Shown: one piece after another, positions 1 to 64,000 of the stretch
How the letters are laid out: each line of letters starts with the position of its first letter
How positions within the stretch are numbered: the stretch's first letter is position 1
NCBI GenBank assembly: GCA_964525295.1
Contig: CAZGEO010000002.1
Location: forward strand, 258,551-322,550
Reading direction: 5' to 3'
Length of the DNA stretch: 64,000 nt
DNA from: an uncultured Candidatus Saccharibacteria bacterium
GTDB lineage: Bacteria; Patescibacteriota; Dojkabacteria; GCA-002793355
The notes under the pieces: model-generated
The model's database searches: none
Seen by the model: only the letters and a program-made list of their open reading frames with translations
Told to the model about the DNA's origin: nothing
Translations under genes and position numbers: made by a program

Positions 1-335
1 TAATTCCCTTCAGGTAATGAAGTTGTTGAAATACTACCGAGGTCAATATCTCCTGAAGAATCTGCTGTTGCTGTAAAAGTTACTAAAGGGAGTAAGCTTC
101 CTGGTGCGCGAATTTCAATTATAACTGGTACTGTGTCGTTACCAACTGGGGGAATGCGAGCTTCAGGCTTTATTGATAGTTGTACAAAATGTGGCACTTC
201 TGAGGTAATCGTAACAGTTTCTGACAATACTTCTCCTTTTTTGTATGCTAACCAGAGTAAAACTCCGAGTGTTAGAAGCGAAAGAAGTATAGTGACAACG
301 ATTACTAATTTTTGAACTCGATTCAGAATCTGCAC
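1..335 (-). CDS. Partial CDS running off the window edge. Putative signal-anchored secreted or surface protein (one TM helix, then a beta-rich Thr/Ser-rich domain). GTG start; not in the ORF track.
   Basis: My own translation of the minus strand: VQILNRVQKLVIVVTILLSLLTLGVLLWLAYKKGEVLSETVTITSEVPHF...TFTATADSSGDIDLGSISTTSLPEG with no stop before position 1. Same strand as, and immediately downstream of, the surface-protein gene. Confidence 0.3.
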   Translation of the reverse strand, partial: MQILNRVQKLVIVVTILLSLLTLGVLLWLAYKKGEVLSETVTITSEVPHFVQLSIKPEARIPPVGNDTVPVIIEIRAPGSLLPLVTFTATADSSGDIDLGSISTTSLPEGN

Positions 336-408
336 GTAACAATATAGCAGGAATTGCCAAATTTTTGAATCGAACAGAGTTACGTTCTAACTATAGTAAT
401 CTGTGTGC

Positions 409-1356
409 TTACGACTTTTTGTAAGTTTTTACGAGCCAAATTGTTCCTGATGATGCAGCAAAGCCAAGAATTGCAAGGATTACTGCGCCAACTGCAAGGA
501 ATCTGCCGTAGACGGTATTAAGTGCAGCAGCTAATTCTCCAGAAGAATTTGGTAATCCTGAGGCGTTTCTGCTTGAACTACGACCTGAAGTTACGGTTCC
601 AGTTGCGAAAGTTGTAGAAACTTGGGCGCTTTCGGTTTTATTTCCGGCTTTGTCGGTAATTACGACAACCATTTTGTTTTCACCTTTATTAAGCTGAACT
701 TTGACTGAGAAGTTGTTATCTTTATCGGTTTCTCCGGTAACTTCTTTGTCGTTGATTTTTATAGTTACACTTGTTGGTTCTGAGGTGCTTCCTTGAATAG
801 TGTATTCATTTGAAGATACAGTTTTTGGTGGAGTAACAAGTTTAAGATTTGGTGCGGTCTTGTCATAAGTTGTTGATACTGTGTTACTTTCATCGCTGGT
901 TACCACTTTAAAGAATACTCTTTTTTGTGCTTTCGCTTTAAATGTTGCTAACCCTTCGTTTTTTAGTTCCACAACAACTTTGAAATTGCCTTCTTTATCG
1001 GCGGTTGTTGACGCGATGCCTGATTCTGTTGGAATTTCGATCGTCGCACCTTTCACTGCAGTACCTTCAATCACTACATTAGCTTGTGAGGTGTATTCTG
1101 GTAAATTCTTAAGTACTGGAGCATCTACGGTAAATACTGGGGTATTGCCAATAATTCGTGCAACAAAATAGGTAAAAAGTCCACAAAGGCTGAGAAGAAT
1201 GATAATGAAAATAACGGTTGCAACATTGACGGTATCATTTTTGGCAACTGCAGTATTCTGTTTTGTTGTCATTGGTTGGGGTGGCGCGGGTGGGGTTGTT
1301 GGCTTAACGGGGGTAGATTTGTTATTATCTTGGGCTGGAGCCGATACTGTTGGCAT
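409..1356 (-). CDS. Cell-surface protein: N-terminal signal/anchor helix, tandem beta-rich (Ig-like) modules, and a C-terminal sortase-type sorting signal (LPNSSG, then a hydrophobic stretch, then a KTYKKS tail). Likely sortase substrate.
   Basis: Tripartite C-terminal sorting-signal architecture read in the translation. Divergent from the sortase gene. The real start may be the internal Met (MTTKQ, about 1272), which gives a typical signal peptide. Confidence 0.6.
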   Translation of the reverse strand: MPTVSAPAQDNNKSTPVKPTTPPAPPQPMTTKQNTAVAKNDTVNVATVIFIIILLSLCGLFTYFVARIIGNTPVFTVDAPVLKNLPEYTSQANVVIEGTAVKGATIEIPTESGIASTTADKEGNFKVVVELKNEGLATFKAKAQKRVFFKVVTSDESNTVSTTYDKTAPNLKLVTPPKTVSSNEYTIQGSTSEPTSVTIKINDKEVTGETDKDNNFSVKVQLNKGENKMVVVITDKAGNKTESAQVSTTFATGTVTSGRSSSRNASGLPNSSGELAAALNTVYGRFLAVGAVILAILGFAASSGTIWLVKTYKKS

Positions 1357-1425
1357 AGCAACATATTAAAATTTATGATTGCGATTATAGTATAATAAAA
1401 AAGGATATAACGCAAGCAATATTGT

Positions 1426-2091
1426 ATGAAGAAGTGGCTAAGAAAAATACTAGTAGGAGTGCCGATTATTTTAATAATCTGTTTGGTAGGTTTTCTTTTT
1501 CGTAGTGATCTTGAGATACTTCTGTATCAGATTGGAGTTTCAACTAGAATTATCTCTGCAGATTCTTCGCAGGTAAATGTATTTGCAGACTCAGCAGAAA
1601 AAAAGATAACAGAAGGTTACGTAGAGTATCTTTCGGGTGAGCAGCAAGAAGAGGTGATTACCTATCCTTCATTGCCATCTGTACGTGCTCGTTTGAGAAT
1701 CGATCGCGTAAAAATTGATGGTCCTTTGGTAGAAGGGCAGGATGAATCTGCAATGAATAATGGTTTTTGGCATTATCCGTCGGTTTCTCCTTATGACAAA
1801 AAGGGAAATTCAATAATTATTGGTCATCGTTATTTAAAGCTACCTCCGCATAAAGATACATTTTATAACCTAGATAAAGTTAAAGCTGGAGACATTGTCA
1901 TAATAGATTCATTATTTGGTACAGTGAAGTATAAAGTTAGAACAGTTTGGTTAATTAACGCAACAGAGGTTTCGGTGTTAGAACAAACAGAGAATGCGCA
2001 ATTAACATTAATCACCTGCCATCCTCTATGGACGTCTAAACAAAGACTCGTTATAATTGCAGATCAAATTGAACGCAATATAAAGGAATAA
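1426..2091 (+). CDS. Sortase (transpeptidase)
   Basis: Catalytic TLxTC motif (TLITCHP), conserved His (IIGHRYL) and an N-terminal membrane anchor. Confidence 0.8.
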   Translation: MKKWLRKILVGVPIILIICLVGFLFRSDLEILLYQIGVSTRIISADSSQVNVFADSAEKKITEGYVEYLSGEQQEEVITYPSLPSVRARLRIDRVKIDGPLVEGQDESAMNNGFWHYPSVSPYDKKGNSIIIGHRYLKLPPHKDTFYNLDKVKAGDIVIIDSLFGTVKYKVRTVWLINATEVSVLEQTENAQLTLITCHPLWTSKQRLVIIADQIERNIKE

Positions 2092-3197
2092 TGAAAAATT
2101 CGAAAGATCTGCATGCGAAGATAATGTATTCGTATCAAGGAATTGTAAATAATAACGGTGGAAGTGCTCTTCGATACGCAGTTGCAATGCTTGGGTTGCC
2201 TTTTATAAAATCATTGATCCAACTATTGCCTGGAATCGATAACTCAATTCTAAAAAATTCATCTGGTGCTCAGGCTGCAGTAGAGATTGTTCCCGCATTT
2301 TGGGGAGTCTTCAATGGACATTGGGAATTACGCGAACGAAGAGTCGAGTTATTAAAAAATTTGGGTGTAACAATTCATGCATTGCATGCTCCTTATGTTG
2401 ACGATGGCAAACCGTTTCAACCTTCGCGGAAATCATATTTAGAAAATACTCTAGATCTTACGAAATATGATTCCTCAACGTTATTTTGTTTGTATTCGCA
2501 CATAAATCTTTTCGAGCAAATAACCCCTAAAAATGAGGAAAAGGTACTTATTGTTCACCCTCTTGCAAATGATCCAACAAAAAGTGAAGCAACAATAATT
2601 CACGAAATATCGAAAACTGTAAGAAAGGTATTGCCAGAATTGCGTGATCAAAATATTCGTTTAGTAATCGAAAATATGCCTTGGCTTAAGAAGAAGCACG
2701 AACGTTACACAACATTTATGGGCGATGCATTATTTTTTGAGAAATTAATGAATGAAGTAAACGATCCGAATTACGGGGTAATATTTGACTGGGGACATGC
2801 CAATTCTTATGCTCGCTTTATGTATGATCATGGCATTACTCATCAAGAACATCAATTTACGGTCGAGACGTTGCAGCACTTTGAGTATCAGAATTATTTT
2901 GTGACTAAACTTCGAGAAAAACTTTATTACGCACATATTCACTTTAACCTTGCGCATGATCTTGCGGCGCGTGCTCCAATGCTATTCAAGAATTATGATT
3001 CTCATCACGATCTGACCCACATCTCAGAAGAGGAATATCCATTTTATAAAAAGAATATGCAAGAAATTGTTGTTGCACCTCATTTAGTAGGAATGACAAT
3101 TGAATCAATTCCATCGTTTTTTAATCGAAAAAAACGGATACAAAGATACAAAGATAGTGTTGAAATCCTCAATTCTATGCTACAATCCAAAAGTTAA
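2091..3197 (+). CDS. Xylose isomerase-like TIM-barrel protein (sugar phosphate isomerase/epimerase / AP-endonuclease-2 fold)
   Basis: VIENMPW and FDWGHAN metal-site-like motifs. The start overlaps the sortase stop, suggesting co-transcription. Confidence 0.45.
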   Translation: MKNSKDLHAKIMYSYQGIVNNNGGSALRYAVAMLGLPFIKSLIQLLPGIDNSILKNSSGAQAAVEIVPAFWGVFNGHWELRERRVELLKNLGVTIHALHAPYVDDGKPFQPSRKSYLENTLDLTKYDSSTLFCLYSHINLFEQITPKNEEKVLIVHPLANDPTKSEATIIHEISKTVRKVLPELRDQNIRLVIENMPWLKKKHERYTTFMGDALFFEKLMNEVNDPNYGVIFDWGHANSYARFMYDHGITHQEHQFTVETLQHFEYQNYFVTKLREKLYYAHIHFNLAHDLAARAPMLFKNYDSHHDLTHISEEEYPFYKKNMQEIVVAPHLVGMTIESIPSFFNRKKRIQRYKDSVEILNSMLQSKS

Positions 3198-3220
3198 ATA
3201 AGTAAAATTCCATTATCACT

Positions 3221-4336
3221 ATGGCACAATTATTAGAACCAGGCGCGCAAAAATTGATTTCTTCAAAGAGGGTAGTCAAGCACGAAGATACAATCTATGA
3301 ATACGAAATTACTGTTAATGGCGCAGTACAGAAAGAAGTATATGAAAAGCTATTTGCAGCAAAAGCAAAAGAAGTAGAAGTCAAAGGATTTCGCAAGGGT
3401 GAAGCTCCACGAAATATTGTTGAACCTCAAATTTATGGAGATGTTTCAAAAGAGATGATTAATTTGATGATCAACTATTCAGTTGAAGAATTACTTACCG
3501 AAGAGAAGATCATTGCAATTACAACACCAGATGTCTTAGACGCAAAATTTACTATGGTAGAAAGCCCTTTGGTGTTCACATTGAAAATAGATCGATTGCC
3601 AGATTATAAACTGCCAGACATGAAAAAATTCCAAGTAAAAGAACCAAAAATTGAAGTTTCAGAAGAAGACATTAAAACAGCAAAAGAGAATCTTTGGAAA
3701 GAATGGGAGAAGAAAGCAAAAGAAGAAGATAAGAAGGAATATGCAGAACTTTCTGATGCTTGGGTAGAGAACCAAATGAAAATTCCAAATGTTAAAACTG
3801 TAGCACAATTAGAAGTTCTTCTTCGTGAAGAATTGGAACATGCGAAATTACATCAAGAGCAAGACAAAGTGGTATCTGATACTCTTGAAAAAGTAATTTC
3901 TACAGTTGGCATCAAAGTTCCAGCGTATGCAGTTGAGAAAAGTGTTGAAGCAAATAAAAAGGCTCAAGAAGAACAAATGAAGCAGTATGGCATTACCTTT
4001 GCCGATTATCTTAAGCACTATAACAAAACAGAAGAAGAGTATACGAAAGAAGTCTCAGAGCAATCAGAGAAGCGATTCAGAGAAGATGTTTTCTGGACAT
4101 TGTTCATTAAAGATCGTGGCATTAAGATTAATCCACAAGATCCAAAAGATATTGTGTATATCAACTATGCAGCATCGGCAATGAGAATTAAACCAGATGA
4201 GAAGCTTTCGCAGCGACAAGTTGATGTGATTTTGCAAACTGCAGCAATGTACAAAGCTGTTCAGCAATTCCGTGACGAAATTGGTTTGAAAGCTCACGAA
4301 GAACCAGAGATTGCTGTTGGAGAAAACAAGGCGTAA
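3221..4336 (+). CDS. tig: Trigger factor (short form)
   Basis: GFRKGEAP ribosome-binding signature. Classic tig-clpP neighbourhood. Confidence 0.75.
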   Translation: MAQLLEPGAQKLISSKRVVKHEDTIYEYEITVNGAVQKEVYEKLFAAKAKEVEVKGFRKGEAPRNIVEPQIYGDVSKEMINLMINYSVEELLTEEKIIAITTPDVLDAKFTMVESPLVFTLKIDRLPDYKLPDMKKFQVKEPKIEVSEEDIKTAKENLWKEWEKKAKEEDKKEYAELSDAWVENQMKIPNVKTVAQLEVLLREELEHAKLHQEQDKVVSDTLEKVISTVGIKVPAYAVEKSVEANKKAQEEQMKQYGITFADYLKHYNKTEEEYTKEVSEQSEKRFREDVFWTLFIKDRGIKINPQDPKDIVYINYAASAMRIKPDEKLSQRQVDVILQTAAMYKAVQQFRDEIGLKAHEEPEIAVGENKA

Positions 4337-4385
4337 AGTAATTATTAATTATTAATTATCAGTGGTAGGTAGGAATTGATTTCTT

Positions 4386-4394
4386 TGCTATAAT
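4386..4394 (+). promoter_or_regulatory. Extended -10 element TGcTATAAT upstream of tRNA-Arg
   Basis: TG-n-TATAAT read directly in the sequence, 58 nt before the tRNA 5' end. Confidence 0.35.
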
Positions 4395-4451
4395 CATTAA
4401 TAATTACGAATTGATAATTAGCAAGCAATGAATATCGGCATGCCCGTTTTG

Positions 4452-4525
4452 GTCCCAGTAGCTCAATTGGATAGAGCAGTCCCGTCCTAAGGGAAAGGTT
4501 GTGAGTTCGACTCTCGCCTGGGGCA
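4452..4525 (+). tRNA. tRNA-Arg (anticodon CCT); CCA not encoded
   Basis: Manual cloverleaf. 7-bp acceptor stem (one G-U pair), D-arm gctc/gagc, anticodon loop gtCCTaa, T-arm gtgag-ttcgact-ctcgc, discriminator A. Confidence 0.85.
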
Positions 4526-4532
4526 GTTTGTT
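4508..4532 (+). repeat. Direct repeat copy 1 (25 nt, cgactctcgcctggggcagtttgtt). Spans the tRNA-Arg T-loop and 3' acceptor end plus 7 nt of flank.
   Basis: Exact 25/25 identity with 4762..4786. Confidence 0.7.
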
Positions 4533-4761
4533 GCTACCACTCGGGCTGAAAAATATTTTTTCAGCTTATCCTCATTCCCGCACCAAAGCTGGCCCAGGGA
4601 AATCCAAAGCAGATATAAATGCGAGTCGAAACTCAAACGAGACAACAACAATTTGTTGTCGAGAGAAGAGTGGGGCTGCGCCTAACAACCGCTGAAAATT
4701 CAAGGTGCAATTTCAGTGATGAATCAACAACGGAAGATGAATCCTGAAATTGGTGGGTAGC

Positions 4762-4786
4762 CGACTCTCGCCTGGGGCAGTTTGTT
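4762..4786 (+). repeat. Direct repeat copy 2, an att-like duplicate of the tRNA-Arg 3' end. The upstream arm is a degenerate T-arm.
   Basis: Exact 25-nt match. The preceding approximately 12 nt resemble the tRNA T-stem but are diverged. The stop codon of the 4785..5531 minus-strand gene lies inside the repeat. Confidence 0.7.
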
Positions 4787-5531
4787 AGAAGCTATCTGGT
4801 TCGTGAAGACTATCTTCTGGACGTTTTTTGGTTATTTTTCTTTGTCTACCTGGAGCAGTACCGACCCCAGTCATCATCTTTCCGACTCTTCCTTGCGCAT
4901 GTTCTTTTCGGCGACTGGCACCCTCAAGTTCAATGGTAATTGCCGTAATAGTTTCGCCGTTCTTTAACCGTTCGAGCACTTCATTATCATCGCCAGAGTC
5001 AGATTGTAACCAAAAATCGCCGTCAAATAACTCTTGTGGAAGTCGTTTAATATTTTTAATTGAACGCTTTGGGAAGGTATCGGTACGAAATGTAATAATA
5101 ATGAAATCGAGTGTGTTAGTCAGTTTGATTTTAATACGTGGAGATTTTGTAGCATCTTGCGGTGGAAGATATTCCATGATCTCAATATCCGCTTCAGGGG
5201 CTCTTGTGTATCTGTTTAAAAGATATGTTGCAGCATGTATTGGACCAGCAGATGTGTTAAAAAGATTGTGCATATGAAAAGATACGTAAATTCGTTCAAG
5301 TTGTTGCATTGGATTATTTTGGGGGGTGAAAAAAGTTTTATCAGAAGCATCGCTTACGATACCTAAATCTTCAAGAATCTTTCTTTTTGCTGAATGAAGC
5401 CATTTTGTTTGTTTTTTCCACTCGTTATTACTATATTGTGCCGCTTTTGGCTGTGGATTGACATATTTTTTTGTGCAATCAATACTTTCAAGTTTTTTGG
5501 GTTCAAGTGCATTTAGATTGTGCATATACAA
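4785..5531 (-). CDS. Hypothetical protein (248 aa) with a basic Gly/Arg-rich C-terminal tail
   Basis: Long ORF with a coding-like composition. No motif I can assign. No tyrosine-recombinase R-H-R-Y pattern. Confidence 0.5.
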   Translation of the reverse strand: MYMHNLNALEPKKLESIDCTKKYVNPQPKAAQYSNNEWKKQTKWLHSAKRKILEDLGIVSDASDKTFFTPQNNPMQQLERIYVSFHMHNLFNTSAGPIHAATYLLNRYTRAPEADIEIMEYLPPQDATKSPRIKIKLTNTLDFIIITFRTDTFPKRSIKNIKRLPQELFDGDFWLQSDSGDDNEVLERLKNGETITAITIELEGASRRKEHAQGRVGKMMTGVGTAPGRQRKITKKRPEDSLHEPDSF

Positions 5532-5593
5532 TTATATCGTATACGAAGTGTAAAAATTAAATTACGCTCAAAAGAACATCTAGAATTCAAATT

Positions 5594-5602
5594 TGCTATA
5601 AT
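5594..5602 (+). promoter_or_regulatory. Extended -10 (TGcTATAAT) 5 nt upstream of the clpP ATG, implying a leaderless clpP mRNA
   Basis: Read directly in the sequence. Confidence 0.4.
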
Positions 5603-5607
5603 TCACT

Positions 5608-6207
5608 ATGAAACCAATGTCAAATCTAGTAATTCCAACAGTATTCGAAACCGATCGTAGCGGAAACCGCACCTATTACGATATATATTCACGTCTCTTA
5701 AAAGACAGAATAATTTTTCTGAACGGACCCGTAAATGACCAGGTCGCAAATCTTTTGATTGCGCAGATGGTTTTTCTTGAAAAAGAAAATCCAAAAGAAG
5801 ATATTCAACTTTACATTCAAAGCCCTGGTGGTTCTGTTGCTGCAGGTTTAGCATTATACGATGCAATGCAGTATCTGAAACCGGATGTTGTCACAATTGG
5901 AATGGGAAGTATCGCATCAATGGCATCATTATTGCTTTCAGCAGGAACAAAAGGCAAGAGATTTATGTTGCCTCATGCAAGAATTATGATTCATCAAGTT
6001 AGAGTTTCTGGAATGCCAGGAATGACGGCGACCGAATTGATGATAGAAAATAATGAGATGCAAACTAACAAGCAAATGCTTAACGACATTCTCGCAAAGC
6101 ACACCGGGCAAAAAGTACAAAAAATACAAATCGACACAGAATTAGATAAATGGATGTCGGCAAATGAAGCTGTCGAATATGGCTTAGTTGATAAAGTACT
6201 TACTTAG
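5608..6207 (+). CDS. clpP: ATP-dependent Clp protease proteolytic subunit
   Basis: Ser-His-Asp context: GMGSIASMAS, IMIHQ. Confidence 0.9.
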   Translation: MKPMSNLVIPTVFETDRSGNRTYYDIYSRLLKDRIIFLNGPVNDQVANLLIAQMVFLEKENPKEDIQLYIQSPGGSVAAGLALYDAMQYLKPDVVTIGMGSIASMASLLLSAGTKGKRFMLPHARIMIHQVRVSGMPGMTATELMIENNEMQTNKQMLNDILAKHTGQKVQKIQIDTELDKWMSANEAVEYGLVDKVLT

Positions 6208-6318
6208 GCTGTATAATTACGTATATTTATGAGTATAGAGACGAATTCTTTAATCGACGACGATTCCCATTTATTGCCGGGGCTTGTTTTCAATAATTTT
6301 CTTGGAGTATAACTATTT

Positions 6319-8064
6319 ATGCCGACTGATATTTTGAAACTAAGACATTCTGCTGCGCATTTACTTGCGATGGCTGTTGTGTCACTCTACAAAGATGCAA
6401 AAATTGGTGCTTGCGGAGTAACCGAAACTGGCTTCTATTATGATATCAATTTCAGTGAACCATTAAGCTCTGATGAATTGGTAGAAATTGAGCAAAAAAT
6501 GCAAGAGCTTTCTGAAGCCAATTTATCAATGACATCAATTTCACGTAGTAGAGAAGAAGTAATCGGCTATTATGTTCAACAAGAGCAACCGTTTAAACGC
6601 GAGACCGTTGAAGAAAGCAAGTTGAAAAAAATTGATTTGATTGCAATTGGAGATAATCAATTTGTCGATATTTGCCCCAATGGTGTTGTTCCAGCGACTT
6701 CATACGTGAAGCACTTCAATTTAACCGACGTATCTGGGGCTTATTGGAAAGGCGATGAGCTTCGCCCAATGTTGACTAGAATTACCGGTGTCTGTTTTGA
6801 TTCTGAGGCTGAACTGCAGGCGTATAACGAGTTTCAGGAAGAGCTTGCTAAACGAGACCATCGAGTTTTAGGTAAGAAGCTTGGCTATTTTGCAGTTGAT
6901 CCTGATTGGGGAACAGGTTTGGTTTTCTGGGCATCCCGTGGTAAATATGCTAAAGAAGCACTAGAAAATGAGCTCAAAGCTCAGTATAGAGGTCTTATGG
7001 CAGATTTAGTTGAATCGCCATTATTATTTACCGCAGAGGAAGTGAAAGTTGTCGATCAACCTCAGCAAGAGCAGTTAGTTGCAAAAAATTTAGCTGAAGA
7101 AGACGCGAAATGGCTTGCACTTAGGCAACAATATTTATCATCGCATTTGCGAATGTTTTCATGGAAATCAAGAAGTTATCGTGATCTTCCCTGGAGAGTT
7201 GCAGAAATTGGTAAATTAATTCGCTATGAAAAGGCAGGTGAACTTGATGGTCTTGCTCGCTCACGAGAATTTGTACAAGATTCGCTAACAATCGTTTGTT
7301 TGCGCGAGCAAATAGAACGCGAATTTGAATTACTTTTGCAGAAGTCGTTGCTGTTTTTACGAGGGTTGGGTTTGTCAGATTTCGAAATTCAATTGAAAAC
7401 GCCAGAAGCGTCGACAAAATCACAAAAACAGGATGCAGTTATGCTCTCGGGATTAGTTAAAAATGTTGCGAGAAAATTATCGGTTTCAATTCAAGAAGAA
7501 GTTGGTGAAGTTCATATTCATGAACCAGAGCTAACGATTACGGTAAAAGATTCACTACGACAGAAACATCAATTGACGAAAATACAAATTCTATTTTCAG
7601 CTCCTATCGAGTTTGGTATCACATATACAGGAAAAGATGGTGAAGAACACGCTCCAGTTGTGATCAGGTCAACATTTACCGGATCAATCGAAAGATTGAT
7701 AGCCGTATTAATTGAGCATTTTGCTGGTGCATTACCGTTATGGCTAACGCAAGAGCATTGTAGAATTATTCCTGTAACCGATAAGCAGCAATTATATGCT
7801 GAAAAAGTTCTTAAAGCCTTGCGTGATGCTGGGATAAATGGTACTCTTGATGAAGAATCAGAACCAATTGAAGGCAAGATCAAGCAAGCAGAAGAAGATA
7901 AAGTACCGTATATGCTGATTGTTGGTGAGAAAGAGCAGTCAACCAACGCAATTTCTGTTAGAATGCAAGGTAAAGGAGATATTGGTCTTCTCGATGTAGA
8001 TACCTTTATTCGAGAAATTCAGGTAGAATTAAATAATAAATCAATTAAATCAACGTTACTCTAA
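6319..8064 (+). CDS. thrS: Threonyl-tRNA synthetase, short form lacking the N-terminal TGS domain
   Basis: HSAAHLL motif of the second additional domain, class II core, and C-terminal anticodon-binding domain. Heads the thrS-infC-rpmI-rplT operon. Confidence 0.85.
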   Translation: MPTDILKLRHSAAHLLAMAVVSLYKDAKIGACGVTETGFYYDINFSEPLSSDELVEIEQKMQELSEANLSMTSISRSREEVIGYYVQQEQPFKRETVEESKLKKIDLIAIGDNQFVDICPNGVVPATSYVKHFNLTDVSGAYWKGDELRPMLTRITGVCFDSEAELQAYNEFQEELAKRDHRVLGKKLGYFAVDPDWGTGLVFWASRGKYAKEALENELKAQYRGLMADLVESPLLFTAEEVKVVDQPQQEQLVAKNLAEEDAKWLALRQQYLSSHLRMFSWKSRSYRDLPWRVAEIGKLIRYEKAGELDGLARSREFVQDSLTIVCLREQIEREFELLLQKSLLFLRGLGLSDFEIQLKTPEASTKSQKQDAVMLSGLVKNVARKLSVSIQEEVGEVHIHEPELTITVKDSLRQKHQLTKIQILFSAPIEFGITYTGKDGEEHAPVVIRSTFTGSIERLIAVLIEHFAGALPLWLTQEHCRIIPVTDKQQLYAEKVLKALRDAGINGTLDEESEPIEGKIKQAEEDKVPYMLIVGEKEQSTNAISVRMQGKGDIGLLDVDTFIREIQVELNNKSIKSTLL

Positions 8065-8729
8065 TGCGAGATAATAGATTCTCATCATTCCGTTCCCGTT
8101 CAGGTGGTGGTAATAATTCAGGTTTCAACCGTTTTCCACCAAGGCAAGGTGGCTTCTCAGGCCCATATACGCCAAGACCACGACAACAAATTTTTGATCC
8201 GCTTGAAAGAGAGTTCCCAAGAAATCATGCTATTCAAGCTACAGAAGTACGAGTATTAACTGGTACAGGTGATAATTATGGTGTTATGAGTTTGCAAGAT
8301 GCAATTCGTCGTGCAGAAGATGAAGAGATGGATCTTATTCTTATTGCCCCGCAAGCAAATCCTCCTGTTTGTAAAATTATGACGTGGGAAGCATTCAAGT
8401 ATCAGCATAAAAAGAAAGAGAAAGAGATTAAGAAGAAGCAAAAGACTATAAAAGTAAAAGAAATCAAGGTTAGTCCAAAGATAGCTGGTACTGATTTAGA
8501 GCGAAAAATTGAGAAGATTATTGAAATTACTAAAAAAGGAGATCAGGCAAAAATTACGATTATGCGTCGTTGGCCTGTTACCGAAGAATTAGCACGTAAG
8601 TTTAAGGATGATATGTTGACAAAACTCGAGGAATCCTGTACTATCATCAACGTAACAGAGAAAGGTAAAAATATCTTTGTCTTGGTTAAATCGAAAGTTG
8701 GATCAGATGCCAAAGCTCAAAACAAATAA
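8064..8729 (+). CDS. infC: Translation initiation factor IF-3 with an approximately 45-aa Arg/Gly-rich N-terminal extension, as annotated from the ATG
   Basis: IF-3 N- and C-domain signature (SLQDAIRRAEDEEMDLILI). Conserved operon position. Confidence 0.8.
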   Translation: MRDNRFSSFRSRSGGGNNSGFNRFPPRQGGFSGPYTPRPRQQIFDPLEREFPRNHAIQATEVRVLTGTGDNYGVMSLQDAIRRAEDEEMDLILIAPQANPPVCKIMTWEAFKYQHKKKEKEIKKKQKTIKVKEIKVSPKIAGTDLERKIEKIIEITKKGDQAKITIMRRWPVTEELARKFKDDMLTKLEESCTIINVTEKGKNIFVLVKSKVGSDAKAQNK

Positions 8730-8898
8730 AACATTAATGGCGCGAGTAAAGCGCACACCAAATGGAAAGCTTGTCAGAAAGCGAGCTTTTTCGGCACATT
8801 TACGAAGTAAGAAGAATGCTTCAGCCCGTGCACGCACAGGTGATAAGAAGGTCGACTCAGTTCGAAAGTTCCCATGGAATAAGCTGTTGCAAAGTTAA
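8707..8898 (+). CDS. rpmI: 50S ribosomal protein L35
   Basis: MPKLKTNKT... N-terminus. The track ORF starts 10 codons upstream at 8677. Confidence 0.8.
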   Translation: MPKLKTNKTLMARVKRTPNGKLVRKRAFSAHLRSKKNASARARTGDKKVDSVRKFPWNKLLQS

Positions 8899-8900
8899 TC

Positions 8901-9239
8901 ATGAGAGTCAAATCAGGAATCGTCACATCACGAAGACATAAGCGCTTGCTCCAAAGAGCAAAGGGCTACACAATGTCTCATTCAAAGAATTATAGAAAAG
9001 CGTTCGAAACTCTTTTGCACGCAAAGCAATATTCGTATGTCGATCGTAAGAAGAGAATCGGTCAATTTAAGCGTCTTTGGATTCAGAGAATTTCAATTGC
9101 ATTGGAAGAGCTAGGTATTAGCTACTCCAAATTTATGGCAAACCTAAAACAAGCGAAGGTTGTACTTAACAGAAAAATGCTCGCAGAATTAGCTGTTAAA
9201 CAACCTGAGATCTTTAAGAAGATCGCAAGCTTAGGTTAA
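8901..9239 (+). CDS. rplT: 50S ribosomal protein L20
   Basis: MRVKSGIVTSRRHKRLLQRAKGY N-terminus. Confidence 0.9.
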   Translation: MRVKSGIVTSRRHKRLLQRAKGYTMSHSKNYRKAFETLLHAKQYSYVDRKKRIGQFKRLWIQRISIALEELGISYSKFMANLKQAKVVLNRKMLAELAVKQPEIFKKIASLG

Positions 9240-9249
9240 GTCATAATTA

Positions 9250-10314
9250 ATGACCACAAAAACATTAGAACGCTCTCTCGAAGAGCTAAAGAAGAGTATC
9301 TCTTCTCGTTTGTCAAAAGCTAAAGATTTAGAAACCGTTTATCAGCTACGCTCTGAAGTCTTTTCTAAAGATTCGGTTCTGACACAATTGCTTCAATCAA
9401 TAAAAGATTTGTCAGCAGAAGAGAAGCCTATCGCTGGTTCTCTGGTGAATGCCGCCAAAAAAAGTATCGAAGCTGATATTGCTCGAATGATAGAAATGCT
9501 TGTTCAGCAAGAGTCATTAAAGCGGGATGAAGCCCGTGATATTGATCTTACTGCTCCGTTTGGGATTAATACTCCTACTATTCCTACATTCCCAAGTAAT
9601 GGTTCGGTAAATCCGTTGCAACATGAAATCAATAGAATGCTTGATATTTTTCGCACCATGGGGTTCACCCCATTCGAAGGGCGCGAATTAGATTCAGATT
9701 ACTATGTATTCGATTCACTTAATATGCCTAAAAACCATCCTGCGAGGCAAAACTGGGATACTTTTAGAACTGAAGAGCAGCTTATACCAACACCCCATAC
9801 ATCAAACATGCAAGTTCGCATAATGCGACATTTGAAGAAAGCACCTTTGAGAGCGGTGATATATGGTCGATGTGCTCGAAATGAAGCAATTGATGCAGTT
9901 CATGGGCATACGTTCTACCAAATCGAAGGATTGTACATTGATAAGGGCGTCAGCATTAGTAATATGCTTGCAACAATAAAAGCATATGTTGAAGCATTCT
10001 TTGATAGGCCAATTGTAGGTAAAGTTCAACCGGGATACTTCCCATTTGTTGAACCAGGAATTGAGTACATGGTTCGTTGCGTCTTTTGCGAAGGAACAGG
10101 TTGCGGTTGTTGTAAACATACTGGTTGGCTGGAAGTCGTTGGCGCAGGAATGATTCACCCTAATGTTTTGCGCGAAGGAGGGTTTGATCCAGCGGTTTAT
10201 AGCGGATTTGCCTGGGGACTCGGACTTGATCGTATGGTTATGCAAAAAAATGGTGTTCAGGATATTCGTTCACTATTTGGAAGTGATATAAGATTTCTTC
10301 AATCGCACAAATGA
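9250..10314 (+). CDS. pheS: Phenylalanyl-tRNA synthetase alpha subunit
   Basis: HPAR and GFAWGLGLDR class II motifs. Confidence 0.9.
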   Translation: MTTKTLERSLEELKKSISSRLSKAKDLETVYQLRSEVFSKDSVLTQLLQSIKDLSAEEKPIAGSLVNAAKKSIEADIARMIEMLVQQESLKRDEARDIDLTAPFGINTPTIPTFPSNGSVNPLQHEINRMLDIFRTMGFTPFEGRELDSDYYVFDSLNMPKNHPARQNWDTFRTEEQLIPTPHTSNMQVRIMRHLKKAPLRAVIYGRCARNEAIDAVHGHTFYQIEGLYIDKGVSISNMLATIKAYVEAFFDRPIVGKVQPGYFPFVEPGIEYMVRCVFCEGTGCGCCKHTGWLEVVGAGMIHPNVLREGGFDPAVYSGFAWGLGLDRMVMQKNGVQDIRSLFGSDIRFLQSHK

Positions 10315-12893
10315 AATACTCTTTGAATCAAATTAAACGATATGTTCCTGAACTTGAAGCGGTTGATACGAAACAACTAATTAACAGAATTTGGGAATCT
10401 ATCGCAGAAGTTGAAGCGGTAGAATATCTAGCTGAAAAATACAACGGTATCATTGTCGCTAGAGTAGTATCAGTAGAAAAGCATGCAAAATCTGACAAAC
10501 TTGTTGTTACAACGGTAGATATTGGTCAGAAAGAGTTGGTGACCGTTGTTACAGCAGCACAGAATCTTTCGGTTGGAAATTTCGCCCCATATATTCCAGT
10601 TGGAGTAGCAGTACCTTCATCAAAAGACTCTCCAGAAGGTGAATTTATTATTGGAATCAGACCAATGGCAGGCATTGATTCGGTAGGTATGCTTGCCAGC
10701 GAACGTGAATTATTGTTTAGTGATGATCATTCTGGCATTATGATTTTGCACCAAGACGAGTTGAAGGGTGAATTAATACCGGGAATGGCGCTTTCAGATG
10801 CGCTCGAGTTAAATGATGTCATAATTGAAATTGAAAACAAAACTCTTACTCATCGCGGTGATTGTTTTTCAGCCTCAGGTTTAGCACGCGAAATCGCAGC
10901 ATTGTACGGGTATACCTTACAACTTCCTGATTGGCAGGTGCCAGGCATGAAATCTGCGTTACCGATGTCTGAAGAATTTGATAAAGAAATGCCTTGTTCA
11001 TTGTCGATAAATGTAACAGCAAAAGAATCTGTTGATCGTTATTCTGCAGTCGTACTTGACGGAATTGTTGTGCAAGAATCACCACTTTGGTTGAAAATGT
11101 TGTTGTGGAAACATGGCATTAATTCTGTAAACAATGTCGTTGATATTACAAATTTTGTTATGCTCGACTATGGCCAGCCGATGCACGCATTTGATGCCTC
11201 AACAGTCTCGCACCGTAAGAGAAATGAACAAATAGATTATCAAGTTACAGTTAGATATGCGAAGGGCGGTGAGAAGCTTGAAACACTTGATAGCAAAGAA
11301 AAGACGCTAGACTCAAAAGTTACCGTCATTGCAGATAATAAAAATGCACTCGCAATAGCAGGAATTATTGGAGGTAAAACGAGTGGAATAACAGAAACGA
11401 CAACCCGAATTATTCTTGAATCAGCAGTTTTTGATAAGTATGCCATTAGAAATGCCAGTATGAGTATTGGTACGGTAACTGATGCTTCTGTAATATTTTC
11501 TCGTAAGCAAGATCCTGAAAAGACGGTTCGCGCTTTATTGAGAGCTGTGCATCTTTTGCAAGAAATGGCAGGTGCGGTAATAGTTTCGCAAATTGGTGAT
11601 GCATATGTTCAAGAACCTTCTGAAAGAACAGTAGTAATTTCTCATGAAAAACTCGAGTTCTTTGTCGGAGTATCAATTTCGCCTACTCAAGTAGAAACAA
11701 CTTTGACGAACCTTGGAATGAAAGTGGTTAAAAAGAATGGTTTATATAGTGTCTCGGTGCCAAGCTGGAGACCAGATATTGCGATCGATGAAGATGTTTA
11801 TGAAGAAGTAGCAAGGATCTTCGGCTATCACAATATTTCATTAGAATTACCTAAACGAGGAATATTCGGGGTAAAGTTGAGCAAGAATGATCAACTAAAA
11901 CAGCAAATGATACAGGCTCTAACAGGTTATGGCTTTTTGCAAAGTATGAACTTCACTTTTGCCAGTAAGGCAATTTATGAGCAATGTCACTTATCTGTTG
12001 ATGATTCTTTCGTGGTTACTAATGCAATATCTCCAGATGTGCAGTATATGAGAAAGTATGTTATGCCAGGAGTACTCGCTCAGTTAGCAAAGAATCAATA
12101 TAACGCAGAGTCTTTCGGAATTTTCGAAATAGGTAAAGTGTTCCGCAAGTCGCATATGTATACAAGCATTTCAGAATTTCCCGTAGGAATTACTGAACCT
12201 CGCTTTGGTGTAGATGAATTAGGATTGCCAATCGAAGATGAACATGTTGTTATCGCAACGGTTGATAATAGTAAGCAACCTGGTTACTTTACTGTAAAGA
12301 GTAATCTCGAAAAATATTTACGTACTCTACGAATCAATGCAGTAAAGTATATTCACCCGTCTGAAATTTCAAAAAAAGAATTACAGCAAATTCCTGCTTG
12401 GATGCAAGAATTACAATCAGCGCTTCGTTCAGGGCGAACAGCATATATCTTTGTTGAGCTTGCAGGCAAAAAGTATTGCCTTGGAGTAATTGGCGAACCA
12501 AACACACTTGTTGCTCGCAATTTTGCCTTTACTAAGAACGTTGGCATAGTTGAGCTATCATTAAAAGTTCTTCTTGATATTGCAGTATTTGAACCATTAT
12601 ACAAAGAACCTTCAAAATATCCTTCGGTTGTTGAGGATTTTTGTATCGAATCAATGGTCAACACTACCTACCAACAGATTGTTGAGGCTATTTCAGAAGC
12701 GCTTAAATCTGATGAAAATGTTGTGAGCATTAGCCCACGCGATATCTATCAAAAAGTTGAAAATGTTAAGCAAACGACAGTTCGTGTAGTAATTGAACCA
12801 CAAACTGCAACACTCACAGATGACCAAATGAAGATTTATCGCCAGAGAATTGCTGAATCTGTCAAAAAGGCATTCGCAGGAAAAATCATCTAG
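10311..12893 (+). CDS. pheT: Phenylalanyl-tRNA synthetase beta subunit
   Basis: N-terminal tRNA-binding domain, B3/4 and B5 regions, 860 aa. Overlaps the pheS stop. Confidence 0.9.
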   Translation: MKYSLNQIKRYVPELEAVDTKQLINRIWESIAEVEAVEYLAEKYNGIIVARVVSVEKHAKSDKLVVTTVDIGQKELVTVVTAAQNLSVGNFAPYIPVGVAVPSSKDSPEGEFIIGIRPMAGIDSVGMLASERELLFSDDHSGIMILHQDELKGELIPGMALSDALELNDVIIEIENKTLTHRGDCFSASGLAREIAALYGYTLQLPDWQVPGMKSALPMSEEFDKEMPCSLSINVTAKESVDRYSAVVLDGIVVQESPLWLKMLLWKHGINSVNNVVDITNFVMLDYGQPMHAFDASTVSHRKRNEQIDYQVTVRYAKGGEKLETLDSKEKTLDSKVTVIADNKNALAIAGIIGGKTSGITETTTRIILESAVFDKYAIRNASMSIGTVTDASVIFSRKQDPEKTVRALLRAVHLLQEMAGAVIVSQIGDAYVQEPSERTVVISHEKLEFFVGVSISPTQVETTLTNLGMKVVKKNGLYSVSVPSWRPDIAIDEDVYEEVARIFGYHNISLELPKRGIFGVKLSKNDQLKQQMIQALTGYGFLQSMNFTFASKAIYEQCHLSVDDSFVVTNAISPDVQYMRKYVMPGVLAQLAKNQYNAESFGIFEIGKVFRKSHMYTSISEFPVGITEPRFGVDELGLPIEDEHVVIATVDNSKQPGYFTVKSNLEKYLRTLRINAVKYIHPSEISKKELQQIPAWMQELQSALRSGRTAYIFVELAGKKYCLGVIGEPNTLVARNFAFTKNVGIVELSLKVLLDIAVFEPLYKEPSKYPSVVEDFCIESMVNTTYQQIVEAISEALKSDENVVSISPRDIYQKVENVKQTTVRVVIEPQTATLTDDQMKIYRQRIAESVKKAFAGKII

Positions 12894-12941
12894 ATATTTA
12901 GATTCGTAGCAAATTGAATTCAGTTTTCAATCTTACGAACT

Positions 12942-15677
12942 TTACGTTGTTGTCGGAGTAGCTGTTGGAGTAGCTGTAGGTGTCGCTGTAGGCGTTGCTG
13001 TTGGTGTAGCCGTCGGTGTAGGAGTAACTGGTACAACAACATTGATGTTGATGCTATTTTGTGCAGTTGATCCAGTATTGTCTTTAACCACAGCAGTTAT
13101 GGTTAATGCACCAGCGCTTGCACTCGCAGGAACTACGCACCCAGAGCAGGCGTAGTTAGCAGAAATGCCATTCCATGCTCCAAGTGGTGTCAATGTTGTT
13201 CCGTTTTTGATGAAGTATTCAACGCTTGTAATGGCATTGATAGAGGTTATTGCAAGACGAACGGTAATCGATTGATTGCGATTATAGTTAGCATTGGCGG
13301 TTGGCGCAGTAAAAGTGAGTTGAATATCAGGTAAACAGGGGGCTTCTTCTGGTTTCTCTTTCCACAATCCATAGCCGAGTTTTTCTTTGACGTATGAATC
13401 GTAAGAACTTTGTTGAGCCTGATTGGGTAAAGTGAAATCAAGGAACATTTTATCGGTAATGAGCCCATTAGCTCTTGCTTCTTCTTCATTTGTCGCAATT
13501 TTGCCTGTTTTTGTGCAGATGGCAAGTTTCTTATGCGCGTTATCTTTTGCGGGCAAGCTTGTCTTTAATGCTACCGCGGGTGCTTTATCGCAAGGCGTGT
13601 CGCTGCTTGCTGCAAGGCCTGTATCTTTACAAACAGTTATACTTTCAACGCCTGCAGGGCGTGTATAAAACTCTTTTCCGTATTTAGGAACTAGTCGATT
13701 CATAATGTTTTTTGCTATTACGATTGGAACATTTTCAGACCAACCTTGTCCACGGCTACCTCGAGTAATGTCACCGTTGTTGTTACCGGTCCAAATACCA
13801 ACAGAAAGTCTTGGATAGTACATCATTGTGAGAAGATCTTTTGGTCCGTTTGTCGTACCTGTTTTTCCACATAATGTTTGCCCTTGCGCGGTGTAGTATT
13901 GAGGAACATGCTTATCTTGAGCACCTGGTGGCATCATACACATTACCCAGTTGAGAAGATAAATTTCTTCTTCTGAATACACTCTTTTTTCAGATTTCGA
14001 AGAATCTAGCTTGAAAAGCTCATTGCCTTTGGCATCAGTAATTTTAAGAATTGTGCTAATGTCATGTTTGACACCTTTGTTCGCGAAGACAGCGAAAGCG
14101 TTCGTGTGTTCAGTTAATTTCATGTCCCCTGCTCCGAGAGTTAGCGATAAGCCATATCGTTCGCGTTCAGTTAATGTTGTAATTCCAAGCTTTTGTGCTG
14201 TTTCGATGAATGCGTCAACACCAATCATTTGTAATGTATATACAGCTGGAAGATTGCGAGATTGGTTTAGTTGTCTGCGCATTGTATCGAGGCCATCGTA
14301 CTTGAAGTTCCAGTTTTCAGGTTTGTATGCACCGAAGTTCATCTTAATATCGGGTGCAAGTGAGCCTGTATTGTAACCACGCACGAATGCAGCGAGATAG
14401 GTATATGGTTTTACTGAAGAGCCATATTGACGAGGCATGATCGCAACATTTACATTGCCGTCAACTCGTTTGTCTGTTGTATTGTTGTAATCAACAGAAC
14501 CAACCATTGTGAGCATTTCTCCTGTTTTCGGATCGATAATAACGATTGAACCATTGTGAACTCCATACCAGGTTTTGAAATTTGAAATTGAATTTCTTAA
14601 TTCTTCTTCGGCAATTTTTTGCGTCTCAAGATCAAGTGTTGTGGTAACTCGAAGCCCACCATTACGAACTGCATCTACACCGTACTTAGCTTCAAGTTGT
14701 TCAATGACATAGAAGACAAAGTGTGGGGCTGTAATATCAACTTTACCAGGGGTAACAACGATTGTTTCTTCTTTCGCTTTTGCGATTTCTTCTTCTGTAA
14801 CCCCAGTTTTGTCTTTATATTTGAGCATGAGATCAAGTACAATATCGCGGAACTTTTTGATGTTTTCAGTTTTTCCGTTGAGGAGTTGTTGGCTATAACC
14901 CGTAGGGTAACGAATGATGACGGCTAACGTTGCGCTTTCTGCTAGAGTCAGATCTTTAATATCTTTGTTGTAATATGCTTTTGCTGCAGTTTGAAAACCA
15001 TAAATAGTCCCACCAAGTGGAACTTCGTTCATATAAATTTCTAAAATTTCATCTTTTTCAAGCTTCTGTTCTAACTGAAAAGCAATAAGAATTTCTTTGA
15101 GCTTTCTCGTAATAGTGCGATCGAAAGCTGCTTTTTTGTCAGTTTCATATAAGACAACATTACGAGAAAGTTGCTGAGTAATCGTACTCGCTCCACGCGA
15201 ACTTTGCGCACCTGTTCGAATATAGTCAATTCCTGCAGAAATTAAGCCAGGAACATCAATACCTTTGTGCTCATAAAACTCGATATCTTCTGCAGCAAGT
15301 AGGGCCCATTTGGTTTTGTCTGGTATTTTGTCTAATGAAATGTACTCGCGATTATAATCGCCATAAACAGTGTAGAGCAGTGCACCGTTTCTATCAAATA
15401 TTTTGGTGCTTTGCTCGAGATCTTTTGCAACAATTTCACCCGCATTTGGCAACGAGGCATTAATTGCCCCAATGTAGCCAGTTAAAACAACTGCACCAAC
15501 AATTCCACCGATAACAAGGAGAGCTGCTAAAACAGCAAGTGAAGTTATAAGTATTCGTTTGCCAGTGTGTTGTGAACTTTTAAGTTTTTGTGAACCTTTC
15601 ATTGCACTTTTGAGTGCAGTAAACTGAAAAGATTTCGGTTGTTTCGGATGTGAAACGATACGCATTGTAGTAGCCAT
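12942..15677 (-). CDS. Class A penicillin-binding protein (bifunctional glycosyltransferase/transpeptidase) with a C-terminal Thr-Pro repeat tail
   Basis: GT51 motifs (EDIEFYEHKGID, RGASTITQQL), transpeptidase SxxK and KTG, and an N-terminal TM. Confidence 0.85.
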   Translation of the reverse strand: MATTMRIVSHPKQPKSFQFTALKSAMKGSQKLKSSQHTGKRILITSLAVLAALLVIGGIVGAVVLTGYIGAINASLPNAGEIVAKDLEQSTKIFDRNGALLYTVYGDYNREYISLDKIPDKTKWALLAAEDIEFYEHKGIDVPGLISAGIDYIRTGAQSSRGASTITQQLSRNVVLYETDKKAAFDRTITRKLKEILIAFQLEQKLEKDEILEIYMNEVPLGGTIYGFQTAAKAYYNKDIKDLTLAESATLAVIIRYPTGYSQQLLNGKTENIKKFRDIVLDLMLKYKDKTGVTEEEIAKAKEETIVVTPGKVDITAPHFVFYVIEQLEAKYGVDAVRNGGLRVTTTLDLETQKIAEEELRNSISNFKTWYGVHNGSIVIIDPKTGEMLTMVGSVDYNNTTDKRVDGNVNVAIMPRQYGSSVKPYTYLAAFVRGYNTGSLAPDIKMNFGAYKPENWNFKYDGLDTMRRQLNQSRNLPAVYTLQMIGVDAFIETAQKLGITTLTERERYGLSLTLGAGDMKLTEHTNAFAVFANKGVKHDISTILKITDAKGNELFKLDSSKSEKRVYSEEEIYLLNWVMCMMPPGAQDKHVPQYYTAQGQTLCGKTGTTNGPKDLLTMMYYPRLSVGIWTGNNNGDITRGSRGQGWSENVPIVIAKNIMNRLVPKYGKEFYTRPAGVESITVCKDTGLAASSDTPCDKAPAVALKTSLPAKDNAHKKLAICTKTGKIATNEEEARANGLITDKMFLDFTLPNQAQQSSYDSYVKEKLGYGLWKEKPEEAPCLPDIQLTFTAPTANANYNRNQSITVRLAITSINAITSVEYFIKNGTTLTPLGAWNGISANYACSGCVVPASASAGALTITAVVKDNTGSTAQNSININVVVPVTPTPTATPTATPTATPTATPTATPTTT
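12945..13030 (-). repeat. In-frame tandem 12-nt repeat encoding (TPTA)n at the C-terminus of the class A PBP
   Basis: Periodic gtngctgtnggngt units on the plus strand. Protein ends ...TPTATPTATPTATPTATPTATPTTT. Confidence 0.6.
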
Positions 15678-15714
15678 AACTAAATTACGAAAGAATTAAC
15701 AAAGAGTAACATCA

Positions 15715-15723
15715 TGATATAAT
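15715..15723 (+). promoter_or_regulatory. Extended -10 (TGaTATAAT) 6 nt upstream of a small ORF, a leaderless arrangement
   Basis: Read directly in the sequence. Confidence 0.35.
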
Positions 15724-15729
15724 GGTACT

Positions 15730-15894
15730 ATGAAATTCAAAAAGAGCAAGGATGTTAAGAAAAGAGCCCCGCTCTCGGCAACAGAAGTGATGCAGAAAGT
15801 CGGTGCATTTCTTTGGAAAACAGTTCAGGTGATACTAGTGTTAACGGTGCTATTTTCTATGATAGCGGTACCTTTACTACTAGTTTTCGGTTAG
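15730..15894 (+). CDS. Unannotated small membrane protein (54 aa; basic N-terminus plus one TM helix) immediately upstream of recG
   Basis: ATG...TAG ORF, MKFKKSKDVKKRAPLSATEVMQKVGAFLWKTVQVILVLTVLFSMIAVPLLLVFG. Own promoter. Stop is 1 nt before the recG ATG. Confidence 0.35.
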   Translation: MKFKKSKDVKKRAPLSATEVMQKVGAFLWKTVQVILVLTVLFSMIAVPLLLVFG

Positions 15895-15895
15895 T

Positions 15896-17950
15896 ATGGA
15901 TTTCTCAACGCCTCTCAGTAAAGTTAAGTATGTTGGCGCTGTGAGAGCAGCAGCGCTTGCTGAGTATGAGCTACATAGTGCTGGTGATTTAGCAAATTTT
16001 GTTCCCTACGCGTATGAAGATACAACAGAAATATTATCAATTTCGCAATTGTATGAAAAATGGAGAAGTCTTCCATTATGGGAAACTCCGATGCAGCGAT
16101 TTACCGTCCGCGCAATTTTTGACAAATTAACGACATTTCGAACGCGTCGAGGATTGTATATTATTAAGGCACGTTTTTTTTCTTCAGAAAGCAACGAAGA
16201 AATTGGCGCTGTTTGGTTCAATCAAACATTCGTTACTCGTAACTTGCACTCTGGAAGCGAATACCTTTTATTTGGAAAAGTCTTGCAAGATGGTCGAAGA
16301 TTAGTGATTCAATCGCCACGTTTTGAAGAGCTTGCAGAAAATAAGGCTTTGAAGAATTTGGGTAAGGTTACTCCGCTTTACCATCGAATGAAGAAAATTA
16401 CTTCAGCTTATATTCGGCAGTTTTTATCAAGTTATGGTGAAGTCTTTGAGGCAATGCCAGAGTATATTCCGGCTGAAATATTGAAAGCAAACGATTTGTT
16501 GTCTTTAGGTGAATCTTATGCGCACGTGCATTTTCCTAAGAAAATTGAAGATCCTGAAATTGGGCGAAGGCGATTAGAGGTTCAAGAAATCCTTGAAATT
16601 AAGAAGAATATTGATGCAACAAGTTTGCAATCGCTTGGTGCTGGTACTTCATTATCAAATGAGTCACGAACTGTAATTGCGAGATATATTGGTGACTGTA
16701 TTGCTAAATTACCATTTACTCTTACGATATCGCAAGAGAACGCAGTGCAAAATATTGTTGAACAATTTGCTTTGGGGTCTCGCGTCGACACTTTTGTTTA
16801 TGGTGATGTCGGAAGCGGTAAAACTATAGTCGCCATGCTTCTTGCGTTTGCCCTAGCCAATATCGGTTACTCAACGGTAATCATGTCTCCGACCTCGATT
16901 TTGGCACAACAACATGTACAGACAGCAGAACAATTGATGAAGCTTTTTGGTAGTGATGCCTCGGTTGTACCTGTTAGCGCAGGAAGGAAGTACTCGAAAG
17001 CTGAAGGTGCTGCGCTCTATATTGGAACTCACGCATTACTGTTTTCGGAACAACTGAAAAATGATAAGTCGATAGGGTTAGTTGTTATCGATGAACAGCA
17101 TAGATTTGGCGTTGCCCAGCGTCAGCAATTGACGGAATTGTCATCAAGGCCACATATTCTGACATTGTCTGCAACGCCAATTCCACGAACATTGGCACTT
17201 TCATTTCTGGGCTTTTCGGAGGCAATATTTATTACCGAAAAGCCCAGTAATCGCAAAACTACCATAACTAAAGTAGTTCCAAACGACAAGGTTATTGTTA
17301 CATACGAGTGGTTGCGCAAGCGAGTCGAAGTCGCGGGAGAGCAAATATTTATGGTTTTCCCTCGTGTTGTTGCAGAAGATGATGTTGATAAGCAATCTGT
17401 TATTGCAATGAAAGAGTCGCTAGATAGTCAATTTTTCTCAGGTATTCCAACAGGAATAATATATGGAGGAATGGCAGAAAAAGAGAAGAGCAAAATAATG
17501 GATGCGTTTAGAGCAGGCGAAATCAAAGTTTTGTATTCAACAACTGTCATCGAAGTGGGAGTAGATGTACCAAACGCGACGGTGATAGCAATTCATGGCG
17601 CAGATCTCTTCGGAATGGCTCAATTACATCAATTGCGGGGCCGTGTAGGACGATCTGAAAAACAAGGATATTGTTTTCTTTTTAGTGATACAGAAGCAGA
17701 AACAGCGCAGGAAAGGTTAGAATACTTTGCTACACATTTTGACGGTATTGAATTGGCTGAATATGATTTGAAAAAGCGTGGTAGCGGTCAATTGACAGGG
17801 GTAACTCAAGCAGGTGGTTCAGAGCTAAAAATCGCGTCGCTCACCAATCTTTCATTAATACAAACTGCAATCAGTATCTACGATGAGCTAATTAAGCGGA
17901 AAATTGGAATTTTTGATTATATTCAGGTAAAATCGGGTCGTGCAGAATAA
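15896..17950 (+). CDS. recG: ATP-dependent DNA helicase RecG
   Basis: GDVGSGKT, DEQH, SATPIPRT helicase motifs and a wedge-domain N-terminus. Confidence 0.85.
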   Translation: MDFSTPLSKVKYVGAVRAAALAEYELHSAGDLANFVPYAYEDTTEILSISQLYEKWRSLPLWETPMQRFTVRAIFDKLTTFRTRRGLYIIKARFFSSESNEEIGAVWFNQTFVTRNLHSGSEYLLFGKVLQDGRRLVIQSPRFEELAENKALKNLGKVTPLYHRMKKITSAYIRQFLSSYGEVFEAMPEYIPAEILKANDLLSLGESYAHVHFPKKIEDPEIGRRRLEVQEILEIKKNIDATSLQSLGAGTSLSNESRTVIARYIGDCIAKLPFTLTISQENAVQNIVEQFALGSRVDTFVYGDVGSGKTIVAMLLAFALANIGYSTVIMSPTSILAQQHVQTAEQLMKLFGSDASVVPVSAGRKYSKAEGAALYIGTHALLFSEQLKNDKSIGLVVIDEQHRFGVAQRQQLTELSSRPHILTLSATPIPRTLALSFLGFSEAIFITEKPSNRKTTITKVVPNDKVIVTYEWLRKRVEVAGEQIFMVFPRVVAEDDVDKQSVIAMKESLDSQFFSGIPTGIIYGGMAEKEKSKIMDAFRAGEIKVLYSTTVIEVGVDVPNATVIAIHGADLFGMAQLHQLRGRVGRSEKQGYCFLFSDTEAETAQERLEYFATHFDGIELAEYDLKKRGSGQLTGVTQAGGSELKIASLTNLSLIQTAISIYDELIKRKIGIFDYIQVKSGRAE

Positions 17951-18452
17951 ATACGAGACATTAAGTGATTTAGTTAAGAAATCAGGTAAAAAAATATTCA
18001 TAGTTGTTGAAAATGTTCGCTCGGCATACAATGTAGGTGCTATGTTTCGTACAGCAGATGGAGCTGGAAACGTTGCAATGGTTTTAGTAGGTTACACGCC
18101 AACCCCCGAAAATCCGAAGGTAAAGAAAACTGCGCTCGGTGCTGAAGAACTGATTCCTTGGTGTCAAGTTGCTACTACGGCAGAACTAATCAATTTTTGT
18201 AAAGATACAAAAACTTCTTTGGTTGCAGTTGAGTTAACACCAGAAGCAAAGAATTTATTTGCATGGCAATCTCTCGAAGATCAAATTTTTCTTGCGGTTG
18301 GCAATGAAGTAACCGGTGTTTCTCTTGAATTAATTATGGCAGCAACTGATTCAGTCATGTTGCCGATGAATGGCCAAAAGGCATCGTTAAATGTTGCTGA
18401 GGCGACAAGTATTCTCATTTACGAGATGCTACGAAAGTCTACAAATCTGTAG
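17940..18452 (+). CDS. SpoU/TrmH-family RNA 2'-O-methyltransferase
   Basis: AYNVGAMFRTADGAG SPOUT motif. Confidence 0.75.
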   Translation: MQNKYETLSDLVKKSGKKIFIVVENVRSAYNVGAMFRTADGAGNVAMVLVGYTPTPENPKVKKTALGAEELIPWCQVATTAELINFCKDTKTSLVAVELTPEAKNLFAWQSLEDQIFLAVGNEVTGVSLELIMAATDSVMLPMNGQKASLNVAEATSILIYEMLRKSTNL

Positions 18453-18521
18453 AACAAATTTCACTGTCTCATAATATTTCTGGGTATGTTTGCTTTTACC
18501 AGGAATTCGTTTGTAACCCCT

Positions 18522-18549
18522 TTACAAACTCCAAAAAAATAGTTATAAT
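18522..18549 (+). promoter_or_regulatory. Sigma-70-type promoter of the dcw cluster (TTACAA, 16-nt spacer, TATAAT) ending 8 nt before the mraZ ATG
   Basis: Read directly in the sequence. Fits a leaderless or near-leaderless mraZ. Confidence 0.5.
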
Positions 18550-18557
18550 GGTGAAGT

Positions 18558-19046
18558 ATGGTGAAAACTGGTGAAATAACACAATTGGTTGGCGAATACA
18601 CAGGAAAAGTGGTCGCAGGTCATCGTGTTGCGTTACCAGCGCCATTAAGAAAGCAGCTTGGTACGAATTTCATTATCACAAAAGGTTATGAAGGATGTCT
18701 GCTTATTGTTCCGGCTGATGCGTGGCAGAAGCTGATTGAACCGATGCAGTCTCGCTCATTCCTTGATAGAAACGTTCGTGATTCTATGCGTTTTCTCGTC
18801 GGAAGTGCATATCAAATGGCTTCAGATGCCCAAGGTCGTGTTGTTGTACCTGAATCATTGAGAGAATATTCGAAAATTTCCTATTCAGAAAAGCGTGAAG
18901 CGGAAGTAGTCTTCGTAGGTTTGGTGAATTGGGTAGAAGTATGGGAAAAGAAATCTTGGCTTGATCGCTCCAATTACCTTGATGATAATGCTGACGCAAT
19001 CGCCCAAGAATTATTAGCTACAAAATCAGAAGGAGGGAATTTATAA
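18558..19046 (+). CDS. mraZ: Transcriptional regulator MraZ
   Basis: Duplicated DxxxR-type repeats. First gene of the dcw cluster. Confidence 0.8.
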   Translation: MVKTGEITQLVGEYTGKVVAGHRVALPAPLRKQLGTNFIITKGYEGCLLIVPADAWQKLIEPMQSRSFLDRNVRDSMRFLVGSAYQMASDAQGRVVVPESLREYSKISYSEKREAEVVFVGLVNWVEVWEKKSWLDRSNYLDDNADAIAQELLATKSEGGNL

Positions 19047-20002
19047 TGTCAGCTTCAGCACCAAAGAAAATTTACCACGTCCCGGTAATGTTGAAGGAAG
19101 TTGTTGAAGAGTTTTCGTTAATTCCTCAAAATGGTTGGATTGTTGATGGAACATTCGGTGATGGCGGGCACTCAAAAGAAATTTTTGCAAAGCGAGTAGC
19201 AACTTTTAAATCAAACAAGCTTTTAAGTATTGATTGGGATTTTTCTGGTTATGAAGCATTTATGACTCATGAAGGTGAAAAGCCAGTACTTGTTGAACAA
19301 CTGTCAGCAGAATCAAAATGGGTTTTAATAAAAGATAATTTTGCGAACTTAAAATATATTGCAAAGGATGTCGCAGAAAAAACTGGAGAAGAATTCAAAC
19401 TCGCGGGAATGTTGCTCGATTTAGGAATCTCATCCCGACAATATGTACAGAAGCAACGAGGTTTCAGTTTTTCTTCTGATGGAAAAGCAGATATGCGAAT
19501 GGGTGAAGTTTATAAGGTAGCTGCTTACGATTTATTGAATCTTTTAGGTTATAACAAATTAGTTCAAATGTTTGAGCACACAGTTGGCATGCCACATGCG
19601 TTAGCAGCCAAGCTTTCACATGAGTTGGTTGCGGAACGAACTCGCAAGCCATTCGGAAACAACGATGATATTGCAAGATTGAATGCAATTGCCTATAAAA
19701 CAACTCCAATTAGAGCGAATTCTGTTGGTAAAATTCATCCTGCAACGTTGCTTTTCTTGGCATTGAGAATCGCAGTTAATACTGAATTGCAGAATATTCA
19801 AGACATCCTCCCAGCAGCATTAAAATATGCGATTCCTGGAGCGAAATTGTTAATCATGTCTTATCACAGCGCCGAAGAACAGATAGTAACTGAATTTGTG
19901 AAGAATAATAAGTTGCATGCTGAAGTTCTTTTACCTTCAAAAAGTGAAATTGTGAAGAACCCACGCGCAAGAAGTTGTAAATTAACCATAATCACAGTAT
20001 GA
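19046..20002 (+). CDS. rsmH: 16S rRNA m4C1402 methyltransferase RsmH (MraW)
   Basis: HVPVML and DGTFGDGGHS motifs. Confidence 0.85.
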   Translation: MSASAPKKIYHVPVMLKEVVEEFSLIPQNGWIVDGTFGDGGHSKEIFAKRVATFKSNKLLSIDWDFSGYEAFMTHEGEKPVLVEQLSAESKWVLIKDNFANLKYIAKDVAEKTGEEFKLAGMLLDLGISSRQYVQKQRGFSFSSDGKADMRMGEVYKVAAYDLLNLLGYNKLVQMFEHTVGMPHALAAKLSHELVAERTRKPFGNNDDIARLNAIAYKTTPIRANSVGKIHPATLLFLALRIAVNTELQNIQDILPAALKYAIPGAKLLIMSYHSAEEQIVTEFVKNNKLHAEVLLPSKSEIVKNPRARSCKLTIITV

Positions 20003-20286
20003 AATTAACAAAAATTGCTATGTTCCTGTTTGCTGCAGTAACAATTTTTCTTATTGCATTACAATTTAAAGTTTCTGCGCAATATGAACCAATTGCACAA
20101 GAAGTTGGTATGATGGATACTCAATCGAAAGCATTGAACACGACATATCTTGATTATGAAGAGCAAGGTGCAATTCTTCGTTCAAGCGAATTTTTAGCTA
20201 CTGAACGAGCGAATGGCTATGTAAATGCTCCTGCAAAAGTTTTGTATGTAGATCCTTCAGCTCCAATTGTAAGTAGCAATGACTAG
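19999..20286 (+). CDS. ftsL: FtsL-like cell-division protein (single N-terminal TM)
   Basis: Size, topology and position between rsmH and ftsI. No diagnostic motif. Confidence 0.5.
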   Translation: MKLTKIAMFLFAAVTIFLIALQFKVSAQYEPIAQEVGMMDTQSKALNTTYLDYEEQGAILRSSEFLATERANGYVNAPAKVLYVDPSAPIVSSND

Positions 20287-22144
20287 GCAACCTGTAAAAA
20301 AAGGTGTTGAGAGCATTAGTTCTAGTAAGCGAGTTCGCAATCTGATTTTAGGAGTTGTAGTATTTGTTTCAATTTTGGTTTTGGTGCAATTGTTGCGGTG
20401 GCAAGTTTTTGAATATGATCGTTTTGCTGCACTCGCAAATGCGCAGTTGTCAGCAGCCGAAGAAATATTTACCAAGCGCGGTACGATTTACACTCAAGAT
20501 GGGGTAGTGTTGGCGGTTGATAGTCCCTCATGGGATATTGTTATTTCGCTAACAAATGACGTAGATAAGAAGTTTTTTACTCAAACGGTTGCCGATGTTG
20601 AGGCCAAATATGCGAAGATTTTGGCTTCAAATAAAGATAGTGATAAGCAATCAGTAATTGATGCAAATAATACATTGAAAGAGCGAGAGCTGGGTAAAAC
20701 AAAAGAGCGCGTCTTTGCAAAGATTTCTGAAATTATTGGTGAACCTACAGAAACGCTAGAGAAATCGTTCAACATTAAGGCTATGAGTTATCAGGTGATT
20801 TTTAAAGGTATAAATAAGCGACAACGTGATCAACTTGATGCCTTAAAACTTCACGGAATTTATACAAATGATGCGGTTAATCGACTGTATCCGAATGGGA
20901 ATTTGATGGCACATATCATTGGGTATGTTGGCACTGACAGCAATGGTGAGCCACGTGGGAATTATGGTGTCGAAGGATTTTTCTGGGGAGATATTAAGGG
21001 TAAAGAGGGTATAACTCAACAAGAGAAAGATTTATCAGGTAAGGCAATTATCAGTAAAGAGTATAGAAATATTCGATATAGAGAAGGAAAGAATATTGTA
21101 TTAACGGTTAACTCAGGTATACAGAAAAAAGTTGAAAAAATTCTTGCAGAAGGAGTGCAAGAGCAAAAAGGTGATAGTGGTACGGTCATTATCATGGATC
21201 CAAAATCAGGGAACATTATCGCAATGGCAACATATCCTGATTATGATCCAAACGAGTTTTGGAAAGTAAAAGATGTTGGAATATTTTCGAACAAAGCGGT
21301 ATCTGGTCCTTATGAATATGGTTCTGTGCAAAAGCCTCTGACAATCGCAATGGCAATGACTGAAGGCAAACTAACAGAAAATGACATTTGCAATGACACC
21401 GGAAAAATGACTATAGATAACGAGACAATCTATAACTTTTCGTTTGTTAAGCACGGTAAGATAACACCTATGCAAACTTTGCAGTATTCAGATAACATTT
21501 GCGCTGCAGAATATGGTCTTAAAGTCGGAGCTCAAGCGATGCATGGGTATCTTATTAGATTAGGAATTGGATCACCAACAGGAATCGGTATTCACGAAGA
21601 AGAAACAAGTTTCCTAAAGGCAGCTAATAAATGGTTGAACATTGATACCGCAACCACTTCGTATGGGCAAGCAATTTCAGCGACGCCATTACAGTTACTT
21701 TCTGCGCTTTCAACTTTGGCAAATCATGGTGTTCGTATGCAACCAAAGCTAGTCGAAAAAATTTATAATAATGAAGACGAAATTGTAATTCCCCCAACGT
21801 CTGCAGGGCAGGTTTTTCCGCCAGAAATCGCAGATAAGGTTGCCGGAATGATGCGTGAAGCAGCAATGTCTCGACCAGAATTTAGAAAATATCGTAATAT
21901 TTATTCTATTGCGGGGAAAACTGGTACAGCTCAGGTTGCGAAATCCGATGCATCGGGGTATTATGACGATAGAACGAACGTAACATTTGTAGGGTTTGCT
22001 CCCGCAGAAGATGCGCGTTTCATCATGTTGGTGAAAGTTGCAAATCCCAAGAATGCTACGCTTGCAAACTTAACGGTAATGCCTCTGTGGTTGAAAATCT
22101 TTGATACAATCAAAGATGATCTTGGCGTGCCGAGAATAAACTGA
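20279..22144 (+). CDS. ftsI: Class B penicillin-binding protein / FtsI-type D,D-transpeptidase
   Basis: N-terminal TM, SVQK (SxxK) and KTGTA (KTG) motifs. Confidence 0.85.
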   Translation: MTRQPVKKGVESISSSKRVRNLILGVVVFVSILVLVQLLRWQVFEYDRFAALANAQLSAAEEIFTKRGTIYTQDGVVLAVDSPSWDIVISLTNDVDKKFFTQTVADVEAKYAKILASNKDSDKQSVIDANNTLKERELGKTKERVFAKISEIIGEPTETLEKSFNIKAMSYQVIFKGINKRQRDQLDALKLHGIYTNDAVNRLYPNGNLMAHIIGYVGTDSNGEPRGNYGVEGFFWGDIKGKEGITQQEKDLSGKAIISKEYRNIRYREGKNIVLTVNSGIQKKVEKILAEGVQEQKGDSGTVIIMDPKSGNIIAMATYPDYDPNEFWKVKDVGIFSNKAVSGPYEYGSVQKPLTIAMAMTEGKLTENDICNDTGKMTIDNETIYNFSFVKHGKITPMQTLQYSDNICAAEYGLKVGAQAMHGYLIRLGIGSPTGIGIHEEETSFLKAANKWLNIDTATTSYGQAISATPLQLLSALSTLANHGVRMQPKLVEKIYNNEDEIVIPPTSAGQVFPPEIADKVAGMMREAAMSRPEFRKYRNIYSIAGKTGTAQVAKSDASGYYDDRTNVTFVGFAPAEDARFIMLVKVANPKNATLANLTVMPLWLKIFDTIKDDLGVPRIN

Positions 22145-22159
22145 ACTGATTAATAAAAC

Positions 22160-23203
22160 ATGTTATCGCTATCACTTTTCATGGTTAAGGAACTCGTTTT
22201 ATGGGCATTATTGGGCATAGTAGCTGCAGCAATTTGGGTAGTTCCACTAATCGACTTACTGTATAAATTGCAATTTACTGCACAACATTTGGCTATGCCA
22301 AATAAAATTAACGCCGAATGGATGAAAATTCATGGCAACACAACCGGAACTCCAAGTTTGGGCGGAATTCTTATCTGGATCACCGTGCCTGTATTACTTT
22401 TATCAGTTTTTTGGGCAATTCCTTTGATGCGTGCAATAGGTTTCATTGTGTTAATTGTAGGTTTATACGGTTTAATCGATGGGATTTTGGATGTTGTTAA
22501 GAAAAATGATGTGAAGTTCAGGGAATTTCAAAATAGCTTCGAATGGCGCGTCGGAAAATTACTTGTTTCATTGATTATGAATGTCGCTGTTGCATTACTT
22601 ATTGTGAACGTGGCAGGCGTAAAATCATTCGATTTCTTCGGTATATCTTTTGCAATTGATAATGTTATTGGAATAGCATTTCTATCGGTTGTTGCTTCGG
22701 TGTTCACCTATGCAACAGAGATAATTGATGGGATTGATGGTCTTTCTTCTGGTATGTATATCATCACCTTGTTAGGTTTCGTGCTACTTATGCTTGCGTT
22801 GCCTGCGCAATTTCTGACTTCTGCTGCAACCTCGGCAATTTCTGGCGTTGGCGTTTATCTCGGAGTTTTGATTGTTTATTTGTACTTCAATATCCCACCT
22901 GCTCGTTTTTACATGGGTGGCCCAGGTGCGATGCCAATGGGGGCGGTTTTTCTGCTTTTAGGATTATTTGGAAATGTCGTTCCAGCCTTATTAGTTCTTA
23001 TGGTCCCGTATCTTCTAGATTTAGCAACCAGTTTTATACAACTTTTCTCGATTAAATTTCTTAATCGTAAGGTTTTCAAAATCGCTCCAGTTCATCACCA
23101 TTTCGAAGCAATAGGGTGGCCTTCACCAAAGGTTGTTATGCGTTTTTGGTTATTTAATATTGTGACAATCTTCTTAGCTTTAGCTGTTCAATTGTTCATA
23201 TAA
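22160..23203 (+). CDS. mraY: Phospho-N-acetylmuramoyl-pentapeptide transferase
   Basis: DGIDGLSSG and PVHHHFE motifs, polytopic. Confidence 0.9.
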   Translation: MLSLSLFMVKELVLWALLGIVAAAIWVVPLIDLLYKLQFTAQHLAMPNKINAEWMKIHGNTTGTPSLGGILIWITVPVLLLSVFWAIPLMRAIGFIVLIVGLYGLIDGILDVVKKNDVKFREFQNSFEWRVGKLLVSLIMNVAVALLIVNVAGVKSFDFFGISFAIDNVIGIAFLSVVASVFTYATEIIDGIDGLSSGMYIITLLGFVLLMLALPAQFLTSAATSAISGVGVYLGVLIVYLYFNIPPARFYMGGPGAMPMGAVFLLLGLFGNVVPALLVLMVPYLLDLATSFIQLFSIKFLNRKVFKIAPVHHHFEAIGWPSPKVVMRFWLFNIVTIFLALAVQLFI

Positions 23204-23209
23204 GAAGTT

Positions 23210-24226
23210 ATGTTCAGAAAATCTGCCCAAAAGAACAAAAACAGTTTTAGAAAGAAACCATCAGTTGCTCTTAACCGCCTAAATAATTCAGAATTTCGTA
23301 AAGGTTTAGGTAGAATTCTTCTCGTGGTGGGTGGCATGGTGCTTTTTTGCGCTGCAATATACGGTGGATATGTCGGCATTCGTAGTTTAATTGATTCTGG
23401 TTATAGACCAGGAAGTAGTACATTCGAGGCTTGTTCTGGGCAATTAACCTCAATTAAGGCAACTCCAATGTACGGTGCTGTATTTACGATTTCTGGTGAT
23501 TTAGTCGAGAAAATTGACATTACTGCACCTGATGGAGCAGGCCTTCACTCGCTTGAATTATCTGCTGATGCTAGGGTAATGGTTTATTTTTCTAACAACT
23601 TTATGTTTTCACAAATTGGTGAACTTTTACGATTTAGTAAACTTGAGAAGAACGCAATTGATTATTGCTTTTTGTTGGAGCAATTATCACTAACTACTGG
23701 GCTTCCTGTGGAATATATAATTGTTAATGATAAAGAAACTGGGGTAATTTCGACATTACCTCTTCGAGAGATTCGTCGAATTATTAAACAGGTCACTGAA
23801 GGGAAAAAATTAGCGTTCAAACAAAACCTTTTACCAGAGTATAGATTATCAGATGGATCTTCAGCAAAAGTTATTACTTATGCTGCGATGAAAGAACAAT
23901 TTCCCAACTTTTTCAAAATACCAGAAATTGCTCAAGAGCAGGCATTTGTCGAAGTCTATAATTCGACAAATATTGATGGTTATGCAAGCATTATCTCTAG
24001 AAAATGGTCGATGTTAGGAATTGAAATTTCAAGAGTAGGAAACAGTTCGCATGAACAACTTAGTGACGCTGTCGCAGTTGTATATGTTAAAGATGCGAGT
24101 AAGTATCAGCGAACATTAGCGATGATTAAGAGTTCACTAATTGGTGGTAAGGTGATCGTAAAAGAAGGTCGCCCTTCAAATGTGGTCACCACCGGAGATA
24201 TTGTAGTTTTCCTTCTTAAACGGTAG
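23210..24226 (+). CDS. Membrane-anchored protein with a C-terminal LytR_C-like domain
   Basis: N-terminal TM. C-terminal approximately 100 aa fit the LytR_C pattern (V.VYNST..DGYA....L...G.....G.....T.V.Y......A..I...L.GG.V......P....T.DIVV.L). Confidence 0.5.
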   Translation: MFRKSAQKNKNSFRKKPSVALNRLNNSEFRKGLGRILLVVGGMVLFCAAIYGGYVGIRSLIDSGYRPGSSTFEACSGQLTSIKATPMYGAVFTISGDLVEKIDITAPDGAGLHSLELSADARVMVYFSNNFMFSQIGELLRFSKLEKNAIDYCFLLEQLSLTTGLPVEYIIVNDKETGVISTLPLREIRRIIKQVTEGKKLAFKQNLLPEYRLSDGSSAKVITYAAMKEQFPNFFKIPEIAQEQAFVEVYNSTNIDGYASIISRKWSMLGIEISRVGNSSHEQLSDAVAVVYVKDASKYQRTLAMIKSSLIGGKVIVKEGRPSNVVTTGDIVVFLLKR

Positions 24227-24232
24227 AATAGA

Positions 24233-26668
24233 TTGTCTATGGATCCGATACTGCTCACAGTCATAATTGTTGTTTCTTTGTTTTTATTAGTGTTATTCAT
24301 TGTTGCAATTTTTCCCAAACGTAAAACGACAGAGGCTTTTCCTGCAGGAACAAATGAAAAATTGGTAGGTGTCCAAAGAGTCGTTCTTCAAATAGCAGTT
24401 CCAAAAAATAATGACAAAACTCCACTGGCTGCGGAGCAACTGTTTGCTTCTCTACACGGCCTATACAAAGAAAGTGCTGCAGTAGCAACAATGAGCTTGG
24501 AGATTGCTTCAAATGCAAAGTTTGGCGTTCAATTTTATATTGTTGCAGAGAGTTCTCAAGTAGCTTACATCAAAGGGCAAGTTTACGCGCAATATCCAAC
24601 TGCAGAAATTTCTGTGGTGTCTGATTATATGGAGCAAGCTTTGCAATGGGGGCCTTCAATTCATGTTTCTGCTGGTGAGATAATGCTTGAACGAGAGCAT
24701 ATTTTTCCAATAAAAACATTTAAAGATTTTGATGTTGATCCACTTTCAGGCATTACTGGTGCTCTCAGCGAGATGAGTGGTGACGAAGAAACCTGGATTC
24801 AATATGTGATTCGTCCATATCCTAATATGTGGCAAAAAGTTTCTCAGAAATACATATCTGCATTAAGAGCAGAAGGCAACAATATATTCGACACTCCGTC
24901 ATTTTGGAAAACTTTTTGGGGAATAATTACTGGATTCTTTCGCTATTTTTTTGATTCGTTGACATATGATCCAACAAAAGTAACTCTGCCGACTAAACAG
25001 CCTTCTATACGTCTTGAACCATATCAAGAAGAAGAGATTCGTAGGGTAGAAGAGAAATCGCAGAAGCAAGGTTTTCAAGTGGCTATTCGAATTCTTTCGA
25101 AAAGTGGAGATCCAAATAGAGCAGTACAGCTATTTGAAGGAATTGCTGCCTCTTTTAGGCAGTACGCGACTGCTCATCTAAATGCATTTACTCTCAATTT
25201 GGCAAAACCAGCAGCAGAGGTCTTTACCAATATGAAAGAACGTTACATTCCAATTGCTCATGATGAAATCTTAACAATTGAAGAAATAGCTTCAATGTAT
25301 CACTTACCAAATACAACTGGCGGATCAACTTCACTGTTTGTAACTACTGCAGGAAAATTACCACCACCTGTTGATTTACCGATTAATGAAGGTACAGTCA
25401 TTGCGCAAACAAACTATCGAGGAGAAAATCAAATCTTTGGTATCAAAAAGAAAGATAAGCGCCGTCACACATATATAATTGGTCGTACTGGTACAGGAAA
25501 GACGAGTTTAATGAGAAACATGATCGTTTCAGATATTCTGGCCGGAGAAGGTGTTGGCCTTATCGATCCTCATGGTGAAACGGCAGAATTTATACTTGAT
25601 CATATTCCTGCTCATCGCGTTGAAGATGTGATCTATTTTAATCCTGGTGATGTTGAATATCCTGTTGGTTTCAATCCAATTTATGTTAAAGATCGTAATC
25701 AACGTGATCTTATTGCTGATAATATTATTGGTGTTTTCAAGAAATACTTCGATTCTTGGGGGCCAAGGCTTGAGTATATTTTATACAATACCATTTTATC
25801 TGCACTTGACTCACAAGGAACAACCTTACTATCAGTTCAACGAATGTTGACCGATGCTGAATATCGAAAGCGTGTACTATCGCATGTAAAAGATCCGATG
25901 ATTCATAGATTTTGGCGAGAAGAGTTTAGTATGATCGAAGAAAATCGCAAACTGCTCTCAGATGCAGTAGCACCAATTCAAAATAAAATCGGGCGTTATC
26001 TTTCACCGAGAATAACTCGCAATATCCTTGGACAAACCAAATCAACATTTAATATACGCGAAATGATTGATTCAAAAAAAATATTCATAGCAAACTTATC
26101 AAAGGGGAAAATTGGTGAAGAGAATACTTCGCTGTTAGGTGGTCTTTTAATTGCACGCATTTACACGGCTGCTATGGAACGAGTCGATATACCAGAAGAG
26201 CAACGAGAAGATTTCTCACTATACATTGATGAAGTGCAAAGTTTTACTACAGATGCGTTTGTCAATATACTCTCTGAAGCTCGTAAATATCGCTTGTCGC
26301 TTGTAATTAACCATCAATTTACTGAGCAATTACCAACTGAGATGCGTTCAGGAATTTTTGGAAACGTCGGTACAATGATTGCATTTAGCGTTAGTCAAAA
26401 AGATGCAACTGTTTTAGCCCAAGAATTTGCTCCATACGTAACACCTGAAGATATTCTTGCTTTACCAAATTATCATTTGTATCTTCGTATGGTTATTAAT
26501 GACAGGATTTCGGAACCTTTCAGCGCAGTTTCATTGCCTTTTAGATATCAGCCATTTGGTTACAAGGATATCATAAAACAGATGTCTCGCGATAAATATG
26601 CAGTTCCTCGCGATGTAATTGAAGAAAAAATTGCGCGTTGGGCTGAGAATAAGGGAGAAGAATCGTAA
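24233..26668 (+). CDS. FtsK/HerA-superfamily type IV secretion-type ATPase (VirB4/VirD4/TraG-like). N-terminal TM plus an approximately 400-aa unique domain.
   Basis: Walker A GRTGTGKTS followed by LIDPHGE (the DPKGE-type motif of T4SS ATPases), Walker B LYIDEVQSF, downstream HQFTEQL Q-motif. 811 aa. Confidence 0.6.
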   Translation: MSMDPILLTVIIVVSLFLLVLFIVAIFPKRKTTEAFPAGTNEKLVGVQRVVLQIAVPKNNDKTPLAAEQLFASLHGLYKESAAVATMSLEIASNAKFGVQFYIVAESSQVAYIKGQVYAQYPTAEISVVSDYMEQALQWGPSIHVSAGEIMLEREHIFPIKTFKDFDVDPLSGITGALSEMSGDEETWIQYVIRPYPNMWQKVSQKYISALRAEGNNIFDTPSFWKTFWGIITGFFRYFFDSLTYDPTKVTLPTKQPSIRLEPYQEEEIRRVEEKSQKQGFQVAIRILSKSGDPNRAVQLFEGIAASFRQYATAHLNAFTLNLAKPAAEVFTNMKERYIPIAHDEILTIEEIASMYHLPNTTGGSTSLFVTTAGKLPPPVDLPINEGTVIAQTNYRGENQIFGIKKKDKRRHTYIIGRTGTGKTSLMRNMIVSDILAGEGVGLIDPHGETAEFILDHIPAHRVEDVIYFNPGDVEYPVGFNPIYVKDRNQRDLIADNIIGVFKKYFDSWGPRLEYILYNTILSALDSQGTTLLSVQRMLTDAEYRKRVLSHVKDPMIHRFWREEFSMIEENRKLLSDAVAPIQNKIGRYLSPRITRNILGQTKSTFNIREMIDSKKIFIANLSKGKIGEENTSLLGGLLIARIYTAAMERVDIPEEQREDFSLYIDEVQSFTTDAFVNILSEARKYRLSLVINHQFTEQLPTEMRSGIFGNVGTMIAFSVSQKDATVLAQEFAPYVTPEDILALPNYHLYLRMVINDRISEPFSAVSLPFRYQPFGYKDIIKQMSRDKYAVPRDVIEEKIARWAENKGEES

Positions 26669-26684
26669 TTCATGTTATCGAAAG

Positions 26685-26712
26685 AAAAAAGGGGGCTTTT
26701 ACCCCCTTTTTT
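26685..26712. terminator. Bidirectional intrinsic terminator (aaaaaggggg-ctttta-cccccttttt) between convergent genes
   Basis: Perfect 10-bp stem with A-run and T-run arms, read directly in the sequence. Confidence 0.6.
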
Positions 26713-26739
26713 CTCCTTATACAAACGGAACAAAAGAGA

Positions 26740-28155
26740 TTATACCGTTGCTTCTGGTTCAGGTTGCGGTTCTGGTTCAAGAGCCTCAAGAATAACTTCC
26801 ATTTGATCTTGAGTCAAGACGCCTGAAAGTTTTGAAACTGCCTTCTTTGCGGCTTTTAGCATATCTTCTTGTGTTTCTGGTCGCTTTGGCGCCGGTTCAC
26901 TTACCGCATTAAAGATTTGATAGAACCCTTGAAGAACTTTATTTGTAATAGGTAATTCTGGGTTTCGTGCTTGAATTATTCCAGTTACCATGGCTTTAAT
27001 TAGTCTTGCTACTGTCTCGGCTGTTTCTGCAGTTGTACCAAGTCTTCCAACTGTTTCGTTGACAAATCCGAGTACTGCCTTGAGGTCTTCTTGCGGTACA
27101 TTTGAAACATCAATGTCGAACTTTTCTGCAAATTTGTATCCGTAATCAGAAAGCCCGTCACCAGCTTTGATAGCCATCTTTATTAGGGTCATAAGGCTAT
27201 CAAATTCATCAGCTCCAATTTGTATAGTTTCGGATTTCGCTCTAATGGCTCGAAGAACATTATCGAGTGTGCTGCCGTCACCCTCGGGTAATTCTAGGTC
27301 ACCCAATCCTAATTGTTGTGCTGCCTTTTTTGCTTCTTTTATATAATCTGCAATACCTTTTCTTGCTGCATCACCGACTTCATCTGGGCTTGCAGTATTA
27401 TTACTGTTTCTAAAGTGTTCAAATGCATGGCCTAAACCGAATATCGCAGCACCGCCGGCAATTGTTCTCATTACCGCTCTACGCGCATCGTCTAAGGTCT
27501 CATTGTCTTTAGTTGACGCTTTTATTGCTCTGTAACTGAAGAAAGCAACAATTGGCACTGCAGCTATTAAACCCTTTGTTGCTGCATGACGAAGGAATTT
27601 TTCAGTATTTGTTTCTGAACGACCATCTGCAGTATTGCGTTTTTCCCATTCTCTGTTCAACTCGCCAGATGCTATGACTGTTGCAATTACTAATTCAATT
27701 CCAGTCATTGCTTCTGCCAGTTTGTCCCAAATACTTTCTTTTTTAGGATTCTTATCAGTTTCTTTACTTTTTGGACCAGGGCCTGGATTCACTGGTGGTG
27801 GCTCAACTTCTGGAAGCGGATTAGGAATTGGTTCTTCTTCAAAAGTGAGTATAAAATCTTTATGGTTTTTCAAAAATTCAGATGCAACATGTTTATTATT
27901 TTCGAAATCTGTCGCTCTGACGCTAGCACTACGTGCTACCATAGCAGTTAAGAAATCTGAAGTTTCTGGACGCGGATCAGGAGCAGTTGAAAATTCGGTA
28001 ATTAGGGAACTGGTAAACAACTGGAGAGCTTTCTCTTTGTTCTCACCATTGTTTAAATATTCACTAAATACATCCATAGCTTCTGGTCGGCCAACTTCAA
28101 CTGCAGCTATAACAATTGCTGTTGCAAAACGAGCAGCGTATTCTTCTGCAGTCAT
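26740..28155 (-). CDS. Hypothetical membrane protein (471 aa; Pro-rich linker, 2-3 TM helices, largely alpha-helical)
   Basis: Long ORF with no recognisable catalytic motif. Second gene of a two-gene minus-strand operon. Confidence 0.5.
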   Translation of the reverse strand: MTAEEYAARFATAIVIAAVEVGRPEAMDVFSEYLNNGENKEKALQLFTSSLITEFSTAPDPRPETSDFLTAMVARSASVRATDFENNKHVASEFLKNHKDFILTFEEEPIPNPLPEVEPPPVNPGPGPKSKETDKNPKKESIWDKLAEAMTGIELVIATVIASGELNREWEKRNTADGRSETNTEKFLRHAATKGLIAAVPIVAFFSYRAIKASTKDNETLDDARRAVMRTIAGGAAIFGLGHAFEHFRNSNNTASPDEVGDAARKGIADYIKEAKKAAQQLGLGDLELPEGDGSTLDNVLRAIRAKSETIQIGADEFDSLMTLIKMAIKAGDGLSDYGYKFAEKFDIDVSNVPQEDLKAVLGFVNETVGRLGTTAETAETVARLIKAMVTGIIQARNPELPITNKVLQGFYQIFNAVSEPAPKRPETQEDMLKAAKKAVSKLSGVLTQDQMEVILEALEPEPQPEPEATV

Positions 28156-28541
28156 TATTCGTCCAAAAGATTTTTTGGATAATCAATTGGTGGATTTTTA
28201 GAACGAGCATCTGAACGTAATTTTTGATAAAATTTTTCGCCTAACCCAGTTAATAGGGGCATATCTTCAGCAATTTTATAAATAGTATTGATTGGAGCTA
28301 GAGATGCATTACTCTCGACACCAGAGAATTGCTCAGAAAGTACGTTAGAATGCAGTGTTCTTACCGCACACATAAAGTTTCTAGTGTCGTTCTGATCTTT
28401 CGAAATTGATGAGATATTTTCACGTCGCTGATTTACGCTTACGACAGCATCGATAGTTCTTTTTTGTCCATCTGGTTGATAGGTATATATATCATTGTTA
28501 CCTGATTTTGGTTCTGTAAATATTTCGGAAGAAATTTTCAT
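28155..28541 (-). CDS. Hypothetical protein (128 aa)
   Basis: ORF directly downstream of a canonical promoter. Stop overlaps the next gene's start. Confidence 0.45.
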   Translation of the reverse strand: MKISSEIFTEPKSGNNDIYTYQPDGQKRTIDAVVSVNQRRENISSISKDQNDTRNFMCAVRTLHSNVLSEQFSGVESNASLAPINTIYKIAEDMPLLTGLGEKFYQKLRSDARSKNPPIDYPKNLLDE

Positions 28542-28568
28542 ACTTACCCAGTAAAATTACTATAAGAC

Positions 28569-28597
28569 ATTTTACGCTTTTCGCGTAGAATTGTCAA
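28569..28597 (-). promoter_or_regulatory. Consensus sigma-70 promoter on the minus strand (TTGACA, 17-nt spacer, TAAAAT) driving 28541..26740
   Basis: Read from the reverse complement. Perfect -35, 17-nt spacer. Confidence 0.5.
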
Positions 28598-28622
28598 TAC
28601 ATTATTATAATAAACCATGTAT

Positions 28623-28651
28623 TTGTCAATCCATAATTCCCGCAGTATAAT
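28623..28651 (+). promoter_or_regulatory. Sigma-70 promoter (TTGTCA, 17-nt spacer, TATAAT) ending 5 nt before the yebC ATG, a leaderless arrangement
   Basis: Read directly in the sequence. Confidence 0.5.
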
Positions 28652-28656
28652 CGCCT

Positions 28657-29430
28657 ATGGCAGGACATTCACATTGGCATAATATTCAGCAAGCAAAGGG
28701 TAAGGCCGATGCTAAAAGAGGTATTCTTTTTACTAAAGCAGCACAGCAGATTATTCTTGCTGCGCGAGAAGGTGGTGGAGACCCCAATCATAATCTTTCT
28801 TTACGAATTGCTATTGATTATGCCAAGTCAGTTAATATGCCGAAGGATAATATTGAACGCGCAATAAAAAAAGGAACGGGAGAAGATGGTGAAGGACGTT
28901 TAGAAAAAGCAATTTACGAAGGTTACGGACCTTATAAAATTCCTGTTATTGTCGCAGCTATTACCGATAATAAAAATCGAGCAGTAAGTGAAATTCGTAA
29001 CATTTTTACCAAAGCTAATGGAGAATTAGGATCGATAGGTACAGTCATGTGGCAGTTTACTGAATCTGGGAGAATCATTTTACGCTCGGTCAAAATTAAA
29101 CCAGGTGAAAAATTTGGAGAATCTGATACAGAGATTGCAATTGATCGTGATGAAGCGACTCTAGAACTCATGGAAGTTCCTGAAGTGGAAGATATTGAAC
29201 TTGACGAAGAGAATAAAGAACAAATATTTGTGAAAGCGCCAACAACGCGACTCGCTCAAGTTGCCCAAGGTATTCGAGAGAGAGGATATGTAATTGTTTC
29301 ATCGGGGCAACATTTTGAGCCAAACAATTGGATTGATATTCCAGAAGATAAACAAGCTATTTTTGCTGATTTTCTTGATAAACTTGAAGATCAACAAGAT
29401 GTGCAGCATATTTGGCATGCTGCAAATTAA
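28657..29430 (+). CDS. yebC: YebC/PmpR-family DNA-binding regulator
   Basis: MAGHSHWHNIQ...KRG N-terminus. Classic yebC-ruvC pairing. Confidence 0.85.
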   Translation: MAGHSHWHNIQQAKGKADAKRGILFTKAAQQIILAAREGGGDPNHNLSLRIAIDYAKSVNMPKDNIERAIKKGTGEDGEGRLEKAIYEGYGPYKIPVIVAAITDNKNRAVSEIRNIFTKANGELGSIGTVMWQFTESGRIILRSVKIKPGEKFGESDTEIAIDRDEATLELMEVPEVEDIELDEENKEQIFVKAPTTRLAQVAQGIRERGYVIVSSGQHFEPNNWIDIPEDKQAIFADFLDKLEDQQDVQHIWHAAN

Positions 29431-29450
29431 TCAATGAAGAATATTCTTTT

Positions 29451-29930
29451 ATGAGAGTTCTCGGCCTTGATCCTGGAATTGATAGACTAGGTTGGGCAGT
29501 TATTACTGAAAATGCTGCTTCATATTCGCTTGATAAATTTGGCCTCATTACTACTGATAAAAATAGTGATTCAACTGTTCGATTGGCTGAAATTGCAACT
29601 GATTTGGCAGAATTGCTGCGGCAATTTCAGCCACAAGTCGTTTATATTGAAAAATTGTTTTTTTCTGTCAATGCAAAGACTGCTATGACAGTTAGTGAAG
29701 TTCGTGGGGTTATAAAAAGTGTTGTTGCAAATCAAGAAAGACCTGTAAAAGAAATTCATCCGATGCAGCTAAAAAAAATGATTACCGGAACTGGAAAAGC
29801 TAAGAAAAAAGATATTCAGCAAGCAATGAAATCACTTTTTAATTTGCAAGAGAAATTTGCAACTGATGACGTTGCCGATGCAATTGCAATTGCCTACGTA
29901 GGAATTCTTGAAGAATTGCATCATATATAG
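29451..29930 (+). CDS. ruvC: Holliday junction resolvase RuvC
   Basis: MRVLGLDPGIDRLGWAV N-terminus. The track ORF starts 13 codons earlier, at 29412. Confidence 0.85.
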   Translation: MRVLGLDPGIDRLGWAVITENAASYSLDKFGLITTDKNSDSTVRLAEIATDLAELLRQFQPQVVYIEKLFFSVNAKTAMTVSEVRGVIKSVVANQERPVKEIHPMQLKKMITGTGKAKKKDIQQAMKSLFNLQEKFATDDVADAIAIAYVGILEELHHI

Positions 29931-29963
29931 TATAACTGAGTAGCTAATCTAACTGCCTTATCA

Positions 29964-30311
29964 ATGAGTGTCAAATCATTTATGAAAGGACTTGCCGCAG
30001 GTGCCGTTATCGGTGCAGCAGCAGGTGTTGCAACAGGTTTGTTGACAGCACCAAAATCAGGGAAAGAACTTCGCAAAGATCTTATGGAGCATGCAGAAAA
30101 CCTTCGTAAAGAATTGCAGAAGCAATTAAAAAATGCTGGTAAAGTAACCAAGCAAGTTTACGAAAAAGCAGTCGAAGAAGTTACCGAAGCCTATAACAAG
30201 GTCAAGGAATTTGATAAAGAAGACTTGCTTGCCCTTAAAAACAAACTTCTCGCAGAATGGAATGCCATCTCAAAGAAGTTCACCGTAAAGAAGGCTGTTG
30301 TAAAGAAATAG
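29964..30311 (+). CDS. YtxH-like small membrane-associated stress protein
   Basis: Gly-zipper N-terminus plus APKSGKELRKDL motif, coiled-coil remainder. Confidence 0.6.
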   Translation: MSVKSFMKGLAAGAVIGAAAGVATGLLTAPKSGKELRKDLMEHAENLRKELQKQLKNAGKVTKQVYEKAVEEVTEAYNKVKEFDKEDLLALKNKLLAEWNAISKKFTVKKAVVKK

Positions 30312-30321
30312 TCCTATTTGA

Positions 30322-30358
30322 AAGGTTGTTATTACGTATGTAGTGACAACCTTTTTTG
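30322..30358 (+). terminator. Rho-independent terminator (aaggttgt ... acaacctt, then T6)
   Basis: 8-bp stem with T-run, read directly in the sequence. Confidence 0.5.
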
Positions 30359-30389
30359 TTATCTCCAGTAATCAGGACCGAACGATTGC

Positions 30390-31064
30390 TTACTTTTCAA
30401 CTATAATATCACTGCTTTTTATGCCAATTTTTTGCACAATTTCCTTCATACTTGCGACAAATTCTTTTGGACCGCAAATATATGCATTGTTTGGACATTT
30501 ATGACAAAATTCATGAACAATTGCTTCTGTGATGCGTCCAGAGATATAGCCAATCGCAGACTTTCTTGTTAAGGTCAACAACATGCCATTTTCTTGTTGA
30601 GAAAAATAGTGCGTTAATTCGTGTTCGCAAATGATATCGGCCTTGGTCTTGTTTGAATAGAGAAGTGAAGAACCTCGCAGCTCACCAGCATTCCATAGCT
30701 CTCGGAAAATTCCAAGAAATGGAGTAATACCTGTACCTGCAGCAACAAATAGCCCTGGCCCAGTATATTTGATAGCTCCCCATGGTTCGGTAATGTGAAG
30801 TGTCGCTCCTGGTTTTTGATCCCAAAGCGCGTGAGTTACACCGTTGTGGTCATGATAGGATTTTACCGTGAATTCAAGAACTTTATCTGAATTTTTTGAA
30901 GTGAAGGTGAATGGTCGTGAATCGCCTTTAAGTTCTGGGATATCGAGAGAAACGGAAGTTGCTTGACCTGGTGTGAATTCGTAATCGTCTGGCTTAGACA
31001 CTATATATCGCTTAACATCGTGGGTTACAAATGCGGTGTGTAATAAAGTGACTTTGTGTGCCAT
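30390..31064 (-). CDS. Ferredoxin-NADP reductase-like FAD/NAD(P)-binding oxidoreductase
   Basis: RPFTFTS FAD motif, GTGITP NAD(P) motif, C-terminal CGP. Confidence 0.65.
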   Translation of the reverse strand: MAHKVTLLHTAFVTHDVKRYIVSKPDDYEFTPGQATSVSLDIPELKGDSRPFTFTSKNSDKVLEFTVKSYHDHNGVTHALWDQKPGATLHITEPWGAIKYTGPGLFVAAGTGITPFLGIFRELWNAGELRGSSLLYSNKTKADIICEHELTHYFSQQENGMLLTLTRKSAIGYISGRITEAIVHEFCHKCPNNAYICGPKEFVASMKEIVQKIGIKSSDIIVEK

Positions 31065-31137
31065 ATTTCTCTAATAGAGCTTAATAACTTACTATAGCAG
31101 AAAACTCACTAGTTCTGAAAATGTTGTACAATGAATC

Positions 31138-31722
31138 ATGAAAAAATACGTCGTAATAATTTGTTTAGTTACGCTTTCTTGGATTGTAACGTTAGTAATG
31201 AGTTCACTTATTCCGAAAGTATATGGTGAACTGCCGCTTTTACCTGATTTCTTTTTTAATGTAATACCAGAAATTAAATTTGCACCCTTTTTGGCCGATA
31301 TTACGCAAGTTTTCGCTCTCGTACTTGCACTATATCTCGTAGTTAAGAAAAAATATGACCTAAGTACATTACTGCTTGCTCTAGCAATTATGTGGTTTAT
31401 TCGTGCGTTACTAATCTTTGTTACTCCAATTGGTGATCCATCTGGTGATACATATGTTTATGGATTTCTTGAACGAGTTGTCATGTATGGAATGTTTCCT
31501 TCAGGTCATACGGGGTTTTTGAGTGCAATTTTGTTTTGGAGCTATAAAGAAAAGAACAAATTCGAAAATTTGACGCTCATTGCATTACTACTGACACTTG
31601 CGTTTGCCTTGCTTTCTAGCCGAGGTCATTACACTATCGATATAGTTGGCGGTTTTGCTCTTGGTTATTTCGCCGTAAAATGGTCGGAATTACTACTTAA
31701 GCGATTTACCTTGGCAACGTAA
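31138..31722 (+). CDS. PAP2-superfamily membrane phosphatase-like protein
   Basis: PSGHTG motif, polytopic. Extended -10 TGtTACAAT lies 5 nt upstream of the ATG. Confidence 0.55.
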   Translation: MKKYVVIICLVTLSWIVTLVMSSLIPKVYGELPLLPDFFFNVIPEIKFAPFLADITQVFALVLALYLVVKKKYDLSTLLLALAIMWFIRALLIFVTPIGDPSGDTYVYGFLERVVMYGMFPSGHTGFLSAILFWSYKEKNKFENLTLIALLLTLAFALLSSRGHYTIDIVGGFALGYFAVKWSELLLKRFTLAT

Positions 31723-32993
31723 TCAGAAATTGAGAATTTCTTTGAAGCTCCTGAGGCGTTCATGTAACGTATTGAGCCGAATACTGGTCTCTCAAACCAA
31801 GGACGATCATGAACGCCACCTATTGCCCACGCAATTCCTGTATAACCATTAGGATCACGTCCATCCAACTGGTATTTATCGTTGAGATAGATTGCAACTT
31901 TTTGGGCCTCTTCTGGTGATTGTGACCATTCTAATATCTTTTTTGCCCAGTACATACGTAGGTATCCATTAAGATAACCTGATGACATCATTTCAATTTG
32001 AGCTGAATTCCAGAACGAATCATGTGTTGCAGCATTCTCAAATTGTTCCTTGGAATAAATATATTCACGGTGATCTTGTAAATGTTTTGTTAATGTAGTT
32101 TTTGCCCAATTAGGAAATCCATTGAAATTGTCATAATTATCGTTGTAGTAACAGTAGTTGTCAGCAAGTTCTTTGCGAACGATTAGTTCTTCCAGGAATT
32201 GTTCAGTTGCTATCGTTGGTTGCTGTCTTTTGATTGTTAATGCGACTTCGAGTGCCGATATGTGCCCAAGATGAAGGAATTTCGAGAGCCTCGAAGTCGC
32301 ATCTTTTAACGGATTATTGTGTAATTCATATTGTGTAATATTTTGTACAAACGTGGCGAGAGTTTTTTGTGCTTGTGAATGTACTGATTCATTTGTGACT
32401 AGTTCAAAATCTACCGGAACTTTAACTGAAGCTATTCCGAATGGGTGTTGAATGAATGCGGGTAACGCAACTAAATATTTCGATAAGTGTTTTGAAATTT
32501 TTGGTCTAAAGGTTCGTGCTGCATATTCCTGTTTAGCTGAAGTGATTGTGATTGGTACGATGTTATGCGCATCGACAACGAAGTACGGAATATTTAAATG
32601 CGGTAATAATTCAGCTTCCCATGCCTTTTTGATTCTGAGTGGCGAAAAATCAGTAAAGATTGCCGCGACCTTATTATTTGTAATGTAATACAGCAACCCT
32701 TTCGCTGGTACTTCCTCGATAATTGAAAAGGATATATTCAAATTTTTGGCTTCGTTTGCAATATTTGCTAAGCCCTTTTTCATGAATTGGAAACTTCTTT
32801 CGTTTGCTTCCAAAAATGCTTTTTGTAAGAAGAATATGATTCGCAGGGTTAATCTTCTTTCAATGGCATATGACTGTGCTTCTAGTAAGGCTGGATTGTT
32901 TTCAATTCGCTGATCTCGTGACATCCAATAGAGTACCTCGGTAGCATGGGGAATGTTTATGTTCGAATTTTTCGAGAAAATTGTTCTTTGCAT
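31665..32993 (-). CDS. phr: Class II CPD photolyase (deoxyribodipyrimidine photolyase)
   Basis: GYLRMYWAKKILEWS and GIAWAIGGVHDRPW class II signatures. Confidence 0.8.
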   Translation of the reverse strand: MQRTIFSKNSNINIPHATEVLYWMSRDQRIENNPALLEAQSYAIERRLTLRIIFFLQKAFLEANERSFQFMKKGLANIANEAKNLNISFSIIEEVPAKGLLYYITNNKVAAIFTDFSPLRIKKAWEAELLPHLNIPYFVVDAHNIVPITITSAKQEYAARTFRPKISKHLSKYLVALPAFIQHPFGIASVKVPVDFELVTNESVHSQAQKTLATFVQNITQYELHNNPLKDATSRLSKFLHLGHISALEVALTIKRQQPTIATEQFLEELIVRKELADNYCYYNDNYDNFNGFPNWAKTTLTKHLQDHREYIYSKEQFENAATHDSFWNSAQIEMMSSGYLNGYLRMYWAKKILEWSQSPEEAQKVAIYLNDKYQLDGRDPNGYTGIAWAIGGVHDRPWFERPVFGSIRYMNASGASKKFSISDYVAKVNRLSSNSDHFTAK

Positions 32994-33006
32994 TTACTAA
33001 TTATAC

Positions 33007-33435
33007 TTGATGGAGTATAGTAATAAAACTAAGTTATTTTTAAACATTATGGTCGGGTACGTTGGAAATATTGTTAACGAAACTTTACAGAACAACAATT
33101 TTAGAAAAGTTCTATTTACTGGTAAGCACATGCAATTAGTAGTCATGTCATTATTGCCAGGTGAAGAAATAGGAATGGAAGTCCATGATCACGTTGATCA
33201 GTTCTTTAGAATTGAAGAAGGAATTGCAACAGTCGTTATGAACGGTGAAGAAACAACCGTAGTTGATGATGACGTCTTTATCGTTCCAGCTGGAGTACAA
33301 CACAATGTTATTAATGCAGGTACGGAAACTTTGAAATTGTATACGATTTATACACCACCAAATCATCCAGAAGGAACGGTTCACGCAACAAAAGCTGAGG
33401 CAATGGAAGCTGAAGAAGCGGAACACAATAGCTAA
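33007..33435 (+). CDS. Cupin-domain protein
   Basis: GxxxHxHxxxxE-type cupin motifs (GMEVHDHVDQFFRIEEG). Confidence 0.6.
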   Translation: MMEYSNKTKLFLNIMVGYVGNIVNETLQNNNFRKVLFTGKHMQLVVMSLLPGEEIGMEVHDHVDQFFRIEEGIATVVMNGEETTVVDDDVFIVPAGVQHNVINAGTETLKLYTIYTPPNHPEGTVHATKAEAMEAEEAEHNS

Positions 33436-33627
33436 TTGTTAATTATCAATTAATAATGATCAATATTATGACATTGATTCATTCTTTTTGATCAAAAGTG
33501 ATTGATTAACTTTTTCCTTCATTCTCTTTTCAGCTAAAACATAGTATAATAGCTTTGTCAGTGAGAGAGTAACGCTTCACCTGTTGGTGTGTCGGTATTT
33601 TTCCCATTGTTCGGCTAGTTTAGTTAA

Positions 33628-33966
33628 ATGTTTGTGTGTTCCATGCAGAACAAACTGTTTATCGGTAACGTCGCGTTCGCAACAACGATCGAGACATTAG
33701 TTGCCCAATTTTCGCAGTTCGGTGAAATCACCGACTCATACAAGCCTCAGGGAAAGGGGTTTGCCTTTATTACTTTCAAGACAGATGAAGCAGCAGCAGC
33801 AGCTATCGAAGCGATGAATGGAAAGGAAGTTGACGGACGTGAACTCGTTGTCAACATTGCACGACCAAAGGAAGATCGTCCAGCACGATCTTTCGGTGGT
33901 GGTAACCGTGGTGGTTTTGGTGGCGGTTTTCGCCGCGACAACAACCGCGACAACCGTCGCTGGTAA
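33628..33966 (+). CDS. RRM-type RNA-binding protein with a Gly/Arg-rich (RGG) tail
   Basis: RNP-1 KGFAFITF and RNP-2 LFIGNV. C-terminal GGGNRGGFGGGFRRDNNRDNRRW. Confidence 0.75.
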   Translation: MFVCSMQNKLFIGNVAFATTIETLVAQFSQFGEITDSYKPQGKGFAFITFKTDEAAAAAIEAMNGKEVDGRELVVNIARPKEDRPARSFGGGNRGGFGGGFRRDNNRDNRRW

Positions 33967-34001
33967 GCAAAAGCTAAGCAGCGTTGCTGTTTAGAAACCA
34001 G

Positions 34002-34035
34002 AGGGGCGATGCCTTGGGCATCGCCCCTTTTTTTG
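34002..34035 (+). terminator. Strong Rho-independent terminator (aggggcgatgcc-ttg-ggcatcgcccct, then T8)
   Basis: 12-bp GC-rich stem plus T-tract, read directly in the sequence. Confidence 0.75.
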
Positions 34036-34047
34036 TTATACTGAGTA

Positions 34048-34821
34048 GTGACTAAATACAAGAAATACCTACTATTCGTTATCTTCTCGCTTCTTGTAGT
34101 GTTCTTGCAATACATTTATGCTCAATTTTCTCCAATCAGAGCAGATAAGTCATATTTAAAAGAAGCTACTCGCGATCAGACAGAAGTTCAATTAATTGAT
34201 AGAAATTCATATTACGAGATATCAGCTGTGTCAAAGGAGTATGCTGCCGAACCAACAACTTATTATGACGAAACGAAAATTGGTTTTATTTTTTACCCAG
34301 GTGGTCGAATCGATTCGCGCGCATATGCTTACAAATTGAAAGAAATTGTTGAGAATTATCCCAATGTTGTAGTGTATGTTGTTAAGCCGTTTCTAAATTT
34401 TGCGTTTTTTGCGGTTAATGCACCGGATTCAATTATGACTTATGAAACGGGAATCACCAATTGGTACATTGGAGGACATTCCCTTGGAGGCGCGATGGCG
34501 TGTGAATATATTGCCAAATCGGAGAAGTCGATAACGGGCTTGCTTTTACTTGCATCGTACTGTGCAAGTACTATTTCATCAGAAAAATTGAATGTTCTTA
34601 GCTTGCGAGGCAGTAACGATGCAGTACTAAATAGTGAGAAATATGACCAAAGCAAGAGTAATCTGCCCCAAACAGCTGAACATAAAGTTCTGCAAGGTGC
34701 AAATCATGCGCAGTGGGGTAATTATGGCAAACAACAGGGTGATGGAAATGCTGATATCACCGACGATGAAGTTCTTAATTATTTGATTGAGGAAATTGGC
34801 AGATTTTTGTATATCAAGTAA
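34048..34821 (+). CDS. Secreted or membrane-anchored alpha/beta hydrolase (esterase/lipase-like)
   Basis: GHSLGG nucleophile elbow, N-terminal hydrophobic segment, GTG start. Confidence 0.6.
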   Translation: MTKYKKYLLFVIFSLLVVFLQYIYAQFSPIRADKSYLKEATRDQTEVQLIDRNSYYEISAVSKEYAAEPTTYYDETKIGFIFYPGGRIDSRAYAYKLKEIVENYPNVVVYVVKPFLNFAFFAVNAPDSIMTYETGITNWYIGGHSLGGAMACEYIAKSEKSITGLLLLASYCASTISSEKLNVLSLRGSNDAVLNSEKYDQSKSNLPQTAEHKVLQGANHAQWGNYGKQQGDGNADITDDEVLNYLIEEIGRFLYIK

Positions 34822-34889
34822 TATGATCTACCTTTTTTGTAATTCATAGCGCCTCTGGTCGGTTTTATGAAATTGTTATACACTCGTGC

Positions 34890-35537
34890 ATGGCAAAAAT
34901 ATCTTTCAATGGAAATTATGAAGACCTTTCAACAGATAATGGTTTTCAGTTTGAATTTAAGTGTGGTCGCTGTAGCAAAGGGTTTCGTACGAAATTTCAG
35001 GCAAGTGCCGTAGGTACTGTTTCAACAGTCATGAATACTGCGAGTAACCTTCTTGGGGGGATTTTTGGGTCTGCTGCGCAGGTTGCTGACGATGTTAAGT
35101 CTGCAGGTTGGCAAAAAGCACATGATGAAGCATTAGAGAAGGCCGAAGATGAAGTCCGTAGCGATTTTAAGCAATGTCCACGATGTCATACATGGGTTTG
35201 TGTTGGTGAATGTTGGAATGATAAGAAGGGATTGTGTAAAAACTGTGCTCCAGATCTTGGTGTAGAAATGGCGGCAGCACAGGCTAGTAAATCGGTTGAA
35301 GAAGTGTGGGCACATGCAGCAATGGCTGAAGAAGATAAGCATTTGGACGAGGCCAATTGGCGCCAAGGGAAGCGAGCAGATTGTCCAAATTGTGGAAAAT
35401 CACTTGCAAGCGTTACCGCCAAGTTTTGCCCTGATTGTGGCGCAGCAATTAAGCAAGAAAAACATTGTACTCAATGTGGTGCAAAAATGGCTCCAGATGC
35501 AAAGTTTTGTGGTGAATGTGGAACTAAAGCAGCATAG
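34890..35537 (+). CDS. Multi-zinc-ribbon protein
   Basis: Five CxxC pairs forming tandem zinc ribbons (CPRC...CKNC, CPNC...CPDC, CTQC...CGEC). Confidence 0.5.
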   Translation: MAKISFNGNYEDLSTDNGFQFEFKCGRCSKGFRTKFQASAVGTVSTVMNTASNLLGGIFGSAAQVADDVKSAGWQKAHDEALEKAEDEVRSDFKQCPRCHTWVCVGECWNDKKGLCKNCAPDLGVEMAAAQASKSVEEVWAHAAMAEEDKHLDEANWRQGKRADCPNCGKSLASVTAKFCPDCGAAIKQEKHCTQCGAKMAPDAKFCGECGTKAA

Positions 35538-35539
35538 CA

Positions 35540-36106
35540 ATGATACCAACGTACTATCTGCAATTAGAATTGTGGAGTGCGCCTATACTATTTTTTGCGG
35601 GAGTAGCCTTTCATTTCATATACAAATGGAGTAATAGATCTCGTGTCGCTGCGGTATTCGGTGCAGTAAACGAAAGTCTTTGGGAGCACTTGAAAATTGC
35701 CTTCTGGCCGATGTTTTTCTTTACAGTGAGTCAGTTCCTTTGGTATGGAGATCATGTTGAAGCTTTTTTTGTTGCAAAAGCTTGCGCAGCACTTACAGTC
35801 ACGCTGATAATTCCTCTCACGGTGTCAATTTATACAAAGTTTACGCATCGAAATATACTTTGGATAGATATACCTCTTTTTGGACTTTGTGTAGCTTTTG
35901 GACAATTCCTGGCGTATTTAGTGTTAAAAAATCCCGAAATATTTGTAGAGTATGAGGGGTATGCAATAGTAGTGTATTTGGCACTTGTGATTGCGTATTC
36001 GGTGTTAACGTTTGTTCCTCCGAAGAGTTCTTTCTTTAGAGATCCATTGTATGAAAGGTATGGAGAAATTCCAAAGTCAGCGCGGAAGATAAGAAAAACG
36101 GCGTAA
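35540..36106 (+). CDS. Hypothetical polytopic membrane protein
   Basis: 5-6 predicted TM helices. Start 3 nt after the zinc-ribbon gene's stop. Confidence 0.4.
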   Translation: MIPTYYLQLELWSAPILFFAGVAFHFIYKWSNRSRVAAVFGAVNESLWEHLKIAFWPMFFFTVSQFLWYGDHVEAFFVAKACAALTVTLIIPLTVSIYTKFTHRNILWIDIPLFGLCVAFGQFLAYLVLKNPEIFVEYEGYAIVVYLALVIAYSVLTFVPPKSSFFRDPLYERYGEIPKSARKIRKTA

Positions 36107-37153
36107 TTAGTTTTTAATTTCAGCTTCGTTTTTATGCTTGCGCATCACATTTAGTACTATTTCTACTGCTTCCTCCATCGATTTTGGCCCAATAAGCTTG
36201 AAGCCACAGGCTGGCCGATGACCTGCTCCACCAAGATACTTGGCGAAGATTCGTGCATCGTATTTAGGACCTTGAATTCGAATTGAGCCCTTATACCCAT
36301 CTGGTTCTGGATAAAGAATGAAAGTTATTCCATCGGATATGCGACGCATAAAGTCTTTTGCGACGATTTCTTTGACTTCGGAATAAATTGCAGGAAGAAA
36401 GCCTGTTTTTTCACGTGTCAACTCATCGTCAATATATGTGTAGAGAATGTCATCGGTAAATCGCATGTTTTTTAATGCATTTGCTGAAAGTAGTACGTGT
36501 TCCAAAGCGATTTTACCCATTGCTGCATCTATCTTCTCGTATGAATGGCCTGCTTCGGTGAATAAAGCAGCTAGCCTAAATGTTTGAGTCGAATTAAAAA
36601 AGAACATGAAGCCGTTCGTGTCTCCATAAATGCCGACACCAAGGTAAAATCTTGTGTTCTCAGTCTCTTTTAGTTTGAGTTTTTCAATAAGGCACGTGTA
36701 AATCTCTTCGACTCCTGCTGAAGATTTGGTGTTGTAAACAATCTTTGACGGAAAAGTGTCTTCGAGCGGATGATGATCGATAGTAATAATTGTAGGTATT
36801 GCGGCGTTTGAGAGTTTCTCTTTTAGTGCAACATCTTTAAAAGTTGAACGGAGAAGATGTGGTGTATCTACTACGATTATTAAATCTGGTTTGATTGAAT
36901 CAATAACGATTTCTGTTTCGAGTTTTCCTACTATTTCGAAATTTGGCAACAGCTCTGCGTTAGTTAGGCTCCAATTTTCAATATTTGCAACGAGTGTTTT
37001 ATCGGGAAAGTTGTTTTTGAGCAAGTCATAAGTCATTAATGTGCAGCACAAAGCATCCCAATCTGGGCGAATATGCGATGTAATTAAGATCGTTTTCGCC
37101 TTAATTATCTCTTGTTCAATTTGTTTTGCTATTTCCATGTTTTTCTTTATCAA
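36107..37153 (-). CDS. DHH/DHHA1 phosphoesterase (NrnA-like nanoRNase / pAp phosphatase)
   Basis: DHH motif (ITIDHHP) and GGGH motif (GGAGHRPACG). Confidence 0.7.
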   Translation of the reverse strand: MIKKNMEIAKQIEQEIIKAKTILITSHIRPDWDALCCTLMTYDLLKNNFPDKTLVANIENWSLTNAELLPNFEIVGKLETEIVIDSIKPDLIIVVDTPHLLRSTFKDVALKEKLSNAAIPTIITIDHHPLEDTFPSKIVYNTKSSAGVEEIYTCLIEKLKLKETENTRFYLGVGIYGDTNGFMFFFNSTQTFRLAALFTEAGHSYEKIDAAMGKIALEHVLLSANALKNMRFTDDILYTYIDDELTREKTGFLPAIYSEVKEIVAKDFMRRISDGITFILYPEPDGYKGSIRIQGPKYDARIFAKYLGGAGHRPACGFKLIGPKSMEEAVEIVLNVMRKHKNEAEIKN

Positions 37154-37955
37154 AATTGTCTATTAATATGACTATTGCCCAGAACAAAATATGAGGAAGA
37201 AACGAAAGTATTGGGGCTGTTTGCGAGAATGAGATGAGGAGTAGGTTGGTGGTATTCATCACTGCGTGTAATACCATTAAGAGTACAATATTCTGCGATT
37301 TTTCATATAGGTAAGTATAGATGTAGTTCGCTGCAATAATGCTCATGGTGAACCCTAGTAAAGTTGGTAAGATTACTAGTAAATTTGTGGTGCCAGTTTG
37401 ATAAACTACGAACGGAAAGTGCCAAAGCGCCCAAATAGCGCCACTGTAAAATGCTGTATCCCAACGATTATGATGCATGCTGAATAATCGAGATACCTTA
37501 CCACGCCAAAGAGGCTCCTCGAAGCCACTTGTTAGTAGATTTGCCAGAAAGTAGGATCCAAGAGAGAACAGTGAGGTCTGTGAAATACTGTTCCACGAAC
37601 TCGGTCCGGCAAGCAGTGATGCAGACAATAGGAAAATTGAGGGAAGAATCAATACTGCGAGCCACCATTGTGGATATCTAACGGAAAAGGAAATCGGCAA
37701 TTTCGTTCTATCTGCTTTGAGTAGCCATACAATACCAACGCTCAGTACAGGGCCGTAAACGGCAAGTGTAAACAATAATTTGGCAAGAAATTCGGGGGTT
37801 CCGTAGCTTTTTGGCAAATCGAATAATGTACCAGTATAAATACGTTGAATACCCAGTTGCTTGGCAAGGTAAAAACTTGTTAACCAAAGCCCCCAGGTTA
37901 TTGCGATTGCAATTGCAGAATAAAGTAGTGCTAATCTGATTTCCTTGTGTTGCAT
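37116..37955 (-). CDS. CPBP-family intramembrane metalloprotease (CAAX protease / Abi)
   Basis: EEPLWRG, FxxxxxWxxxHFP and HAVMN motifs. Confidence 0.75.
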   Translation of the reverse strand: MQHKEIRLALLYSAIAIAITWGLWLTSFYLAKQLGIQRIYTGTLFDLPKSYGTPEFLAKLLFTLAVYGPVLSVGIVWLLKADRTKLPISFSVRYPQWWLAVLILPSIFLLSASLLAGPSSWNSISQTSLFSLGSYFLANLLTSGFEEPLWRGKVSRLFSMHHNRWDTAFYSGAIWALWHFPFVVYQTGTTNLLVILPTLLGFTMSIIAANYIYTYLYEKSQNIVLLMVLHAVMNTTNLLLISFSQTAPILSFLPHILFWAIVILIDNFDKEKHGNSKTN

Positions 37956-37969
37956 GAAGGAAGTATACG

Positions 37970-39262
37970 CTACTTCGCTCGTGGTGTGAATTCTCGACGT
38001 GGTCTTGAAGAAAAGCCTCTTCTTGGGCGTCTTGCTTCAAATGGCTTTGCGCTTTCGCTTGGAAGTCTTTCTTGACCTGAGAAAGATTTTTCAACAAAGG
38101 TGATTGCTGTTCCTGCTTCTTGAGCTCTACCAGTTCTTCCGATTCGGTGAATATAGTCTTCGTAGTTGTTTGGAACATCAAAATTGATAACATGAGTAAT
38201 TCCTTTGACATCAAGACCTCGTGCGGCAACGTCAGTTGCAATCAGAATATTGGCTTTTCCTGCTTTGAAAGCATCGAGTGCTCTAGTTCTTTGATTCTGC
38301 CTTTTATCACCGTGTAATGCCTCTACTTTGAAGCCTTGCGTTCGCAAAAGCTTTTCCATTTTTTCAACATGCCATTTCATATTCATGAAAAGCAGTACTT
38401 TTTGAAGTTCTGGAGTCTTTAGTAATGCAAGGAGTTTGTGCTCTTTGTCGAGTTTGCCAGAATAATGAAGTACCTTTTGTGTTACGTTTTCTGCTGTCTC
38501 GCGGGTTCTTACAGAAATATTGATGTGATCAGGTTTCAATGTTTCTTTGATAATTTTTTCAATTTTTGGATCGAGTGTCGCAGAAAAGAATAATGATTGT
38601 CTTTCTTTTTTAAGTTTCGACGTAAGGTAGGTAATATCATTAATAAAGCCCATATCTAGCATGCGATCAACTTCATCAAGTACTAATGAGTCAACATGAT
38701 TAAGGCGCAATATGTTGCGATCATATAAATCTTTTAATCGACCTGGAGTTCCAATAATGAAGTGAGGATTTCGCTTGATCGCTTGAATCTGTGAATACAT
38801 GTTGCTTCCACCAATACAAAGGGCTGCGCCAATTGGAAGTTCGAGCGATAGTAGATACAACTCATCAGCGATTTGCTCAGCTAATTCTCTTGTAGGCGTG
38901 ACGATTAGTACGCGTGTTTCTCTATTTTGAATAACTTTTTGAATCAAAGGTATTAAAAATGCAGCTGTTTTGCCCGTACCTGTATTGGCGATACCTAACA
39001 CATCATTGCCATCGAGTGCTGCAGGAATTGCCTGATCTTGAATTGGTGTAGGCTCGGTAAAGCCTTTCTCAATTATATTTCGTTTGAGGGTTGCGTTTAT
39101 GTGCAATTTATCAAAAGAAATCTGCGGAACGAATTGCTCCTTTGGCAATGTCGTTTTTGCTTCGGCAATGAATTGCCGTTCATCGAATTGTACTGGTTGC
39201 CTTCGCTTCTTTTGTGAGAAATTGCGTTTTCTTGGGGAACCGTGGAAACTTGAATTTGTCAT
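37970..39262 (-). CDS. DEAD-box ATP-dependent RNA helicase
   Basis: GTGKTAAF, PTRELA, DEVD, SAT, HRIGRTGRA motifs. Arg-rich C-terminal tail. Confidence 0.85.
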   Translation of the reverse strand: MTNSSFHGSPRKRNFSQKKRRQPVQFDERQFIAEAKTTLPKEQFVPQISFDKLHINATLKRNIIEKGFTEPTPIQDQAIPAALDGNDVLGIANTGTGKTAAFLIPLIQKVIQNRETRVLIVTPTRELAEQIADELYLLSLELPIGAALCIGGSNMYSQIQAIKRNPHFIIGTPGRLKDLYDRNILRLNHVDSLVLDEVDRMLDMGFINDITYLTSKLKKERQSLFFSATLDPKIEKIIKETLKPDHINISVRTRETAENVTQKVLHYSGKLDKEHKLLALLKTPELQKVLLFMNMKWHVEKMEKLLRTQGFKVEALHGDKRQNQRTRALDAFKAGKANILIATDVAARGLDVKGITHVINFDVPNNYEDYIHRIGRTGRAQEAGTAITFVEKSFSGQERLPSESAKPFEARRPRRGFSSRPRREFTPRAK

Positions 39263-39327
39263 GAATATACCGAATTATATCATAATTCATGACAATCCGC
39301 CACAGTCGATTATCTTGAAATCCTAGG

Positions 39328-40359
39328 CTATGCGGTTTTGCGAATAGTGATTTTACGAGCAATGAGTACGATAGCAATAACAATAAGAGCCCAATCCCCA
39401 AAGTTTACACTTGCTGGAGAAACTACCAGTTTGATTACTGCATTACTTGTAACGTAGATGAATACGCCAATTAAGGCAAATCCTAAGAGTCCAACTGTTA
39501 ATGCAAGTGACTGTGGAACTGGTCGTTCGTCTGGTTTGAGTGGAGGATTGTTTGATTTGTCTACGACGCTTGTTTCATTACTCGTTGTAGCTGAATCATT
39601 CGAAAGAGGTCGTTCATTTGTAATCGTAGAAAAGGGCAATCCAATTTTTTCGAACATTGTTTCTGAATACTTAAAGAAGGGTTCAGCTTTGTACATAATT
39701 TCACTTGTTCTGATACAGAAATAATAGGTTTCAACCGGTGATGGTTCGCCTTTATCGTTGTAAACTTCCCCCTCAAGGATTTCAATCAGATGATGTTCTG
39801 GAAAACCAAGCTTCTGGCGTAAAATCATGGCATAGGCAAACTCATGTGCATGACTAATCGGATCAGCACGGTAAGCTTCAAGGCCTCCGGGTTTTGATAA
39901 TTCGTAGTTACGAGCCTCGCCACGTTCAATCATTTTTAAATATTCTTCAAGAAGTTCGGATATATCAAGGCCGTATATGTCTGGAAGATCCTTAATCTCA
40001 AAGGCGGAGGTAATAGCACCGTTGGTCGATTCTAGAAATAGTTGATATCCAACACTTTCATTTGAAGAAAATGCAAAGGCTTTACCTGGAATTCGATAGG
40101 TTTTACCATTTGGTAGTTTTCCCTCTAGTTGCGATAAATGATTGAGGAAGTTTGGCATAGGGTAGCCGCTTCTTATGACAGTAGTATCTTTATAAACCAA
40201 TACAGTAAATATTTCATTATTCTCTTCGTGTTCAGGTTTTGTTTTTGTAATAGAAATCTGAGTATCTTCAGCGAAGAACTTCTGTATCCGCGTTTCTAGT
40301 TCAGGAATTGAATCTTCAGAAGTATTAGGAAGAACAATTGCGTCGTATTTGTAACTCAT
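39328..40359 (-). CDS. Hypothetical protein with a soluble N-terminal domain and two C-terminal TM helices
   Basis: ORF with no assignable motif. Stop/start junction with the M48 peptidase gene. Confidence 0.45.
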   Translation of the reverse strand: MSYKYDAIVLPNTSEDSIPELETRIQKFFAEDTQISITKTKPEHEENNEIFTVLVYKDTTVIRSGYPMPNFLNHLSQLEGKLPNGKTYRIPGKAFAFSSNESVGYQLFLESTNGAITSAFEIKDLPDIYGLDISELLEEYLKMIERGEARNYELSKPGGLEAYRADPISHAHEFAYAMILRQKLGFPEHHLIEILEGEVYNDKGEPSPVETYYFCIRTSEIMYKAEPFFKYSETMFEKIGLPFSTITNERPLSNDSATTSNETSVVDKSNNPPLKPDERPVPQSLALTVGLLGFALIGVFIYVTSNAVIKLVVSPASVNFGDWALIVIAIVLIARKITIRKTA

Positions 40360-40361
40360 AG

Positions 40362-41069
40362 TTAATTATAACCCGAATCGATTATTTGGGCAATTTTCTC
40401 GTTTCCAAATCTATGATACATAACGTGCCTGAGGAATTTTGGTGTTGCGGATTTCCTGTCAGAGAGTCTTTTTATTGCCTTAATAACTAGTGCTGCCCCA
40501 AGGATTTCTACTGCGAAGCGATCCGCGGCATCTTCATCTGCTCTAAACATATGGAAAAAATAGAATGCGAATGCAAGGGAAAATAGCAAGGCAACGGAGT
40601 AACTTGGTTGCATAAACAAGTATATTAAGGTCGAGGCATACAGAAAATATCTAACAATAGTTACTCGATTTGGCAGGTGTTCAAGTTGAATATGACCGAT
40701 TTCATGGGCTACAAAGTATTTCAACTCGGTCACGCTTAATGTTTCTATTGCGGTAGACGAAATGTAGAAAACCTTTTTATGAAAATCCTTGACGTAAGCA
40801 ATTAGTGAGTTCGATTGAATTATTTGAATTGAATAATCACCAAGTCTTTTAGCAAGTGATAGGGTTTCGGGTGGAATTTTCGACGTAGTAGTCGTTTTTT
40901 TGACAAAGAACTTTCTGAAGGTATCCTTACCCAAAGGAATGTATAAAATGCCAATATAGGGAAGGCTCACCAGTATGAACCCGAGCACAATACTTATTAC
41001 CGAGGCAAGAAGTGCGTGAGACAAAAATCCCCAGAAGTAGAGCAATCCTTCAAGTAGCTCAGTTCCCAT
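40362..41069 (-). CDS. M48-family (HtpX/BlaR1-like) membrane zinc metallopeptidase
   Basis: HEIGH motif plus a downstream Glu, N-terminal TM helices. Confidence 0.65.
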   Translation of the reverse strand: MGTELLEGLLYFWGFLSHALLASVISIVLGFILVSLPYIGILYIPLGKDTFRKFFVKKTTTTSKIPPETLSLAKRLGDYSIQIIQSNSLIAYVKDFHKKVFYISSTAIETLSVTELKYFVAHEIGHIQLEHLPNRVTIVRYFLYASTLIYLFMQPSYSVALLFSLAFAFYFFHMFRADEDAADRFAVEILGAALVIKAIKRLSDRKSATPKFLRHVMYHRFGNEKIAQIIDSGYN

Positions 41070-41445
41070 GCTGGTTAAACATGATCACATATCCTTCGGG
41101 ATCTTTAATAGAAAATTCGATAGTGCCATAATTTGTGTGATGTAATGGCTGTATAAGGCAAGGGTAATTGTCGAACTGTTTGTAAAGACTATGAATATCT
41201 TCTACTTCAAGAAATAAGGCAATGGTCCCAGAAGTTTTTAAGTCAGCAAAGTGCGGGATTTCTTCTACAAATTCGTTGCGACGATAAAGCATTAAGGTTA
41301 CAGGGCCGTTTGCGATTATAGCGAAAAAAGCTGCTGTTTCTGGTGACGAGTTAACAATAGAAAAATTCAGCTCTTTCGTATAAAAATCGATCATTTTTTG
41401 CATGTCATCGACAAGCAATTCGGTGACTAGAGATTTAGCTTTCAT
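41059..41445 (-). CDS. VOC / glyoxalase-bleomycin-resistance family protein
   Basis: Two beta-alpha-beta-beta-beta modules of a typical glyoxalase fold. Confidence 0.6.
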   Translation of the reverse strand: MKAKSLVTELLVDDMQKMIDFYTKELNFSIVNSSPETAAFFAIIANGPVTLMLYRRNEFVEEIPHFADLKTSGTIALFLEVEDIHSLYKQFDNYPCLIQPLHHTNYGTIEFSIKDPEGYVIMFNQHGN

Positions 41446-42826
41446 AAGATTTCTTTACCTCTTGTTGAAATAGGTCACCACGTTCTTCAAAATTTTTGAA
41501 CATGTTATAGCTAGGCGAGGCTGGTGAAAGCAGACAGATTTTGCCCTTTGCAGTTTTCTCTTTTGCAAAAGTGACTGCATCGTGCAGTGTTTCTGCAAAT
41601 AAGGTAGTAAATCTCTCTACTATCAAGGGATTTTTCTTCTTCATTAATTCCCAGATGATTGCTCCTGAAGTTGGAAGAAAGGCAATATTTTTAACGGTCG
41701 AGGTAGGCAAGTATTCAGCTATTGGGGTGAAATCTATCCCTCGATCTAGTCCCCCTAGAATAATGGTATCGACATTCTTAAGAGCTTCTATTGCCTGAAT
41801 GGCAGCCTGAGGAATTGTTGAAATTGAGTCATCGTAATAGGCTATTTCGTTATATGTACCAAAATACTGCATTCTGTGAGGGAGTGGCTCAAATTCACTG
41901 ATAACTTGTGTAATTATTTCATTTTTCAATCCTAAGTGTTTTGCCACACAGATGGCAGCCATAATATTGTATAGATTATGCTTCCCAAGAAGATGTCGCG
42001 GTGACGCAGTGTCGTATACTGCTTCTGCACCATAATAAAGGATGCCGTTTTTCTCATAACATCCATTTATAGATTCACGATCGTTTGAAAAGAAGCTTTT
42101 TTCCCCGTTGTGCGTACTTTTAGCGACAAACTCATGCAATAAAGAATGGTCACGATTATAGACCAATAGATCGTTATTTCCTTGATGTAGGAATATGTTA
42201 AGTTTTGAATTAACGTAGTTTTCGAAAGTTCCATGGTGATCAAGATGCTCCTCATACAGATTGAGCAAAATAGCAATATGAGGTGAAACACGTGAGTATT
42301 CCAATTGATATGAAGACATCTCGCAAACAACGGTGGTTGTGGTGTTGAGGGTATCTATGACATCAAATATCGGAATTCCAATATTGCCAGTTAGCACAGA
42401 ATCAGGATTGGCTTTATGAACCATCTTATAAAGTAAAGCGGTTGTCGTGCTTTTGCCCTTTGAACCTGTAATACCAATTACGTTAACAGCGTTGAATTCA
42501 AGGAGTAAATCTAACTGAGAAGTGAGTTTTGACTTAACTTCATCGTCAATTTTTCCTTCTAATGCTATGCCAGGTGTTTTAATTATTAAGTCGAAATCAG
42601 GCAATACCGAAAGATAGTTTTCGCCAAGGTGCAACGTTAAGTTTGAATCGTTCGTCAGTAAGGGTGATTCTTTGACCTTTTCAGAGGCATCGGCAATCGC
42701 AAATTTTTGCTCTGGCAAATATTTGCGCAATAATAAGTAAGCTGATTGCCCTTCTTTACCAAAGCCCAATATTAGGATTTTTTTGTTTTCAGTCTTTGCA
42801 ATAATTTTTTTTACTAACCAGTTCAT
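41435..42826 (-). CDS. murD: UDP-N-acetylmuramoylalanine--D-glutamate ligase
   Basis: N-terminal Rossmann ILILGFGKEG and Mur ligase P-loop GITGSKGKSTTT. Confidence 0.8.
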   Translation of the reverse strand: MNWLVKKIIAKTENKKILILGFGKEGQSAYLLLRKYLPEQKFAIADASEKVKESPLLTNDSNLTLHLGENYLSVLPDFDLIIKTPGIALEGKIDDEVKSKLTSQLDLLLEFNAVNVIGITGSKGKSTTTALLYKMVHKANPDSVLTGNIGIPIFDVIDTLNTTTTVVCEMSSYQLEYSRVSPHIAILLNLYEEHLDHHGTFENYVNSKLNIFLHQGNNDLLVYNRDHSLLHEFVAKSTHNGEKSFFSNDRESINGCYEKNGILYYGAEAVYDTASPRHLLGKHNLYNIMAAICVAKHLGLKNEIITQVISEFEPLPHRMQYFGTYNEIAYYDDSISTIPQAAIQAIEALKNVDTIILGGLDRGIDFTPIAEYLPTSTVKNIAFLPTSGAIIWELMKKKNPLIVERFTTLFAETLHDAVTFAKEKTAKGKICLLSPASPSYNMFKNFEERGDLFQQEVKKSYES

Positions 42827-44247
42827 AATACATTTTTAACTTTCGAAATTAGTTTCTCTGGAATAAGATTCTCAGTATCAAAAAAAGTCGAAAGATAAGT
42901 ATTCACCTCATCTGTAGAAGAGATGAGAGTAGGGTATTCATCTTTAAAGACTTGTAGTAGCTTCGGAAGTGGTTCGGTTTCTGGATGTTTTGCAAGGATA
43001 AGTGACAGAGCCATCGCAGTTTCTGCCTTAGTGCCTACACATTCAAGTGGTTTAATGAATTTGTCATCAATTAGCCCACGTAAATCAGCAAGTAGGTTTT
43101 CATTGGCAAGTAAATCACTTTTGAATACTCGGGCAAGTTCTGCGCGTGACATAAAGGCCTGCATAAGGATACTTGAGAATAGGCATTTGGAACAATTCTC
43201 GCACCATTTATTGGTTTTATTGCCTAGATTACAACTAATAAATTTTTCAAAATACTGTGGATATTTAGTAAATTCACGAGCAATTTGAATTTCAGCAAGC
43301 GGCCTTAAGAGGCTGTAGTAATTCATTTCTTTGCTAAAAGAATGCTGGAAGTAGTTGTGTAGATCTTGCTCAACTGCAAAGGTTTTTGAGTATTGATGAT
43401 TGACCTCGCTTCCTGGAACAGAACTTTCATTTGCGCTACTTTCATTCGAAAGTACAATATTCTTCTTTTTGAATAAGGCTGAGGCCAAAGCACCGTAAAA
43501 AGCGAATACGATTGATACTGGAGTGTGCCCGTTTAGGTAACCTTGCTTGTTTAGTTCAATTAATCTTGAGTCGATCGTTCTGAAGACTTCGAATATTGAA
43601 GCTTGCTCGAAACCTGCAATTTCAGCTGTATTTAGCGCACTTTGTAGGGTAAAGTTCGTATGAACCACCAGGGCTGTATTGCGAGGCATTTCTTTGAGAA
43701 GTTCCAAGGTTACAACCGAATCTTTACCACCACCAACAGGAATAATATTTTCATCACGCAGTTGAATTTCTTCTATTTCGAATTTTTTGGAATTGGCAGC
43801 TATAGTAATGCGGTTGAATTCTTCTTGTGATGTTTTGATTCCGTTTTCAAATATAAATTGACCTAACCCTTTGTAGAATTGTTTCTTCCAGAACGCTAAT
43901 TCAATTTCATCAAGAAAACTTGCCTCGATTATGATCTCGGGTGAGCACGTTACTTTCCAGTAGCTTAGTAGTTCAGAAAGCCCAATATTGAATACTATTT
44001 TATGAAGTAACGGGGATTCTGGGGTGAGTTCAAAAGCGAACTGTTTTTTCGGAATTCTAACCTCTGGGGTAAATGTTGTTAGCCCAGGAATTTCAAAGGT
44101 GAAGGAAAGAAGTACTTCGTTATCAGTTTGGTTTATTGAGTAATTTCTGTAGTAGAAGGTTGGATATTTTTGTCGATACTCTTGAAATTTTGCCTGCTCA
44201 TCTTTCATTGTTTTAATTATAACACCAGTTGTATTTGTCACGGACAT
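42823..44247 (-). CDS. Enlarged QueC-like PP-loop ATP pyrophosphatase (QueC-type core plus extra approximately 160-aa N-terminal and approximately 100-aa C-terminal domains)
   Basis: PP-loop GGGKDS. About 165 aa later a C-x9-C-x2-C-x2-C cluster (SCNLGNKTNKWCENCSKC), matching the QueC zinc-site spacing. Intervening segments align with QueC blocks as I recall them. Confidence 0.55.
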   Translation of the reverse strand: MSVTNTTGVIIKTMKDEQAKFQEYRQKYPTFYYRNYSINQTDNEVLLSFTFEIPGLTTFTPEVRIPKKQFAFELTPESPLLHKIVFNIGLSELLSYWKVTCSPEIIIEASFLDEIELAFWKKQFYKGLGQFIFENGIKTSQEEFNRITIAANSKKFEIEEIQLRDENIIPVGGGKDSVVTLELLKEMPRNTALVVHTNFTLQSALNTAEIAGFEQASIFEVFRTIDSRLIELNKQGYLNGHTPVSIVFAFYGALASALFKKKNIVLSNESSANESSVPGSEVNHQYSKTFAVEQDLHNYFQHSFSKEMNYYSLLRPLAEIQIAREFTKYPQYFEKFISCNLGNKTNKWCENCSKCLFSSILMQAFMSRAELARVFKSDLLANENLLADLRGLIDDKFIKPLECVGTKAETAMALSLILAKHPETEPLPKLLQVFKDEYPTLISSTDEVNTYLSTFFDTENLIPEKLISKVKNVL

Positions 44248-44265
44248 AGAATGTTACAATTAGTC

Positions 44266-45390
44266 ATGAAATTTAATGTACTTACATTTCTTGCGTTACT
44301 TTTTATAAATTTTTTTGTCACTATTCCGACTGTTCGGGCTGAAAGCGAAAAGACTGAAACTATCCAGGCGACGGTGCAAAGTATTCTTGAAGAGAAAGAA
44401 ATCGTATCAGAAACGCACCTAAGAAAGTATCAAAAGCTTCAGTTACAGGTCACTTCGGGTACTGATGTAGGTAAAATCATAATTATTGAAAATGGTAATG
44501 AGTATTCTTTGCAACAAATAACCTACAAACCTGGAGATAAGCTATTTATTTCGAAATTTTCAGATGGTGCCGGTGATTTTACTTACTTAATTGCTGGAGT
44601 AAATCGAAGTAGCGCTTTGTGGCTTTTATTTGCAATATTTATTTTTATGTCAATTTTGGTGGGTTCTAAAAAAGGTTTACTCTCGCTTTTTGCCATGGGG
44701 GTTTCCTTTTTAGTTTTGTTTTTTGTAATAATTCCCTCGATTCAACAAGGAAATGACCCGACGTTTAGTACAATTTTGGGATCATTGATTATAATTCCCG
44801 TCACATTTTATTTATCACACGGTTTCGACAAAAAGACTTCAGTTGCAGTTCTCGGGACACTGATAGCAATTGTAATCACGGGTATTTTGTCATATTTATT
44901 TGTTAATCTTACTCAACTTACAGGTATGATTGATGAGGAAACTATGATGCTTCAGGCGCGTAATGAGTCAGTCATGAATTTGAAGGGATTATTGTTAGCG
45001 GGAATCATAATTGGGGCATTAGGAGTTCTAGACGACATTACAACCTCACAAGCTGCAGTCGCTTTTCAGTTGTATGATGTTAATAATCGACTTACTTTCT
45101 GGGAACTTTTTCGACGTTCAACAGAAGTAGGAAAAGATCATATTGCGTCAATGATAAATACTTTAGTTTTGGCTTATACGGGAGCTTCTTTACCATTAAT
45201 TCTGCTGTTTACAACAAATCCAAGGCCAATTGTTGAAATTTTGAATTTTGAAATGATGACTGCAGAAATTGTTCGAACGCTTGTTGGCAGTATTGGTTTA
45301 ATTGTAGCGGTCCCAATTACGAATTTCATTGCCTGTTTGGCACTATTTAGTAAGAAAAATGACCAAAGGCACTTGCTAAAAGATTCGTAG
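44266..45390 (+). CDS. YibE/F-family polytopic membrane protein
   Basis: Signal peptide plus a multi-TM YibE/F-like C-terminal region. The track ORF begins at 44170 and overlaps the divergent gene, so the internal Met was chosen. Confidence 0.6.
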   Translation: MKFNVLTFLALLFINFFVTIPTVRAESEKTETIQATVQSILEEKEIVSETHLRKYQKLQLQVTSGTDVGKIIIIENGNEYSLQQITYKPGDKLFISKFSDGAGDFTYLIAGVNRSSALWLLFAIFIFMSILVGSKKGLLSLFAMGVSFLVLFFVIIPSIQQGNDPTFSTILGSLIIIPVTFYLSHGFDKKTSVAVLGTLIAIVITGILSYLFVNLTQLTGMIDEETMMLQARNESVMNLKGLLLAGIIIGALGVLDDITTSQAAVAFQLYDVNNRLTFWELFRRSTEVGKDHIASMINTLVLAYTGASLPLILLFTTNPRPIVEILNFEMMTAEIVRTLVGSIGLIVAVPITNFIACLALFSKKNDQRHLLKDS

Positions 45391-45406
45391 CTGTGTACGA
45401 TGATAA

Positions 45407-46210
45407 ATGGAAACAATACTGCCACTTTCTTCATTACTTTCATTTAAAGGTAAAAAGGTCCTAATTACCGGTTCTTCTTCAGGTATTGGTAAAGCAACTG
45501 CTATGCGATTTGCAGAAGCTGGAGCGGAATTATTACTACTTAATAGAAGTCTGCCAGATGAAAAAATGCCTGAATATGCTGAAAAATCGCCTAAAGTTCG
45601 TTTTTTTGCCGTTGATGTAGGAGTTAAAGAACAGGTTGACAAATTTTGGTCGGAATTAAAAGATGATGAACTTCCCGATATCATCGTAAATAATGCAGGA
45701 ATTTATCCAATTAAAGAGTTTCTAGAAGTAGATGAAGCGTTTTTAGATAAAGTGCTCGATGTTAATATGAATTCTGTTTTTTGGATGTCACAGAATTTCG
45801 TACAGCGAAGAAGAGCGTTGAAACTTGGGGGGAATATGATTAATATCTCGTCAATTGAAGCTGTTTTGCCAATGACAAAACATATGGTTCACTACTCAAC
45901 TAGTAAAGCTGGAGTTATCGCAATTACTCGAAGCGTTGCGCGAGATTATGGTAAAGATGGATTTAAAGCAAATGCAATTATGCCAGGTGGCATCATGACC
46001 GAAGGGACACGTTCAACGCAAATGGATGCATTGATTCACCTAAGATTCGATTTGTTCAAGGCAGGGTATGATTTTGCACAAAGATTAACAATGGGGCGCT
46101 GGGGAGAGCCAGATGAGATCGCAAAGGTGGCATTATTCTTGGCAAGCGATATGGCAAGTTACATGAATGGCGCAGTAGTACCGGTTGATGGTGGGTTTAC
46201 TAGCTCATAA
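45407..46210 (+). CDS. Short-chain dehydrogenase/reductase (SDR)
   Basis: TGSSSGIG Rossmann motif, YxxxK (YSTSK). Confidence 0.8.
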   Translation: METILPLSSLLSFKGKKVLITGSSSGIGKATAMRFAEAGAELLLLNRSLPDEKMPEYAEKSPKVRFFAVDVGVKEQVDKFWSELKDDELPDIIVNNAGIYPIKEFLEVDEAFLDKVLDVNMNSVFWMSQNFVQRRRALKLGGNMINISSIEAVLPMTKHMVHYSTSKAGVIAITRSVARDYGKDGFKANAIMPGGIMTEGTRSTQMDALIHLRFDLFKAGYDFAQRLTMGRWGEPDEIAKVALFLASDMASYMNGAVVPVDGGFTSS

Positions 46211-46319
46211 ATAATTAATAATTTTCACTGGTCAATTATTAATGTTTATGATTTTGCGCAACGCCAGGTGTAATTCAATATGGCTTTAGTGCTTTAAAGC
46301 TTAAATTCTTTATGTATTA

Positions 46320-47441
46320 TCAAGAGTCTCGACCTTCTGTAGTTTCAATAATTGTCTTTATTTCGTTTGCTATTGCAGTAGGCAAGTGTAGGATCTTTGT
46401 GTCTAAAAATCCTTGAGTGAGGATTTTGATTGATTCTGTTTCTGAAAGACCAAAGCTTGCAAGATATAAGAGTTGTTCTTCTGCTAGTTTCCCAATTGAT
46501 GCCTCGTGTGTTAGTTCGGTTCCTGGGGCGTTTGCTTCGAGTTCAGGAATCGCAGCTATGGAAGACTTTTGTGAAAGGAGTAGCCCCTGGCATTCAATAT
46601 GCGCGCGAGATGCCGAGTTCGCTCCGATTATTTTACCTTTTGTAATTACTGTTGCTGAATCTTTTGCTATTACGCGTGATACGATTTCTCCATGTGAATT
46701 TTCTCCGGAAAGGGTAATTGAGCCACCTACGTCTATTCTTGAAGCGCCTGTTCCGGTAATAAGGCTTGAAAGTATTGCTTGACTGTTGCTACCAAGTAAT
46801 TTTACTGCTGGAGCCATTTGAATATCGTGCACTGGATTCAATAAAACATAGTTTGAAATGAAAGTGGCGTTATCGTCAATAATCGCGGCACTTCTGGGCC
46901 TAACAAAGTTTTTGTCGTTCCAATTGTGAATCATGGTAAAGTTAAGGTAAGACCCAGGCTTGAGGTAAAATTCGGTTATTCCAACATGTGTTCTGATACA
47001 GTCTGACTCGTAGTAAGAACAGCCGGTAATGACATTTACATGGGCATTTTCTTCAACGACAACAAGGTTGTGCAGGTATTGTGCCGTAGCATCTTTCAGA
47101 AAGATACAGGTTTGTATCGGCAGATCTAGGGTGACGCCAGCTTTTACCCAAATGAAGTATCCTCCACCAAAATTTTCGTCGGTCAATTTGGTGTATTCAT
47201 CTTTGTTCTTGTCGATGGCTTTCCAAAAATAGTCTGCAACCCATTCGTAACGAGAAAGCGCAGTGCGCGTATCTAAAACGATAACTTTATCACGTAAATG
47301 TTCAGGTACAGCAGATAGTAGTTCTTGGGAGTCTTTAATGACATAAGCACCCGAACAACTTGCGAATTCTGGTGTAAAACCGACTTTAGTAGCTTTTGCG
47401 ACAAACTCAACTGGGATATTTTGCTCAATTGGTGAGGTCAT
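46320..47441 (-). CDS. Fe-S cluster assembly scaffold SufB/SufD-family protein
   Basis: SufBD beta-helix C-terminal signature. Downstream of sufC. Confidence 0.75.
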   Translation of the reverse strand: MTSPIEQNIPVEFVAKATKVGFTPEFASCSGAYVIKDSQELLSAVPEHLRDKVIVLDTRTALSRYEWVADYFWKAIDKNKDEYTKLTDENFGGGYFIWVKAGVTLDLPIQTCIFLKDATAQYLHNLVVVEENAHVNVITGCSYYESDCIRTHVGITEFYLKPGSYLNFTMIHNWNDKNFVRPRSAAIIDDNATFISNYVLLNPVHDIQMAPAVKLLGSNSQAILSSLITGTGASRIDVGGSITLSGENSHGEIVSRVIAKDSATVITKGKIIGANSASRAHIECQGLLLSQKSSIAAIPELEANAPGTELTHEASIGKLAEEQLLYLASFGLSETESIKILTQGFLDTKILHLPTAIANEIKTIIETTEGRDS

Positions 47442-48150
47442 AGCTACTTGTTTCTTTAATCTTATTGAGCACGTCGTTGGTATTAGTGAACTGCTTGCTG
47501 GTTGTTTTGTTAAGAACGATGGCAGAATCGGGTTTTACATACTCGAGAATTGCACCTTGATGGGTGACAATTATGGCAGATGCACCTGATTCGACTAAAT
47601 ACGTATTCAGTTCGGTTCCAATAATTTTCAAACTTTGTATATCAACACCCGAGTCTGGTTCGTCGAGCAAAAGTAGCTGCGGTTTTTGGAATAGTGTGAG
47701 TAATATGTCTGCCCGCTTACGTTCGCCACCAGAGAAGCCATGGTTGATGTCTCGGTTAAGGAATTCGAAGAGTTTGAATTTTTTGACTAAATCTATTTCA
47801 TCAAATAAGAGTAGTGTATCGGGCTTACGTTTGAGCGCAATATTTATCATATTACTTAAGGTAATTCCCCTTAAGGCTGGTGGATGCTGAAAGGTGAATT
47901 TGATGCCAAGAGCTGCACGTTCATTTGCGCTTAGTGACGTAAGTTCTTTGCCTGAGCAGGCGATTTTCCCCTTGATTGAAACATCTGGGTAGCCGAAAAT
48001 CGCCTTGAGCAATGTAGTTTTGCCAGAGCCATTTGCCCCAAGGAGCGCAGCGACCCCACTTAATGGAAGAGCAAAAGATAGATCATGCAAAATTTCCTTG
48101 TTGGCAACAGATAGAGATACTTGAGCTACTTCAAGAAGTGGCTGATTCAT
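47425..48150 (-). CDS. sufC: Fe-S cluster assembly ATPase SufC
   Basis: Walker A GANGSGKTT, ABC signature, Walker B LLLLDEPDSG. Confidence 0.85.
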   Translation of the reverse strand: MNQPLLEVAQVSLSVANKEILHDLSFALPLSGVAALLGANGSGKTTLLKAIFGYPDVSIKGKIACSGKELTSLSANERAALGIKFTFQHPPALRGITLSNMINIALKRKPDTLLLFDEIDLVKKFKLFEFLNRDINHGFSGGERKRADILLTLFQKPQLLLLDEPDSGVDIQSLKIIGTELNTYLVESGASAIIVTHQGAILEYVKPDSAIVLNKTTSKQFTNTNDVLNKIKETSSYDLTN

Positions 48151-49033
48151 CTTTGGGCATGTGTTTCGTTAAAAATTCCTTGACTGCGGTAAGCGAGTCA
48201 TCATCAAGAATGGAGCATTCGTGAAAAGGTACGTTATGTTTATTGAAATATTTTTTGACCGACTCACGTTTTTCTTGAGTCGCTTCATCATATTTGGTGA
48301 GTAAAACGACTTCGGGCATTGTTGAGAGTTTTTCAGAAATATTTGCCAGTTCTTCTCGCATTGATTCATATGCTTCAACTGGATCATCATTGTCGTAACT
48401 TACAAAATGAGCAATTAGGCGAGAATATTCAGTATGTTTTACAAATCCAGTACCTAGACCTTTGCCTTTATGTGCGTGATCAATTAATCCCGGTAAGTCG
48501 AGTAATCTAAGTCCATTCATTCGACCCAACTGCGGTTCAAGTGTGGTAAAAGCATAAGCACCAGCTTTCGCATCAGCATTAGTGATGGCGGTAAGTAGGC
48601 TCGATTTTCCAGCATTGGGGTAACCAATGAAAATAATGTCAGATTTGATTTTTAACGTTAGGGTAATTCGTGCTGTTCTACCGTCGGTATCGGTCATCAC
48701 TTTTTCTGGCTTGATTTTGTATTTCTTCATGGTGACTGAGCCTAATGTTCCTTTGCCACCAGATAGGGCTTTCACTAATTGTCCTTCTTCTGAGATAATA
48801 ATTTTCTTGCCTTCTTCAGTTGTAATTTCGGTTGTTAAGGGAACTTGTAAAATCAAGTCTTCACCCTTGCTCCCGTGTTTATCTCCTTTTTTACCATCTT
48901 CACCATTTTGCGCACGATATTTCTCTCCTTCAATGTAGGAGCGAAAACCATAGAGATGCGCTGCTCCTTTGAAGTAGACATCGCCACCGTTGCCTCCATC
49001 ACCACCATCTGGGCGCAATTGTAATGTAGCCAA
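48131..49033 (-). CDS. obg: GTPase Obg (Obg fold plus G domain, no C-terminal OCT domain). The true start is probably up to 20 codons upstream with a non-canonical initiator.
   Basis: Gly-rich Obg fold (PDGGDGGNGGDV) and G1 GYPNAGKSS. The in-frame upstream extension FIILLDTITITIQSGNGGRGS continues the conserved Obg N-terminus. Confidence 0.8.
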   Translation of the reverse strand: MATLQLRPDGGDGGNGGDVYFKGAAHLYGFRSYIEGEKYRAQNGEDGKKGDKHGSKGEDLILQVPLTTEITTEEGKKIIISEEGQLVKALSGGKGTLGSVTMKKYKIKPEKVMTDTDGRTARITLTLKIKSDIIFIGYPNAGKSSLLTAITNADAKAGAYAFTTLEPQLGRMNGLRLLDLPGLIDHAHKGKGLGTGFVKHTEYSRLIAHFVSYDNDDPVEAYESMREELANISEKLSTMPEVVLLTKYDEATQEKRESVKKYFNKHNVPFHECSILDDDSLTAVKEFLTKHMPKDESATS

Positions 49034-49106
49034 CGAGCCACGGCCTCCGTTTCCTGATTGAATTGTAATTGTGATTGTGTCGAGTAAGATAATGAATTAT
49101 AGCAGG

Positions 49107-49784
49107 TTAGCGAAAGAAAGTTACAAGTAGAAATAGAACGACAAAATATGCAGTTTGTATTAGGAATGAATGACCGAAGGTTTCGACTTTAATCTTTTCT
49201 TTTACTTTGTTACTTTGTTTTTTCCATAGAAAGCCGAGAATACTTGCAAATATTGCGCTCAGTACGAACCAACTTAAATAGTTGAGCAATGGTGGTGTGC
49301 CACCTGCCCATTGCCAGTAATTTAGCGCAATTGCGACTGGTTCAAGAACAATGTCGAAGAGAGTAGCGAAAATTGCCGTTAGGAGAATCTGAAGAGGCAA
49401 TTTTCGCACCTTAATCATTACACAAAAGAAGAAAGCTCCAAATACTACAAGAACCCAATTAACGCCAATCAATAAGGGTACGTTAAGAAAAGAGAGCCCG
49501 AGTATTGAACTGTACCAGTAATCGCCGAAAGGAAATCCAAATGCGACACCAGAGGCTTCCGCAATGAAACCTCCAAGAAAAATGACAAACGCTGACCATT
49601 TTAACGCAGAAGATTCAAAGAAGTTTGCCCGCCATAGCGTGAATATCGTCGCAATTAAAAGAAATAACGGCGTTAACTGTTGAGTAATACGCGCGAAATT
49701 TTCATTAGAAATTAATTGAGCAATAATACCCAAAAAATACAGGAGTAAAAGCACTAAGAACGTTGTTTTTGCTGAGTTACTCAT
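49107..49784 (-). CDS. Hypothetical polytopic membrane protein (6 TM)
   Basis: Hydrophobicity pattern only. Confidence 0.45.
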   Translation of the reverse strand: MSNSAKTTFLVLLLLYFLGIIAQLISNENFARITQQLTPLFLLIATIFTLWRANFFESSALKWSAFVIFLGGFIAEASGVAFGFPFGDYWYSSILGLSFLNVPLLIGVNWVLVVFGAFFFCVMIKVRKLPLQILLTAIFATLFDIVLEPVAIALNYWQWAGGTPPLLNYLSWFVLSAIFASILGFLWKKQSNKVKEKIKVETFGHSFLIQTAYFVVLFLLVTFFR

Positions 49785-49811
49785 TACTATAACTATATCA
49801 TAATGAGTAAT

Positions 49812-50975
49812 TTACAGATTTCTGACCACTTTATACAGATAGATTCCGCCAAGCGTAGCACTATTACTTGAACGTGAAACGTGAACATAGAAGGTGCCAT
49901 CAGAATCTTGAAAAATTCCTGCATAAGCAGGATTGCAAGGGAGTGGATTTGGATCTTTTCGTGGAAATGAATCTTTGGTGAATATAGGCTTTCCACTAGG
50001 AATCATTTCAGCCTCTGTCATTTTGATTGTTTTACTTCGGTGTAATACTGAAATCCATTGTTGGCTGTGAATACAGGCTAGGTTCATGTCGGCTGCCTCA
50101 CTTAACGTGTAATAGTAGCCATTATATTTAATCGTTCTCGCTGAACCGAAACCAATTGGACCAGTTGTTGCCCAATCAACATTTATTTTTAAGGCATCAT
50201 AACGATCAAGAATTGCGTCATTAATAATTACTTCCCAATTGTCGAAATCCTTTGTTTTTGCAATGCTTCGGTAACCATTAATACCATCGTAGCCATGAAA
50301 TGTAACAAAATAATAATCGTTCCTTAACTCCACAATGTCGAATGTTCCTTCATCAAGAATTTTTCCATAAGGTGAAGTTCTTGCGATGCGGGCGCAATCT
50401 GCTTCTTGATTGATGCAGATTACGCCCCATATCTCACCAGAATTAATGACAGGATTATTACTACTGTCCTTGCTGTAATTACCTATAGGAGTTGGTCCTT
50501 TATGAGTTAAGTGACAACCGTTCCAAACTCCGTTACGATCTAAACATTGAAATAAATAATGCCATATACCTGTTTGTGCATTAAAAATGATATCTCCATC
50601 TGTTGCTGCACATTCCCAAGGACTTCCAGGAATATTATCAATTATGACTATTGGTGATGTCCATGTCTTACCCTTATCTGATGATTCTCTTACTTCAATT
50701 TGCATTAATTGTTTATTTGCGCAGAATGATGGAGTATTTTGCCAAACAATTTTTCTGTTGAATAAATACCACTTTCCTCCAAATACTTCGATATGTACTC
50801 CTGCTTCAGAACCTAATTGCCAATCGGGATTATTGTGTGTATAGGTTTGATAGAGAGAAAGTGTTGCTTCATTGTTCCACAAATCTTCAACGCTAGGTCG
50901 GCTTAAAAAGGCAGTAGTTGTGGTTGAAAAGGTTGTTAAGAACAAAAAGATCGAAACTAAGAAACTTTTCAACAT
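49812..50975 (-). CDS. Secreted BNR/Asp-box repeat protein (sialidase / glycoside-hydrolase-like beta-propeller)
   Basis: N-terminal signal peptide and an SxDxGxTW Asp-box (SSDKGKTW). Confidence 0.45.
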   Translation of the reverse strand: MLKSFLVSIFLFLTTFSTTTTAFLSRPSVEDLWNNEATLSLYQTYTHNNPDWQLGSEAGVHIEVFGGKWYLFNRKIVWQNTPSFCANKQLMQIEVRESSDKGKTWTSPIVIIDNIPGSPWECAATDGDIIFNAQTGIWHYLFQCLDRNGVWNGCHLTHKGPTPIGNYSKDSSNNPVINSGEIWGVICINQEADCARIARTSPYGKILDEGTFDIVELRNDYYFVTFHGYDGINGYRSIAKTKDFDNWEVIINDAILDRYDALKINVDWATTGPIGFGSARTIKYNGYYYTLSEAADMNLACIHSQQWISVLHRSKTIKMTEAEMIPSGKPIFTKDSFPRKDPNPLPCNPAYAGIFQDSDGTFYVHVSRSSNSATLGGIYLYKVVRNL

Positions 50976-51188
50976 TATAGTAATTATATCGTACTATGGT
51001 AGACTTATTGATGGAATACAAAGTTGAAGTCATAAAAACGATACAATCATTTTGGGGAGAGGTTACGGTCCCTCAAGCAGAAATTAATCAAACGATTGCA
51101 AATTACGTCAAAGATTGCTGGGAAGTGTTTTCAATTGTCCCATTAACGCAAGCCTACGGTGCTACATCACAGTTACTAATCACGTTTG

Positions 51189-51662
51189 TTAAGAAATAGC
51201 ATTACTTTTTTTGCCGATATTATTGGCTTGACGCAATGTATTTATATCCAGTTTCTTCATTGCTAGCATAGCTTGCATACCCCCGGGGGTATCAATTAAT
51301 TCAGCAATATTCTCGGGTACAATTTGCCAACGAACACCGTATTTATCTTGACACCAACCGCATTCAGATTCGGCACCGCCATTTGTGGTAAATGCTTGCC
51401 AGAAATAATCGATCTCAGTTTGATCTTTGCATGTTATTTCGAAAGAAATTGAATCGTTAAATTCATGGTGCTTTCCGGCTGCCATAAGACCGATTCTTAG
51501 ACCTCTGATAGTCATTATGACAATGTGTGTTGTTCCTGGTGGAGTATTTTCGTATTTTTGCTCGTCTTCAATTATTGCATCTGCCGCGAATATGTCTTTA
51601 TAGTATTTTGCAACAGCTAACGCATCGGTAACGTACCAGAGAAATGGAGTAATCTTTTGCAT
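51189..51662 (-). CDS. PhnB-like VOC-family protein (the 3-demethylubiquinone-9 3-methyltransferase-like domain)
   Basis: MQKITPFLW N-terminus characteristic of this family. Confidence 0.6.
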   Translation of the reverse strand: MQKITPFLWYVTDALAVAKYYKDIFAADAIIEDEQKYENTPPGTTHIVIMTIRGLRIGLMAAGKHHEFNDSISFEITCKDQTEIDYFWQAFTTNGGAESECGWCQDKYGVRWQIVPENIAELIDTPGGMQAMLAMKKLDINTLRQANNIGKKSNAIS

Positions 51663-51695
51663 AATAGAATAGTCAATTTATTGTTTAGTATAGCA

Positions 51696-52622
51696 TCAAT
51701 ACCTTCGTTTTCTGCCTTTTCCGGCTTTGAGATTTGAATACTTTCTAAATTCACAACCTATTCCTTCCCAGTTTTCTGCACTAAGATATATAGGCTGGCC
51801 ATTTATGGTTGGGAGTAATAATTGTCTGTCGAATTTGCCAACTAAGTTCAGGTTAACCTGTTCCGGGGGCTCATTTTTATTCAATAATGCCATGATAGGT
51901 TTTGAGCCGGGGCCGATGGGGAATTCTTTATACAAATCAATGTATTGGGGGAATTGATAGGCAATATCTATAAGCACCTCTGTCCAAAGAAATTTTAACT
52001 TGAAACCAAATTCCGGCAGGATACGATCAAGTGCTTCGGTGACAGAGAATCTATTGAATCTCGAAATCGTTTTTGCGATTTTTGGAATAACAGTAGGGTA
52101 GTATAAACAAAAGAAATTTTCGCGCGTATTCCACTCAGAGCGTTGAATCGTGCTGATCGGAAATATATACGCAGTTCCATATTTAGGAGAAGGCAGACTA
52201 CGCAATTTTTCAGCGAGTTTAATGTTATTTTTATGGTTGAAATCTAGAAAACCAAGCTTGTCGATCGTTTCTGTCAGGGCGATACTCCTTGAAAAAAGCA
52301 TATTAAGTAACCAAAGTTGAAAGTTGGATTTCATATCAAGTTGTCTTTTGTGAAAGTAGAGGGTTTGCCTGTCAAATTCGCGGTAGATATTACAAAAGCG
52401 ATAATCGTTCAAAATTTTATCTTTTGTATACGGGCGAACTTCATTGTTCTGCTTCTTTTCCCAAATACGAAGTCGTTCCGCAATAAACTGAAATATTTCA
52501 TCTAAGACATGCTGATTTAATGAAATTTCCTTATTTGCTGACACAGGCTTGATAGTGTGGAATTCCCAATGATTGTATAGTTCACGGTATTGTCTTGGTA
52601 GCTCCATTGCAAATTTTTGCAT
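51696..52622 (-). CDS. Hypothetical protein (308 aa), unknown function
   Basis: ORF with a conserved-looking block W-x-K-x8-YTKD-x-IL-x-YRFCNIYREFDRQT. No confident assignment. Confidence 0.45.
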   Translation of the reverse strand: MQKFAMELPRQYRELYNHWEFHTIKPVSANKEISLNQHVLDEIFQFIAERLRIWEKKQNNEVRPYTKDKILNDYRFCNIYREFDRQTLYFHKRQLDMKSNFQLWLLNMLFSRSIALTETIDKLGFLDFNHKNNIKLAEKLRSLPSPKYGTAYIFPISTIQRSEWNTRENFFCLYYPTVIPKIAKTISRFNRFSVTEALDRILPEFGFKLKFLWTEVLIDIAYQFPQYIDLYKEFPIGPGSKPIMALLNKNEPPEQVNLNLVGKFDRQLLLPTINGQPIYLSAENWEGIGCEFRKYSNLKAGKGRKRRY

Positions 52623-52702
52623 TAATTCGAAAGATATTCAAATTTATAAAAATGTTTCGGGGAATAAGTTGAAAATCTTTTTTATTAATGCCATAACGTA
52701 GT

Positions 52703-53080
52703 ATGTTAAAAATCTTTATTGCAATACTTTTAGTTTTAGTTGTCATTTTTGTGGTCCCCATTGTCGTCTATGGTATTTTATCGCCTGTACTAGGTATTAA
52801 GACACCAGAAGGAGCATCTCCCATGCTATTTTTATTAAGCGTTTTCGTTACAAAAATTGGCACGGCCATTGGCTTTGTTATATTGTTTTATTTAGCGCGT
52901 GCGTATTTCAGCGATAATTGGCTGATTTATGCCCTCATTTGGTTCGGGATGTATACAGTCAACGAAATTGGACAGGCCATTATCCCAACTTATTCATGGA
53001 AAGAAGCACTTGCCGGAGTTATTTCTGAGGCAATGTATTTTCCGCTAGCTGCAATAATTACGAAAAGTCTTGTTTCGTAA
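52703..53080 (+). CDS. Small hypothetical membrane protein (4 TM, 125 aa)
   Basis: Hydrophobicity pattern only. Confidence 0.35.
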   Translation: MLKIFIAILLVLVVIFVVPIVVYGILSPVLGIKTPEGASPMLFLLSVFVTKIGTAIGFVILFYLARAYFSDNWLIYALIWFGMYTVNEIGQAIIPTYSWKEALAGVISEAMYFPLAAIITKSLVS

Positions 53081-53097
53081 TTGAACATTCTGTTTGT

Positions 53098-54114
53098 CTA
53101 CGAAAACTTTTCAAAAGTCTCGATCACTTTGAATTCATCAGACAATTGACAGAATTTGTCGTCAAAATCGTTGTTCTTGATACCAGCAATTATTGCTTTG
53201 ACCATGTACTTCATGGATCTACTAATAAGCGAATTTCCAAGAGTAATTTCTGGCATGGTGTCTTCAATTTTTATCTGTTCTAGTGGTTGATTATTTGAGT
53301 AGCTTACCCACAACCCTTTCTGGTCTGAGTATAAGGCAATACCCTTTGTTCCGATAATTTCGAGAGTAAAATCTTTATAGCCCTGGCAATAGGTATCATT
53401 TGCAAGCTGAATAGAAACCTCATCACTTGTTACAAATGTAGCAGAAAATTGACTGTCTGAAGTTGCAGGTTCTTCAAAGCGAGAATCTTGATAGGCGATT
53501 TTGTTCAGACAACCCGTAGTTATGAAGGGGGTTCCTAGCAAATAATTAACAAGATCTAATTGATGCGTACCAACTGAGTATACTTGTCCACCACCGAGTT
53601 CGAGTTTCTGATTCCAATTCTCTTTGTAATCTTCGCGCGAATACCAATTGAGATATGCATTCGAGCGGATTGTAAGGATTTTGCCGAACTTTCGCTCGGC
53701 AATAAGAACTTTTAAGTATGCAACAACTGGACTAAATCGAGCTTCGTGATTAACTACAACGCGTTGCTTTTTCTTTGATGCAGAGGCAATCATTTCGCAA
53801 AGTTCTTTGCTGTTGAGTGCCGCAGGCTTTTCGATGAGAATTGGCGTGTCAAATTGTAGTGCAAAATCAAACATTTCTTTGTGGGCTGAACTAACGCTCG
53901 CAATTATTATCAAGTCAAATTTCTGTGATTTGAGCATTTCTTGCCAGTCAAGAAACGTCTTAACATCTCGAATTTCTTCCGCAATTTTTTCTAGCTTTGC
54001 TGGGGTGCGTCCTGACATTGATATTTCTATTGACGGATCAATGGCCCTGAAATTCTGAGCAATGACTTTTCCGAAGCCTGTGCCGATTATGGCAATTTTC
54101 AATTGATTTTGCAT
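53098..54114 (-). CDS. Gfo/Idh/MocA-family NAD(P)-dependent oxidoreductase
   Basis: N-terminal Rossmann IAIIGTGFG. Characteristic two-domain length. Confidence 0.75.
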   Translation of the reverse strand: MQNQLKIAIIGTGFGKVIAQNFRAIDPSIEISMSGRTPAKLEKIAEEIRDVKTFLDWQEMLKSQKFDLIIIASVSSAHKEMFDFALQFDTPILIEKPAALNSKELCEMIASASKKKQRVVVNHEARFSPVVAYLKVLIAERKFGKILTIRSNAYLNWYSREDYKENWNQKLELGGGQVYSVGTHQLDLVNYLLGTPFITTGCLNKIAYQDSRFEEPATSDSQFSATFVTSDEVSIQLANDTYCQGYKDFTLEIIGTKGIALYSDQKGLWVSYSNNQPLEQIKIEDTMPEITLGNSLISRSMKYMVKAIIAGIKNNDFDDKFCQLSDEFKVIETFEKFS

Positions 54115-54132
54115 AAATAATTATATAAAAGA

Positions 54133-54561
54133 TTATTTCATAACACTGACTTTATACTCGATCACTTTTCTCAAATTCTCAAGGATATCTTCTTCAGTAA
54201 TTTTGAATATTAATGGCTTAGACTTGCCAACGTTTTTGGCTGCTTTGAACGTATTTTTTAGCACTTCGTCGATAGATAGTTTATATACGTCATTTATGTA
54301 TCTTTCTGGTAAATATATCGTGGCTTGCATATATCCTGGCCACGCTGACATCCAAAGTATAGTTTTATTTTTTTTCTGTACTTTACATAACCATGATTTT
54401 CCATCATTGTAGTAGCGCCATTCAATTAAGAAACCGTAATCTTCAAATAGCGCTAGGAGTTTTAAGTATGGGGAATATCCATCTTGAAGAATATTCTTTA
54501 AGATTTCATGAGTTGGGTAGACATTCTTGTCTCTTAGTTCGGTTATGTTAATGGTCGCCAT
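54133..54561 (-). CDS. Hypothetical protein (142 aa; DUF3788-like by recollection)
   Basis: ORF in an operon-like array. No motif. Confidence 0.4.
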   Translation of the reverse strand: MATINITELRDKNVYPTHEILKNILQDGYSPYLKLLALFEDYGFLIEWRYYNDGKSWLCKVQKKNKTILWMSAWPGYMQATIYLPERYINDVYKLSIDEVLKNTFKAAKNVGKSKPLIFKITEEDILENLRKVIEYKVSVMK

Positions 54562-54562
54562 G

Positions 54563-55123
54563 TTAGTTATTCACTATTAAATCTAGTAGGAATGGAAATT
54601 CTTTGTAAGTTTCCCCTGCTGTGCTTATACTGAAATGCGCTTGACCTCGAAGTAAGATTAGTGTGCCGTCAACTTTTTCTCGTAAATACTGTGCATGGGC
54701 TAGTGGGCAATAGGGGTCATTATCAGAATGAATAAACATAAAGCTCTTGGCCTTGGTTTTAATTTTTTCAAAATTGAAAGGTTTCAGAAAAAGTTCATCG
54801 AGAGCATCCCAATTCAAATTATCTTTGAATGAACCTACAAGGTAGCAGGTATTAACTGTAACGTCTTCTGGCAGCGCTTCGAGTAATCCAAAAATTGCTA
54901 CTGCACCTGAAGAATGACCGATCAGAATTGTGTCTTTGTTAAATTTGATAGCACTATTGCCAAGAAGAAAGTCATTGTATTTTTGAATGTTTGGCTTGTC
55001 ACAATCTGGTAATTGTGGCGCGTAGACTTGATAGTTAACCGCCTCTAATTCATTTTTTAACCAAGGAAACCAATTTTTATTTGGATTGTCTGAGGTTCCA
55101 TGCAGTATAAGAGCATTTTTCAT
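54563..55123 (-). CDS. YdeN/RBBP9-like alpha/beta serine hydrolase
   Basis: ILHG N-terminus, GHSSGA nucleophile elbow, about 186 aa. Confidence 0.6.
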   Translation of the reverse strand: MKNALILHGTSDNPNKNWFPWLKNELEAVNYQVYAPQLPDCDKPNIQKYNDFLLGNSAIKFNKDTILIGHSSGAVAIFGLLEALPEDVTVNTCYLVGSFKDNLNWDALDELFLKPFNFEKIKTKAKSFMFIHSDNDPYCPLAHAQYLREKVDGTLILLRGQAHFSISTAGETYKEFPFLLDLIVNN

Positions 55124-55482
55124 AATGATTCTTTTTCAATTTGAATAATTTGTTCAATATAATACTTGCATCTCTTTTTCTCAATCTCTTCAACATTTTG
55201 AAGTGTAATATGCCTACGCCATTTTCCTTCACCTTGTAATACTGAGTATTTATCGGTCAACTCATTGCCACGGCTGAATACGAGTGACACATGTTTTGAA
55301 CTTACATAAAGCCCCCCAATTAAAACATTTTTTATATAAAACCCAATACCACCGTAGATGAATTTTTCTTCTAGATCAGGGGAAACTAGGTAAAACAGAG
55401 AGTATAGAGATTTTATGATTTCTGCCTTTGTGGGATCTATGGTTTCGAGCTCAGAGATAAACTGTTTGATTTTGCGATCCAT
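55120..55482 (-). CDS. Small DUF1801-like protein
   Basis: Size and pattern only. Confidence 0.4.
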   Translation of the reverse strand: MDRKIKQFISELETIDPTKAEIIKSLYSLFYLVSPDLEEKFIYGGIGFYIKNVLIGGLYVSSKHVSLVFSRGNELTDKYSVLQGEGKWRRHITLQNVEEIEKKRCKYYIEQIIQIEKESL

Positions 55483-55484
55483 GA

Positions 55485-56453
55485 CTAAAGTAGGGAATTA
55501 AATAATTCAGGGTTATCTATTAAAGTCTTTATTCTTCTTAAGTAAACTTCTGATTCATTATAATCATCGGCCTGAATGACATTGTAGGCAAAGTAAAGGT
55601 AACACATAAAAAGTGTTGATTCCCAAAGCGATTTAGGCGAATAGGGCAATTCTTTTATCGAGCGATAACCTTCAATAATTTTTTTTGCAACGGAAAAATT
55701 CATATCAGCAGATCTAAACATGCCAAATTCTAATAATGCGACGGTCAACTCGATAATTGGATCTCCGATTGCCCAATCGTTAAAATCGAGAAGGTATATG
55801 CCGTCTGCTGAATCAATAAGATTCCAAGGCCAGATATCTTTGTGAAGAAATTGTTTTTTGGTTGAGTTATCAAGTTTCTTTATGACGTCGTCGATTAAGG
55901 GTAAATGATCTTCGTAGACAGCTAGGTCGAATTGATAATTTCTTCGTTTTATTTCATCGTATAAACCGGAATTAACATCATCGAATTCTTCGCGGAAATT
56001 TATGATAGGGAAGGCATTTACATTGATTTTCTGCGCAAACAACTCAACTTGAGCAACTATTTTACCAACTTCATACATTTTCTCGCCAGTGAACACGATT
56101 TTTTCAAATCCGATTCCTTCAATAAATTCTGAAGTAACGATCGTAAAACCCTTGTATTCTTGTAGTATCTTTTGGTCAAGACCGGTAATCAATGGGGGAA
56201 TTAATATACCAGATTTTTGAAAGATTTCGATCGCTTGAATTTCCTTCTCGATTTTTTCGCGATTAGATTGACCGTGACTGTAGACTTTGATCGCATAATC
56301 AAAATCAATTCCTTTGGCGCGGTAGTTGTTATTAGCAATACCACTAAGGTCAGAAATTTTTACATTATCAGTAGAATTACGATAAAAGCTTAATATTTCA
56401 AGTACTTCTGATTTTGAGAAATTTGCTTTTTTGAATTTCATGTGAGTGAGCAA
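55485..56453 (-). CDS. Aminoglycoside/choline-kinase-type phosphotransferase (APH family). The real start is probably the internal ATG, at about 56441.
   Basis: Brenner motif HKDIWPWN and DFND(W) catalytic and Mg-binding aspartates. The annotated start is TTG; TATAAT lies immediately upstream. Confidence 0.7.
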   Translation of the reverse strand: MLTHMKFKKANFSKSEVLEILSFYRNSTDNVKISDLSGIANNNYRAKGIDFDYAIKVYSHGQSNREKIEKEIQAIEIFQKSGILIPPLITGLDQKILQEYKGFTIVTSEFIEGIGFEKIVFTGEKMYEVGKIVAQVELFAQKINVNAFPIINFREEFDDVNSGLYDEIKRRNYQFDLAVYEDHLPLIDDVIKKLDNSTKKQFLHKDIWPWNLIDSADGIYLLDFNDWAIGDPIIELTVALLEFGMFRSADMNFSVAKKIIEGYRSIKELPYSPKSLWESTLFMCYLYFAYNVIQADDYNESEVYLRRIKTLIDNPELFNSLL

Positions 56454-56808
56454 TTATACCGCAGGCGAAATAACGTTGTCGAATTTGCAGAATTTCGGGT
56501 AATAATTGGAAATGGAGGGGAAAACTTGGTTGAAAGAGTTGGACAAACACAGGAACTTTTTCCATCTCAATCCTTTCGAAAGTATACGTATTCCACAGCT
56601 TTCTTTCAACGGGGTTGAGTATTTTGATCAAGACCCATTTTCTTGAAATCACCAATGTGGCGTACTAATAGCATATTTTAGGTTTTATGAGAAAAGATAA
56701 TCAAGAAAACAACGGATTATCAATACGTTTAGGGTGAAGACATAAAAATCTTTACGCCAAAATGCATAAGGATTCAAAGCGAGGGACATGGACATTTTAA
56801 GGAACAAC

Positions 56809-57366
56809 TTACTTCGTTTTTGATGACAACCAAATTGCGAGCTTTTCCCATTGCGAAGTGTCTGCATTTTCGTCAGCCATTGGTAAATTGAGTGCATCGC
56901 ATTCAGCATTAGTCTTTAAATCTTTTCTAAAAGAAACTATTCTGTCAATAATATTGCCTTCACCAGCTGGTTCATTTTTGATTATTCCAACTAACTTTCT
57001 TGTAAATATCTTTGTTTGCGCTGCATCCTTATAGCAAGCGTAATTTTGTAAAATAATCGACTTATCTGTTTTACTTTTCATTAAATTCATCAAATCCTCA
57101 AGTGTAAACCACTCCATAAGTGAATGCATATATGGTCCCGGAAATCCATTTAGTGCTGGAATACTCCAACCTGAATCCATAACTACAAGGGGTTCATTTA
57201 ATTGTGAAAATGCCTGATCTGCTTTGAAAAGGGCGATTTGTTGTGCGTCTTCACCTTGTGGCTCAACAAGTGAAAGCTTAACCTGTTCCGCAACAATGTT
57301 ATGCTTACTAAGGTAGTACATCGCTGCTTGGAATTTACCTTGGTTACCTGTAACGATTTTTAGCAT
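56809..57366 (-). CDS. Ham1/RdgB-family non-canonical purine NTP pyrophosphatase
   Basis: TGNQGK N-terminus and DSGWSIPALNGFPGPY motif. Confidence 0.75.
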   Translation of the reverse strand: MLKIVTGNQGKFQAAMYYLSKHNIVAEQVKLSLVEPQGEDAQQIALFKADQAFSQLNEPLVVMDSGWSIPALNGFPGPYMHSLMEWFTLEDLMNLMKSKTDKSIILQNYACYKDAAQTKIFTRKLVGIIKNEPAGEGNIIDRIVSFRKDLKTNAECDALNLPMADENADTSQWEKLAIWLSSKTK

Positions 57367-57588
57367 TTCTATTTAAGGATTATTTATTTTTGATCGAACT
57401 AACCTAACCTTTTTCAACAATATGTATTGAATGTCTTCGAATCAAATGATTATATTGTATAGTCAACTGTATATTCTGTACAGGTTGTTCTTTAAAATTA
57501 TTCAACTAAAATTTGTACTGATCAATATATAGGGAATGGTGTATATATGAGCTTTTTGAGATTTTTGATTGTATAGTTGACTATAAAG

Positions 57589-57662
57589 TGGTTGCGGGAC
57601 CTGGATTCGAACCAAGACTCACGGCTTCAAAGGCCGCTGTCCTACCATTAGACGATCCCGCA
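57589..57662 (-). tRNA. tRNA-Gln (anticodon TTG), CCA encoded
   Basis: Manual cloverleaf from the reverse complement: acceptor tgcggga/tcccgca, anticodon loop ctTTGaa, T-arm cttgg-ttcgaat-ccagg, 3' ACCA. Confidence 0.85.
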
Positions 57663-57753
57663 GCAAGTGAATTGTAACATTAACTAGGAACGAACTGCAA
57701 GATATTAAATTTAGTAGTTCACTCGAAGAAATAATGAGAAAGCAAACTGGGGG

Positions 57754-59082
57754 TTAGCAAGTCTTTACGAAAGCGTCTTTTCCAAACAATTTCCAACGAA
57801 GCCACATTAATTTCGAGAAAACGTTGAGATTGTTACCAGTATTATTCCTCCATTGTTCGGCAATTCGAATGACCGCAGGTGACGCTGCTTTTGTTTTTGG
57901 CAGTTCTACAATACTATCAGGTAAGCTGACGGGTTTACTGTTGTAGATCAATTCCTGAACCGGACCTTTTTTAAGTAGATTTAACGCAACGTAAACGATT
58001 GCTGGGTGTAAATGTCCTTTTCGAACACCATCCATAAGTATTGCTGAAATTTCGTTGATGTCGATACGTTCCTTGCGATAAATTCTATCTTCAGCAAGAG
58101 CAGCAATTTTGTCGATTACTGAGTAAATCAATGCATCAAATGGGATTTCTGTTCCAAATAGAGCATTGGGGTAACCTGTTCCATCAATATTTTCGTGATG
58201 AGCTCCTGCAGTTTTACTATATTTTCTTAAACTAGGAAATGATTGCAATATCATTGAGGTGAAGTTCGCATGTTTTTGCATTTCAATATACTCACCATGA
58301 TTTAATCGTGCTGGCTTTTTTAAAATTTTTTCATCGATTTCAATTTTTCCTACATCATGAAGCACCGCACCTTTTCTAAGCTGTCGTAATGCTTCTCCAG
58401 AATAACCAAATTTCTGTCCAATAAGTGTTGCTAGACTCCCCATTATGTGTGAATGATTAACGGTTTCAATATCTCGCTCTGCAAGCGTAGTTAATAAGGC
58501 ATTCGTGGCAGCATCTTCACATTGAATTTCTATGTATTTTCTTCTCTCAGCAGACAATTCTTCGTATTGCTGACCATTTAGTAGCGTTAATAATGTCACT
58601 CTTTCTGCAATTTGCGCATTTCTAATGCCCAAAAAACGGGTTAACCATGATTGATATTCGGTGGTAATTCCTCGATCAATTCCTACTGTGCAGATCCCTT
58701 TGTAAGTGCCATTGATTGGAAAAACATAACAGTACACTCCATTCACAATCGATAATTCAGCAGGATTTGCAAATGCAGCAGCGTAACGCTGTTGTACACT
58801 ATTTTCAACTGACACGGCTGAATTCGTATTTCTTTTGATTGGATCTCGATAGACACTTCTAAAGATTACCCTATCATAGGTACTTGAAGCATTACCGGCA
58901 ATTGTTTCAAACTTTCCGGTGACAGTATTTTGAATGCCAATAAATACTGAAGTACGAACCCCTAAATTTGTTGAAATTTCTCTCTGAATGCTTAGTGCTT
59001 CAGCTTCAATACTTTGTTTGTTATCGTGATTGACTCGAGTTGTTTCTAGTGCTGCCAATGTAGGCGACGAATTCCGAGGCAT
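57754..59082 (-). CDS. HD-GYP phosphodiesterase with an N-terminal sensor (GAF-like) domain
   Basis: HDVGK and GAHHENIDGTGYP HD-GYP signatures. About 200-aa N-terminal domain. Confidence 0.75.
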   Translation of the reverse strand: MPRNSSPTLAALETTRVNHDNKQSIEAEALSIQREISTNLGVRTSVFIGIQNTVTGKFETIAGNASSTYDRVIFRSVYRDPIKRNTNSAVSVENSVQQRYAAAFANPAELSIVNGVYCYVFPINGTYKGICTVGIDRGITTEYQSWLTRFLGIRNAQIAERVTLLTLLNGQQYEELSAERRKYIEIQCEDAATNALLTTLAERDIETVNHSHIMGSLATLIGQKFGYSGEALRQLRKGAVLHDVGKIEIDEKILKKPARLNHGEYIEMQKHANFTSMILQSFPSLRKYSKTAGAHHENIDGTGYPNALFGTEIPFDALIYSVIDKIAALAEDRIYRKERIDINEISAILMDGVRKGHLHPAIVYVALNLLKKGPVQELIYNSKPVSLPDSIVELPKTKAASPAVIRIAEQWRNNTGNNLNVFSKLMWLRWKLFGKDAFVKTC

Positions 59083-59256
59083 AGACAGAATTATATCATT
59101 TAGATGATGCTGGTGGAAATAAAATATACTAAAGTGAAAGTGGGCTGACGGGGTGGGGAGTGGGCTGTAACTTCTTGATTAACCATGCTCCTTCACGTAT
59201 ACTGTTATATTGTCGCAATACATGATTGCGGTGAAAATAAAATAGAAAGACGCCCT

Positions 59257-60279
59257 ATGGCACTGCCTCAGCATTTCGCCATTGATTTTGGAACTCACTC
59301 AATTAAGCTCGTTAATCTGGTTAAGCGAGGTAAATCGATCGAACTTAGAAATATTGGATCAGCTCAAACTCCTCCAGAAGTTCTAAATAGTTATAAAGAA
59401 GAACATAAAACACAGCTAATTGATGCAATCAAAGGTTTAGTTGCAGAATCTCGTGTTCCAGAGAAAGAAGTTGCTATTGCATTGCCAGAAAGTGCAGTTT
59501 TCAGTCGTGTTCTGACGATTCCGAAAGTTAGTGACGAAGAGTTAACAGATGCCGTTTATTGGCAATTAAAACAATATCTTCCGTATCCAGTCGAAGATGT
59601 GCAAAGTGATTTCACCTCGCTAACAGTTGATCCAAGTGGTCAACGAAAAGTTTTAGCTGTAGCTGCCCCAAAGAAATTGGTTGATTTATACGTTGAACTT
59701 CTTGAAAGAGCGGGGCTCATAACAGTAGCAATCGAATCAGAAACACTAGCTATTTTACGATCACTGAAACTCGCGCACGAAGTTTCTGATGCAATTGTTC
59801 TTGATTTCGGCTCAAATACTACAGATATGGCAATAATGAAAGAAGGAGAACTATATTTCTCTCAAAGCATTGCAACAGGAGGTGATTTGTTGACGAAAGC
59901 ACTAGTCAACGAATTCCAACTTTCATTTGCTCAAGCAGAAGAGTATAAGAGAATTTATGGCATGCGATCAGATGCGGTAGAGGGCAAAATTCGTAATGCA
60001 ATGAAGCCAATACTTGACATGATTATCACCGAAGTTTTGCGTGGTATCGAATTTTATAAAACAGAAGTTGGTGCTGTTCCTCCAAATACTGTCTTGATGG
60101 CTGGCGAAGCTGCTTTACTTCCTGCATTACCAGAATATTTGAATGCGATTCTTGGATACGATGTACGCGTTGCAGATCCATGGAGGCCAATCGTAGTACC
60201 AAATAACGTTGCAGAGATCGTTCGAAAAAGCAGTCCCGCGTTTGCGACTTCAATTGGTTTATGTTTGAAAGAAGATTAG
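59257..60279 (+). CDS. pilM: Type IV pilus assembly ATPase-like protein PilM
   Basis: Actin-like fold. N-terminus ALPQHFAIDFGTHSIKLV. The track ORF starts at 59185; the conserved N-terminus begins at the internal Met. Confidence 0.8.
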   Translation: MALPQHFAIDFGTHSIKLVNLVKRGKSIELRNIGSAQTPPEVLNSYKEEHKTQLIDAIKGLVAESRVPEKEVAIALPESAVFSRVLTIPKVSDEELTDAVYWQLKQYLPYPVEDVQSDFTSLTVDPSGQRKVLAVAAPKKLVDLYVELLERAGLITVAIESETLAILRSLKLAHEVSDAIVLDFGSNTTDMAIMKEGELYFSQSIATGGDLLTKALVNEFQLSFAQAEEYKRIYGMRSDAVEGKIRNAMKPILDMIITEVLRGIEFYKTEVGAVPPNTVLMAGEAALLPALPEYLNAILGYDVRVADPWRPIVVPNNVAEIVRKSSPAFATSIGLCLKED

Positions 60280-60280
60280 T

Positions 60281-60850
60281 ATGGGAGTAAATCTACTGCC
60301 ACAAGCTAGCGAACACGATTACAAAAAGGCAGACAATTCGCTGCGTAGTTTAGTAATGATTGTTGTTTGGCTTGGTATTCTCGCCATGATATTTGTAATG
60401 CTATTCTTTAATCAGGCAGTACAAAGCGGAAAATTAAAAGAAGCTGAAGCTCGTCGAACCAATTTACTTACAAAAATCGGTAATCTTGGAACATTTCATG
60501 ACGAATACTACACGTTGGCCTATAAAACCGTAATTCTTTCGAGAATTAAAACTGAACAGTATATACCCAGCGTTATTGGTGATTATGTAAAAGAAAAGGT
60601 TGCGTCAAAAGCTACGGTACAGCAATATTATTTTGATGCGAATGGCGAAATTCGCTTATCAATTGAAGCTCCAACATTTAATAGTGCGTTGTTGATTTGG
60701 CATGATTTGTTAAAAGACAAAACTGTTATGCAAGAATTGAACCTAACCTCTTTTGGTCAAGACTCAGAAGGAAAAGTAGCCTTTCAATTGAAAGGAGTGT
60801 TGAATCTAAATGAACTTTACGAACGAAATGTCGACGGTGCTACCAACTAA
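60281..60850 (+). CDS. pilN: Type IV pilus assembly protein PilN
   Basis: NLLPQ N-terminal motif plus a single TM. Confidence 0.7.
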   Translation: MGVNLLPQASEHDYKKADNSLRSLVMIVVWLGILAMIFVMLFFNQAVQSGKLKEAEARRTNLLTKIGNLGTFHDEYYTLAYKTVILSRIKTEQYIPSVIGDYVKEKVASKATVQQYYFDANGEIRLSIEAPTFNSALLIWHDLLKDKTVMQELNLTSFGQDSEGKVAFQLKGVLNLNELYERNVDGATN

Positions 60851-61622
60851 TACACAACAACAGAATGCTAAAACGATTGCTTATGTTCAGCAACGAAAAG
60901 GCAGTAATAAGGTATATGTGCAAGGAATAGTCGCGGTAATTGTATTCGTAATTTCGTTGATAGTAGCAATTTTTATATTTGTTCCCTACATACAAAAAAC
61001 TGCAGAAATATCGAAAAAGGTTGAAGCGGTTGAGTCTGATATTACGGCACTAGAAAAGAAGTATAAAGAAATTAATGGTTATGATCGCGATGAGCTGGCT
61101 GCGCAGTTGAAGCTGGTTAGTTACTACATTCCAGATACTATCCGTGTTGCAAATTTAGCAACGTTTATTAATGCAAACGCAACTAAATATGAATTAGCTG
61201 TAGCTCGTCTAGGCATTAATGAAGACGTCGCTGAGATAAAAGCATCAGTTGACGAGGCAGAAAAATCAAGATTACTTGGTAGTTTGAAAAGTGAGAAAGA
61301 AATATTTCTCGGGCGAGTTGAGGGTCCCTTTAGTTTTAGCGGTTCGCGTGATGCAATATTTGATTTTCTCGATTTTCTCGTTTTAGGTGGTTATGCAACA
61401 AATTTTGATCAAGTAAGTATTGTTGGTGCCGGTAAAGATTCCTGGACAGTAAACTTTTTCGCAGTATATTACTACTTAGAACCATTAACAGAAGTCGAAG
61501 CCGGAAGGCAATTGGTTCCGATTCAAAAAGAATTGATTTCAAATTTAACAATTCCGGTAATTTCAACTCCTTCGGTTACGCCCTCGCCTTCAGTTAGCGT
61601 GACGCCGACAGTATCGCAATAG
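60810..61622 (+). CDS. pilO: PilO-like type IV pilus assembly protein (Ser/Thr/Pro-rich C-terminus)
   Basis: Single TM plus coiled-coil. Position after pilN. No diagnostic motif. Confidence 0.55.
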   Translation: MNFTNEMSTVLPTNTQQQNAKTIAYVQQRKGSNKVYVQGIVAVIVFVISLIVAIFIFVPYIQKTAEISKKVEAVESDITALEKKYKEINGYDRDELAAQLKLVSYYIPDTIRVANLATFINANATKYELAVARLGINEDVAEIKASVDEAEKSRLLGSLKSEKEIFLGRVEGPFSFSGSRDAIFDFLDFLVLGGYATNFDQVSIVGAGKDSWTVNFFAVYYYLEPLTEVEAGRQLVPIQKELISNLTIPVISTPSVTPSPSVSVTPTVSQ

Positions 61623-61682
61623 GATCTTTACTTGAGAAGAGATATTTGCATTGTATTAATTCATCGATTATAATTACGAGAT

Positions 61683-61755
61683 GCCAAGGTAGCTCAGTCG
61701 GTAGAGCATGCGCCTGAAGAGCGCGTGGTCGTCAGTTCGATTCTGACCCTTGGCA
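61683..61755 (+). tRNA. tRNA-Phe (anticodon GAA), CCA not encoded
   Basis: Manual cloverleaf: acceptor gccaagg/ccttggc, D-arm gctc-agtcggta-gagc, anticodon loop ctGAAga, T-arm gtcag-ttcgatt-ctgac. Confidence 0.9.
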
Positions 61756-61791
61756 TTTTTTACGACTATTCCAAATATAGTATGATTAAGA

Positions 61792-62490
61792 ATGAAGAGT
61801 AAGTTGATTATTTTCGGAGTCGTATTTGCCGTTGTTTTGTCATTTTCTCTGTACGTATACTGGGGAACAAGAGTAACTTCAATTGAGTTTAATCCTAATA
61901 ATTCATTAGATTCTGCCATTGATCAGGCAGTACCGCTATGTGTTGGTTCAGTAAGCAATCAATCATTTTTCTCACTAGATGAAAAAAGTATTGAAAAGAA
62001 AGTCATTGATTGTGATCCAAGAATTACAACTGCAAACGTGCAAACAAGTTTTCCTCAGAAGGTAGTAATTTCATATAAAGTTATTGAACCCGTACTTCGT
62101 CTTAATCAAAATTCAGATGAATCTTGCCTCGTAGTTGAGTCTTTTGCAGTTATGAAATCATTAGCAAAAGAATATTGTTTACTTCTTCGCATTCCAGAAA
62201 TTACAGGAGCAGTTAAAGCTGATAATCCGTTTATGTTGTCGTATGTCGTAGAACTGGTTAGTAAATTACGAACAAAAGAAATTATGACTGAAAAAGTGAC
62301 TGTACAAAGTGATGGGTATTCGTCATATTATGAAATAGATTTAGCAACAAAAAAGAAGATTCTTGTGCCTGATGGCGCAAACATTGATAGTAAAATACTC
62401 GTCATTTATGAATCATTGAAAGGCCTAGAACAATCAAAAGAAGGCTATTCGGTTGTTGATTTCAGAATTGACACCGTAATTTATAGGTGA
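61792..62490 (+). CDS. ftsQ: FtsQ/DivIB-like cell-division protein
   Basis: N-terminal TM plus a POTRA-like region. Immediately upstream of ftsA-ftsZ. Confidence 0.55.
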   Translation: MKSKLIIFGVVFAVVLSFSLYVYWGTRVTSIEFNPNNSLDSAIDQAVPLCVGSVSNQSFFSLDEKSIEKKVIDCDPRITTANVQTSFPQKVVISYKVIEPVLRLNQNSDESCLVVESFAVMKSLAKEYCLLLRIPEITGAVKADNPFMLSYVVELVSKLRTKEIMTEKVTVQSDGYSSYYEIDLATKKKILVPDGANIDSKILVIYESLKGLEQSKEGYSVVDFRIDTVIYR

Positions 62491-62539
62491 TAAAGTGTTG
62501 GTAGATTCGAATAGACGATTAATTGATTAAACAATTGAT

Positions 62540-63826
62540 ATGGGCAAGAGAGTTATTGGGGCGATTGATATTGGTTCTGCGAAAATTACTGCGGTAATTG
62601 CAACAGCAGAAGACATTGGTGATCCAAAAGTTATTGGTGTTGCTAGCGTAGCAGCAAAAGGTATAAAAAAAGGTCTTGTTATAAACATTGATGAAGCGGT
62701 CAACAGTATCGCACAGGCATTAAGTGCTGCCGAAAGAATGGCAGATGTTACTATCGGTAGTGTCGTAGTTTCTGTGAGTGGTAAAGCTATTACAAGTAAG
62801 AATAACAAAGCTGCCATTGCTATTACCCATGATGAGATTACTCCAGATGATTTCCTTCGTGCAATAGATGCAGCAAAGACAATCCCAGTTCCCCAAGGTT
62901 ATGAAATTCTCCATATTATTCCTCGTGAATGTACTGTTGACGCAGTTTCCGGAATTAAATATCCAATAGGAATGAGTGGAACTCGTCTCGAAGTTGATTG
63001 CCACATTGTTTTGGCACCATCGAGTATTACTAAGAATCTTGCAAAGTGTGTACAAAAACTAGGCATCTCCGTTGAGTCATTTGTCTTTACAGGCTGGGCA
63101 GATGCATATTCGGTATTAACAGATACTGAAAAAGAACTAGGTGTTACCTTGATTGATATTGGCTCAGGAACTACTGATGTTATTGTGTTCCAAGAAGGTG
63201 GTGTCGTGTACAGCGGTTCATTACCGGTAGGTGGAGCGAATATGACAATTGATTTAGCAGCAGGCTTAAGCCTTTCTTCACTCGAAGATGCTGAGAAAAT
63301 AAAGATGAATTTCAGAGAAATTGTTGAAACCAAGACGGCGGTTGCTGATACGAAAGAATCTGCAAAAGATAAAAAAGCAAAAGACGATGCTCCAGTTAAC
63401 GACGATGTTGATATAAGAGCATTAAATATTCAAGGTGTTGAAAAAGTTTCGAAAGGTTTCGTTGAAAAGATTATTAAAGCCAGATTAGAAGAGATTCTAG
63501 AATTGACTAAACAAGATGTAAATCGTGCCGGATTTGATATAAAGATGCCCGCAGGAATTGTTCTTCTTGGTGGTGCTGCAAAACTTCCTAAAATCGCAAG
63601 TATGGTTAAAGAATACATCGGAACTACTGCGCGAGTTGGCATGCCACACGGCTTAGAAGGTATGATCGAAGAGATTACTGGTCCAGAATATGCAACAATT
63701 CAAGGTTTAGTTTTGTTTGCTGCAGGCAACCCTGAAGAGGTTACTTCAGCAGGCGGTGAAAACGAAGGGTTTGTAAATTCAATCACTTCGAAAGTTAAAT
63801 CTATCTTTAAGTCATTATTCCCATAA
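62540..63826 (+). CDS. ftsA: Cell-division protein FtsA
   Basis: Actin-like ATPase motifs (IGAIDIGSAKI, DIGSGTTD, GGAAKLP). Confidence 0.9.
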   Translation: MGKRVIGAIDIGSAKITAVIATAEDIGDPKVIGVASVAAKGIKKGLVINIDEAVNSIAQALSAAERMADVTIGSVVVSVSGKAITSKNNKAAIAITHDEITPDDFLRAIDAAKTIPVPQGYEILHIIPRECTVDAVSGIKYPIGMSGTRLEVDCHIVLAPSSITKNLAKCVQKLGISVESFVFTGWADAYSVLTDTEKELGVTLIDIGSGTTDVIVFQEGGVVYSGSLPVGGANMTIDLAAGLSLSSLEDAEKIKMNFREIVETKTAVADTKESAKDKKAKDDAPVNDDVDIRALNIQGVEKVSKGFVEKIIKARLEEILELTKQDVNRAGFDIKMPAGIVLLGGAAKLPKIASMVKEYIGTTARVGMPHGLEGMIEEITGPEYATIQGLVLFAAGNPEEVTSAGGENEGFVNSITSKVKSIFKSLFP

Positions 63827-63829
63827 GCT

Positions 63830-64000
63830 ATGCTCGTCCAACCAACAACAAATATCGCTGCAAATATTAAAGTAATCGGTGTCGGTGGTGGTGGCTGTAA
63901 CGACGTCAACACAATGATTGCAGACTACAACATCGATGGTGTTGAATTTATTGCAGTAAACACCGATGCGCAGGTTCTTAAAAATTCACGCGCAAGTGTT
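63830..64000 (+). CDS. ftsZ: Cell-division GTPase FtsZ (5' part only; runs off the window)
   Basis: [12 protein letters not shown] tubulin-type N-terminus, starting 3 nt after the ftsA stop. Confidence 0.85.

Follow-up and report, generated by a model that had tools for sequence, protein, structure and literature searches.

The genome of a Candidatus Dojkabacteria bacterium (Patescibacteria/CPR) carries an exact 25-nt direct repeat of the end of its tRNA-Arg(CCT) gene, and the best explanation that we can offer for it, with a probability of about 0.55, is a degraded attL/attR scar of a Campbell-type site-specific integration, similar to a very small CIME. We keep our confidence at this level because our searches returned neither an integrase nor an intact element, nor an empty site in the same species. 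The analysis covered the window, a stretch of 64 kb, together with the locus of a sister strain (L024) and ten related Dojkabacteria loci (L004-L009, L026, L106, L107 and L108). The initial annotation had proposed that the segment bracketed by the repeat was either a degraded remnant of an integrative element or a small structured RNA. Considering the tDNA configuration, the lineage specificity, the GC content and the length polymorphism, the first proposal is favoured, even if, with neither an integrase nor an intact element recovered, the case for it is circumstantial. The scar is most likely of an ordinary kind and not a new RNA.

This reading suggests that a genome of the Dojkabacteria, a group whose genomes are tiny, has received an integration into the 3' end of its tRNA-Arg(CCU). 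The general picture is left unchanged, with a small piece of natural history added. Island finders would discard such a sequence because it is shorter than 2 kb and has no integrase; the 25-nt core and the arm sequences could help to trace the parent, be it an element or a phage, in this uncultured lineage.

The duplicated end of tRNA-Arg(CCT)

The tRNA-Arg(CCT) gene, the presumed integration target, is intact and has no encoded CCA (4452..4525, + strand; detected by ARAGORN and by the Rfam tRNA model with 53.1 bits). It stands right after tig, an arrangement kept in all Dojkabacteria relatives. The first repeat copy, an attL-like core of sequence CGACTCTCGCCTGGGGCAGTTTGTT, lies at 4508..4532 on the + strand and joins 18 nt of the tRNA, which begin within the T-loop and end with the discriminator A, to 7 nt of trailer, a composition already proposed and now confirmed by the tRNA limits that ARAGORN and Rfam give. 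The second copy, an attR-like core at 4762..4786 (+ strand), consists of the displaced tRNA 3' end (4762-4779) followed by the 7 nt of flank; it is identical in L024, and it shares its final 2 nt with the stop codon of ORF246, encoded on the - strand. As originally claimed, the copies are exact and the gap between them (4533-4761) measures 229 bp.

Exactly two occurrences of the 25-mer were found in the 64 kb, both on the + strand. Shuffled sequences gave matches in 0 of 100 cases even when 3 mismatches were allowed, so that zero are expected by chance. The block of identity begins with base 3 of the 7-nt T-loop (CGACT...), and similarity falls off sharply on either side of the 25 nt, which is not what uniform decay of a duplicated tRNA gives.

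We then compared this arrangement with known tDNA islands. In the Islander work, an intact tDNA with a downstream 3' fragment in the same orientation is the signature of an island, crossovers map to one of three places (anticodon loop, T-loop, T/acceptor junction), and islands are 2-200 kb long and have an integrase gene that lies within the interval or overlaps it (PMC4383910). Our locus has the intact tDNA, the downstream fragment in the same orientation and reaching the 3' end, a block of identity that starts in the T-loop and an unoccupied site in related genomes (10/10 loci without the fragment), but the interval contains no integrase and, with 229 bp (119 bp in L024), lies far outside the 2-200 kb range. 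In E. coli, argW, a tRNA-Arg(CCU) gene and thus the same tRNA species, holds the prophage KplE1 between duplicated cores of 16 nt (PMC2951348), whereas the exact core is 25 nt here. Tyrosine-integrase islands such as KplE1/CPS-53 therefore resemble our locus in the regenerated tRNA with a displaced direct 3' fragment, in the identity block, which reaches from the T-loop to the 3' end, and in the empty site of relatives; they differ in that only 229 or 119 bp separate the cores here, with no integrase, no cargo and no known parent.

The similarity to CIMEs lies in two identical cores, att-like in their sequence, in the lack of recombination genes and in what would be decay by deletion between two strains. 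Described CIMEs are generally kilobases long, and a functional ICE or IME that has a cognate integrase is either their neighbour or their relative. No partner of this kind was seen here, and the host belongs to the Patescibacteria/CPR.

A scenario of integration followed by decay would run as follows. The incoming DNA would have borne its own version of the tRNA end, starting in the T-loop and reaching 7 nt beyond the gene; the crossover would have remade an intact tRNA (copy 1) and pushed the original 3' end (copy 2) downstream, where it would still abut its old flank, the stop codon of ORF246. The genes of the element would then have been deleted, leaving only the DNA beside the att cores (229 bp here, 119 bp in L024). 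The hairpins and the CTGAAA-type repeats that survive would probably be former binding sites of the recombinase or of accessory proteins, and today the hairpins may serve at most as terminators between the convergent tRNA and ORF246. The pre-integration site reconstructed in this way (tRNA, 5 nt, ORF246 stop codon) is compact but coherent. In this scenario an empty site would read GTGAGTT + core + AGAAGCTATC (in its longer form ...GGTTGTGAGTT-CGACTCTCGCCTGGGGCAGTTTGTT-AGAAGCTATC...) and a parent element GGTGGGTAGC + core + GCTACCAC; an excised circle, if the att sites were still active, would read ...TTGGTGGGTAGC-core-GCTACCACTCGG....

Content of the bracketed segment in two strains

The L024 contig comes from a sample different from that of the window, and its clpP is identical to the window's at 599 of 600 nt (99.8%), meaning that the strains are near-clonal. 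Results showed that L024 carries the same two repeat copies but only 119 bp between them. It is without ~110 bp of the segment, including two of the three hairpins, and its right part consists only of ~19 nt of different sequence, so that this half is dispensable. The segment can accordingly be divided into a P'-arm-like left part (4533..4632), near-identical in both strains, and a P-arm-like, strain-variable right part (4633..4761), delimited by the alignment with L024. Positions 4526-4632 are identical to L024 at 106 of 107 nt, and this 99% identity is uninformative as a sign of selection because clpP of the two strains is already 99.8% identical.

Three perfect hairpins had been reported in the segment, two of which stood. 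Hairpin 1 (GCTGAAAAA-TAT-TTTTTCAGC, 4545-4553/4557-4565) is a perfect 9-bp stem in the left part; it starts 13 nt after repeat copy 1, appears in the MFE folds of both strains and holds two CTGAAAAA motifs in opposite orientation. This hairpin may be the terminator of the tRNA transcript; it is A/T-rich, is followed by TTATCC and went unflagged in the terminator scan, which picked out only the hairpin at 4661-4643 on the - strand, downstream of ORF246 and with a weak T tail. Hairpin 2 (GACAACAA-CAAT-TTGTTGTC, 4641-4648/4653-4660) is perfect over 8 bp, scores as terminator-like on the - strand and is absent in L024. The third, CTGAAAATTCA/TGCAATTTCAG (4692-4702/4706-4716), is only 82% complementary as written, with a perfect 9-bp alternative formed by CAATTTCAG (4708-4716) and CTGAAATTG (4744-4752).

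A motif scan located three CTGAAAWT motifs at 4691..4752 (4692 on the + strand, 4709-4716 on the - strand, 4744 on the + strand), which form alternative hairpins. Thus 3 of the 22 matches in the whole window lie inside 60 nt, and counting the CTGAAA type as a whole the segment has five. From its sequence, this cluster could represent candidate arm-type sites of a recombinase. In addition, the segment ends in a terminal inverted repeat: GCTACCAC (4533..4540), abutting copy 1, pairs with GTGGGTAGC (4753..4761), abutting copy 2. The two match at 8 of 9 positions at the exact ends, a value equalled by 5 of 20000 shuffles in a post hoc test, as the inverted-repeat and P-side motif tests were both picked after inspecting the sequence. 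Neither feature extends to L024, where the right inverted repeat is absent, the right end reading TAGTGAC, and the P-side motifs are not conserved.

The GC content of the segment is 0.46, compared to 0.26-0.38 in most other intergenic stretches and 0.38 genome-wide. Taken with the inverted repeats and the CTGAAA cluster, it points to recombination-site DNA, and the segment looks foreign or site-like. Together with one core it measures 229+25 = 254 bp; the length of attP is quoted as ~250 bp (PMC4383910). All six frames of 4526-4790 contain stops, in agreement with the initial statement that no credible ORF exists, and no recombinase gene lies between the copies. We also considered a relic coding sequence and rejected it, since six-frame translation of the segment gave only short, stop-ridden peptides. 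As for the diverged T-arm that had been noticed, GTGGG (4753-4757) can pair with CTCGC (4767-4771) across a 9-nt loop in the window, and this pairing is missing in L024.

The tRNA-clpP slot and the search for a parent element

The relatives were found by an alignment-based scan of genome contigs, a single tig protein query having given none, and a metagenome scan with the tig alignment yielded only one further close relative, L026. The second repeat copy was absent in all ten related loci, which retain tig-tRNA-Arg(CCT) with a single 3' end. In five of the ten, including L005, L008, L009 and the fully syntenic L106, clpP directly follows the tRNA, which we read as the empty-site state; on this comparison, the insertion is specific to the lineage of the window strain and L024. 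An empty site of the same species was not found because both known strains of the species, the window strain and L024, are occupied. The comparison of occupied and empty sites that had been called for thus returned the empty sites and no longer insert. The same arrangement without a longer insertion in relatives was to have indicated a simple local duplication; this holds in part, the sole such relative, L024, being shorter, but the term is not apt either, as the 229 bp copies nothing nearby. Neither the 64 kb window nor the fetched loci contained a further copy of the segment. The long tRNA-clpP spacer of L007 shares a 10-mer (GAGTCGAAAC) with it and no real similarity on alignment. L007 and L106 likewise carry a hairpin immediately downstream of the tRNA.

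The slot between tRNA-Arg and clpP shows itself to be a strain-variable hotspot. In relatives it is empty in some and holds a 185-aa MFS gene in others, with no att copies; here it holds ORF246 with or without a NUDIX hydrolase gene. The latter, on the right side of the slot, is intact in L024 and deleted in the window strain, where a remnant persists (5540..5585, + strand), and deletions between short repeats (TTCAAATTT) were seen in the slot. Its conserved right border is formed by clpP with its promoter (5586..6207, + strand; promoter TTTGCTATAAT at 5592-5602). The length difference of the segment and the NUDIX deletion would together indicate a decay in progress.

ORF246 (4785..5525, - strand) encodes an orphan protein, is convergent with the tRNA and adjoins copy 2; it probably represents the chromosomal flank (B') that the target site had from the start, or else an island of greater age. 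Among 5.8 billion clusters only one other turned up (P0122, 70% identity); the copy of the sister strain was the sole homologue both there and when 1.84 billion representatives were searched exhaustively with HMMER. The protein matched no Pfam or PHROG family and its AlphaFold model was uninformative (pLDDT 38), but a dN/dS of 0.24-0.4 indicates a real gene. We also considered ORF246 as a hidden recombinase and discarded the idea, the protein having no recognisable family and a single homologue only. As observations that speak against a scar, the lineage-specific genes (ORF246 and NUDIX) lie outside the repeat pair and not inside it, and the insert is shorter, not longer, in the one relative that shares the arrangement.

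We also searched for the integrase and for the parent element. No phmmer match with XerD or lambda Int was found in the 64 kb, which is a weak negative. The 25-mer, a 24-mer and two arm sequences had no exact match in IMG/VR or in JGI metagenomes, and distant-mode BLAST found nothing in phage or plasmid records. Viral contigs, JGI metagenomes and phage or plasmid records yielded no intact element, attP, further copy of the segment or related ICE/IME. A search with the 21-nt tRNA end had one hit only, L109, a phage tRNA array whose tRNA-Leu is unrelated.

Other origins of the repeat

The alternative that survives best requires no dedicated recombinase: a small piece of DNA, foreign or rearranged, with at least ~25 bp of homology to the tRNA end would have entered a generally unstable slot by a single homologous, microhomology or illegitimate crossover, and the tRNA-end duplication would be a by-product, no mobile element having ever been present. 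The turnover of the tRNA-clpP slot without att copies in relatives, the short-repeat (TTCAAATTT) deletions in the same slot and the failure to find an integrase or a parent element are all consistent with this. On the contrary, 25 bp of homology is about the least that homologous recombination needs, the repeat begins where integrases canonically cross over, the inverted repeat abuts both cores, and no other match to the 229 bp was found in the window. We consider this origin unlikely.

It is less probable again that the segment is complete in itself, that is, a non-autonomous mini-element of ~250 bp made of nothing but attP arms with inverted repeats at their ends (CIME- or MITE-like), which could still be excised and integrated in trans by an integrase from a phage or from another part of the genome. 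Its two ends, which share the terminal inverted repeat GCTACC(C)AC, the CTGAAAWT sites clustered on both arms and a length near the ~250 bp of attP would suit such an element, as would the intact and identical att-like cores flanking the segment, which the definition of a CIME requires; described CIMEs, however, are decayed ICEs or IMEs (PMC5704250). The 64 kb also has only one copy of the segment, none of the collections searched contains it, L024 is without the right inverted repeat and the P-side motifs, and the window contains no integrase that we could find. A MITE would likewise be short and non-coding, with terminal inverted repeats (8/9 nt here) and a flanking direct repeat. A tRNA-derived duplication of 25 bp is nevertheless far above the usual target duplications of transposases, no dispersed copies with short target-site duplications were found, only one copy being present in the 64 kb and the fetched loci, and the inverted repeat is not kept in L024. 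That a living mini-element of ~250 bp is still moved in and out of tRNA-Arg(CCU) by a trans-acting integrase in a CPR bacterium seems slightly more doubtful still, and a variant in which its transcript mimics a tRNA 'top-half' is less likely.

We have little faith in the proposal that the segment and copy 2 form a functional structured RNA, co-transcribed with tRNA-Arg or transcribed alone, acting as a tRNA top-half mimic (processed by RNase P/RNase Z) or as a regulatory or terminator module. It is true that the fold of the + strand is more stable than those of shuffled sequences (-82.8 kcal/mol, z = -3.4), that a GC of 0.46 is unusually high among the non-coding DNA of this genome, that the left 100 nt is kept in both strains and that GCTGGCCCAGG (4587-4597) and GCGAG (4621-4625), both in the left part, could form base pairs with copy 2 in its acceptor and T-stem strands. 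The short form of L024, however, folds at chance level (z = -1.4), and this near-clonal strain is without ~110 nt that include two hairpins and the T-arm-like stem, and the left part, with its 99% identity, does no more than reflect the 99.8% of the core genome. The core pairing is equalled in 16% of shuffles: the tRNA-like closing helix of 4586-4598 with copy 2 was reached by 319 of 2000 and was therefore rejected as evidence. The covariance-model scan that had been suggested, run on 3800-5600 and on L024 at E<=10 and on the whole window at gathering thresholds, returned only tRNAs, the real tRNA being the only Rfam match at E<=10 in both strains. ARAGORN added nothing with a relaxed score, with introns up to 300 nt or in tmRNA mode, and no relative has a homologue. 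Known tRNA-like RNAs (the tmRNA domain, YrlA/Y-RNA-like RNAs, top-half minihelices) are alike in a 3' end made of the T-stem/acceptor strand and in a possible upstream pairing; they differ from this segment, which has no covariance-model or ARAGORN support, pairs at chance level, varies between strains and is without homologues.

Finally, an assembly artefact or a chance match is effectively refuted, since zero matches are expected from shuffles and since the Logan contigs of the window's own sample, which do break inside the bracketed segment, break only at the perfect 4641-4660 palindrome, the two contigs overlapping and agreeing with the window, and a single L024 contig from an independent sample spans both copies.

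A duplicated tRNA end and the segment behind it

The genes for an Ig-like protein, a sortase, an AP-endonuclease-like protein and trigger factor (3221-4336) precede tRNA-Arg and the segment studied here, which is followed by ORF246, clpP (5608-6207), thrS, infC, rplT and pheST. Both ARAGORN and Rfam placed tRNA-Arg(CCT) at 4452-4525 on the + strand, without an encoded CCA. The 25-mer CGACTCTCGCCTGGGGCAGTTTGTT, composed of 18 nt of the tRNA (from the third T-loop base to the discriminator) and 7 nt of trailer, is found in two exact + strand copies, at 4508-4532 (copy 1) and 4762-4786 (copy 2), which confirms the duplication described in the initial annotation. These are its only matches in the 64 kb with up to 3 mismatches allowed, and 0 of 100 shuffled sequences contained a 25-mer match.

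The 229 bp between the copies (4533-4761) carry stops in all 6 frames, in agreement with the earlier view that they hold no credible ORF. Three perfect hairpins had also been proposed: two of them pair perfectly (4545-4553/4557-4565, whose two arms are both made up of CTGAAAAA, and 4641-4648/4653-4660), while the third needs a bulge in the form originally given, an alternative at 4708-4716/4744-4752 being perfect over 9 bp.

The tRNA-clpP slot in relatives and in a sister strain

We compared ten related Dojkabacteria loci (L004-L009, L026, L106, L107 and L108). In 10/10, tRNA-Arg(CCT) directly follows tig and has a single 3'-end copy, so that the duplicated end is specific to the lineage of the window. 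In L005, L008, L009 and L106 (L106 being fully syntenic), clpP lies 40-230 bp after the tRNA, which represents an empty site. An MFS-like gene follows the tRNA in L004, L006, L007, L107 and L108; in L107 and L108 it is annotated as coding for a 185-aa MFS protein and occupies the place directly between tRNA and clpP, and these five loci have no duplicated tRNA end. Across the group, then, the content of this slot varies. Right after tRNA-Arg, L007 (5296-5330, GTTTGAAAACTTAGGATTTTCCTAAGTTTTCAAAC), L106 (5575-5612) and L009 (3842-4070) also have strong hairpins or inverted repeats; as these are common in the group, hairpin-rich DNA alone is not diagnostic.

A sister-strain contig from a different sample, L024, shares the tRNA, both 25-mers and the abutting ORF, and its clpP is identical at 599/600 nt, indicating essentially the same species. 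Its repeat copies are 119 bp apart, compared with 229 bp in the window. Results showed that 4526-4632 is identical at 106/107 positions, which is uninformative beyond the closeness of the strains. In the right half, L024 lacks ~110 bp, among them hairpins 2 and 3, and the ~19 nt leading up to copy 2 differ; half of the segment is thus dispensable. Further along the slot, identity is about 93% over 4791-4950, 100% over a 143-nt block (4950-5092) and about 62% over 5093-5550, and returns to 99.9% from the clpP promoter onward.

ORF246 (4785-5525, - strand), between the segment and clpP, has one homologue, P0122 on L024 (1422-2159), among 5.8 billion protein clusters, and the sister-strain copy is again its sole match among 1.84 billion representatives, which marks it, by these searches, as a true orphan. 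Comparison of the two strains shows it to be a real gene: dN/dS is 0.24 for the highly diverged N-terminal half (about 62% nt identity; dS about 1.4) and 0.4 for the C-terminal half. Its pattern of identity suggests that this fast-evolving gene has become a recombination mosaic. Between ORF245 and clpP, L024 has an intact gene (897-1406) for a 169-aa NUDIX hydrolase; that gene survives in the window only as fragments (about 5540-5585), with its ATG start changed to ATA and one deletion falling between TTCAAATTT repeats. The mosaic and the deletions together indicate that this locus actively gains and loses DNA.

Proposed integration and its alternatives

An intact tDNA followed by a displaced 3'-end fragment in the same orientation is the textbook signature of an island (PMC4383910). 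The window has the same configuration, with an identity block that begins at the T-loop and extends past the gene end, and KplE1, which sits in E. coli argW with a 16-nt duplicated core, shows that tRNA-Arg(CCU) can serve as a target (PMC2951348). A foreign element would have integrated at the tRNA-Arg 3' end by attP x attB recombination and then been deleted down to its att-proximal arms, whose decay would still be seen between the window strain and L024. From the configuration and the sharp edges of the perfect 25-nt block, which such recombination is expected to leave, we give this reading a probability of about 0.55. A decaying tandem tRNA copy would not be expected to leave such edges. 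Removing the segment and one core yields a compact site with the ORF246 stop codon 5 nt from the tRNA end, a plausible ancestral site. On this reading the segment would be akin to a CIME, though very small; a CIME retains attL and attR after losing its genes (PMC5704250).

The remnant of an integrative element suggested initially is hence favored by configuration, block edges and strain decay, but its source was not recovered: neither the segment nor the 64 kb yielded an integrase (a weak negative, as the XerD and lambda Int queries were approximate), and searches of IMG/VR, JGI metagenomes and phage and plasmid records turned up no parent element. No same-species empty site was found, both known strains being occupied. 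Nor are ORF246 and NUDIX located between the two repeat copies; both fall outside them. Capture of DNA without a recombinase, in a slot as unstable as this one, is a possible but clearly less likely origin.

Several features, tested post hoc on data already seen, fit recombination-site DNA and are suggestive only, the right-hand ones not being retained in L024. GC of 4526-4784 is 0.46, the highest among intergenic stretches of the window (most are at 0.26-0.38; genome average 0.38). The segment starts with GCTACCAC and ends with GTGGGTAGC, an 8/9-nt inverted repeat flush against both cores and equaled in 5 of 20000 shuffles, and CTGAAAWT occurs 3 times within 4692-4751 versus 22 times in 64 kb. 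Segment plus core measure 254 bp (229+25), near the ~250 bp quoted for attP (PMC4383910). An attP-only mini-element of roughly this size, still mobile and mobilised in trans, is unlikely.

Less likely still is a functional RNA. The + strand of the segment folds well (z = -3.4), but this signal comes from perfect hairpins that lie in the dispensable half, and the short L024 form is unremarkable (z = -1.4). Apart from that form in L024, the segment has no homologues. The MFE structure is closed by pairing of GCTGGCCCAGG (4587-4597) with the acceptor strand in copy 2; a possible further pairing of GCGAG (4621-4625) with the T-stem strand there would give the look of a tRNA "top-half"; however, 16% of shuffled segments pair equally well with the 25-mer, and the local GTGGG/CTCGC "T-arm" is missing from L024. 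Rfam at E<=10, in the window and L024, returned the true tRNA alone (over the whole window, three tRNAs and no more), and ARAGORN, run at reduced thresholds, allowing introns as long as 300 nt and in tmRNA mode, added nothing to it, so that the structured RNA mimicking a tRNA end, also proposed initially, finds no backing. That the repeat arrangement is an artefact is scarcely credible, as the Logan contigs of the source sample, SRR11582162_641 and SRR11582162_624, overlap by 28 nt and agree with the window, and a single contig from another sample covers both copies. Both Logan contigs end at the perfect palindrome GACAACAACAATTTGTTGTC (4641-4660), an assembly break from the hairpin that has no meaning as a biological boundary.

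Host lineage and neighboring signals

Read as integration followed by deletion, the locus would be an ordinary tDNA integration scar, the unusual part being the host group. Trigger-factor homologues assign the host to Candidatus Dojkabacteria (Patescibacteria/CPR), the nearest other lineages being just 64-72% identical in this protein. The trigger factor (3221-4336; homologues P0001-P0021) is short (~370 aa) and matches Trigger_N and Trigger_C only; the FKBP/PPIase domain (PF00254) was not detected in the window, Dojkabacteria or other CPR trigger factors and is present in the listed homologues of ~424 aa or more.

The 73-kb viral contig L109 (IMG/VR UViG_3300027851_000017) packs at least 16 tRNA genes into 9.8 kb, and a tRNA-Leu(TAA) on it (5859-5942) ends in the same 21 nt as the window tRNA-Arg; the two are unrelated. 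An extended -10-like motif, TTTGCTATAAT, lies 5' of both tRNA-Arg (4384-4394) and clpP (5592-5602), and CTGCTATAAT lies upstream of clpP in L106 (about 5683-5692); motifs of this type are probably the local promoter consensus of the lineage.

Follow-up and report, generated by a model that had tools for sequence, protein, structure and literature searches.

Why should the division and cell wall (dcw) cluster of a bacterium that depends on other bacteria end in a gene for a T4SS-type ATPase? The gene lies on the plus strand of a 64-kb stretch of DNA from Candidatus Dojkabacteria (WS6); the whole of this stretch is referred to here as the window. Patescibacteria rely on bacterial hosts, and the T4SS is essential to them. 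A second T4SS-type ATPase that is near-universal in the group, yet unlinked to the T4SS locus, is therefore a candidate for a missing substrate motor or for a handler of nucleic acids. The preliminary description of this locus saw in it a minimal, repurposed translocation module. That interpretation is partly supported, while the link to DNA uptake or host interaction put forward with it is hypothetical. The gene encodes a DUF8128-containing, T4CP-like ATPase, a core protein found throughout Patescibacteria that is represented here by its Dojkabacteria ortholog. The gene is neither a remnant of conjugation nor a stand-alone minimal system.

Gene and Genomic Neighborhood

The open reading frame (ORF) runs from a TTG codon at 24233 to 26668 and would encode 811 amino acids, the length first assigned to it. 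While the ORF is real, an identical protein in public gene calls begins at the ATG at 24239, which is likely the start of the gene. The coding sequence would then be 24239 to 26668 and its product 809 amino acids long, with TTG 24233 as an alternative start. All residue numbers below refer to the 809-amino-acid form.

The gene follows mraZ-rsmH-ftsL-ftsI-mraY-lytR_C on the same strand and with tight spacing, and a terminator is found only on its 3′ side. It is probably the final member of this operon here. The terminator is an intergenic hairpin between convergent genes (26683 to 26714; A6-G5-CTTTTA-C5-T6), with a 13-bp stem, a folding energy of −20.4 kcal/mol, and a z score of −3.06. A simple consensus terminator scan does not list it and folding supports it; the A and T runs on either side make its earlier reading as a bidirectional terminator credible.

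Does the company of division genes say anything about function? The placement at the end of the dcw genes is lineage specific and carries no sign of a division function. A position in the division and cell wall cluster after mraY, as originally reported, holds for relatives at 64% identity and above but is lost at 48%, where a pseudouridine synthase gene and the LytR_C gene precede the ATPase. In Saccharimonadia, the ATPase gene is convergent to the dcw cluster. The stable core in Dojkabacteria is smaller and consists of the LytR_C-like gene, the ATPase gene, and yebC-ruvC. The LytR_C gene (23210 to 24226, plus strand), the conserved neighbor at position −1, encodes a 338-amino-acid, single-pass membrane protein with a hydrophobic segment at residues ~32 to 50 and a weak C-terminal LytR_C match (Pfam E value of 0.002, against 1e-10 for its L006 ortholog). 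Downstream on the plus strand are yebC (28657 to 29430) and ruvC (29451 to 29930), assigned by Pfam; across Dojkabacteria loci, yebC occurs at +1 to +3 and is followed by ruvC, ruvA, and ruvB. In other classes, the upstream gene encodes a protein of ~365 amino acids with Sigma70_r4 and HARE-HTH domains, unrelated to the ATPase by BLAST.

The genes adjoining the ATPase are thus those of the dcw cluster, LytR_C, yebC, and ruvC, and none is of the VirB3, VirB6, or VirB8 type. It had been remarked that no conjugation genes were visible, and indeed the 64 kb contain neither a relaxase gene nor any VirB gene; the ATPase is unlinked to virB4 both in the window and in the sampled loci. No defense genes were found near it. 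Elsewhere in the window, the protein encoded at 42823 to 44244 had no match on record in the look-up.

Architecture and Family of the ATPase

The protein has three parts, all encoded on the plus strand. The first is a single N-terminal transmembrane (TM) anchor at residues ~3 to 26 (24245 to 24316), as had been proposed. This is the only segment of the protein whose hydropathy exceeds 1.6, and the structural model has a helix at residues 3 to 24. Since the anchor is followed by KRK, the topology is expected to be N-out/C-in, with the rest of the protein in the cytoplasm. The second part is an α/β domain at residues ~45 to 356 (24371 to 25306), which precomputed annotation of the identical protein assigns to Pfam PF26449, or DUF8128. 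A unique N-terminal domain of about 400 amino acids had been described; the domain exists, but it measures ~310 to 350 amino acids and is not unique. A low-confidence linker at residues ~357 to 385 (25307 to 25393; model pLDDT below 50 at 359 to 371) joins it to the motor, and this is the break point at which other lineages split the gene into two ORFs. DUF8128 and the ATPase are invariably fused (62 loci) or, when split (~15 to 17 loci), adjacent, and they behave as one module in either form.

The third part is a P-loop motor domain of the T4CP/VirB4 type at residues ~386 to 770 (25394 to 26548). The motifs quoted for it at the outset are all present in the translation: a Walker A motif, GRTGTGKT (residues 415 to 422; 25481 to 25504); DPHGE (residues 443 to 447; 25565 to 25579), which HMMER aligns with the DPNGD motif of TrwB; a Walker B motif, LYIDE (residues 661 to 665; 26219 to 26233); and HQFTEQ (residues 692 to 697; 26312 to 26329), a conserved glutamine motif past the strand that follows Walker B. 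Among 22 diverse homologs, G415, G420, and K421 of Walker A and D664 of Walker B are invariant, while E665, Q693, and Q697 are conserved in at least 90%. Between the two Walker motifs lies an all-α insertion (residues ~486 to 611; 25694 to 26071) equivalent to the all-α domain of T4CPs. As judged from its residues, the motor is of a catalytically intact P-loop type.

To which family does this motor belong? The protein matches Pfam TrwB_AAD_bind with 33.2 bits, above the gathering cutoff of 20.5, and its closest solved relatives in a profile search of Protein Data Bank (PDB) sequences are TrwB and then DotL, which bears out its description as a T4SS-type ATPase. TrwB_AAD_bind is also matched by 19 of the 22 homologs, TraG-D_C by 18, and T4SS-DNA_transf, the VirD4/TraG profile proposed as a check, by 9. 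The companion check for VirB4 came out negative, with no CagE_TrbE_VirB match at an E value of 1 or below, no VirB4 chain at the same threshold in the PDB search, and 11.3 bits against the NCBIfam VirB4 model TIGR00929, whose cutoff is 643. The fold of the motor domain agrees with that of the C-terminal ATPase domain of VirB4. Scores also fall far under the cutoffs of the NCBIfam T4CP equivalogs (TraD and the CD1115 VirD4-like model). FtsK/SpoIIIE is not the best match, as the FtsK_SpoIIIE profile yields 18 bits against a cutoff of 24. Fold and profile scores for FtsK are both poor, and the protein has neither the motor profile, the four-TM N-terminal domain, nor the γ domain that define FtsK/SpoIIIE. 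Its sequence places the protein among the T4SS ATPases and not with FtsK/SpoIIIE, so that the outcome named at the outset as refuting this assignment did not come about.

What about DUF8128? Literature searches on PF26449 and DUF8128 returned no papers. Structure prediction, suggested earlier as a way to approach the N-terminal domain, suggests a VirB4-N-domain-like fold, although the Foldseek TM-score between the DUF8128 predicted structure and the VirB4 N-domain is only ~0.45 to 0.49. At the sequence level, hmmsearch with the DUF8128 profile against PDB sequences gave no VirB4 N-domain signal. Two hhalign comparisons were negative as well, one of DUF8128 with the TrwK N-domain and the other of a 23-sequence DUF8128 profile with a 12-sequence TrwK-type N-domain profile (E values across both runs, 0.65 and 0.18). 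The likeness of DUF8128 to the VirB4 N-terminal domain is one of predicted structures.

How does the protein compare with known systems? It shares with the T4CPs (TrwB of R388, VirD4, TraD/TraG, DotL, and Cagβ) a P-loop motor with an all-α insertion, an N-terminal membrane anchor, and matches of its family to TrwB_AAD_bind, TraG-D_C, and T4SS-DNA_transf. Unlike them, it has the cytoplasmic DUF8128 between anchor and motor and no adjoining relaxase, accessory Dtr, or Mpf genes; moreover, T4CPs are plasmid or ICE genes, whereas this is a chromosomal core gene. With VirB4/TrwK it has in common a two-domain layout and a size of ~800 amino acids. In some VirB4 proteins, the membrane protein VirB3 forms part of the same chain, a fusion analogous to the N-terminal anchor seen here. 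At 10 to 17% identity, a tree of VirB4 and T4CP sequences would have low reliability. However, the ATPase falls outside the VirB4 sequence profiles and does not adjoin VirB3, VirB6, or VirB8, and Patescibacteria carry a separate, bona fide VirB4 in addition to it.

Distribution and a Probable Ortholog Studied Genetically

The family, already catalogued in the literature, belongs to the conserved chromosomal core of Patescibacteria. It occurs in at least 598 species genomes from many CPR classes, 5,972 cluster representatives match it at an E value of 1e-30 or below, and full-length alignments of the ATPase with homologs from many CPR classes give 31 to 81% identity. Quinonero-Coronel et al. 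(2025; PMC12102498) counted 5,713 T4CP homologues in 2,918 of 3,035 Patescibacteria genomes and found only 148 of them near virB4. VirB4 itself was present in fewer genomes (2,417), so some carriers of a T4CP homologue may lack a T4SS. Dojkabacteria genomes are listed as VirB4 positive, and a T4SS is therefore probably encoded elsewhere in the genome, making a minimal module unlikely.

A view from genetics comes from Southlakia epibionticum (Wang et al. 2023; PMC10633639), in which SEML1_0293 is flagged as “core” and “Patescibacteria-enriched.” SEML1_0293 appears to be of the same family as the 809-amino-acid ATPase, orthology being inferred from domains and synteny. Its Pfam domains (PF10412 at 402 to 719, PF12696 at 655 to 716, and PF01935 at 405 to 618) fall at the same residues, and its gene order (dprA, topA, the Sigma70_r4/HARE-HTH protein, and the ATPase) matches that of the Saccharimonadia loci analyzed here. 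The Saccharimonadia proteins differ from the Dojkabacteria one in being ~880 to 920 amino acids long, with a longer C terminus, and in having the HTH protein rather than a LytR_C protein as upstream neighbor. In S. epibionticum, SEML1_0293 is nonessential, its Tn-seq reads going from 5817 at T0 down to 1372 at T2. Essential genes include those of the T4SS and its pilins and the HTH neighbor; competence (comEC) is dispensable. The organism also has a separate, bona fide VirB4 (SEML1_0008) and an essential, canonical FtsK (SEML1_0096) with four TM helices and α, motor, and γ domains. The authors saw no recognizable coupling protein in its T4SS locus.

What Might the Motor Do?

The most likely role, proposed tentatively and with confidence short of even, is that this three-part, T4CP-type motor serves as an accessory coupling motor for the Patescibacteria T4SS, whose genes would lie at another place on the chromosome. 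Its single N-terminal anchor would fix it in an N-out/C-in orientation, with DUF8128 and the TrwB/VirD4-like motor and its all-α insertion in the cytoplasm, and, to go by its relatives, the ATPase would assemble into a ring on the cytoplasmic side of the membrane. From there it could feed substrate to the secretion apparatus, docking through the VirB4-like N-domain instead of the usual two-helix membrane domain. As to the substrate, DNA or nucleoprotein may be slightly favored because DNA-processing neighbors recur, namely, yebC-ruvCAB here and dprA-topA and the HTH protein in other classes. T4CPs are dispensable for pilus biogenesis but required for substrate transfer, and a nonessential SEML1_0293 beside an essential T4SS and essential pilins fits this canonical rule. 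Against the coupling-motor reading stands the one TM helix found here, since canonical T4CPs have two directly before the nucleotide-binding domain. Other points against it are the lack of linkage to virB4, the larger number of genomes with T4CP homologues than with VirB4, the T4SS locus of S. epibionticum without a recognizable coupling protein, the low NCBIfam T4CP and VirB4 scores, and the negative hhalign comparisons of DUF8128.

Could the motor work without a T4SS at all? A membrane-anchored DNA translocase or remodeling ATPase, exapted from a T4CP/VirB4 ancestor, might take part in DNA uptake and hand-over during natural transformation (ComEC/DprA) or act on recombination intermediates. 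We regard this as possible but rather doubtful. Its appeal lies in the surroundings: yebC-ruvC(-ruvA-ruvB) is directly downstream in Dojkabacteria, of 79 loci, 20 have dprA and 31 have topA no more than six genes upstream, and 42 of 74 have the Sigma70_r4+HARE-HTH protein, a DNA-binding protein, at −1. Yet many bacteria of all kinds have dprA-topA and yebC-ruvCAB as housekeeping arrangements, so their adjacency to the ATPase gene may be inherited gene order; the neighbors, moreover, vary between classes. The HTH neighbor is essential and the ATPase is not, which implies that the pair is not strictly cofunctional. Two further points speak for independence from the T4SS, the wider spread of T4CP homologues relative to VirB4 and the parallel between the nonessentiality of SEML1_0293 and the dispensability of comEC in the same organism. 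Exaptation was also raised by the authors of PMC12102498.

An improbable reading is that of a division-coupled chromosome pump acting at the septum, like FtsK/SpoIIIE or SftA. FtsK/SpoIIIE is a membrane-anchored member of the same superfamily, and the ATPase does adjoin division genes here, at the end of a tightly spaced, codirectional dcw operon with a terminator only afterwards. Convergent dcw genes lie within eight genes in 26 of 79 loci from other classes, and ruvC is nearby. On the other hand, Dojkabacteria relatives of 48% identity no longer show the dcw adjacency, the FtsK_SpoIIIE score is under its cutoff, and the γ domain is missing. In S. epibionticum, the nonessential ortholog coexists with the essential FtsK, SEML1_0096; with the poor fold and profile scores, this led us to reject the ATPase as a replacement for FtsK.

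What of the two ORFs that converge on the ATPase gene? They occupy 26740 to 28541 on the minus strand and encode proteins of 471 (26740 to 28155) and 128 (28155 to 28541) amino acids. Both had been taken for membrane proteins; the ORFs exist, but their membrane nature is not established, the larger having three weakly hydrophobic segments only (Kyte-Doolittle values of 1.2 to 1.5) and the smaller none. That they might form, with the ATPase, a self-contained minimal translocation module, as first supposed, is suggested by their closeness, the terminator held in common, and those three segments. The proposal is largely refuted and now very improbable. The ORFs match no family in Pfam, NCBIfam, or PADLOC and have homologs in none of 80 related loci; a relative at 78% identity has an unrelated 735-amino-acid ORF in their place, and relatives at 64% and 48% lack them, whereas the ATPase family is kept phylum-wide without them. 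They were rejected as partners of the ATPase for want of coconservation and are, from this comparison of loci, a variable, lineage-specific insertion outside the ATPase system. Scarcely credible is an antiphage defense component: although HerA, the C-terminal domain of DptH/DndH, and MADS mad8 share the ATPase core fold and detectable profile similarity with the protein, the PADLOC matches span only that core, the N-terminal architecture differs, partner genes and other nearby defense genes are absent, and a single-copy core gene with a stable housekeeping context throughout the phylum is unlike the mobile, patchy defense islands, so membership in a defense system was rejected.

A Third Branch of T4SS ATPases?

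For annotation, the appropriate gene name is DUF8128-containing T4CP-like ATPase, and the gene should not be taken to indicate a mobile element or a division gene. A bolder speculation, unlikely as matters stand, is that the DUF8128/T4CP-like family is a third, unrecognized branch of T4SS ATPases that combines a VirB4-type docking N-domain with a coupling-type motor, as a Patescibacteria-wide core gene with a nonconjugative housekeeping task. If so, the task could be to feed DNA or nucleoprotein, or to import nucleic acid, by way of either the CPR T4SS, itself essential, or the competence apparatus; these episymbionts are auxotrophic for nucleotides. As an evolutionary intermediate, such a branch would moreover throw light on the origin of T4CPs from VirB4-like ancestors. 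For the genetically tractable Saccharibacteria, three results provide concrete hypotheses: (i) the ATPase is neither FtsK nor a relic of conjugation, (ii) its N-domain may resemble the docking domain of VirB4, and (iii) N-domain and motor act as one module, whether fused or split.

Architecture of the ATPase

The ATPase gene lies in a frame that is open on the + strand from a TTG at 24233 to 26668, and public assemblies carry the identical product with an ATG start at 24239 (809 aa), the form numbered here. All of the motifs quoted in the preliminary description are present in the translation: the Walker A GRTGTGKT (residues 415-422), DPHGE (443-447), the Walker B LYIDE (661-665), and HQFTEQ (692-697). 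Strong hydrophobicity is confined to one segment, residues ~3-26, which is followed directly by KRK, so the remainder of the protein is expected to be cytoplasmic. By sequence, the product spans the membrane once and combines a DUF8128 domain with a catalytically intact motor of the type IV coupling protein (T4CP) type.

To which ATPase family does the motor belong? The Pfam model TrwB_AAD_bind scores 33.2 bits over residues 402-723 (gathering cut-off, 20.5) and DUF87 scores 29 (cut-off, 23.2). Among 22 homologs surveyed for domains, with identities to the ATPase as low as 31%, 19 match TrwB_AAD_bind, 18 TraG-D_C, 9 T4SS-DNA_transf, and none the VirB4 N-domain family. When all PDB sequences were searched with the family profile, TrwB came first (E 1e-5) and DotL second, with no VirB4 chain at E<=1. 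Every NCBIfam conjugation model fell far under its cut-off for the ATPase. The AlphaFold2 model (mean pLDDT, 82.7) has an all-helical insertion (~486-611) between the Walker A and Walker B of the P-loop domain, as T4CPs do. Profiles and model together assign the motor to the VirB4/VirD4/HerA branch rather than FtsK/SpoIIIE, in keeping with the superfamily originally proposed, and sequence profiles place it with the coupling proteins.

An FtsK-type identity is excluded, given that branch and an FtsK_SpoIIIE score of 18, which is under the cut-off of 24 and covers the P-loop alone. The top profile match to the core in any library is the PADLOC model mad8, from the MADS defence system (E 5e-15, 53.8 bits); it spans residues 385-748, within 24239-26665, and outscores TrwB_AAD_bind (33 bits). 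The PADLOC models for HerA and DndH likewise match the core, a sign that the cores of these defence ATPases and of the family in Patescibacteria (CPR) are closer to each other than the Pfam names imply.

The N-terminal half, initially described as unique, is in fact Pfam PF26449 (DUF8128) in precomputed annotations. Residues 30-384 were modelled separately (pLDDT 80, pTM 0.77), and the 14 best PDB matches found with Foldseek are all chains of TrwK, a VirB4 (E 2.6e-6 to 1e-3, probability at least 0.99, query-normalised TM 0.44-0.49); other matches have E values of 5e-3 or worse and poor TM. An hmmsearch of DUF8128 against PDB sequences was negative, and hhalign gave E 0.65 against the TrwK N-domain and 0.18 with broader profiles of the TrwK type. 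Because sequence searches lend no support, the likeness is treated as one of fold, and on the predicted structures DUF8128 is probably VirB4-N-domain-like. The collinear order of N-domain and motor supports this reading. A literature search turned up no paper that mentions DUF8128 or ascribes a VirB4-like N-domain to this family.

Gene neighborhood and distribution

The 64-kb window is housekeeping throughout (aminoacyl-tRNA synthetases, PBPs, recG, mraZ-rsmH-ftsL-ftsI-mraY, yebC-ruvC, a Mur ligase, Suf, Obg, pilM, and ftsQ/ftsA) and, as first noted, contains no conjugation genes, neither a relaxase nor VirB-type genes. The gene order is mraY, a gene for a 338-aa LytR_C-like membrane protein, and then the ATPase gene, with gaps of 6 to 12 nt and the first terminator only 3' of the last; from this spacing we infer that the ATPase gene ends an mraY/LytR_C operon. 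In the 71-nt spacer after its stop codon, a hairpin (26683-26714, A6-G5-loop-C5-T6) with a 13-bp stem (dG -20.4 kcal/mol, z -3.06) is a credible bidirectional terminator, so that the ORF, motifs, and terminator originally reported all hold. Beyond it, two ORFs converge on the ATPase gene (471 and 128 aa; 26740-28541, -); their suggested membrane nature is not demonstrable.

The division/cell-wall (dcw) cluster is fragmented in this genome (18558-23203; 41435-42826, -; 59185-63826): mraZ-rsmH-ftsL-ftsI-mraY are contiguous, a MurD-like ligase is 18 kb off on the opposite strand, and an ftsQ-like gene and ftsA lie another 20 kb beyond, with two unknown ORFs and a pilM-like gene immediately before them.

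How widespread is the family? In 1.84 billion cluster representatives, searched exhaustively, the family has 22,154 matches at E<=1e-3, of which 5,972 reach E<=1e-30, and a single peptide pattern matches at least 598 genomes (one scanned per species). Named homologs belong to Candidatus Dojkabacteria (WS6), a class of Patescibacteria, and the titles of 80 retrieved loci include Dojka-, Sacchari-, Gracili-, Peregrini-/Peri-, Buchanan-, Uhr-, Nomura-, Doudna-, Falkow-, Lipton-, and Moranbacteria; a handful of contigs bear the names Chlamydiae, Bulleidia, or Gammaproteobacteria, probably through mis-binning. The family is phylum-wide, fixed in the chromosome, and unlinked to conjugation genes. 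DUF8128 and the ATPase are fused in 62 of 79 loci, and in ~15-17 a separate ATPase gene has a DUF8128 gene immediately upstream, the split coinciding with a low-confidence linker of the model; fused or adjacent, the halves thus form one conserved module. The separate genes occur in Parcubacteria-type lineages (loci L059:7761-11093, L050:7839-11204, and ~13 more), with ~50% identity to the window protein in the ATPase half and down to 21-27% in the N-domain half.

The stable core in Dojkabacteria is a LytR_C-like gene, the ATPase gene, and yebC-ruvC(-ruvA-ruvB). The reported embedding in the dcw cluster, with mraY and other dcw genes upstream, is real here and in relatives at >=64% identity, one of which has enolase between mraY and the LytR_C-like gene, but beyond them it is absent, a lineage-specific accident. 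The slot between the ATPase gene and yebC holds fast-evolving ORFs, with other content or none in relatives. In a 78%-identity relative (L086:10601-12808, -) it holds one 735-aa ORF with no significant similarity to the 471- and 128-aa ORFs, though with the same layout of a Pro/Glu-rich linker, three weakly hydrophobic helices, and a helical C terminus.

Saccharimonadia and several Parcubacteria-type lineages have a different gene order. Outside Dojkabacteria, 42 of 74 evaluable loci carry directly upstream a gene (for example, L053:6713-7855, L043:6359-7393, and L059:6632-7717) for a ~350-380-aa protein that combines Sigma70 region 4 and a HARE-HTH domain with additional winged helices, a pairing common to several CPR classes. 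There too, 31 loci have topA and 20 have dprA no more than six genes upstream, and 26 loci have a convergent dcw cluster downstream (ftsQ-like, [murG], ftsW, mraY, ftsI, ftsL).

Possible functions

The family is already catalogued, though uncharacterised, and the window gene is one more member. VirD4-type T4CP homologues (n=5,713) occur in 2,918 of 3,035 Patescibacteria genomes, only 148 near virB4; VirB4 was detected in 2,417 genomes, spread over 18 of 20 classes, and the Dojkabacteria assemblies displayed in Table S1 are VirB4-positive (Quinonero-Coronel et al. 2025, PMC12102498). The same authors note that the T4CP homologue of Southlakia epibionticum is non-essential and suggest exaptation. 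The probable ortholog there, SEML1_0293, has its Pfam domains at the same residue positions as the window ATPase and carries the flags core and Patescibacteria-enriched; Tn-seq classes it as NE/NE/NE, yet normalised reads drop from 5817 to 2940 to 1372 (supplementary tables of Wang et al. 2023, PMC10633639). The upstream HTH gene SEML1_0294 (annotated RpoS) is essential, as is topA, with dprA nearby (PMC10633639). SEML1_0293 is also two genes away from a type II CRISPR-Cas9 locus (cas9, cas1, cas2), with a GNAT gene between (SEML1_0289-0293; Table S1 of Wang et al. 2023), probably by coincidence. Added here are the predicted VirB4-like character of DUF8128, the recognition that the module occurs fused or split, the neighborhoods conserved within particular classes, and the case against FtsK, as an identity and as a role.

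What might the ATPase do? It would assemble as a ring at the membrane, and our tentative preference is for an accessory coupling or substrate-feeding motor of a chromosomal CPR T4SS encoded elsewhere, on which it would dock through the VirB4-like N-domain. Pilus biogenesis in canonical systems does not need a T4CP, and a coupling motor fits the pattern in which the T4SS and pilins are essential and the T4CP is not. The T4SS VirB4 of S. epibionticum is a separate gene, SEML1_0008, and no coupling protein was recognised at the T4SS locus (PMC10633639). The main rival to such a coupling motor, a T4SS-independent DNA motor tied to competence or recombination, is suggested by the DNA-processing neighbors and by the wider distribution of T4CP homologues than of VirB4, and is conceivable if doubtful. 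A division or FtsK-like role is unlikely: fold and profile data oppose it, and an essential canonical FtsK, SEML1_0096 (4TM, alpha, motor, and gamma domains), coexists in S. epibionticum (PMC10633639). The stand-alone translocation module of the preliminary description, with the two downstream ORFs as partners, is very improbable, as these ORFs are lineage-specific and the slot content is unconserved. A defence role, with core similarity to mad8, DndH, and HerA as its sole basis, is the hardest of all to credit.

Two other window genes deserve mention. The 308-aa product of 51696-52622 (-) matches HMUDK_hel, the helical domain of 5-hmdU DNA kinase, at E 1e-19; the family is typical of phage DNA base-hypermodification pathways, but its member here is surrounded by genes of a CPR chromosome. 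A class A PBP of 911 aa (12942-15677, -; transglycosylase and transpeptidase), whose public gene call lacks a precomputed Pfam annotation, bears a bacterial Ig-like Big_7 domain at its C terminus.

Follow-up and report, generated by a model that had tools for sequence, protein, structure and literature searches.

A probably frameshift-split gene in a strain-variable slot between a VirD4/HerA-like ATPase and yebC in Candidatus Dojkabacteria

Introduction

Replacement-type flexible genomic islands, or allelic cassette loci, are situated between conserved flanking genes, as in the O-antigen and capsule loci. Variable effector modules are found downstream of the FtsK/SpoIIIE ATPase EssC of the T7SS in Staphylococcus and Listeria. 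The module genes run in the same direction as essC, whose 3' end varies together with the module. On the scale of a few nucleotides, there are contingency loci based on homopolymers, and the A_AAA_AAG-type sites at which dnaX and IS elements shift to the -1 frame.

The locus analyzed here belongs to a genome of Candidatus Dojkabacteria, a lineage of the CPR, and lies in a 64-kb stretch of DNA which is called the window. It carries two overlapping ORFs, p128 and p471, in a slot between an ATPase gene and yebC. Like the O-antigen and capsule-type cassette loci, this slot is fixed in the chromosome and possesses near-identical flanks, unrelated or highly diverged content and sharp breakpoints. 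It also shows no integrase, tRNA or repeats, and its allele classes cross lineages and reassort. Unlike them, it contains one or two paralogous helical proteins and no glycan-synthesis cluster, is tiny (0-4.7 kb), and is found in an uncultured CPR lineage with a genome of about 1 Mb. With the EssC modules it shares strain-specific genes without Sec signals placed directly after a conserved ATPase of the FtsK/HerA/VirD4 superfamily. However, the ATPase here is invariant up to its stop codon, the cassette is convergent with a predicted promoter of its own, and there are no other secretion-system genes in the window. The ATPase itself resembles the VirD4/TrwB coupling proteins in its P-loop, N-terminal membrane anchor and TrwB_AAD_bind match, but it has a DUF8128 N-domain and is not near virB4 or a relaxase. 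As in the dnaX and IS frameshift sites, an A-tract heptamer is positioned exactly at the overlap of two frames, inside a variable gene. In contrast to contingency loci and dnaX sites, the tract is short (A6), has no stimulator at the usual spacing and shows no length variation in three assemblies. On balance, and with modest confidence, we read the p128/p471 unit as the frameshift-split occupant of a variable slot between a VirD4/HerA-like ATPase and yebC, and not as a dedicated partner of the ATPase.

Organization of the p128/p471 locus

The coding features of the locus are as follows.

28541..28155, minus strand: p128, ORF of 128 aa, which probably represents the N-terminal part of a long-family gene (profile positions of about 1-145)
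28155..26740, minus strand: p471, ORF of 471 aa, a 'long' family member without most of the N-domain
28153..28157, minus strand: TAATG stop-start overlap, which would allow termination-reinitiation of p471
26669..28656, no strand: variable slot from the ATPase stop codon to the yebC start codon, here holding only the p128/p471 unit

A sequence-only reading of this DNA had described two translationally coupled minus-strand ORFs, and both were found as described, the stop codon TAA of p128 and the ATG of p471 sharing one base. No SD core was found upstream of p471; in the window, just 6 of 62 ORFs have one. In-frame codon usage was 0.29 for p128 and 0.41 for p471, against a mean of 0.30 for the other genes of the window. 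Both ORFs are coding-like by codon usage and both are real. The locus, including the p128/p471 junction, was 100% identical in two independent public assemblies.

The signals predicted around the cassette are as follows.

28569..28597, minus strand: sigma-70-like promoter TTGACA-17-TAAAAT for p128/p471, 11/12 matches
28601..28629, minus strand: second, tandem promoter-like site TTGACA-17-AATAAT, 11/12 matches
28623..28651, plus strand: divergent yebC promoter TTGTCA-17-TATAAT
26683..26714, both strands: bidirectional intrinsic terminator common to p471 and the convergent ATPase, hairpin and U tract

Both p128 promoter sites and the divergent yebC promoter share a spacer of 115 nt. The -10 box of the first site ends 27 nt before the p128 ATG, while the -35 box of the second overlaps that of the yebC promoter. 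The whole window possesses 7 promoter sites with at least 11/12 matches, compared to 2.2 +/- 1.5 in Markov-1 random sequence, and three of the seven fall in the p128-yebC spacer. The first site had been called a perfect sigma-70 promoter; the TTGACA-17-TAAAAT arrangement is present, but it is not perfect because 11 of 12 positions match. The cassette is predicted to be transcribed from its own sigma-70-type promoter. The terminator has perfect arms of 13 nt (26683-26695 and 26702-26714), forming a GC-rich hairpin followed by a U tract on both strands, with dG of -24.4 kcal/mol on the minus strand and -20.2 kcal/mol on the plus strand (z -5.6 and -4.7), and it is kept in the sister strain L030. 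The terminator shared with the ATPase is therefore real, and the earlier picture of one transcription unit with its own promoter, coupled ORFs and a terminator common to the convergent ATPase holds.

No family match was found for p128 or p471 in Pfam, NCBIfam, PHROG or PADLOC, in agreement with the earlier statement that neither protein has an assignable motif. When eight slot proteins of relatives were included, the same profile libraries gave nothing usable; the matches that did appear, such as a tape-measure PHROG at E 0.0096, were weak and were rejected as spurious. A word search among 5.8 billion proteins found no homologue of p128. The PDB profile search with the family alignment gave insignificant coiled-coil matches only, and tblastn against phage genomes gave no match for the family. 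Structure prediction had been proposed as a check, and AlphaFold2 monomer models were of low confidence both for p471 (3-sequence alignment, pLDDT 38) and for its relative P0009 (9-sequence alignment, pLDDT 40).

The p471 protein family

By profile comparison, p471 is a member of a small unannotated family whose proteins have 580-780 aa and are predicted to be all-helical. When p471 was left out of the family HMM, it still scored 76 bits (E ~1e-25) over profile positions 243-622 of 679. An exhaustive HMMER search with p471 recovered P0009 at 6.7e-19 and P0010 at 1.6e-8, and BLASTP against L010_682 gave 1.7e-24. The long family was found only in one Dojkabacteria subclade. Its members are composed of an N-domain of ~280 aa, a Pro-rich linker, three marginally hydrophobic helices and a C-domain of ~200 aa which carries a GT.AET.ET.AR motif. 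In relatives, the slot usually contains a paralogue of ~400 aa (N-domain, linker and helices) and then one long member. Family members were found in the window and in L003, L008, L009, L010, L013, L014, L027, L028, L029 and L030, and in 11 of these 11 loci they are convergent on the ATPase, between yebC and the DUF8128 ATPase. The comparison sample consisted of about 13 Dojkabacteria loci and was made of slot regions, so the constant position in the slot holds for these.

The features of p471 are as follows.

27766..27837, minus strand: Pro/Glu-rich linker EEPIPNPLPEVEPPPVNPGPGPKS, p471 residues ~107-130
27421..27720, minus strand: three conserved, marginally hydrophobic Ala/Gly-rich helices with polar loops, residues 146-164, 195-213 and 227-245
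26956..27036, minus strand: best-conserved C-domain motif GT.AET.ET.AR..K.......Q..NPE, residues 374-400

The linker, the three helices and the C-domain GT.AET.ET.AR motif were all found in p471 by alignments and hhalign, the helix region matching the same region of relatives at E 1.6e-4. The Pro-rich linker noticed earlier at about residues 107-130 is thus a family feature; it is present in all long and short members, and in L014 it is a 21-nt tandem repeat. In the C-domain, T374, A376, E377, T378, E380, T381, R384, Q395, N398, P399 and E400 are invariant with P0009 and P0010. The complete N-domain of ~280 aa (YEKMQ.DA ... IPGLT..NG) was not found in p471 and the IPGLT motif is absent, whereas all ten other long members have the full N-domain. 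An alignment of the family C-terminal tails showed no common signal.

The three helices have Kyte-Doolittle means of 1.2-1.5. The best 19-mers of p471 gave Hessa-type sums of +5.5 to +6.7 kcal/mol, compared to -6.5 to +2.9 for the bona fide TM helices of MraY, PAP2, FtsL, p338 and the ATPase in the window. By both measures no segment of p471 reaches TM-grade hydrophobicity. Of the 2-3 TM helices claimed before, three conserved hydrophobic helices remain, but their membrane-spanning grade does not. The N-termini of p128 and p471 are polar or amphipathic, with no signal peptide or signal anchor.

A hypervariable slot in a conserved neighbourhood

The gene order rsmH-ftsL-ftsI-mraY-p338-ATPase-[slot]-yebC-ruvC-ytxH-fnr-pap2-phr is syntenic, and in relatives the slot itself ranges from 53 bp to 4.7 kb. 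The flanks of L006, L008 and L010, which belong to one species, are 99-99.6% identical in DNA, while their slot contents are unrelated or strongly diverged: an unrelated protein of 648 aa in L006, proteins of 399, 731, 43 and 314 aa in L008, and of 414 and 682 aa in L010. Similarity between these three breaks off at the stop codon of the ATPase gene on one side and a short distance upstream of yebC on the other. L008 and L010 have 100% identical ATPase, yebC and p338, but share only 27% identity in the short gene and 29% in the long gene. In one species (L005) the slot is empty. On the other hand, the short genes of L003 and L008 are 88% identical, compared to 66% for yebC, and their dS of 0.97 is below that of the saturated flanks. 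L028 combines an L008-type short allele with an L003-type long allele. Within allele classes dN/dS was 0.06 and 0.067, revealing purifying selection within an allele class.

A similar step was observed between the window and the sister strain L030. They share 98.5-99.5% identity in the flanks but 90.9% at the 3' end of p471, where dN is 0.082 against 0.001-0.003 in the flanks, and divergence rises about 8-fold directly past the terminator. No mobile-element marks (tRNA, integrase or flanking repeats) were found round the slot. At 0.41, the GC content of the slot differs little from the 0.36-0.40 of the flanks, and composition thus gives no hint that the slot was acquired recently from a foreign source. 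The slot is a strain-variable cassette locus whose alleles are replaced wholesale, reassort and cross lineages. These allele patterns suggest diversifying selection in the slot. As to the role of the family, a tentative reading is that its product is located at the envelope in association with the membrane and exposes its variable parts to an external partner, either the host cell of this presumed episymbiont or a phage; negative frequency-dependent selection would then maintain many allele classes.

The neighbouring ATPase

24233..26668, plus strand: ATPase (context, outside the cassette), DUF8128 and DUF87/TrwB-like P-loop, one N-terminal TM helix

The ATPase start may be the ATG at 24239. 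The protein matches Pfam TrwB_AAD_bind at 33.2 bits, above the cut-off of 20.5, and has a weak PDB match to TrwB, while its scores against all NCBIfam T4CP models are far below the cut-offs. Neither VirB4, VirB6 nor any other T4SS gene was found in the window, where the scanned large ORFs and slot-flanking genes match housekeeping families, and Pfam, NCBIfam and PHROGs gave no T4SS component match for p128, p471 or the eight relatives. The description of a T4SS-type ATPase is hence borne out in its VirD4/TrwB-like features but not in its context. Within the window, the ATPase stands as an orphan of the VirD4/HerA-like type, and across CPR it is conserved beside cell-division and housekeeping genes. 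Most CPR VirD4-like (T4CP) genes are orphans, and the T4CP homologue of Southlakia is non-essential, according to a preprint (10.1101/2025.01.22.634366).

The earlier reading had suggested a functional link between the two ORFs and the ATPase, and co-occurrence did not bear it out. Every family member found is beside the ATPase (11 loci), but this adjacency weighs little because the whole region is syntenic in a narrow clade. Conversely, the ATPase occurs without the family in L005, L006 and L015-L024, and in other CPR lineages its homologues (38-41% identical) are surrounded by housekeeping genes, without a family member. Identity of the ATPase stays at 64-100% whether the slot is empty (L005), contains the unrelated 648-aa protein (L006) or carries family alleles only ~27% identical. 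No co-variation is seen: 100% identical ATPases adjoin different cassettes, and similarity breaks off at the stop codon of the ATPase gene. Sequence comparison thus does not support a functional link of p128/p471 to the ATPase, adjacency being the only tie found.

A long-family gene probably split by a frameshift

28170..28176, minus strand: A_AAA_AAT heptamer (A6 tract) in the p128 frame, likely -1 frameshift site, in a 9-codon two-frame overlap

p471 covers only profile positions from about 200 onwards. The N-domain HMM aligned p128 residues 84-115 to profile positions 110-141; this match is weak (4.6 bits, range 1-5), with 7 of 2000 shuffles reaching the score (p ~0.004). BLASTP matched p128 28-118 to L008_731 37-134 at E 0.079. 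The weak match of p128 falls in the part of the profile which is missing from p471, in colinear order. When p128 and p471 were conceptually fused, a single BLASTP HSP crossed the junction (fused 46-407 with L008_731 65-459, E 1.5e-7), and the sum of 128 and 471, 599 aa, falls among the lengths seen in the family. Reading back from its ATG, the p471 frame stays open for just 9 codons, which include the A6 tract; the number expected in 9 codons is 0.014 for in-frame A6N heptamers and 0.046 for any X_XXY_YYZ heptamer. One extra A would give an uninterrupted ORF of ~599 codons.

The lack of the first ~200 positions in p471, the colinear match of p128 and the 9-codon overlap with its A6 tract together suggest that the pair is most likely one long-family gene split by a -1 frameshift. 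The loss of 1 nt would have turned an A7 tract into A6 in a single gene. The promoter-proximal ORF of 128 aa would then be the N-terminal fragment, and the 471-aa remainder (end of the N-domain, linker, helices and C-domain) would still be translated via termination-reinitiation at TAATG. Of the two-gene operon proposed before, the coupled ORFs in one transcription unit stand; the two separate genes are probably one frameshift-split family gene.

Among relatives, no intact version of the allele of the window was found, and the contig of the sister strain L030 ends before the junction. An equation of p128 'MPLLTGLGE' with the family motif 'IPGLT..NG' was dropped, as the HMM puts p128 84-115 on the preceding 'YEKMQ.DA' helix. 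With an N-domain match of 1-5 bits and E 0.079, p128 could also be an unrelated small ORF.

Alternative explanations

A genuine two-gene operon, with p128 as an independent small protein, p471 as a naturally N-truncated member and TAATG as ordinary coupling, would agree with the coding-like codon usage of both ORFs, with the weakness of the p128 similarity to the family N-domain, and with TAATG coupling being common in bacteria. We consider it unlikely, as the p128 match is colinear and lies exactly in the profile part missing from p471, the two lengths add up to that of a family member, ten of the ten other long members have a full N-domain, the two frames overlap only briefly and around a homopolymer, and no p128 homologue was found among 5.8 billion proteins. 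If the gene is split, the split may have inactivated it, neither product being functional. The frameshift does interrupt a domain, the gene is dispensable since the slot is empty in L005, and the 81 codons that can be compared with L030, the sister strain, show an elevated dN/dS (~0.39). Such a decaying pseudogene appears rather unlikely, however, with 471 codons still open past the shift, an in-frame codon usage above the gene average, a stop-start overlap predicted to preserve expression, and intact promoter and terminator; the higher dS (0.21, compared to 0.02-0.06) is better explained by recombination between alleles than by decay alone. The split could also be regulatory, with programmed -1 frameshifting at A_AAA_AAT or slipped-strand phase variation giving a protein of ~598 aa in a fraction of ribosomes or cells. 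The junction peptide would be ..DYPKNSFGRIMTAEEY.. by -1 frameshifting and ..DYPKKSFGRI.. by an A7 variant. An X_XXY_YYZ heptamer in the 0 frame and inside the 9-codon overlap (chance expectation 0.014-0.046) speaks for this, and phase-variable tracts usually reside in hypervariable loci. Yet there is no stimulatory structure 5-9 nt downstream, the nearest stable stem being ~17 nt past the heptamer, and the 86-nt fold downstream is only modestly unusual (z -2.2). A6 is also short for frequent slippage, it is A6 in all three of three assemblies, and a mutational indel predicts the same homopolymer site, leaving the regulatory split improbable.

As to function, p128/p471 could serve the neighbouring T4SS-type ATPase as structural partners or as substrates, in which case the variable cassettes would be its polymorphic cargo by analogy with the EssC modules. 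All family members found are beside the ATPase, convergent and with a common terminator; Sec signals are absent, the ATPase resembles TrwB/VirD4 in some features, and the hydrophobic helices are of reduced hydrophobicity, which is typical of secreted membrane-targeted effectors. Against this, the ATPase is conserved beside an empty (L005) or unrelated (L006) slot, and 100% identical ATPases adjoin cassettes 27-29% identical with the breakpoint at the stop codon. The distant CPR homologues have housekeeping neighbours and no family member, T4SS genes, VirB4 and VirB6 among them, are lacking from the window, cassette and ATPase form separate transcription units that converge, the family C-terminal tails have no common signal, and all T4CP NCBIfam scores are far under the cut-offs. 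The chance that this partnership exists is small in our judgement. In a bolder form of it, to which we give very little credence, the slot would encode polymorphic Sec-independent cargo of the orphan VirD4-like ATPase and form with it a minimal module for effector delivery, the cargo being strain-specific helical proteins whose weak hydrophobic helices insert in the membrane of the host bacterium and set the host range of the episymbiont, with the A-tract switching the full-length form. A conflict system would explain the strain-level replacement, the allele classes common to several lineages and the paired paralogous genes. It could consist of a polymorphic toxin that forms pores, together with its immunity protein, or of an abortive-infection module directed against phage, and the slot would be a hotspot resembling a defence island. 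The amphipathic, weakly hydrophobic helical hairpin is also reminiscent of pore-forming domains. But PADLOC, Pfam and PHROG gave no match, the slot of the window has no small immunity-like membrane gene, the pair members are paralogues and not toxin and antidote, no phage or plasmid similarity was found, and tRNA, integrase and flanking repeats are lacking, so a conflict system is doubtful at best.

Implications for CPR biology

If the reading of the locus as a variable slot with a frameshift-split occupant is true, what looks like an operon of two coupled genes can in fact be a single gene split by a frameshift. The occupant belongs to an unannotated family without detectable relatives. The VirD4-like ATPases of CPR, for their part, should be taken with caution and not as secretion markers. 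The slot would be among the fastest-changing places in the streamlined and highly syntenic Dojkabacteria genomes, with allele classes that are maintained, shuffled and passed between lineages. Almost nothing is known of the determinants of host recognition or phage evasion in CPR bacteria, and in presumed cell-attached organisms such loci would be natural candidates for them.

Organization of the p128/p471 transcription unit

The two ORFs, p128 and p471, were found on the minus strand opposite to the VirD4/HerA-like ATPase gene, at the coordinates given in an earlier sequence-only reading, whose anatomy of the transcription unit was correct. p128 ends and p471 begins within an overlapping TAATG. 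The features are as follows.

28541..28155, minus strand: p128, 128-aa ORF
28155..26740, minus strand: p471, 471-aa ORF
28597..28569, minus strand: promoter TTGACA-17-TAAAAT, 11/12 positions matching
28629..28601, minus strand: second promoter-like site, 11/12, just upstream of the first promoter
28623..28651, plus strand: divergent yebC promoter, within the same 115-nt spacer as the p128/p471 promoters
28176..28170, minus strand: A6 tract, CCAAAAAATC, A_AAA_AAT in the p128 frame, within a nine-codon overlap
Between p471 and the convergent ATPase, both strands: terminator, inverted repeat with perfectly matching 13-nt arms, bordered by A and T tracts

The sigma-70 promoter had been called perfect; the site is present, but it matches at 11 and not 12 of 12 positions. 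Sites of at least 11/12 number seven in the 64-kb window against 2.2 +/- 1.5 in Markov-1 random sequence, and three of the seven fall in the 115-nt p128-yebC spacer. The proposed terminator common to p471 and the ATPase was confirmed by the inverted repeat and by stable folding on the two strands (-24.4 and -20.2 kcal/mol; z -5.6 and -4.7). In-frame codon usage of both ORFs is typical for genes of this genome, and two other assemblies in public databases match the window with 100% identity over 21 kb and 10 kb, ORF junction included.

The Shine-Dalgarno core was detected in only 6 of the 62 gene-like ORFs of the window while 12 possess a TATAAT box (at least 5/6) that stops 4-9 nt short of the start codon, so leaderless mRNAs seem to be common in this Dojkabacteria genome. 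The pattern is seen at yebC in the window (TATAAT 28646..28651, ATG 28657) and upstream of yebC in the loci L003, L006, L008, L009 and L010 of other genomes. p128 departs from it, its -10 box and ATG being 27 nt apart.

Identification of the p471 protein family

Word-indexed searches with p471 recovered only p471 itself. When 1.84 billion representative sequences were searched exhaustively with HMMER, two proteins emerged as relatives, P0009 (682 aa, E 6.7e-19) and P0010 (776 aa, E 1.6e-8), both encoded convergent on the ATPase in the same slot, the variable region from the ATPase stop codon to the yebC start codon. Slot proteins of other syntenic loci gave no tblastn match at 1e-2 and were placed in the family by all-against-all BLASTP and profiles; p471 scored 76 bits (E ~1e-25) against a family profile built without it. 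The family has a helical N-domain of ~280 aa with the motifs YEKMQ.DA and KIPGLT..NG, a Pro/Glu-rich linker, three weakly hydrophobic helices and a helical C-domain of ~200 aa with the conserved motif GT.AET.ET.AR..K...Q..NPE. Most loci carry two paralogues, a short one of ~400 aa (N-domain, linker and helices) followed by a long one. In locus L014, a 21-nt tandem repeat of 4.6 copies (2736-2832) encodes PPANPDL repeats in the linker of a 631-aa member, a possible source of length variation.

No family member matched Pfam, NCBIfam, PHROG, PADLOC or PDB, and no match to the family was found in phage genomes. The profile libraries were empty for p128 and p471, as the claim of no assignable motif had anticipated, and the proteins are unannotated and without detectable relatives outside the family. 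AlphaFold2 models were all-helical with very low confidence (pLDDT 38 and 40). The Pro-rich linker noticed earlier in p471 is real. The two to three TM helices proposed with it exist as three conserved Ala/Gly-rich helices, but they are marginally hydrophobic, and their Hessa-type sums (+5.5 to +6.7 kcal/mol) fall short of the true TM helices of MraY, PAP2, FtsL, p338 (the 338-aa neighbour of the ATPase) and the ATPase in the same window (-6.5 to +2.9). No signal peptide was found. The family is confined to one clade and is all-helical; its Pro-rich linker is disordered, and its three helices of weak hydrophobicity are conserved.

One gene or two

Comparison with the family suggests that p128 and p471 are probably one split gene. 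p471 aligned only from profile position ~200 on; the N-domain is complete in all the other long members. Residues 84-115 of p128 matched positions 110-141 of the N-domain profile, the 'YEKMQ.DA' helix, upstream of the p471 match and colinear with it. The score is low (4.6 bits), but just 7 shuffles in 2000 attained it. In a comparison of all segments of the window in six frames, only p471 scored better than the p128 frame. p128 alone (residues 28-118) aligned to residues 37-134 of L008_731, the 731-aa slot protein of locus L008, with E 0.079, and the ORFs joined at the A tract gave a single BLASTP alignment across the junction (fused 46-407 with L008_731 65-459, E 1.5e-7). Together the two come to 128 + 471 = 599 aa, within the lengths seen in the family. 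Upstream of its ATG, the p471 frame stays open for no more than nine codons, and one A added at the A6 tract within them gives a continuous ORF; the expectation for in-frame heptamers of this sort is 0.014-0.046 per nine codons.

The A6 site is predicted equally by a replication-slippage indel and by a programmed -1 frameshift. As no stimulatory structure was found at the usual distance from the heptamer, a split by mutation is favoured. Regulated frameshifting or phase variation is improbable. A true two-gene operon, to which the TAATG junction would lend itself, is unlikely beside the colinear N-domain match, and a decaying pseudogene, with codon usage of the genomic type in both frames, somewhat more so. 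In the preferred case of a mutational split, the 471-aa part may still be expressed through termination-reinitiation at TAATG; the absence of a Shine-Dalgarno sequence before p471 says little, since these are rare in this genome.

Hypervariability of the slot

The ATPase query retrieved syntenic loci in Candidatus Dojkabacteria (WS6, CPR/Patescibacteria) genomes, in which the gene order mraZ-rsmH-ftsL-ftsI-mraY-p338-ATPase-[slot]-yebC-ruvC-ytxH-fnr-pap2-phr is kept at 47-87% protein identity. The dcw-like cluster is abbreviated in the window (18558-26668: mraZ-rsmH-ftsL-ftsI-mraY, then p338, then ATPase), and a Mur ligase is located elsewhere (41435-42826). p338 is a single-TM protein with a weak LytR_C match below cut-off.

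L006, L008 and L010, from different samples, have 99-99.6% identical flanking DNA, and wherever the ATPase, p338 and yebC proteins were compared between them, identity was 100%. On one side the match ends at the ATPase stop codon (TGA in L006, TAA in L008, TAG in L010), on the other a few bases before the yebC ATG. As the stop codons differ although the flanks are so similar and the ATPase proteins of L008 and L010 are 100% identical, the cassette recombination breakpoint is inside the stop codon itself. The stop is at ~10419-10421 in L006; in L008 and L010 the minus strand carries the ATPase.

Contents of the slot in four loci
L006, 10423-12369: one 648-aa hypothetical protein, WKZ23952.1, unrelated to the family
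L008: 399 + 731 + 43 + 314 aa
L010: 414 + 682 aa
L005 (cMAG.19): empty, 53 bp

Between L008 and L010, identity of the family proteins is only 27-29%. WKZ23952.1 has a Pro-rich C-terminal region, and the 43-aa (11491-11622) and 314-aa (11704-12648) ORFs of L008 are unrelated to the family; profile searches found no match for these three. The slot is not bordered by repeats, tRNA genes or recombinase genes, and its GC content is near that of the flanks. The simplest mechanism would be an exchange of contents through homologous recombination in the conserved flanks.

Slot alleles pass between lineages and reassort. Between L003 and L008 the short genes are 88% identical and the yebC proteins 66%, with a short-gene dS (0.97) lower than that of the saturated flanks, and L028 (1409-4661) carries an L008-type short allele (95%) beside an L003-type long allele (96%). 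Within allele classes dN/dS is 0.06 and 0.067, which shows purifying selection; the genes thus encode functional proteins. In the sister strain L030 (SRR32934939), compared with window 16239-26992, identity is 98.5-99.5% in the flanks but 90.9%, with a 6-nt indel, in the final 253 nt of p471 (dN 0.082, dS 0.21; in five flanking genes, dN is 0.001-0.003 and dS 0.02-0.06). This ~8-fold rise in divergence directly past the shared terminator means that hypervariability also acts inside the allele class of the window. The slot is of a replacement-type hypervariable kind, with deep allele classes each under purifying selection, a known evolutionary pattern newly seen in Dojkabacteria.

Relation to the ATPase and possible function

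The ATPase contains one strong N-terminal TM helix, a DUF8128 domain and a TrwB/DUF87-like P-loop domain, and its sole PDB match is the P-loop of TrwB. Its start is ambiguous (window 24233-24241), TTG 24233 giving 811 aa and ATG 24239 giving the 809 aa of public gene calls. With the ATPase, the scores of all curated NCBIfam T4CP and VirB4 models fall far short of the cut-offs. Among the large ORFs scanned in the window, no VirB4 or other T4SS gene was found; the remaining genes are housekeeping (tRNA synthetases, PBPs, trigger factor, Mur ligase). Homologues from other CPR lineages (38-41% identity, L015-L024) are neighboured by ClpB, ribosomal protein S1, topoisomerase I (TopA), FtsQ, a sigma70-r4/HARE-HTH protein or PPIase. 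Some distant homologues are longer (1067-1164 aa), and a second, paralogous copy (33% identity) is nearby in L016 (1286-6358) and L017 (1627-9414). A preprint on CPR T4SS counted 5,713 VirD4-like genes in 2,918 CPR genomes, only 148 of them near virB4, and noted that the Southlakia copy is dispensable for epibiotic growth (10.1101/2025.01.22.634366). The scores, the neighbours and these orphan counts mean that the name 'T4SS-type ATPase' reflects superfamily resemblance and is no evidence for a secretion system at this locus.

The evidence does not support a functional link of p128/p471 with the ATPase, as proposed in the sequence-only reading. The ATPase gene is an orphan that is widespread in CPR. 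It stays the same whether the cassette next to it is empty, unrelated or very different, shows no co-variation with the cassettes, and is transcribed separately and convergently. One observation favours a cargo or partner role, since all 11 family-bearing loci adjoin the ATPase, but strict synteny of a narrow clade explains this equally well, and such a role is very unlikely. From the pattern of variation we tentatively prefer, as one possibility, an envelope protein, associated with the membrane, that faces a partner outside the cell (a phage, or the host to which the presumed episymbiont attaches) and whose allele classes would be maintained by negative frequency-dependent selection. A conflict system has a low probability. 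The rivals (ATPase cargo, two-gene operon, frameshifting, pseudogene and conflict system) are partly compatible with one another. Although limited by the lack of a mechanism and by an organism that is not cultivable, the slot is a useful lead to host- or phage-interaction determinants in CPR bacteria.

Follow-up and report, generated by a model that had tools for sequence, protein, structure and literature searches.

In all likelihood, two adjacent genes of the window (the whole 64-kb stretch of DNA analysed here) constitute a MurL/MurD2 pair, an alternative route to peptidoglycan D-glutamate in Candidatus Dojkabacteria (CPR/Patescibacteria), as judged from homology, residue signatures and gene order. 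MurL is an ATP-dependent epimerase paired with the L-Glu-adding ligase MurD2, and D-Glu enters the precursor without a glutamate racemase. MurL of Xanthomonas oryzae (XOO_1319) and the adjacent MurD2 (XOO_1320) jointly complement a D-Glu auxotroph, according to two reviews written by their discoverers (PMC8788868; PMC5808125). Since the MurL/MurD2 system is already known, the window pair adds a divergent member to it and no new enzyme. The sequence-only reading had considered a novel amidoligase using QueC adenylation chemistry; the class of chemistry and the link to the cell wall stood, whereas novelty and reaction type gave way to the known MurL epimerase. The window thereby receives a testable annotation (murL and murD2 supply peptidoglycan D-Glu) in place of a flag for a possibly novel enzyme. 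MurL has been proposed as a narrow-spectrum antibiotic target. The host was placed by its PheT, all named relatives of which (56%, 53%, 43% and 32% identity) belong to Candidatus Dojkabacteria (WS6), a CPR lineage.

Gene structure and conserved residues

Features of the murL region are listed in Table 1.

Table 1. Features of the murL region (window coordinates unless residues are given)
Feature	Position	Strand	Remarks
murL	42823..44247	minus	maximal ORF 474 aa; NF041275 and PF26299/PF26298
murD2	41435..42826	minus	TIGR01087, 343.5 bits against a cutoff of 212; Mur_ligase_M domain
VOC/glyoxalase-bleomycin-resistance family protein	41059..41445	minus	128 aa; overlaps murD2 stop by 11 bp
M48-like peptidase	40362-41069	minus	tightly packed downstream of VOC gene
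Predicted membrane protein	39328-40359	minus	343 aa; tightly packed downstream
YibE/F membrane-protein gene	start codon at 44251		divergent to murL
MurL_N domain	residues about 14-160
Predicted QueC/Cap9-like PP-loop core of MurL	residues about 163-360
Helical C-terminal region of MurL			carries invariant KP..C403.G motif

The 474-residue reading frame was borne out as the maximal ORF; translation probably starts at Met14 (coordinate 44208), which gives 461 aa, because homologues begin there, pLDDT is below 50 at residues 1-9 and a mere 3 bp separate the first ATG from the divergent YibE/F start. The gap between the start codons of murL and the YibE/F gene (window 44208-44251) is thus 3 bp, or 42 bp with a MurL start at Met14, and at such proximity the promoters of both genes must sit within neighbouring coding sequences. 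Scans for consensus promoters and terminators between 37.8 and 44.7 kb gave results no better than shuffled sequence. The overlap of the murL stop with the start of murD, described earlier, is a 4-bp overlap of the ATGA type (GTA TTA TGA / ATG AAC TGG), and the neighbour does match TIGR01087 above its cutoff. Such an overlap would couple translation of MurL and MurD2.

Invariant across 32 diverse homologues, once aligned, were the PP-loop (GGGKDS, residues 172-177), the Cys4 cluster (C339-x9-C349-x2-C352-x2-C355), the motifs NGHTP (239-243), LSNE.SA.E (266-274) and NHQYSK (283-288) and the single residues Cys101, Cys403, Lys98 and Lys121. The core of the window protein carries a 3-residue insertion (HTNFTLQ) after its second beta-strand in comparison with most homologues.

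Assignment to the MurL family

The NCBIfam model NF041275 matched the window protein with E=3.9e-70 and 236.6 bits (query 26-472, profile 5-445 of 447). This score falls under the equivalog cutoff of 700 bits; as the model, named MurL_Xanthmoales, is clade-specific and trained on Xanthomonadales, the low score marks distance from Xanthomonadales and does not exclude the protein from the MurL family. Precomputed Pfam matches for the exact window protein were PF26299 (MurL_N) and PF26298 (MurL_epimerase_C), likewise present for 120 of 120 homologues among the matches listed. A local copy of Pfam, which predates the MurL families and for that reason missed them, gave zero matches for the protein at E<=0.01; the QueC model PF06508 did not match either. 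By these profile matches the window protein is a distant, divergent MurL and not of the Xanthomonas type.

With the known enzyme (UDP-N-acetyl-alpha-D-muramoyl-L-alanyl-L-glutamate epimerase, EC 5.1.1.23; XOO_1319 of X. oryzae; NF041275; PF26299 and PF26298) it shares full-length homology, the same three-part architecture, the order murL then murD2 and every family-invariant motif. The window enzyme would accordingly resemble known MurL in converting the terminal Glu of the precursor unidirectionally from L to D at the expense of ATP, which goes to AMP; the stoichiometry of the epimerase has been established with the enzymes of Xanthomonas, Micromonospora and Salinispora, and homology suggests the same for this one. 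It differs in its host: Dojkabacteria, a CPR lineage, are not among the taxa named in reviews, which list Gamma- and Alphaproteobacteria and rare actinobacteria as MurL hosts and describe the protein as lacking known conserved domains (PMC8788868, PMC5808125). When PDB sequences were searched by phmmer and with the family profile, only a 38-residue PP-loop match to TtuA (E=0.003) was obtained, which points to there being no solved MurL structure.

The partner ligase

The window MurD was aligned pairwise with E. coli MurD, which placed YEEH and GGLDRGIDF around the chirality positions. Residues were compared with those of 73 MurDs adjoining MurL in other genomes and of five crystallised D-Glu ligases from different species (3LK7, 7SIR, 4BUC, 7SY9 and the E. 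coli enzyme), which served as canonical controls (Table 2).

Table 2. Residues at specificity positions of MurD proteins
E. coli position	Window	MurL-linked (n=73)	Canonical D-Glu MurD (n=5)
182	Glu	Glu 68, Asp 5	Asp 4, Thr 1
319	Ile	Ile 73	Lys 5
348	Arg	Arg 73	Lys 4, Arg 1
414	Pro
416	Tyr	Tyr 72, Phe 1	Leu 2, Phe 2, Trp 1

In X. oryzae MurD2, Glu197 and Arg358 stand where E. coli MurD has Asp182 and Lys348, and Pro433 and Phe435 where it has Ala414 and Leu416; the E197D/R358K double mutant reverts to D-Glu, and E. coli MurD carrying K319T accepts L-Glu (reviews PMC8788868, PMC5808125). The window ligase has the same Mur-ligase fold and is likewise encoded directly downstream of murL; Glu182 and Arg348 (E. 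coli numbering) occupy its chirality positions, Pro stands at 414, and position 416 is aromatic (Tyr, unlike the Phe of X. oryzae). Ile319 is clade-wide among the 73 MurL-linked MurDs, a set without the X. oryzae sequence. No single residue is fully diagnostic, since five of the 73 have Asp182 and a streptococcal D-Glu MurD also has Arg348; in combination, Glu182, Ile319 and Arg348 are a simple sequence signature by which MurD2 can be told from MurD in the two sets (n=73 and n=5). The name given by JGI to two close MurD2 homologues is 'UDP-N-acetylmuramoyl-L-alanine---L-glutamate ligase'. From these residues, the window 'murD' is very probably an L-Glu ligase of the MurD2 type. As its score lies above the generic TIGR01087 cutoff, pipelines label it a D-Glu ligase. 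A partner ligase that adds L-Glu brings with it the need for an epimerase.

Linkage, distribution and fusions

MurL relatives are encoded in at least 596 species genomes (scan with one genome per species), and the MurL-bearing genomes listed include Clostridia, Bacteroidales, Erysipelotrichales, Delongbacteria and Saccharibacteria. From these genomes 80 MurL loci were fetched, a set without the window's own genome and without any Xanthomonas locus. The linkage of the gene to murD proved to be conserved across relatives: a murD homologue lay downstream of murL on the same strand in 78 of the 80 loci, and within 300 bp in 76. The pair was free-standing, outside the dcw cluster, in most loci; in three from Erysipelotrichales it came some 3 kb after ftsI-mraY, in the same orientation.

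In the closest relative (locus L087) the gene order is murL-murD2-VOC-DEAD helicase; its MurL, of which 296 residues are present, shares 76% identity with that of the window, and its MurD2 73%; the remaining MurL and MurD2 homologues among the matches listed reached at most 49% identity. A VOC gene directly after murD2 (2271-2657 in L087) was found in 0 of 80 other MurL loci. In the window the VOC gene is probably co-transcribed with murD2. None of the VOC, M48 and hypothetical downstream genes showed a conserved partnership with murL-murD2 in the 80 loci, and the M48-like and membrane-protein genes, which are not kept with the pair elsewhere, are regarded as local operon passengers.

Among 1.84 billion cluster representatives (clusters at 50% identity), searched exhaustively, 2,400 MurL-like clusters were found at E<=1e-3 and 1,004 at E<=1e-30. 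Many of these proteins are 830-1,250 aa long, and all ten long ones scanned (P0364, P0369, P0387, P0389, P0401, P0404, P0411, P0428, P0436 and P0495) were fusions to cell-wall enzymes. The putative fusions, taken from gene calls, comprise MurL-Mur ligase and Mur ligase-MurL (both orders), MurB-MurL (P0495), MurL-Mur ligase-M20 peptidase (P0411) and a ligase with a MurC/MurE-type N-domain (PF01225) fused to MurL (P0436). A role of MurL in making peptidoglycan precursors in the cytoplasm is independently supported by these fusions to Mur enzymes. Well beyond the taxa named in reviews, the MurL/MurD2 route is common in Clostridia, Bacteroidota, Erysipelotrichales and CPR lineages. This wide distribution, the natural Mur-enzyme fusions, the MurD2 signature and the predicted QueC/Cap9 fold of MurL are modest but useful side results.

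Structural relation to QueC and Cap9

The predicted model supported the extra terminal domains noted before: an N-domain (~160 aa) precedes the PP-loop core, and the C-terminal region after it is helical. Its core is QueC-like in three dimensions, with QueC and Cap9 as the nearest structural relatives, which suggests that MurL belongs structurally with these two. Membership of the QueC, QatC or Cap9 families by profile was not upheld, there being neither a PF06508 nor a PADLOC match. Of the QueC hallmarks claimed earlier, GGGKDS and the Cys4 cluster are present and invariant, but the spacing is not that of QueC and the PP-loop not its canonical form: the motifs of QueC include SGGxDS, C(x)8CxxCxxC, YxQxHxxE and VPxRN (PMC13329287), so that the first Cys spacer is x9 in MurL and x8 in QueC, and GGGKDS stands against SGGxDS. 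MurL further differs from QueC (7-cyano-7-deazaguanine synthase, PF06508; PDB 3BL5) in its additional N-terminal (about 150-160 aa) and C-terminal (about 110 aa) domains, and in its substrate and outcome, UDP-MurNAc-dipeptide and epimerisation, whereas QueC yields a nitrile. Alignment of the MurL profile with the single E. coli QueC sequence by hhalign was not significant (probability 4.5%, E=0.009), with the Cys clusters aligned. MurL and PP-loop were not found together in the literature searched, and a 2026 survey of the QueC family (PMC13329287) mentions neither MurL nor peptidoglycan nor epimerases.

Proposed mechanism

From the kinship with QueC and Cap9 come PP-loop adenylation as a mechanistic frame and a set of candidate catalytic residues. 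Adenylation of the carboxylate of the terminal Glu is a published hypothesis; the fold assignment comes from the present analysis, and the PP-loop ATP-pyrophosphatase fold of the MurL model is compatible with ATP-to-AMP chemistry. The QueC/Cap9-like core would bind ATP and adenylate the alpha-carboxylate of the terminal Glu, by analogy with the carboxylate adenylation carried out by QueC on 7-carboxy-7-deazaguanine. The acyl-adenylate would acidify the C-alpha proton, which could be removed and then replaced from the opposite face by candidate acid/base groups outside the Zn cluster, namely Cys101 (N-domain), Cys403 (C-terminal region), Lys98, His241 and His284; alternatively, an oxazolone intermediate might be formed. 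Hydrolysis of the D-acyl-adenylate would free AMP and presumably make the reaction one-way. The Cys4 cluster probably binds a structural Zn, as in QueC. Conservation is what suggests Zn binding here and catalytic roles for Cys101 and Cys403.

A QueC/Cap9-type PP-loop and Zn-ribbon core, flanked by the domains bearing Cys101 and Cys403, could provide the first structural rationale for an 'unprecedented' ATP-consuming epimerase (adenylation, then two-base or oxazolone inversion), in an enzyme that may be the sole D-Glu source of a reduced CPR genome and is spread far more widely than the published hosts (at least 596 species genomes, about 2,400 clusters, MurD/MurB fusions). This combined proposal is put forward tentatively and with rather less than even confidence.

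Alternative explanations

A novel amidoligase of QueC descent, joining an amine to a carboxylate that it has first adenylated on a peptidoglycan precursor or a protein, would be in keeping with the nearest structural relatives, as in QueC and Cap9 adenylation of a carboxylate is followed by attack of an amine, and with the score under the equivalog cutoff functional drift in the clade is formally possible. Such an activity is nevertheless very improbable: the protein is homologous from end to end to a characterised epimerase family, the L-Glu signature of the partner ligase calls for an epimerase, no neighbouring glutaminase or amine-donor partner is conserved in the 80 loci, and all catalytic-looking motifs are family-invariant, which argues for one shared reaction. 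Virtually no probability is given to an anti-phage protein of the QatC/Cap9 kind that conjugates 7-deazaguanine to protein. PADLOC returned 0 matches for the window MurL even at E<=1, PF06508 did not match, and the Pfam matches of ORFs >=120 aa in the 64-kb window contained no QatA/B/D, Cap10-like or CD-NTase genes, in agreement with the earlier remark that QatA/B/D and Cap10 partners are missing. The zinc motif is unlike that of QatC, C(x)19CGxCxxRR (PMC13329287), and, unlike Cap9 and QatC of type IV CBASS and QatABCD defence, the window MurL stands in a cell-wall housekeeping context: murD is its neighbour in 78 of 80 genomes, and the fusions are to Mur enzymes. An anti-phage role of MurL is effectively refuted by this gene context. 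The PP-loop and Cys cluster would also suit a QueC paralogue (preQ0 synthase) or a tRNA-thiolation enzyme (TtuA/NcsA/TtcA), and the TtuA segment was the only sequence-profile match in the PDB; both identities are refuted by the MurL family assignment, and the chance of either is negligible. The absence of queD, queE, queF and tgt nearby, reported before, was reproduced among the Pfam matches of ORFs >=120 aa in the 64-kb window.

That murL and murD2 are auxiliary to a canonical MurI and MurD encoded elsewhere, and not the sole D-Glu route, is unlikely. Neither the glutamate racemase nor the D-amino-acid aminotransferase family was found in the 64-kb window. In favour of an auxiliary role, these 64 kb are the only part of the genome inspected, the pair is free-standing and not within the dcw cluster in most loci, and many MurL-bearing taxa fall into groups, Bacteroidales and Clostridia, that commonly encode MurI. 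Against an auxiliary role, the dcw cluster of the window (mraZ-rsmH-ftsI-mraY) is without murD, CPR genomes are small and seldom redundant, and the three Erysipelotrichales pairs lie roughly at the place of murD in the E. coli dcw order.

Genomic context of the window

The reduced dcw cluster, mraZ-rsmH-(gap)-ftsI-mraY, occupies 18558-23203 on the plus strand with no murE/F/D, ftsW, murG or murC after it, and murD2 lies 18 kb away on the opposite strand. For the ORF that follows (23210-24226) the sole match, to LytR_C, is weak, and right after the dcw genes an 811-aa ATPase with TrwB_AAD_bind and DUF87 (HerA-like) domains, resembling a T4SS coupling protein, is encoded at 24233-26668 (plus strand). 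A second group on the plus strand (59185-63826) begins with a PilM-like ATPase of type IV pilus assembly, after which come two ORFs without Pfam match (60281-61622), tRNA-Phe, an FtsQ-like POTRA protein and FtsA; some 40 kb thus lie between the FtsQ/FtsA division genes and the mraZ cluster. A class A PBP is also encoded in the window. The gene for an Ig-like-domain surface protein (409-1356, minus strand) adjoins that for a sortase (1426-2091), which points to a Gram-positive-like envelope and is consistent with a peptidoglycan-bearing CPR cell.

A short Obg-like GTPase of 300 aa (GTP1_OBG and MMR_HSR1; 48131-49033, minus strand, TTG start) overlaps the start of a SufC-like ABC ATPase gene (47425-48150, minus strand) by 20 bp, and a SufB/D-like gene follows at 46320-47441. 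A gene of ~303 aa with HMUDK_hel (PF18723; 51696-52622, minus strand), unusual in a CPR genome, is flanked by a 3-demethylubiquinone-9 3-methyltransferase-like gene and a small hypothetical gene. A 107-aa protein with an RRM_1 RNA-recognition motif is encoded at about 33643-33966 on the plus strand (L001 20282-20605), near a photolyase (31665-32993) and a cupin gene.
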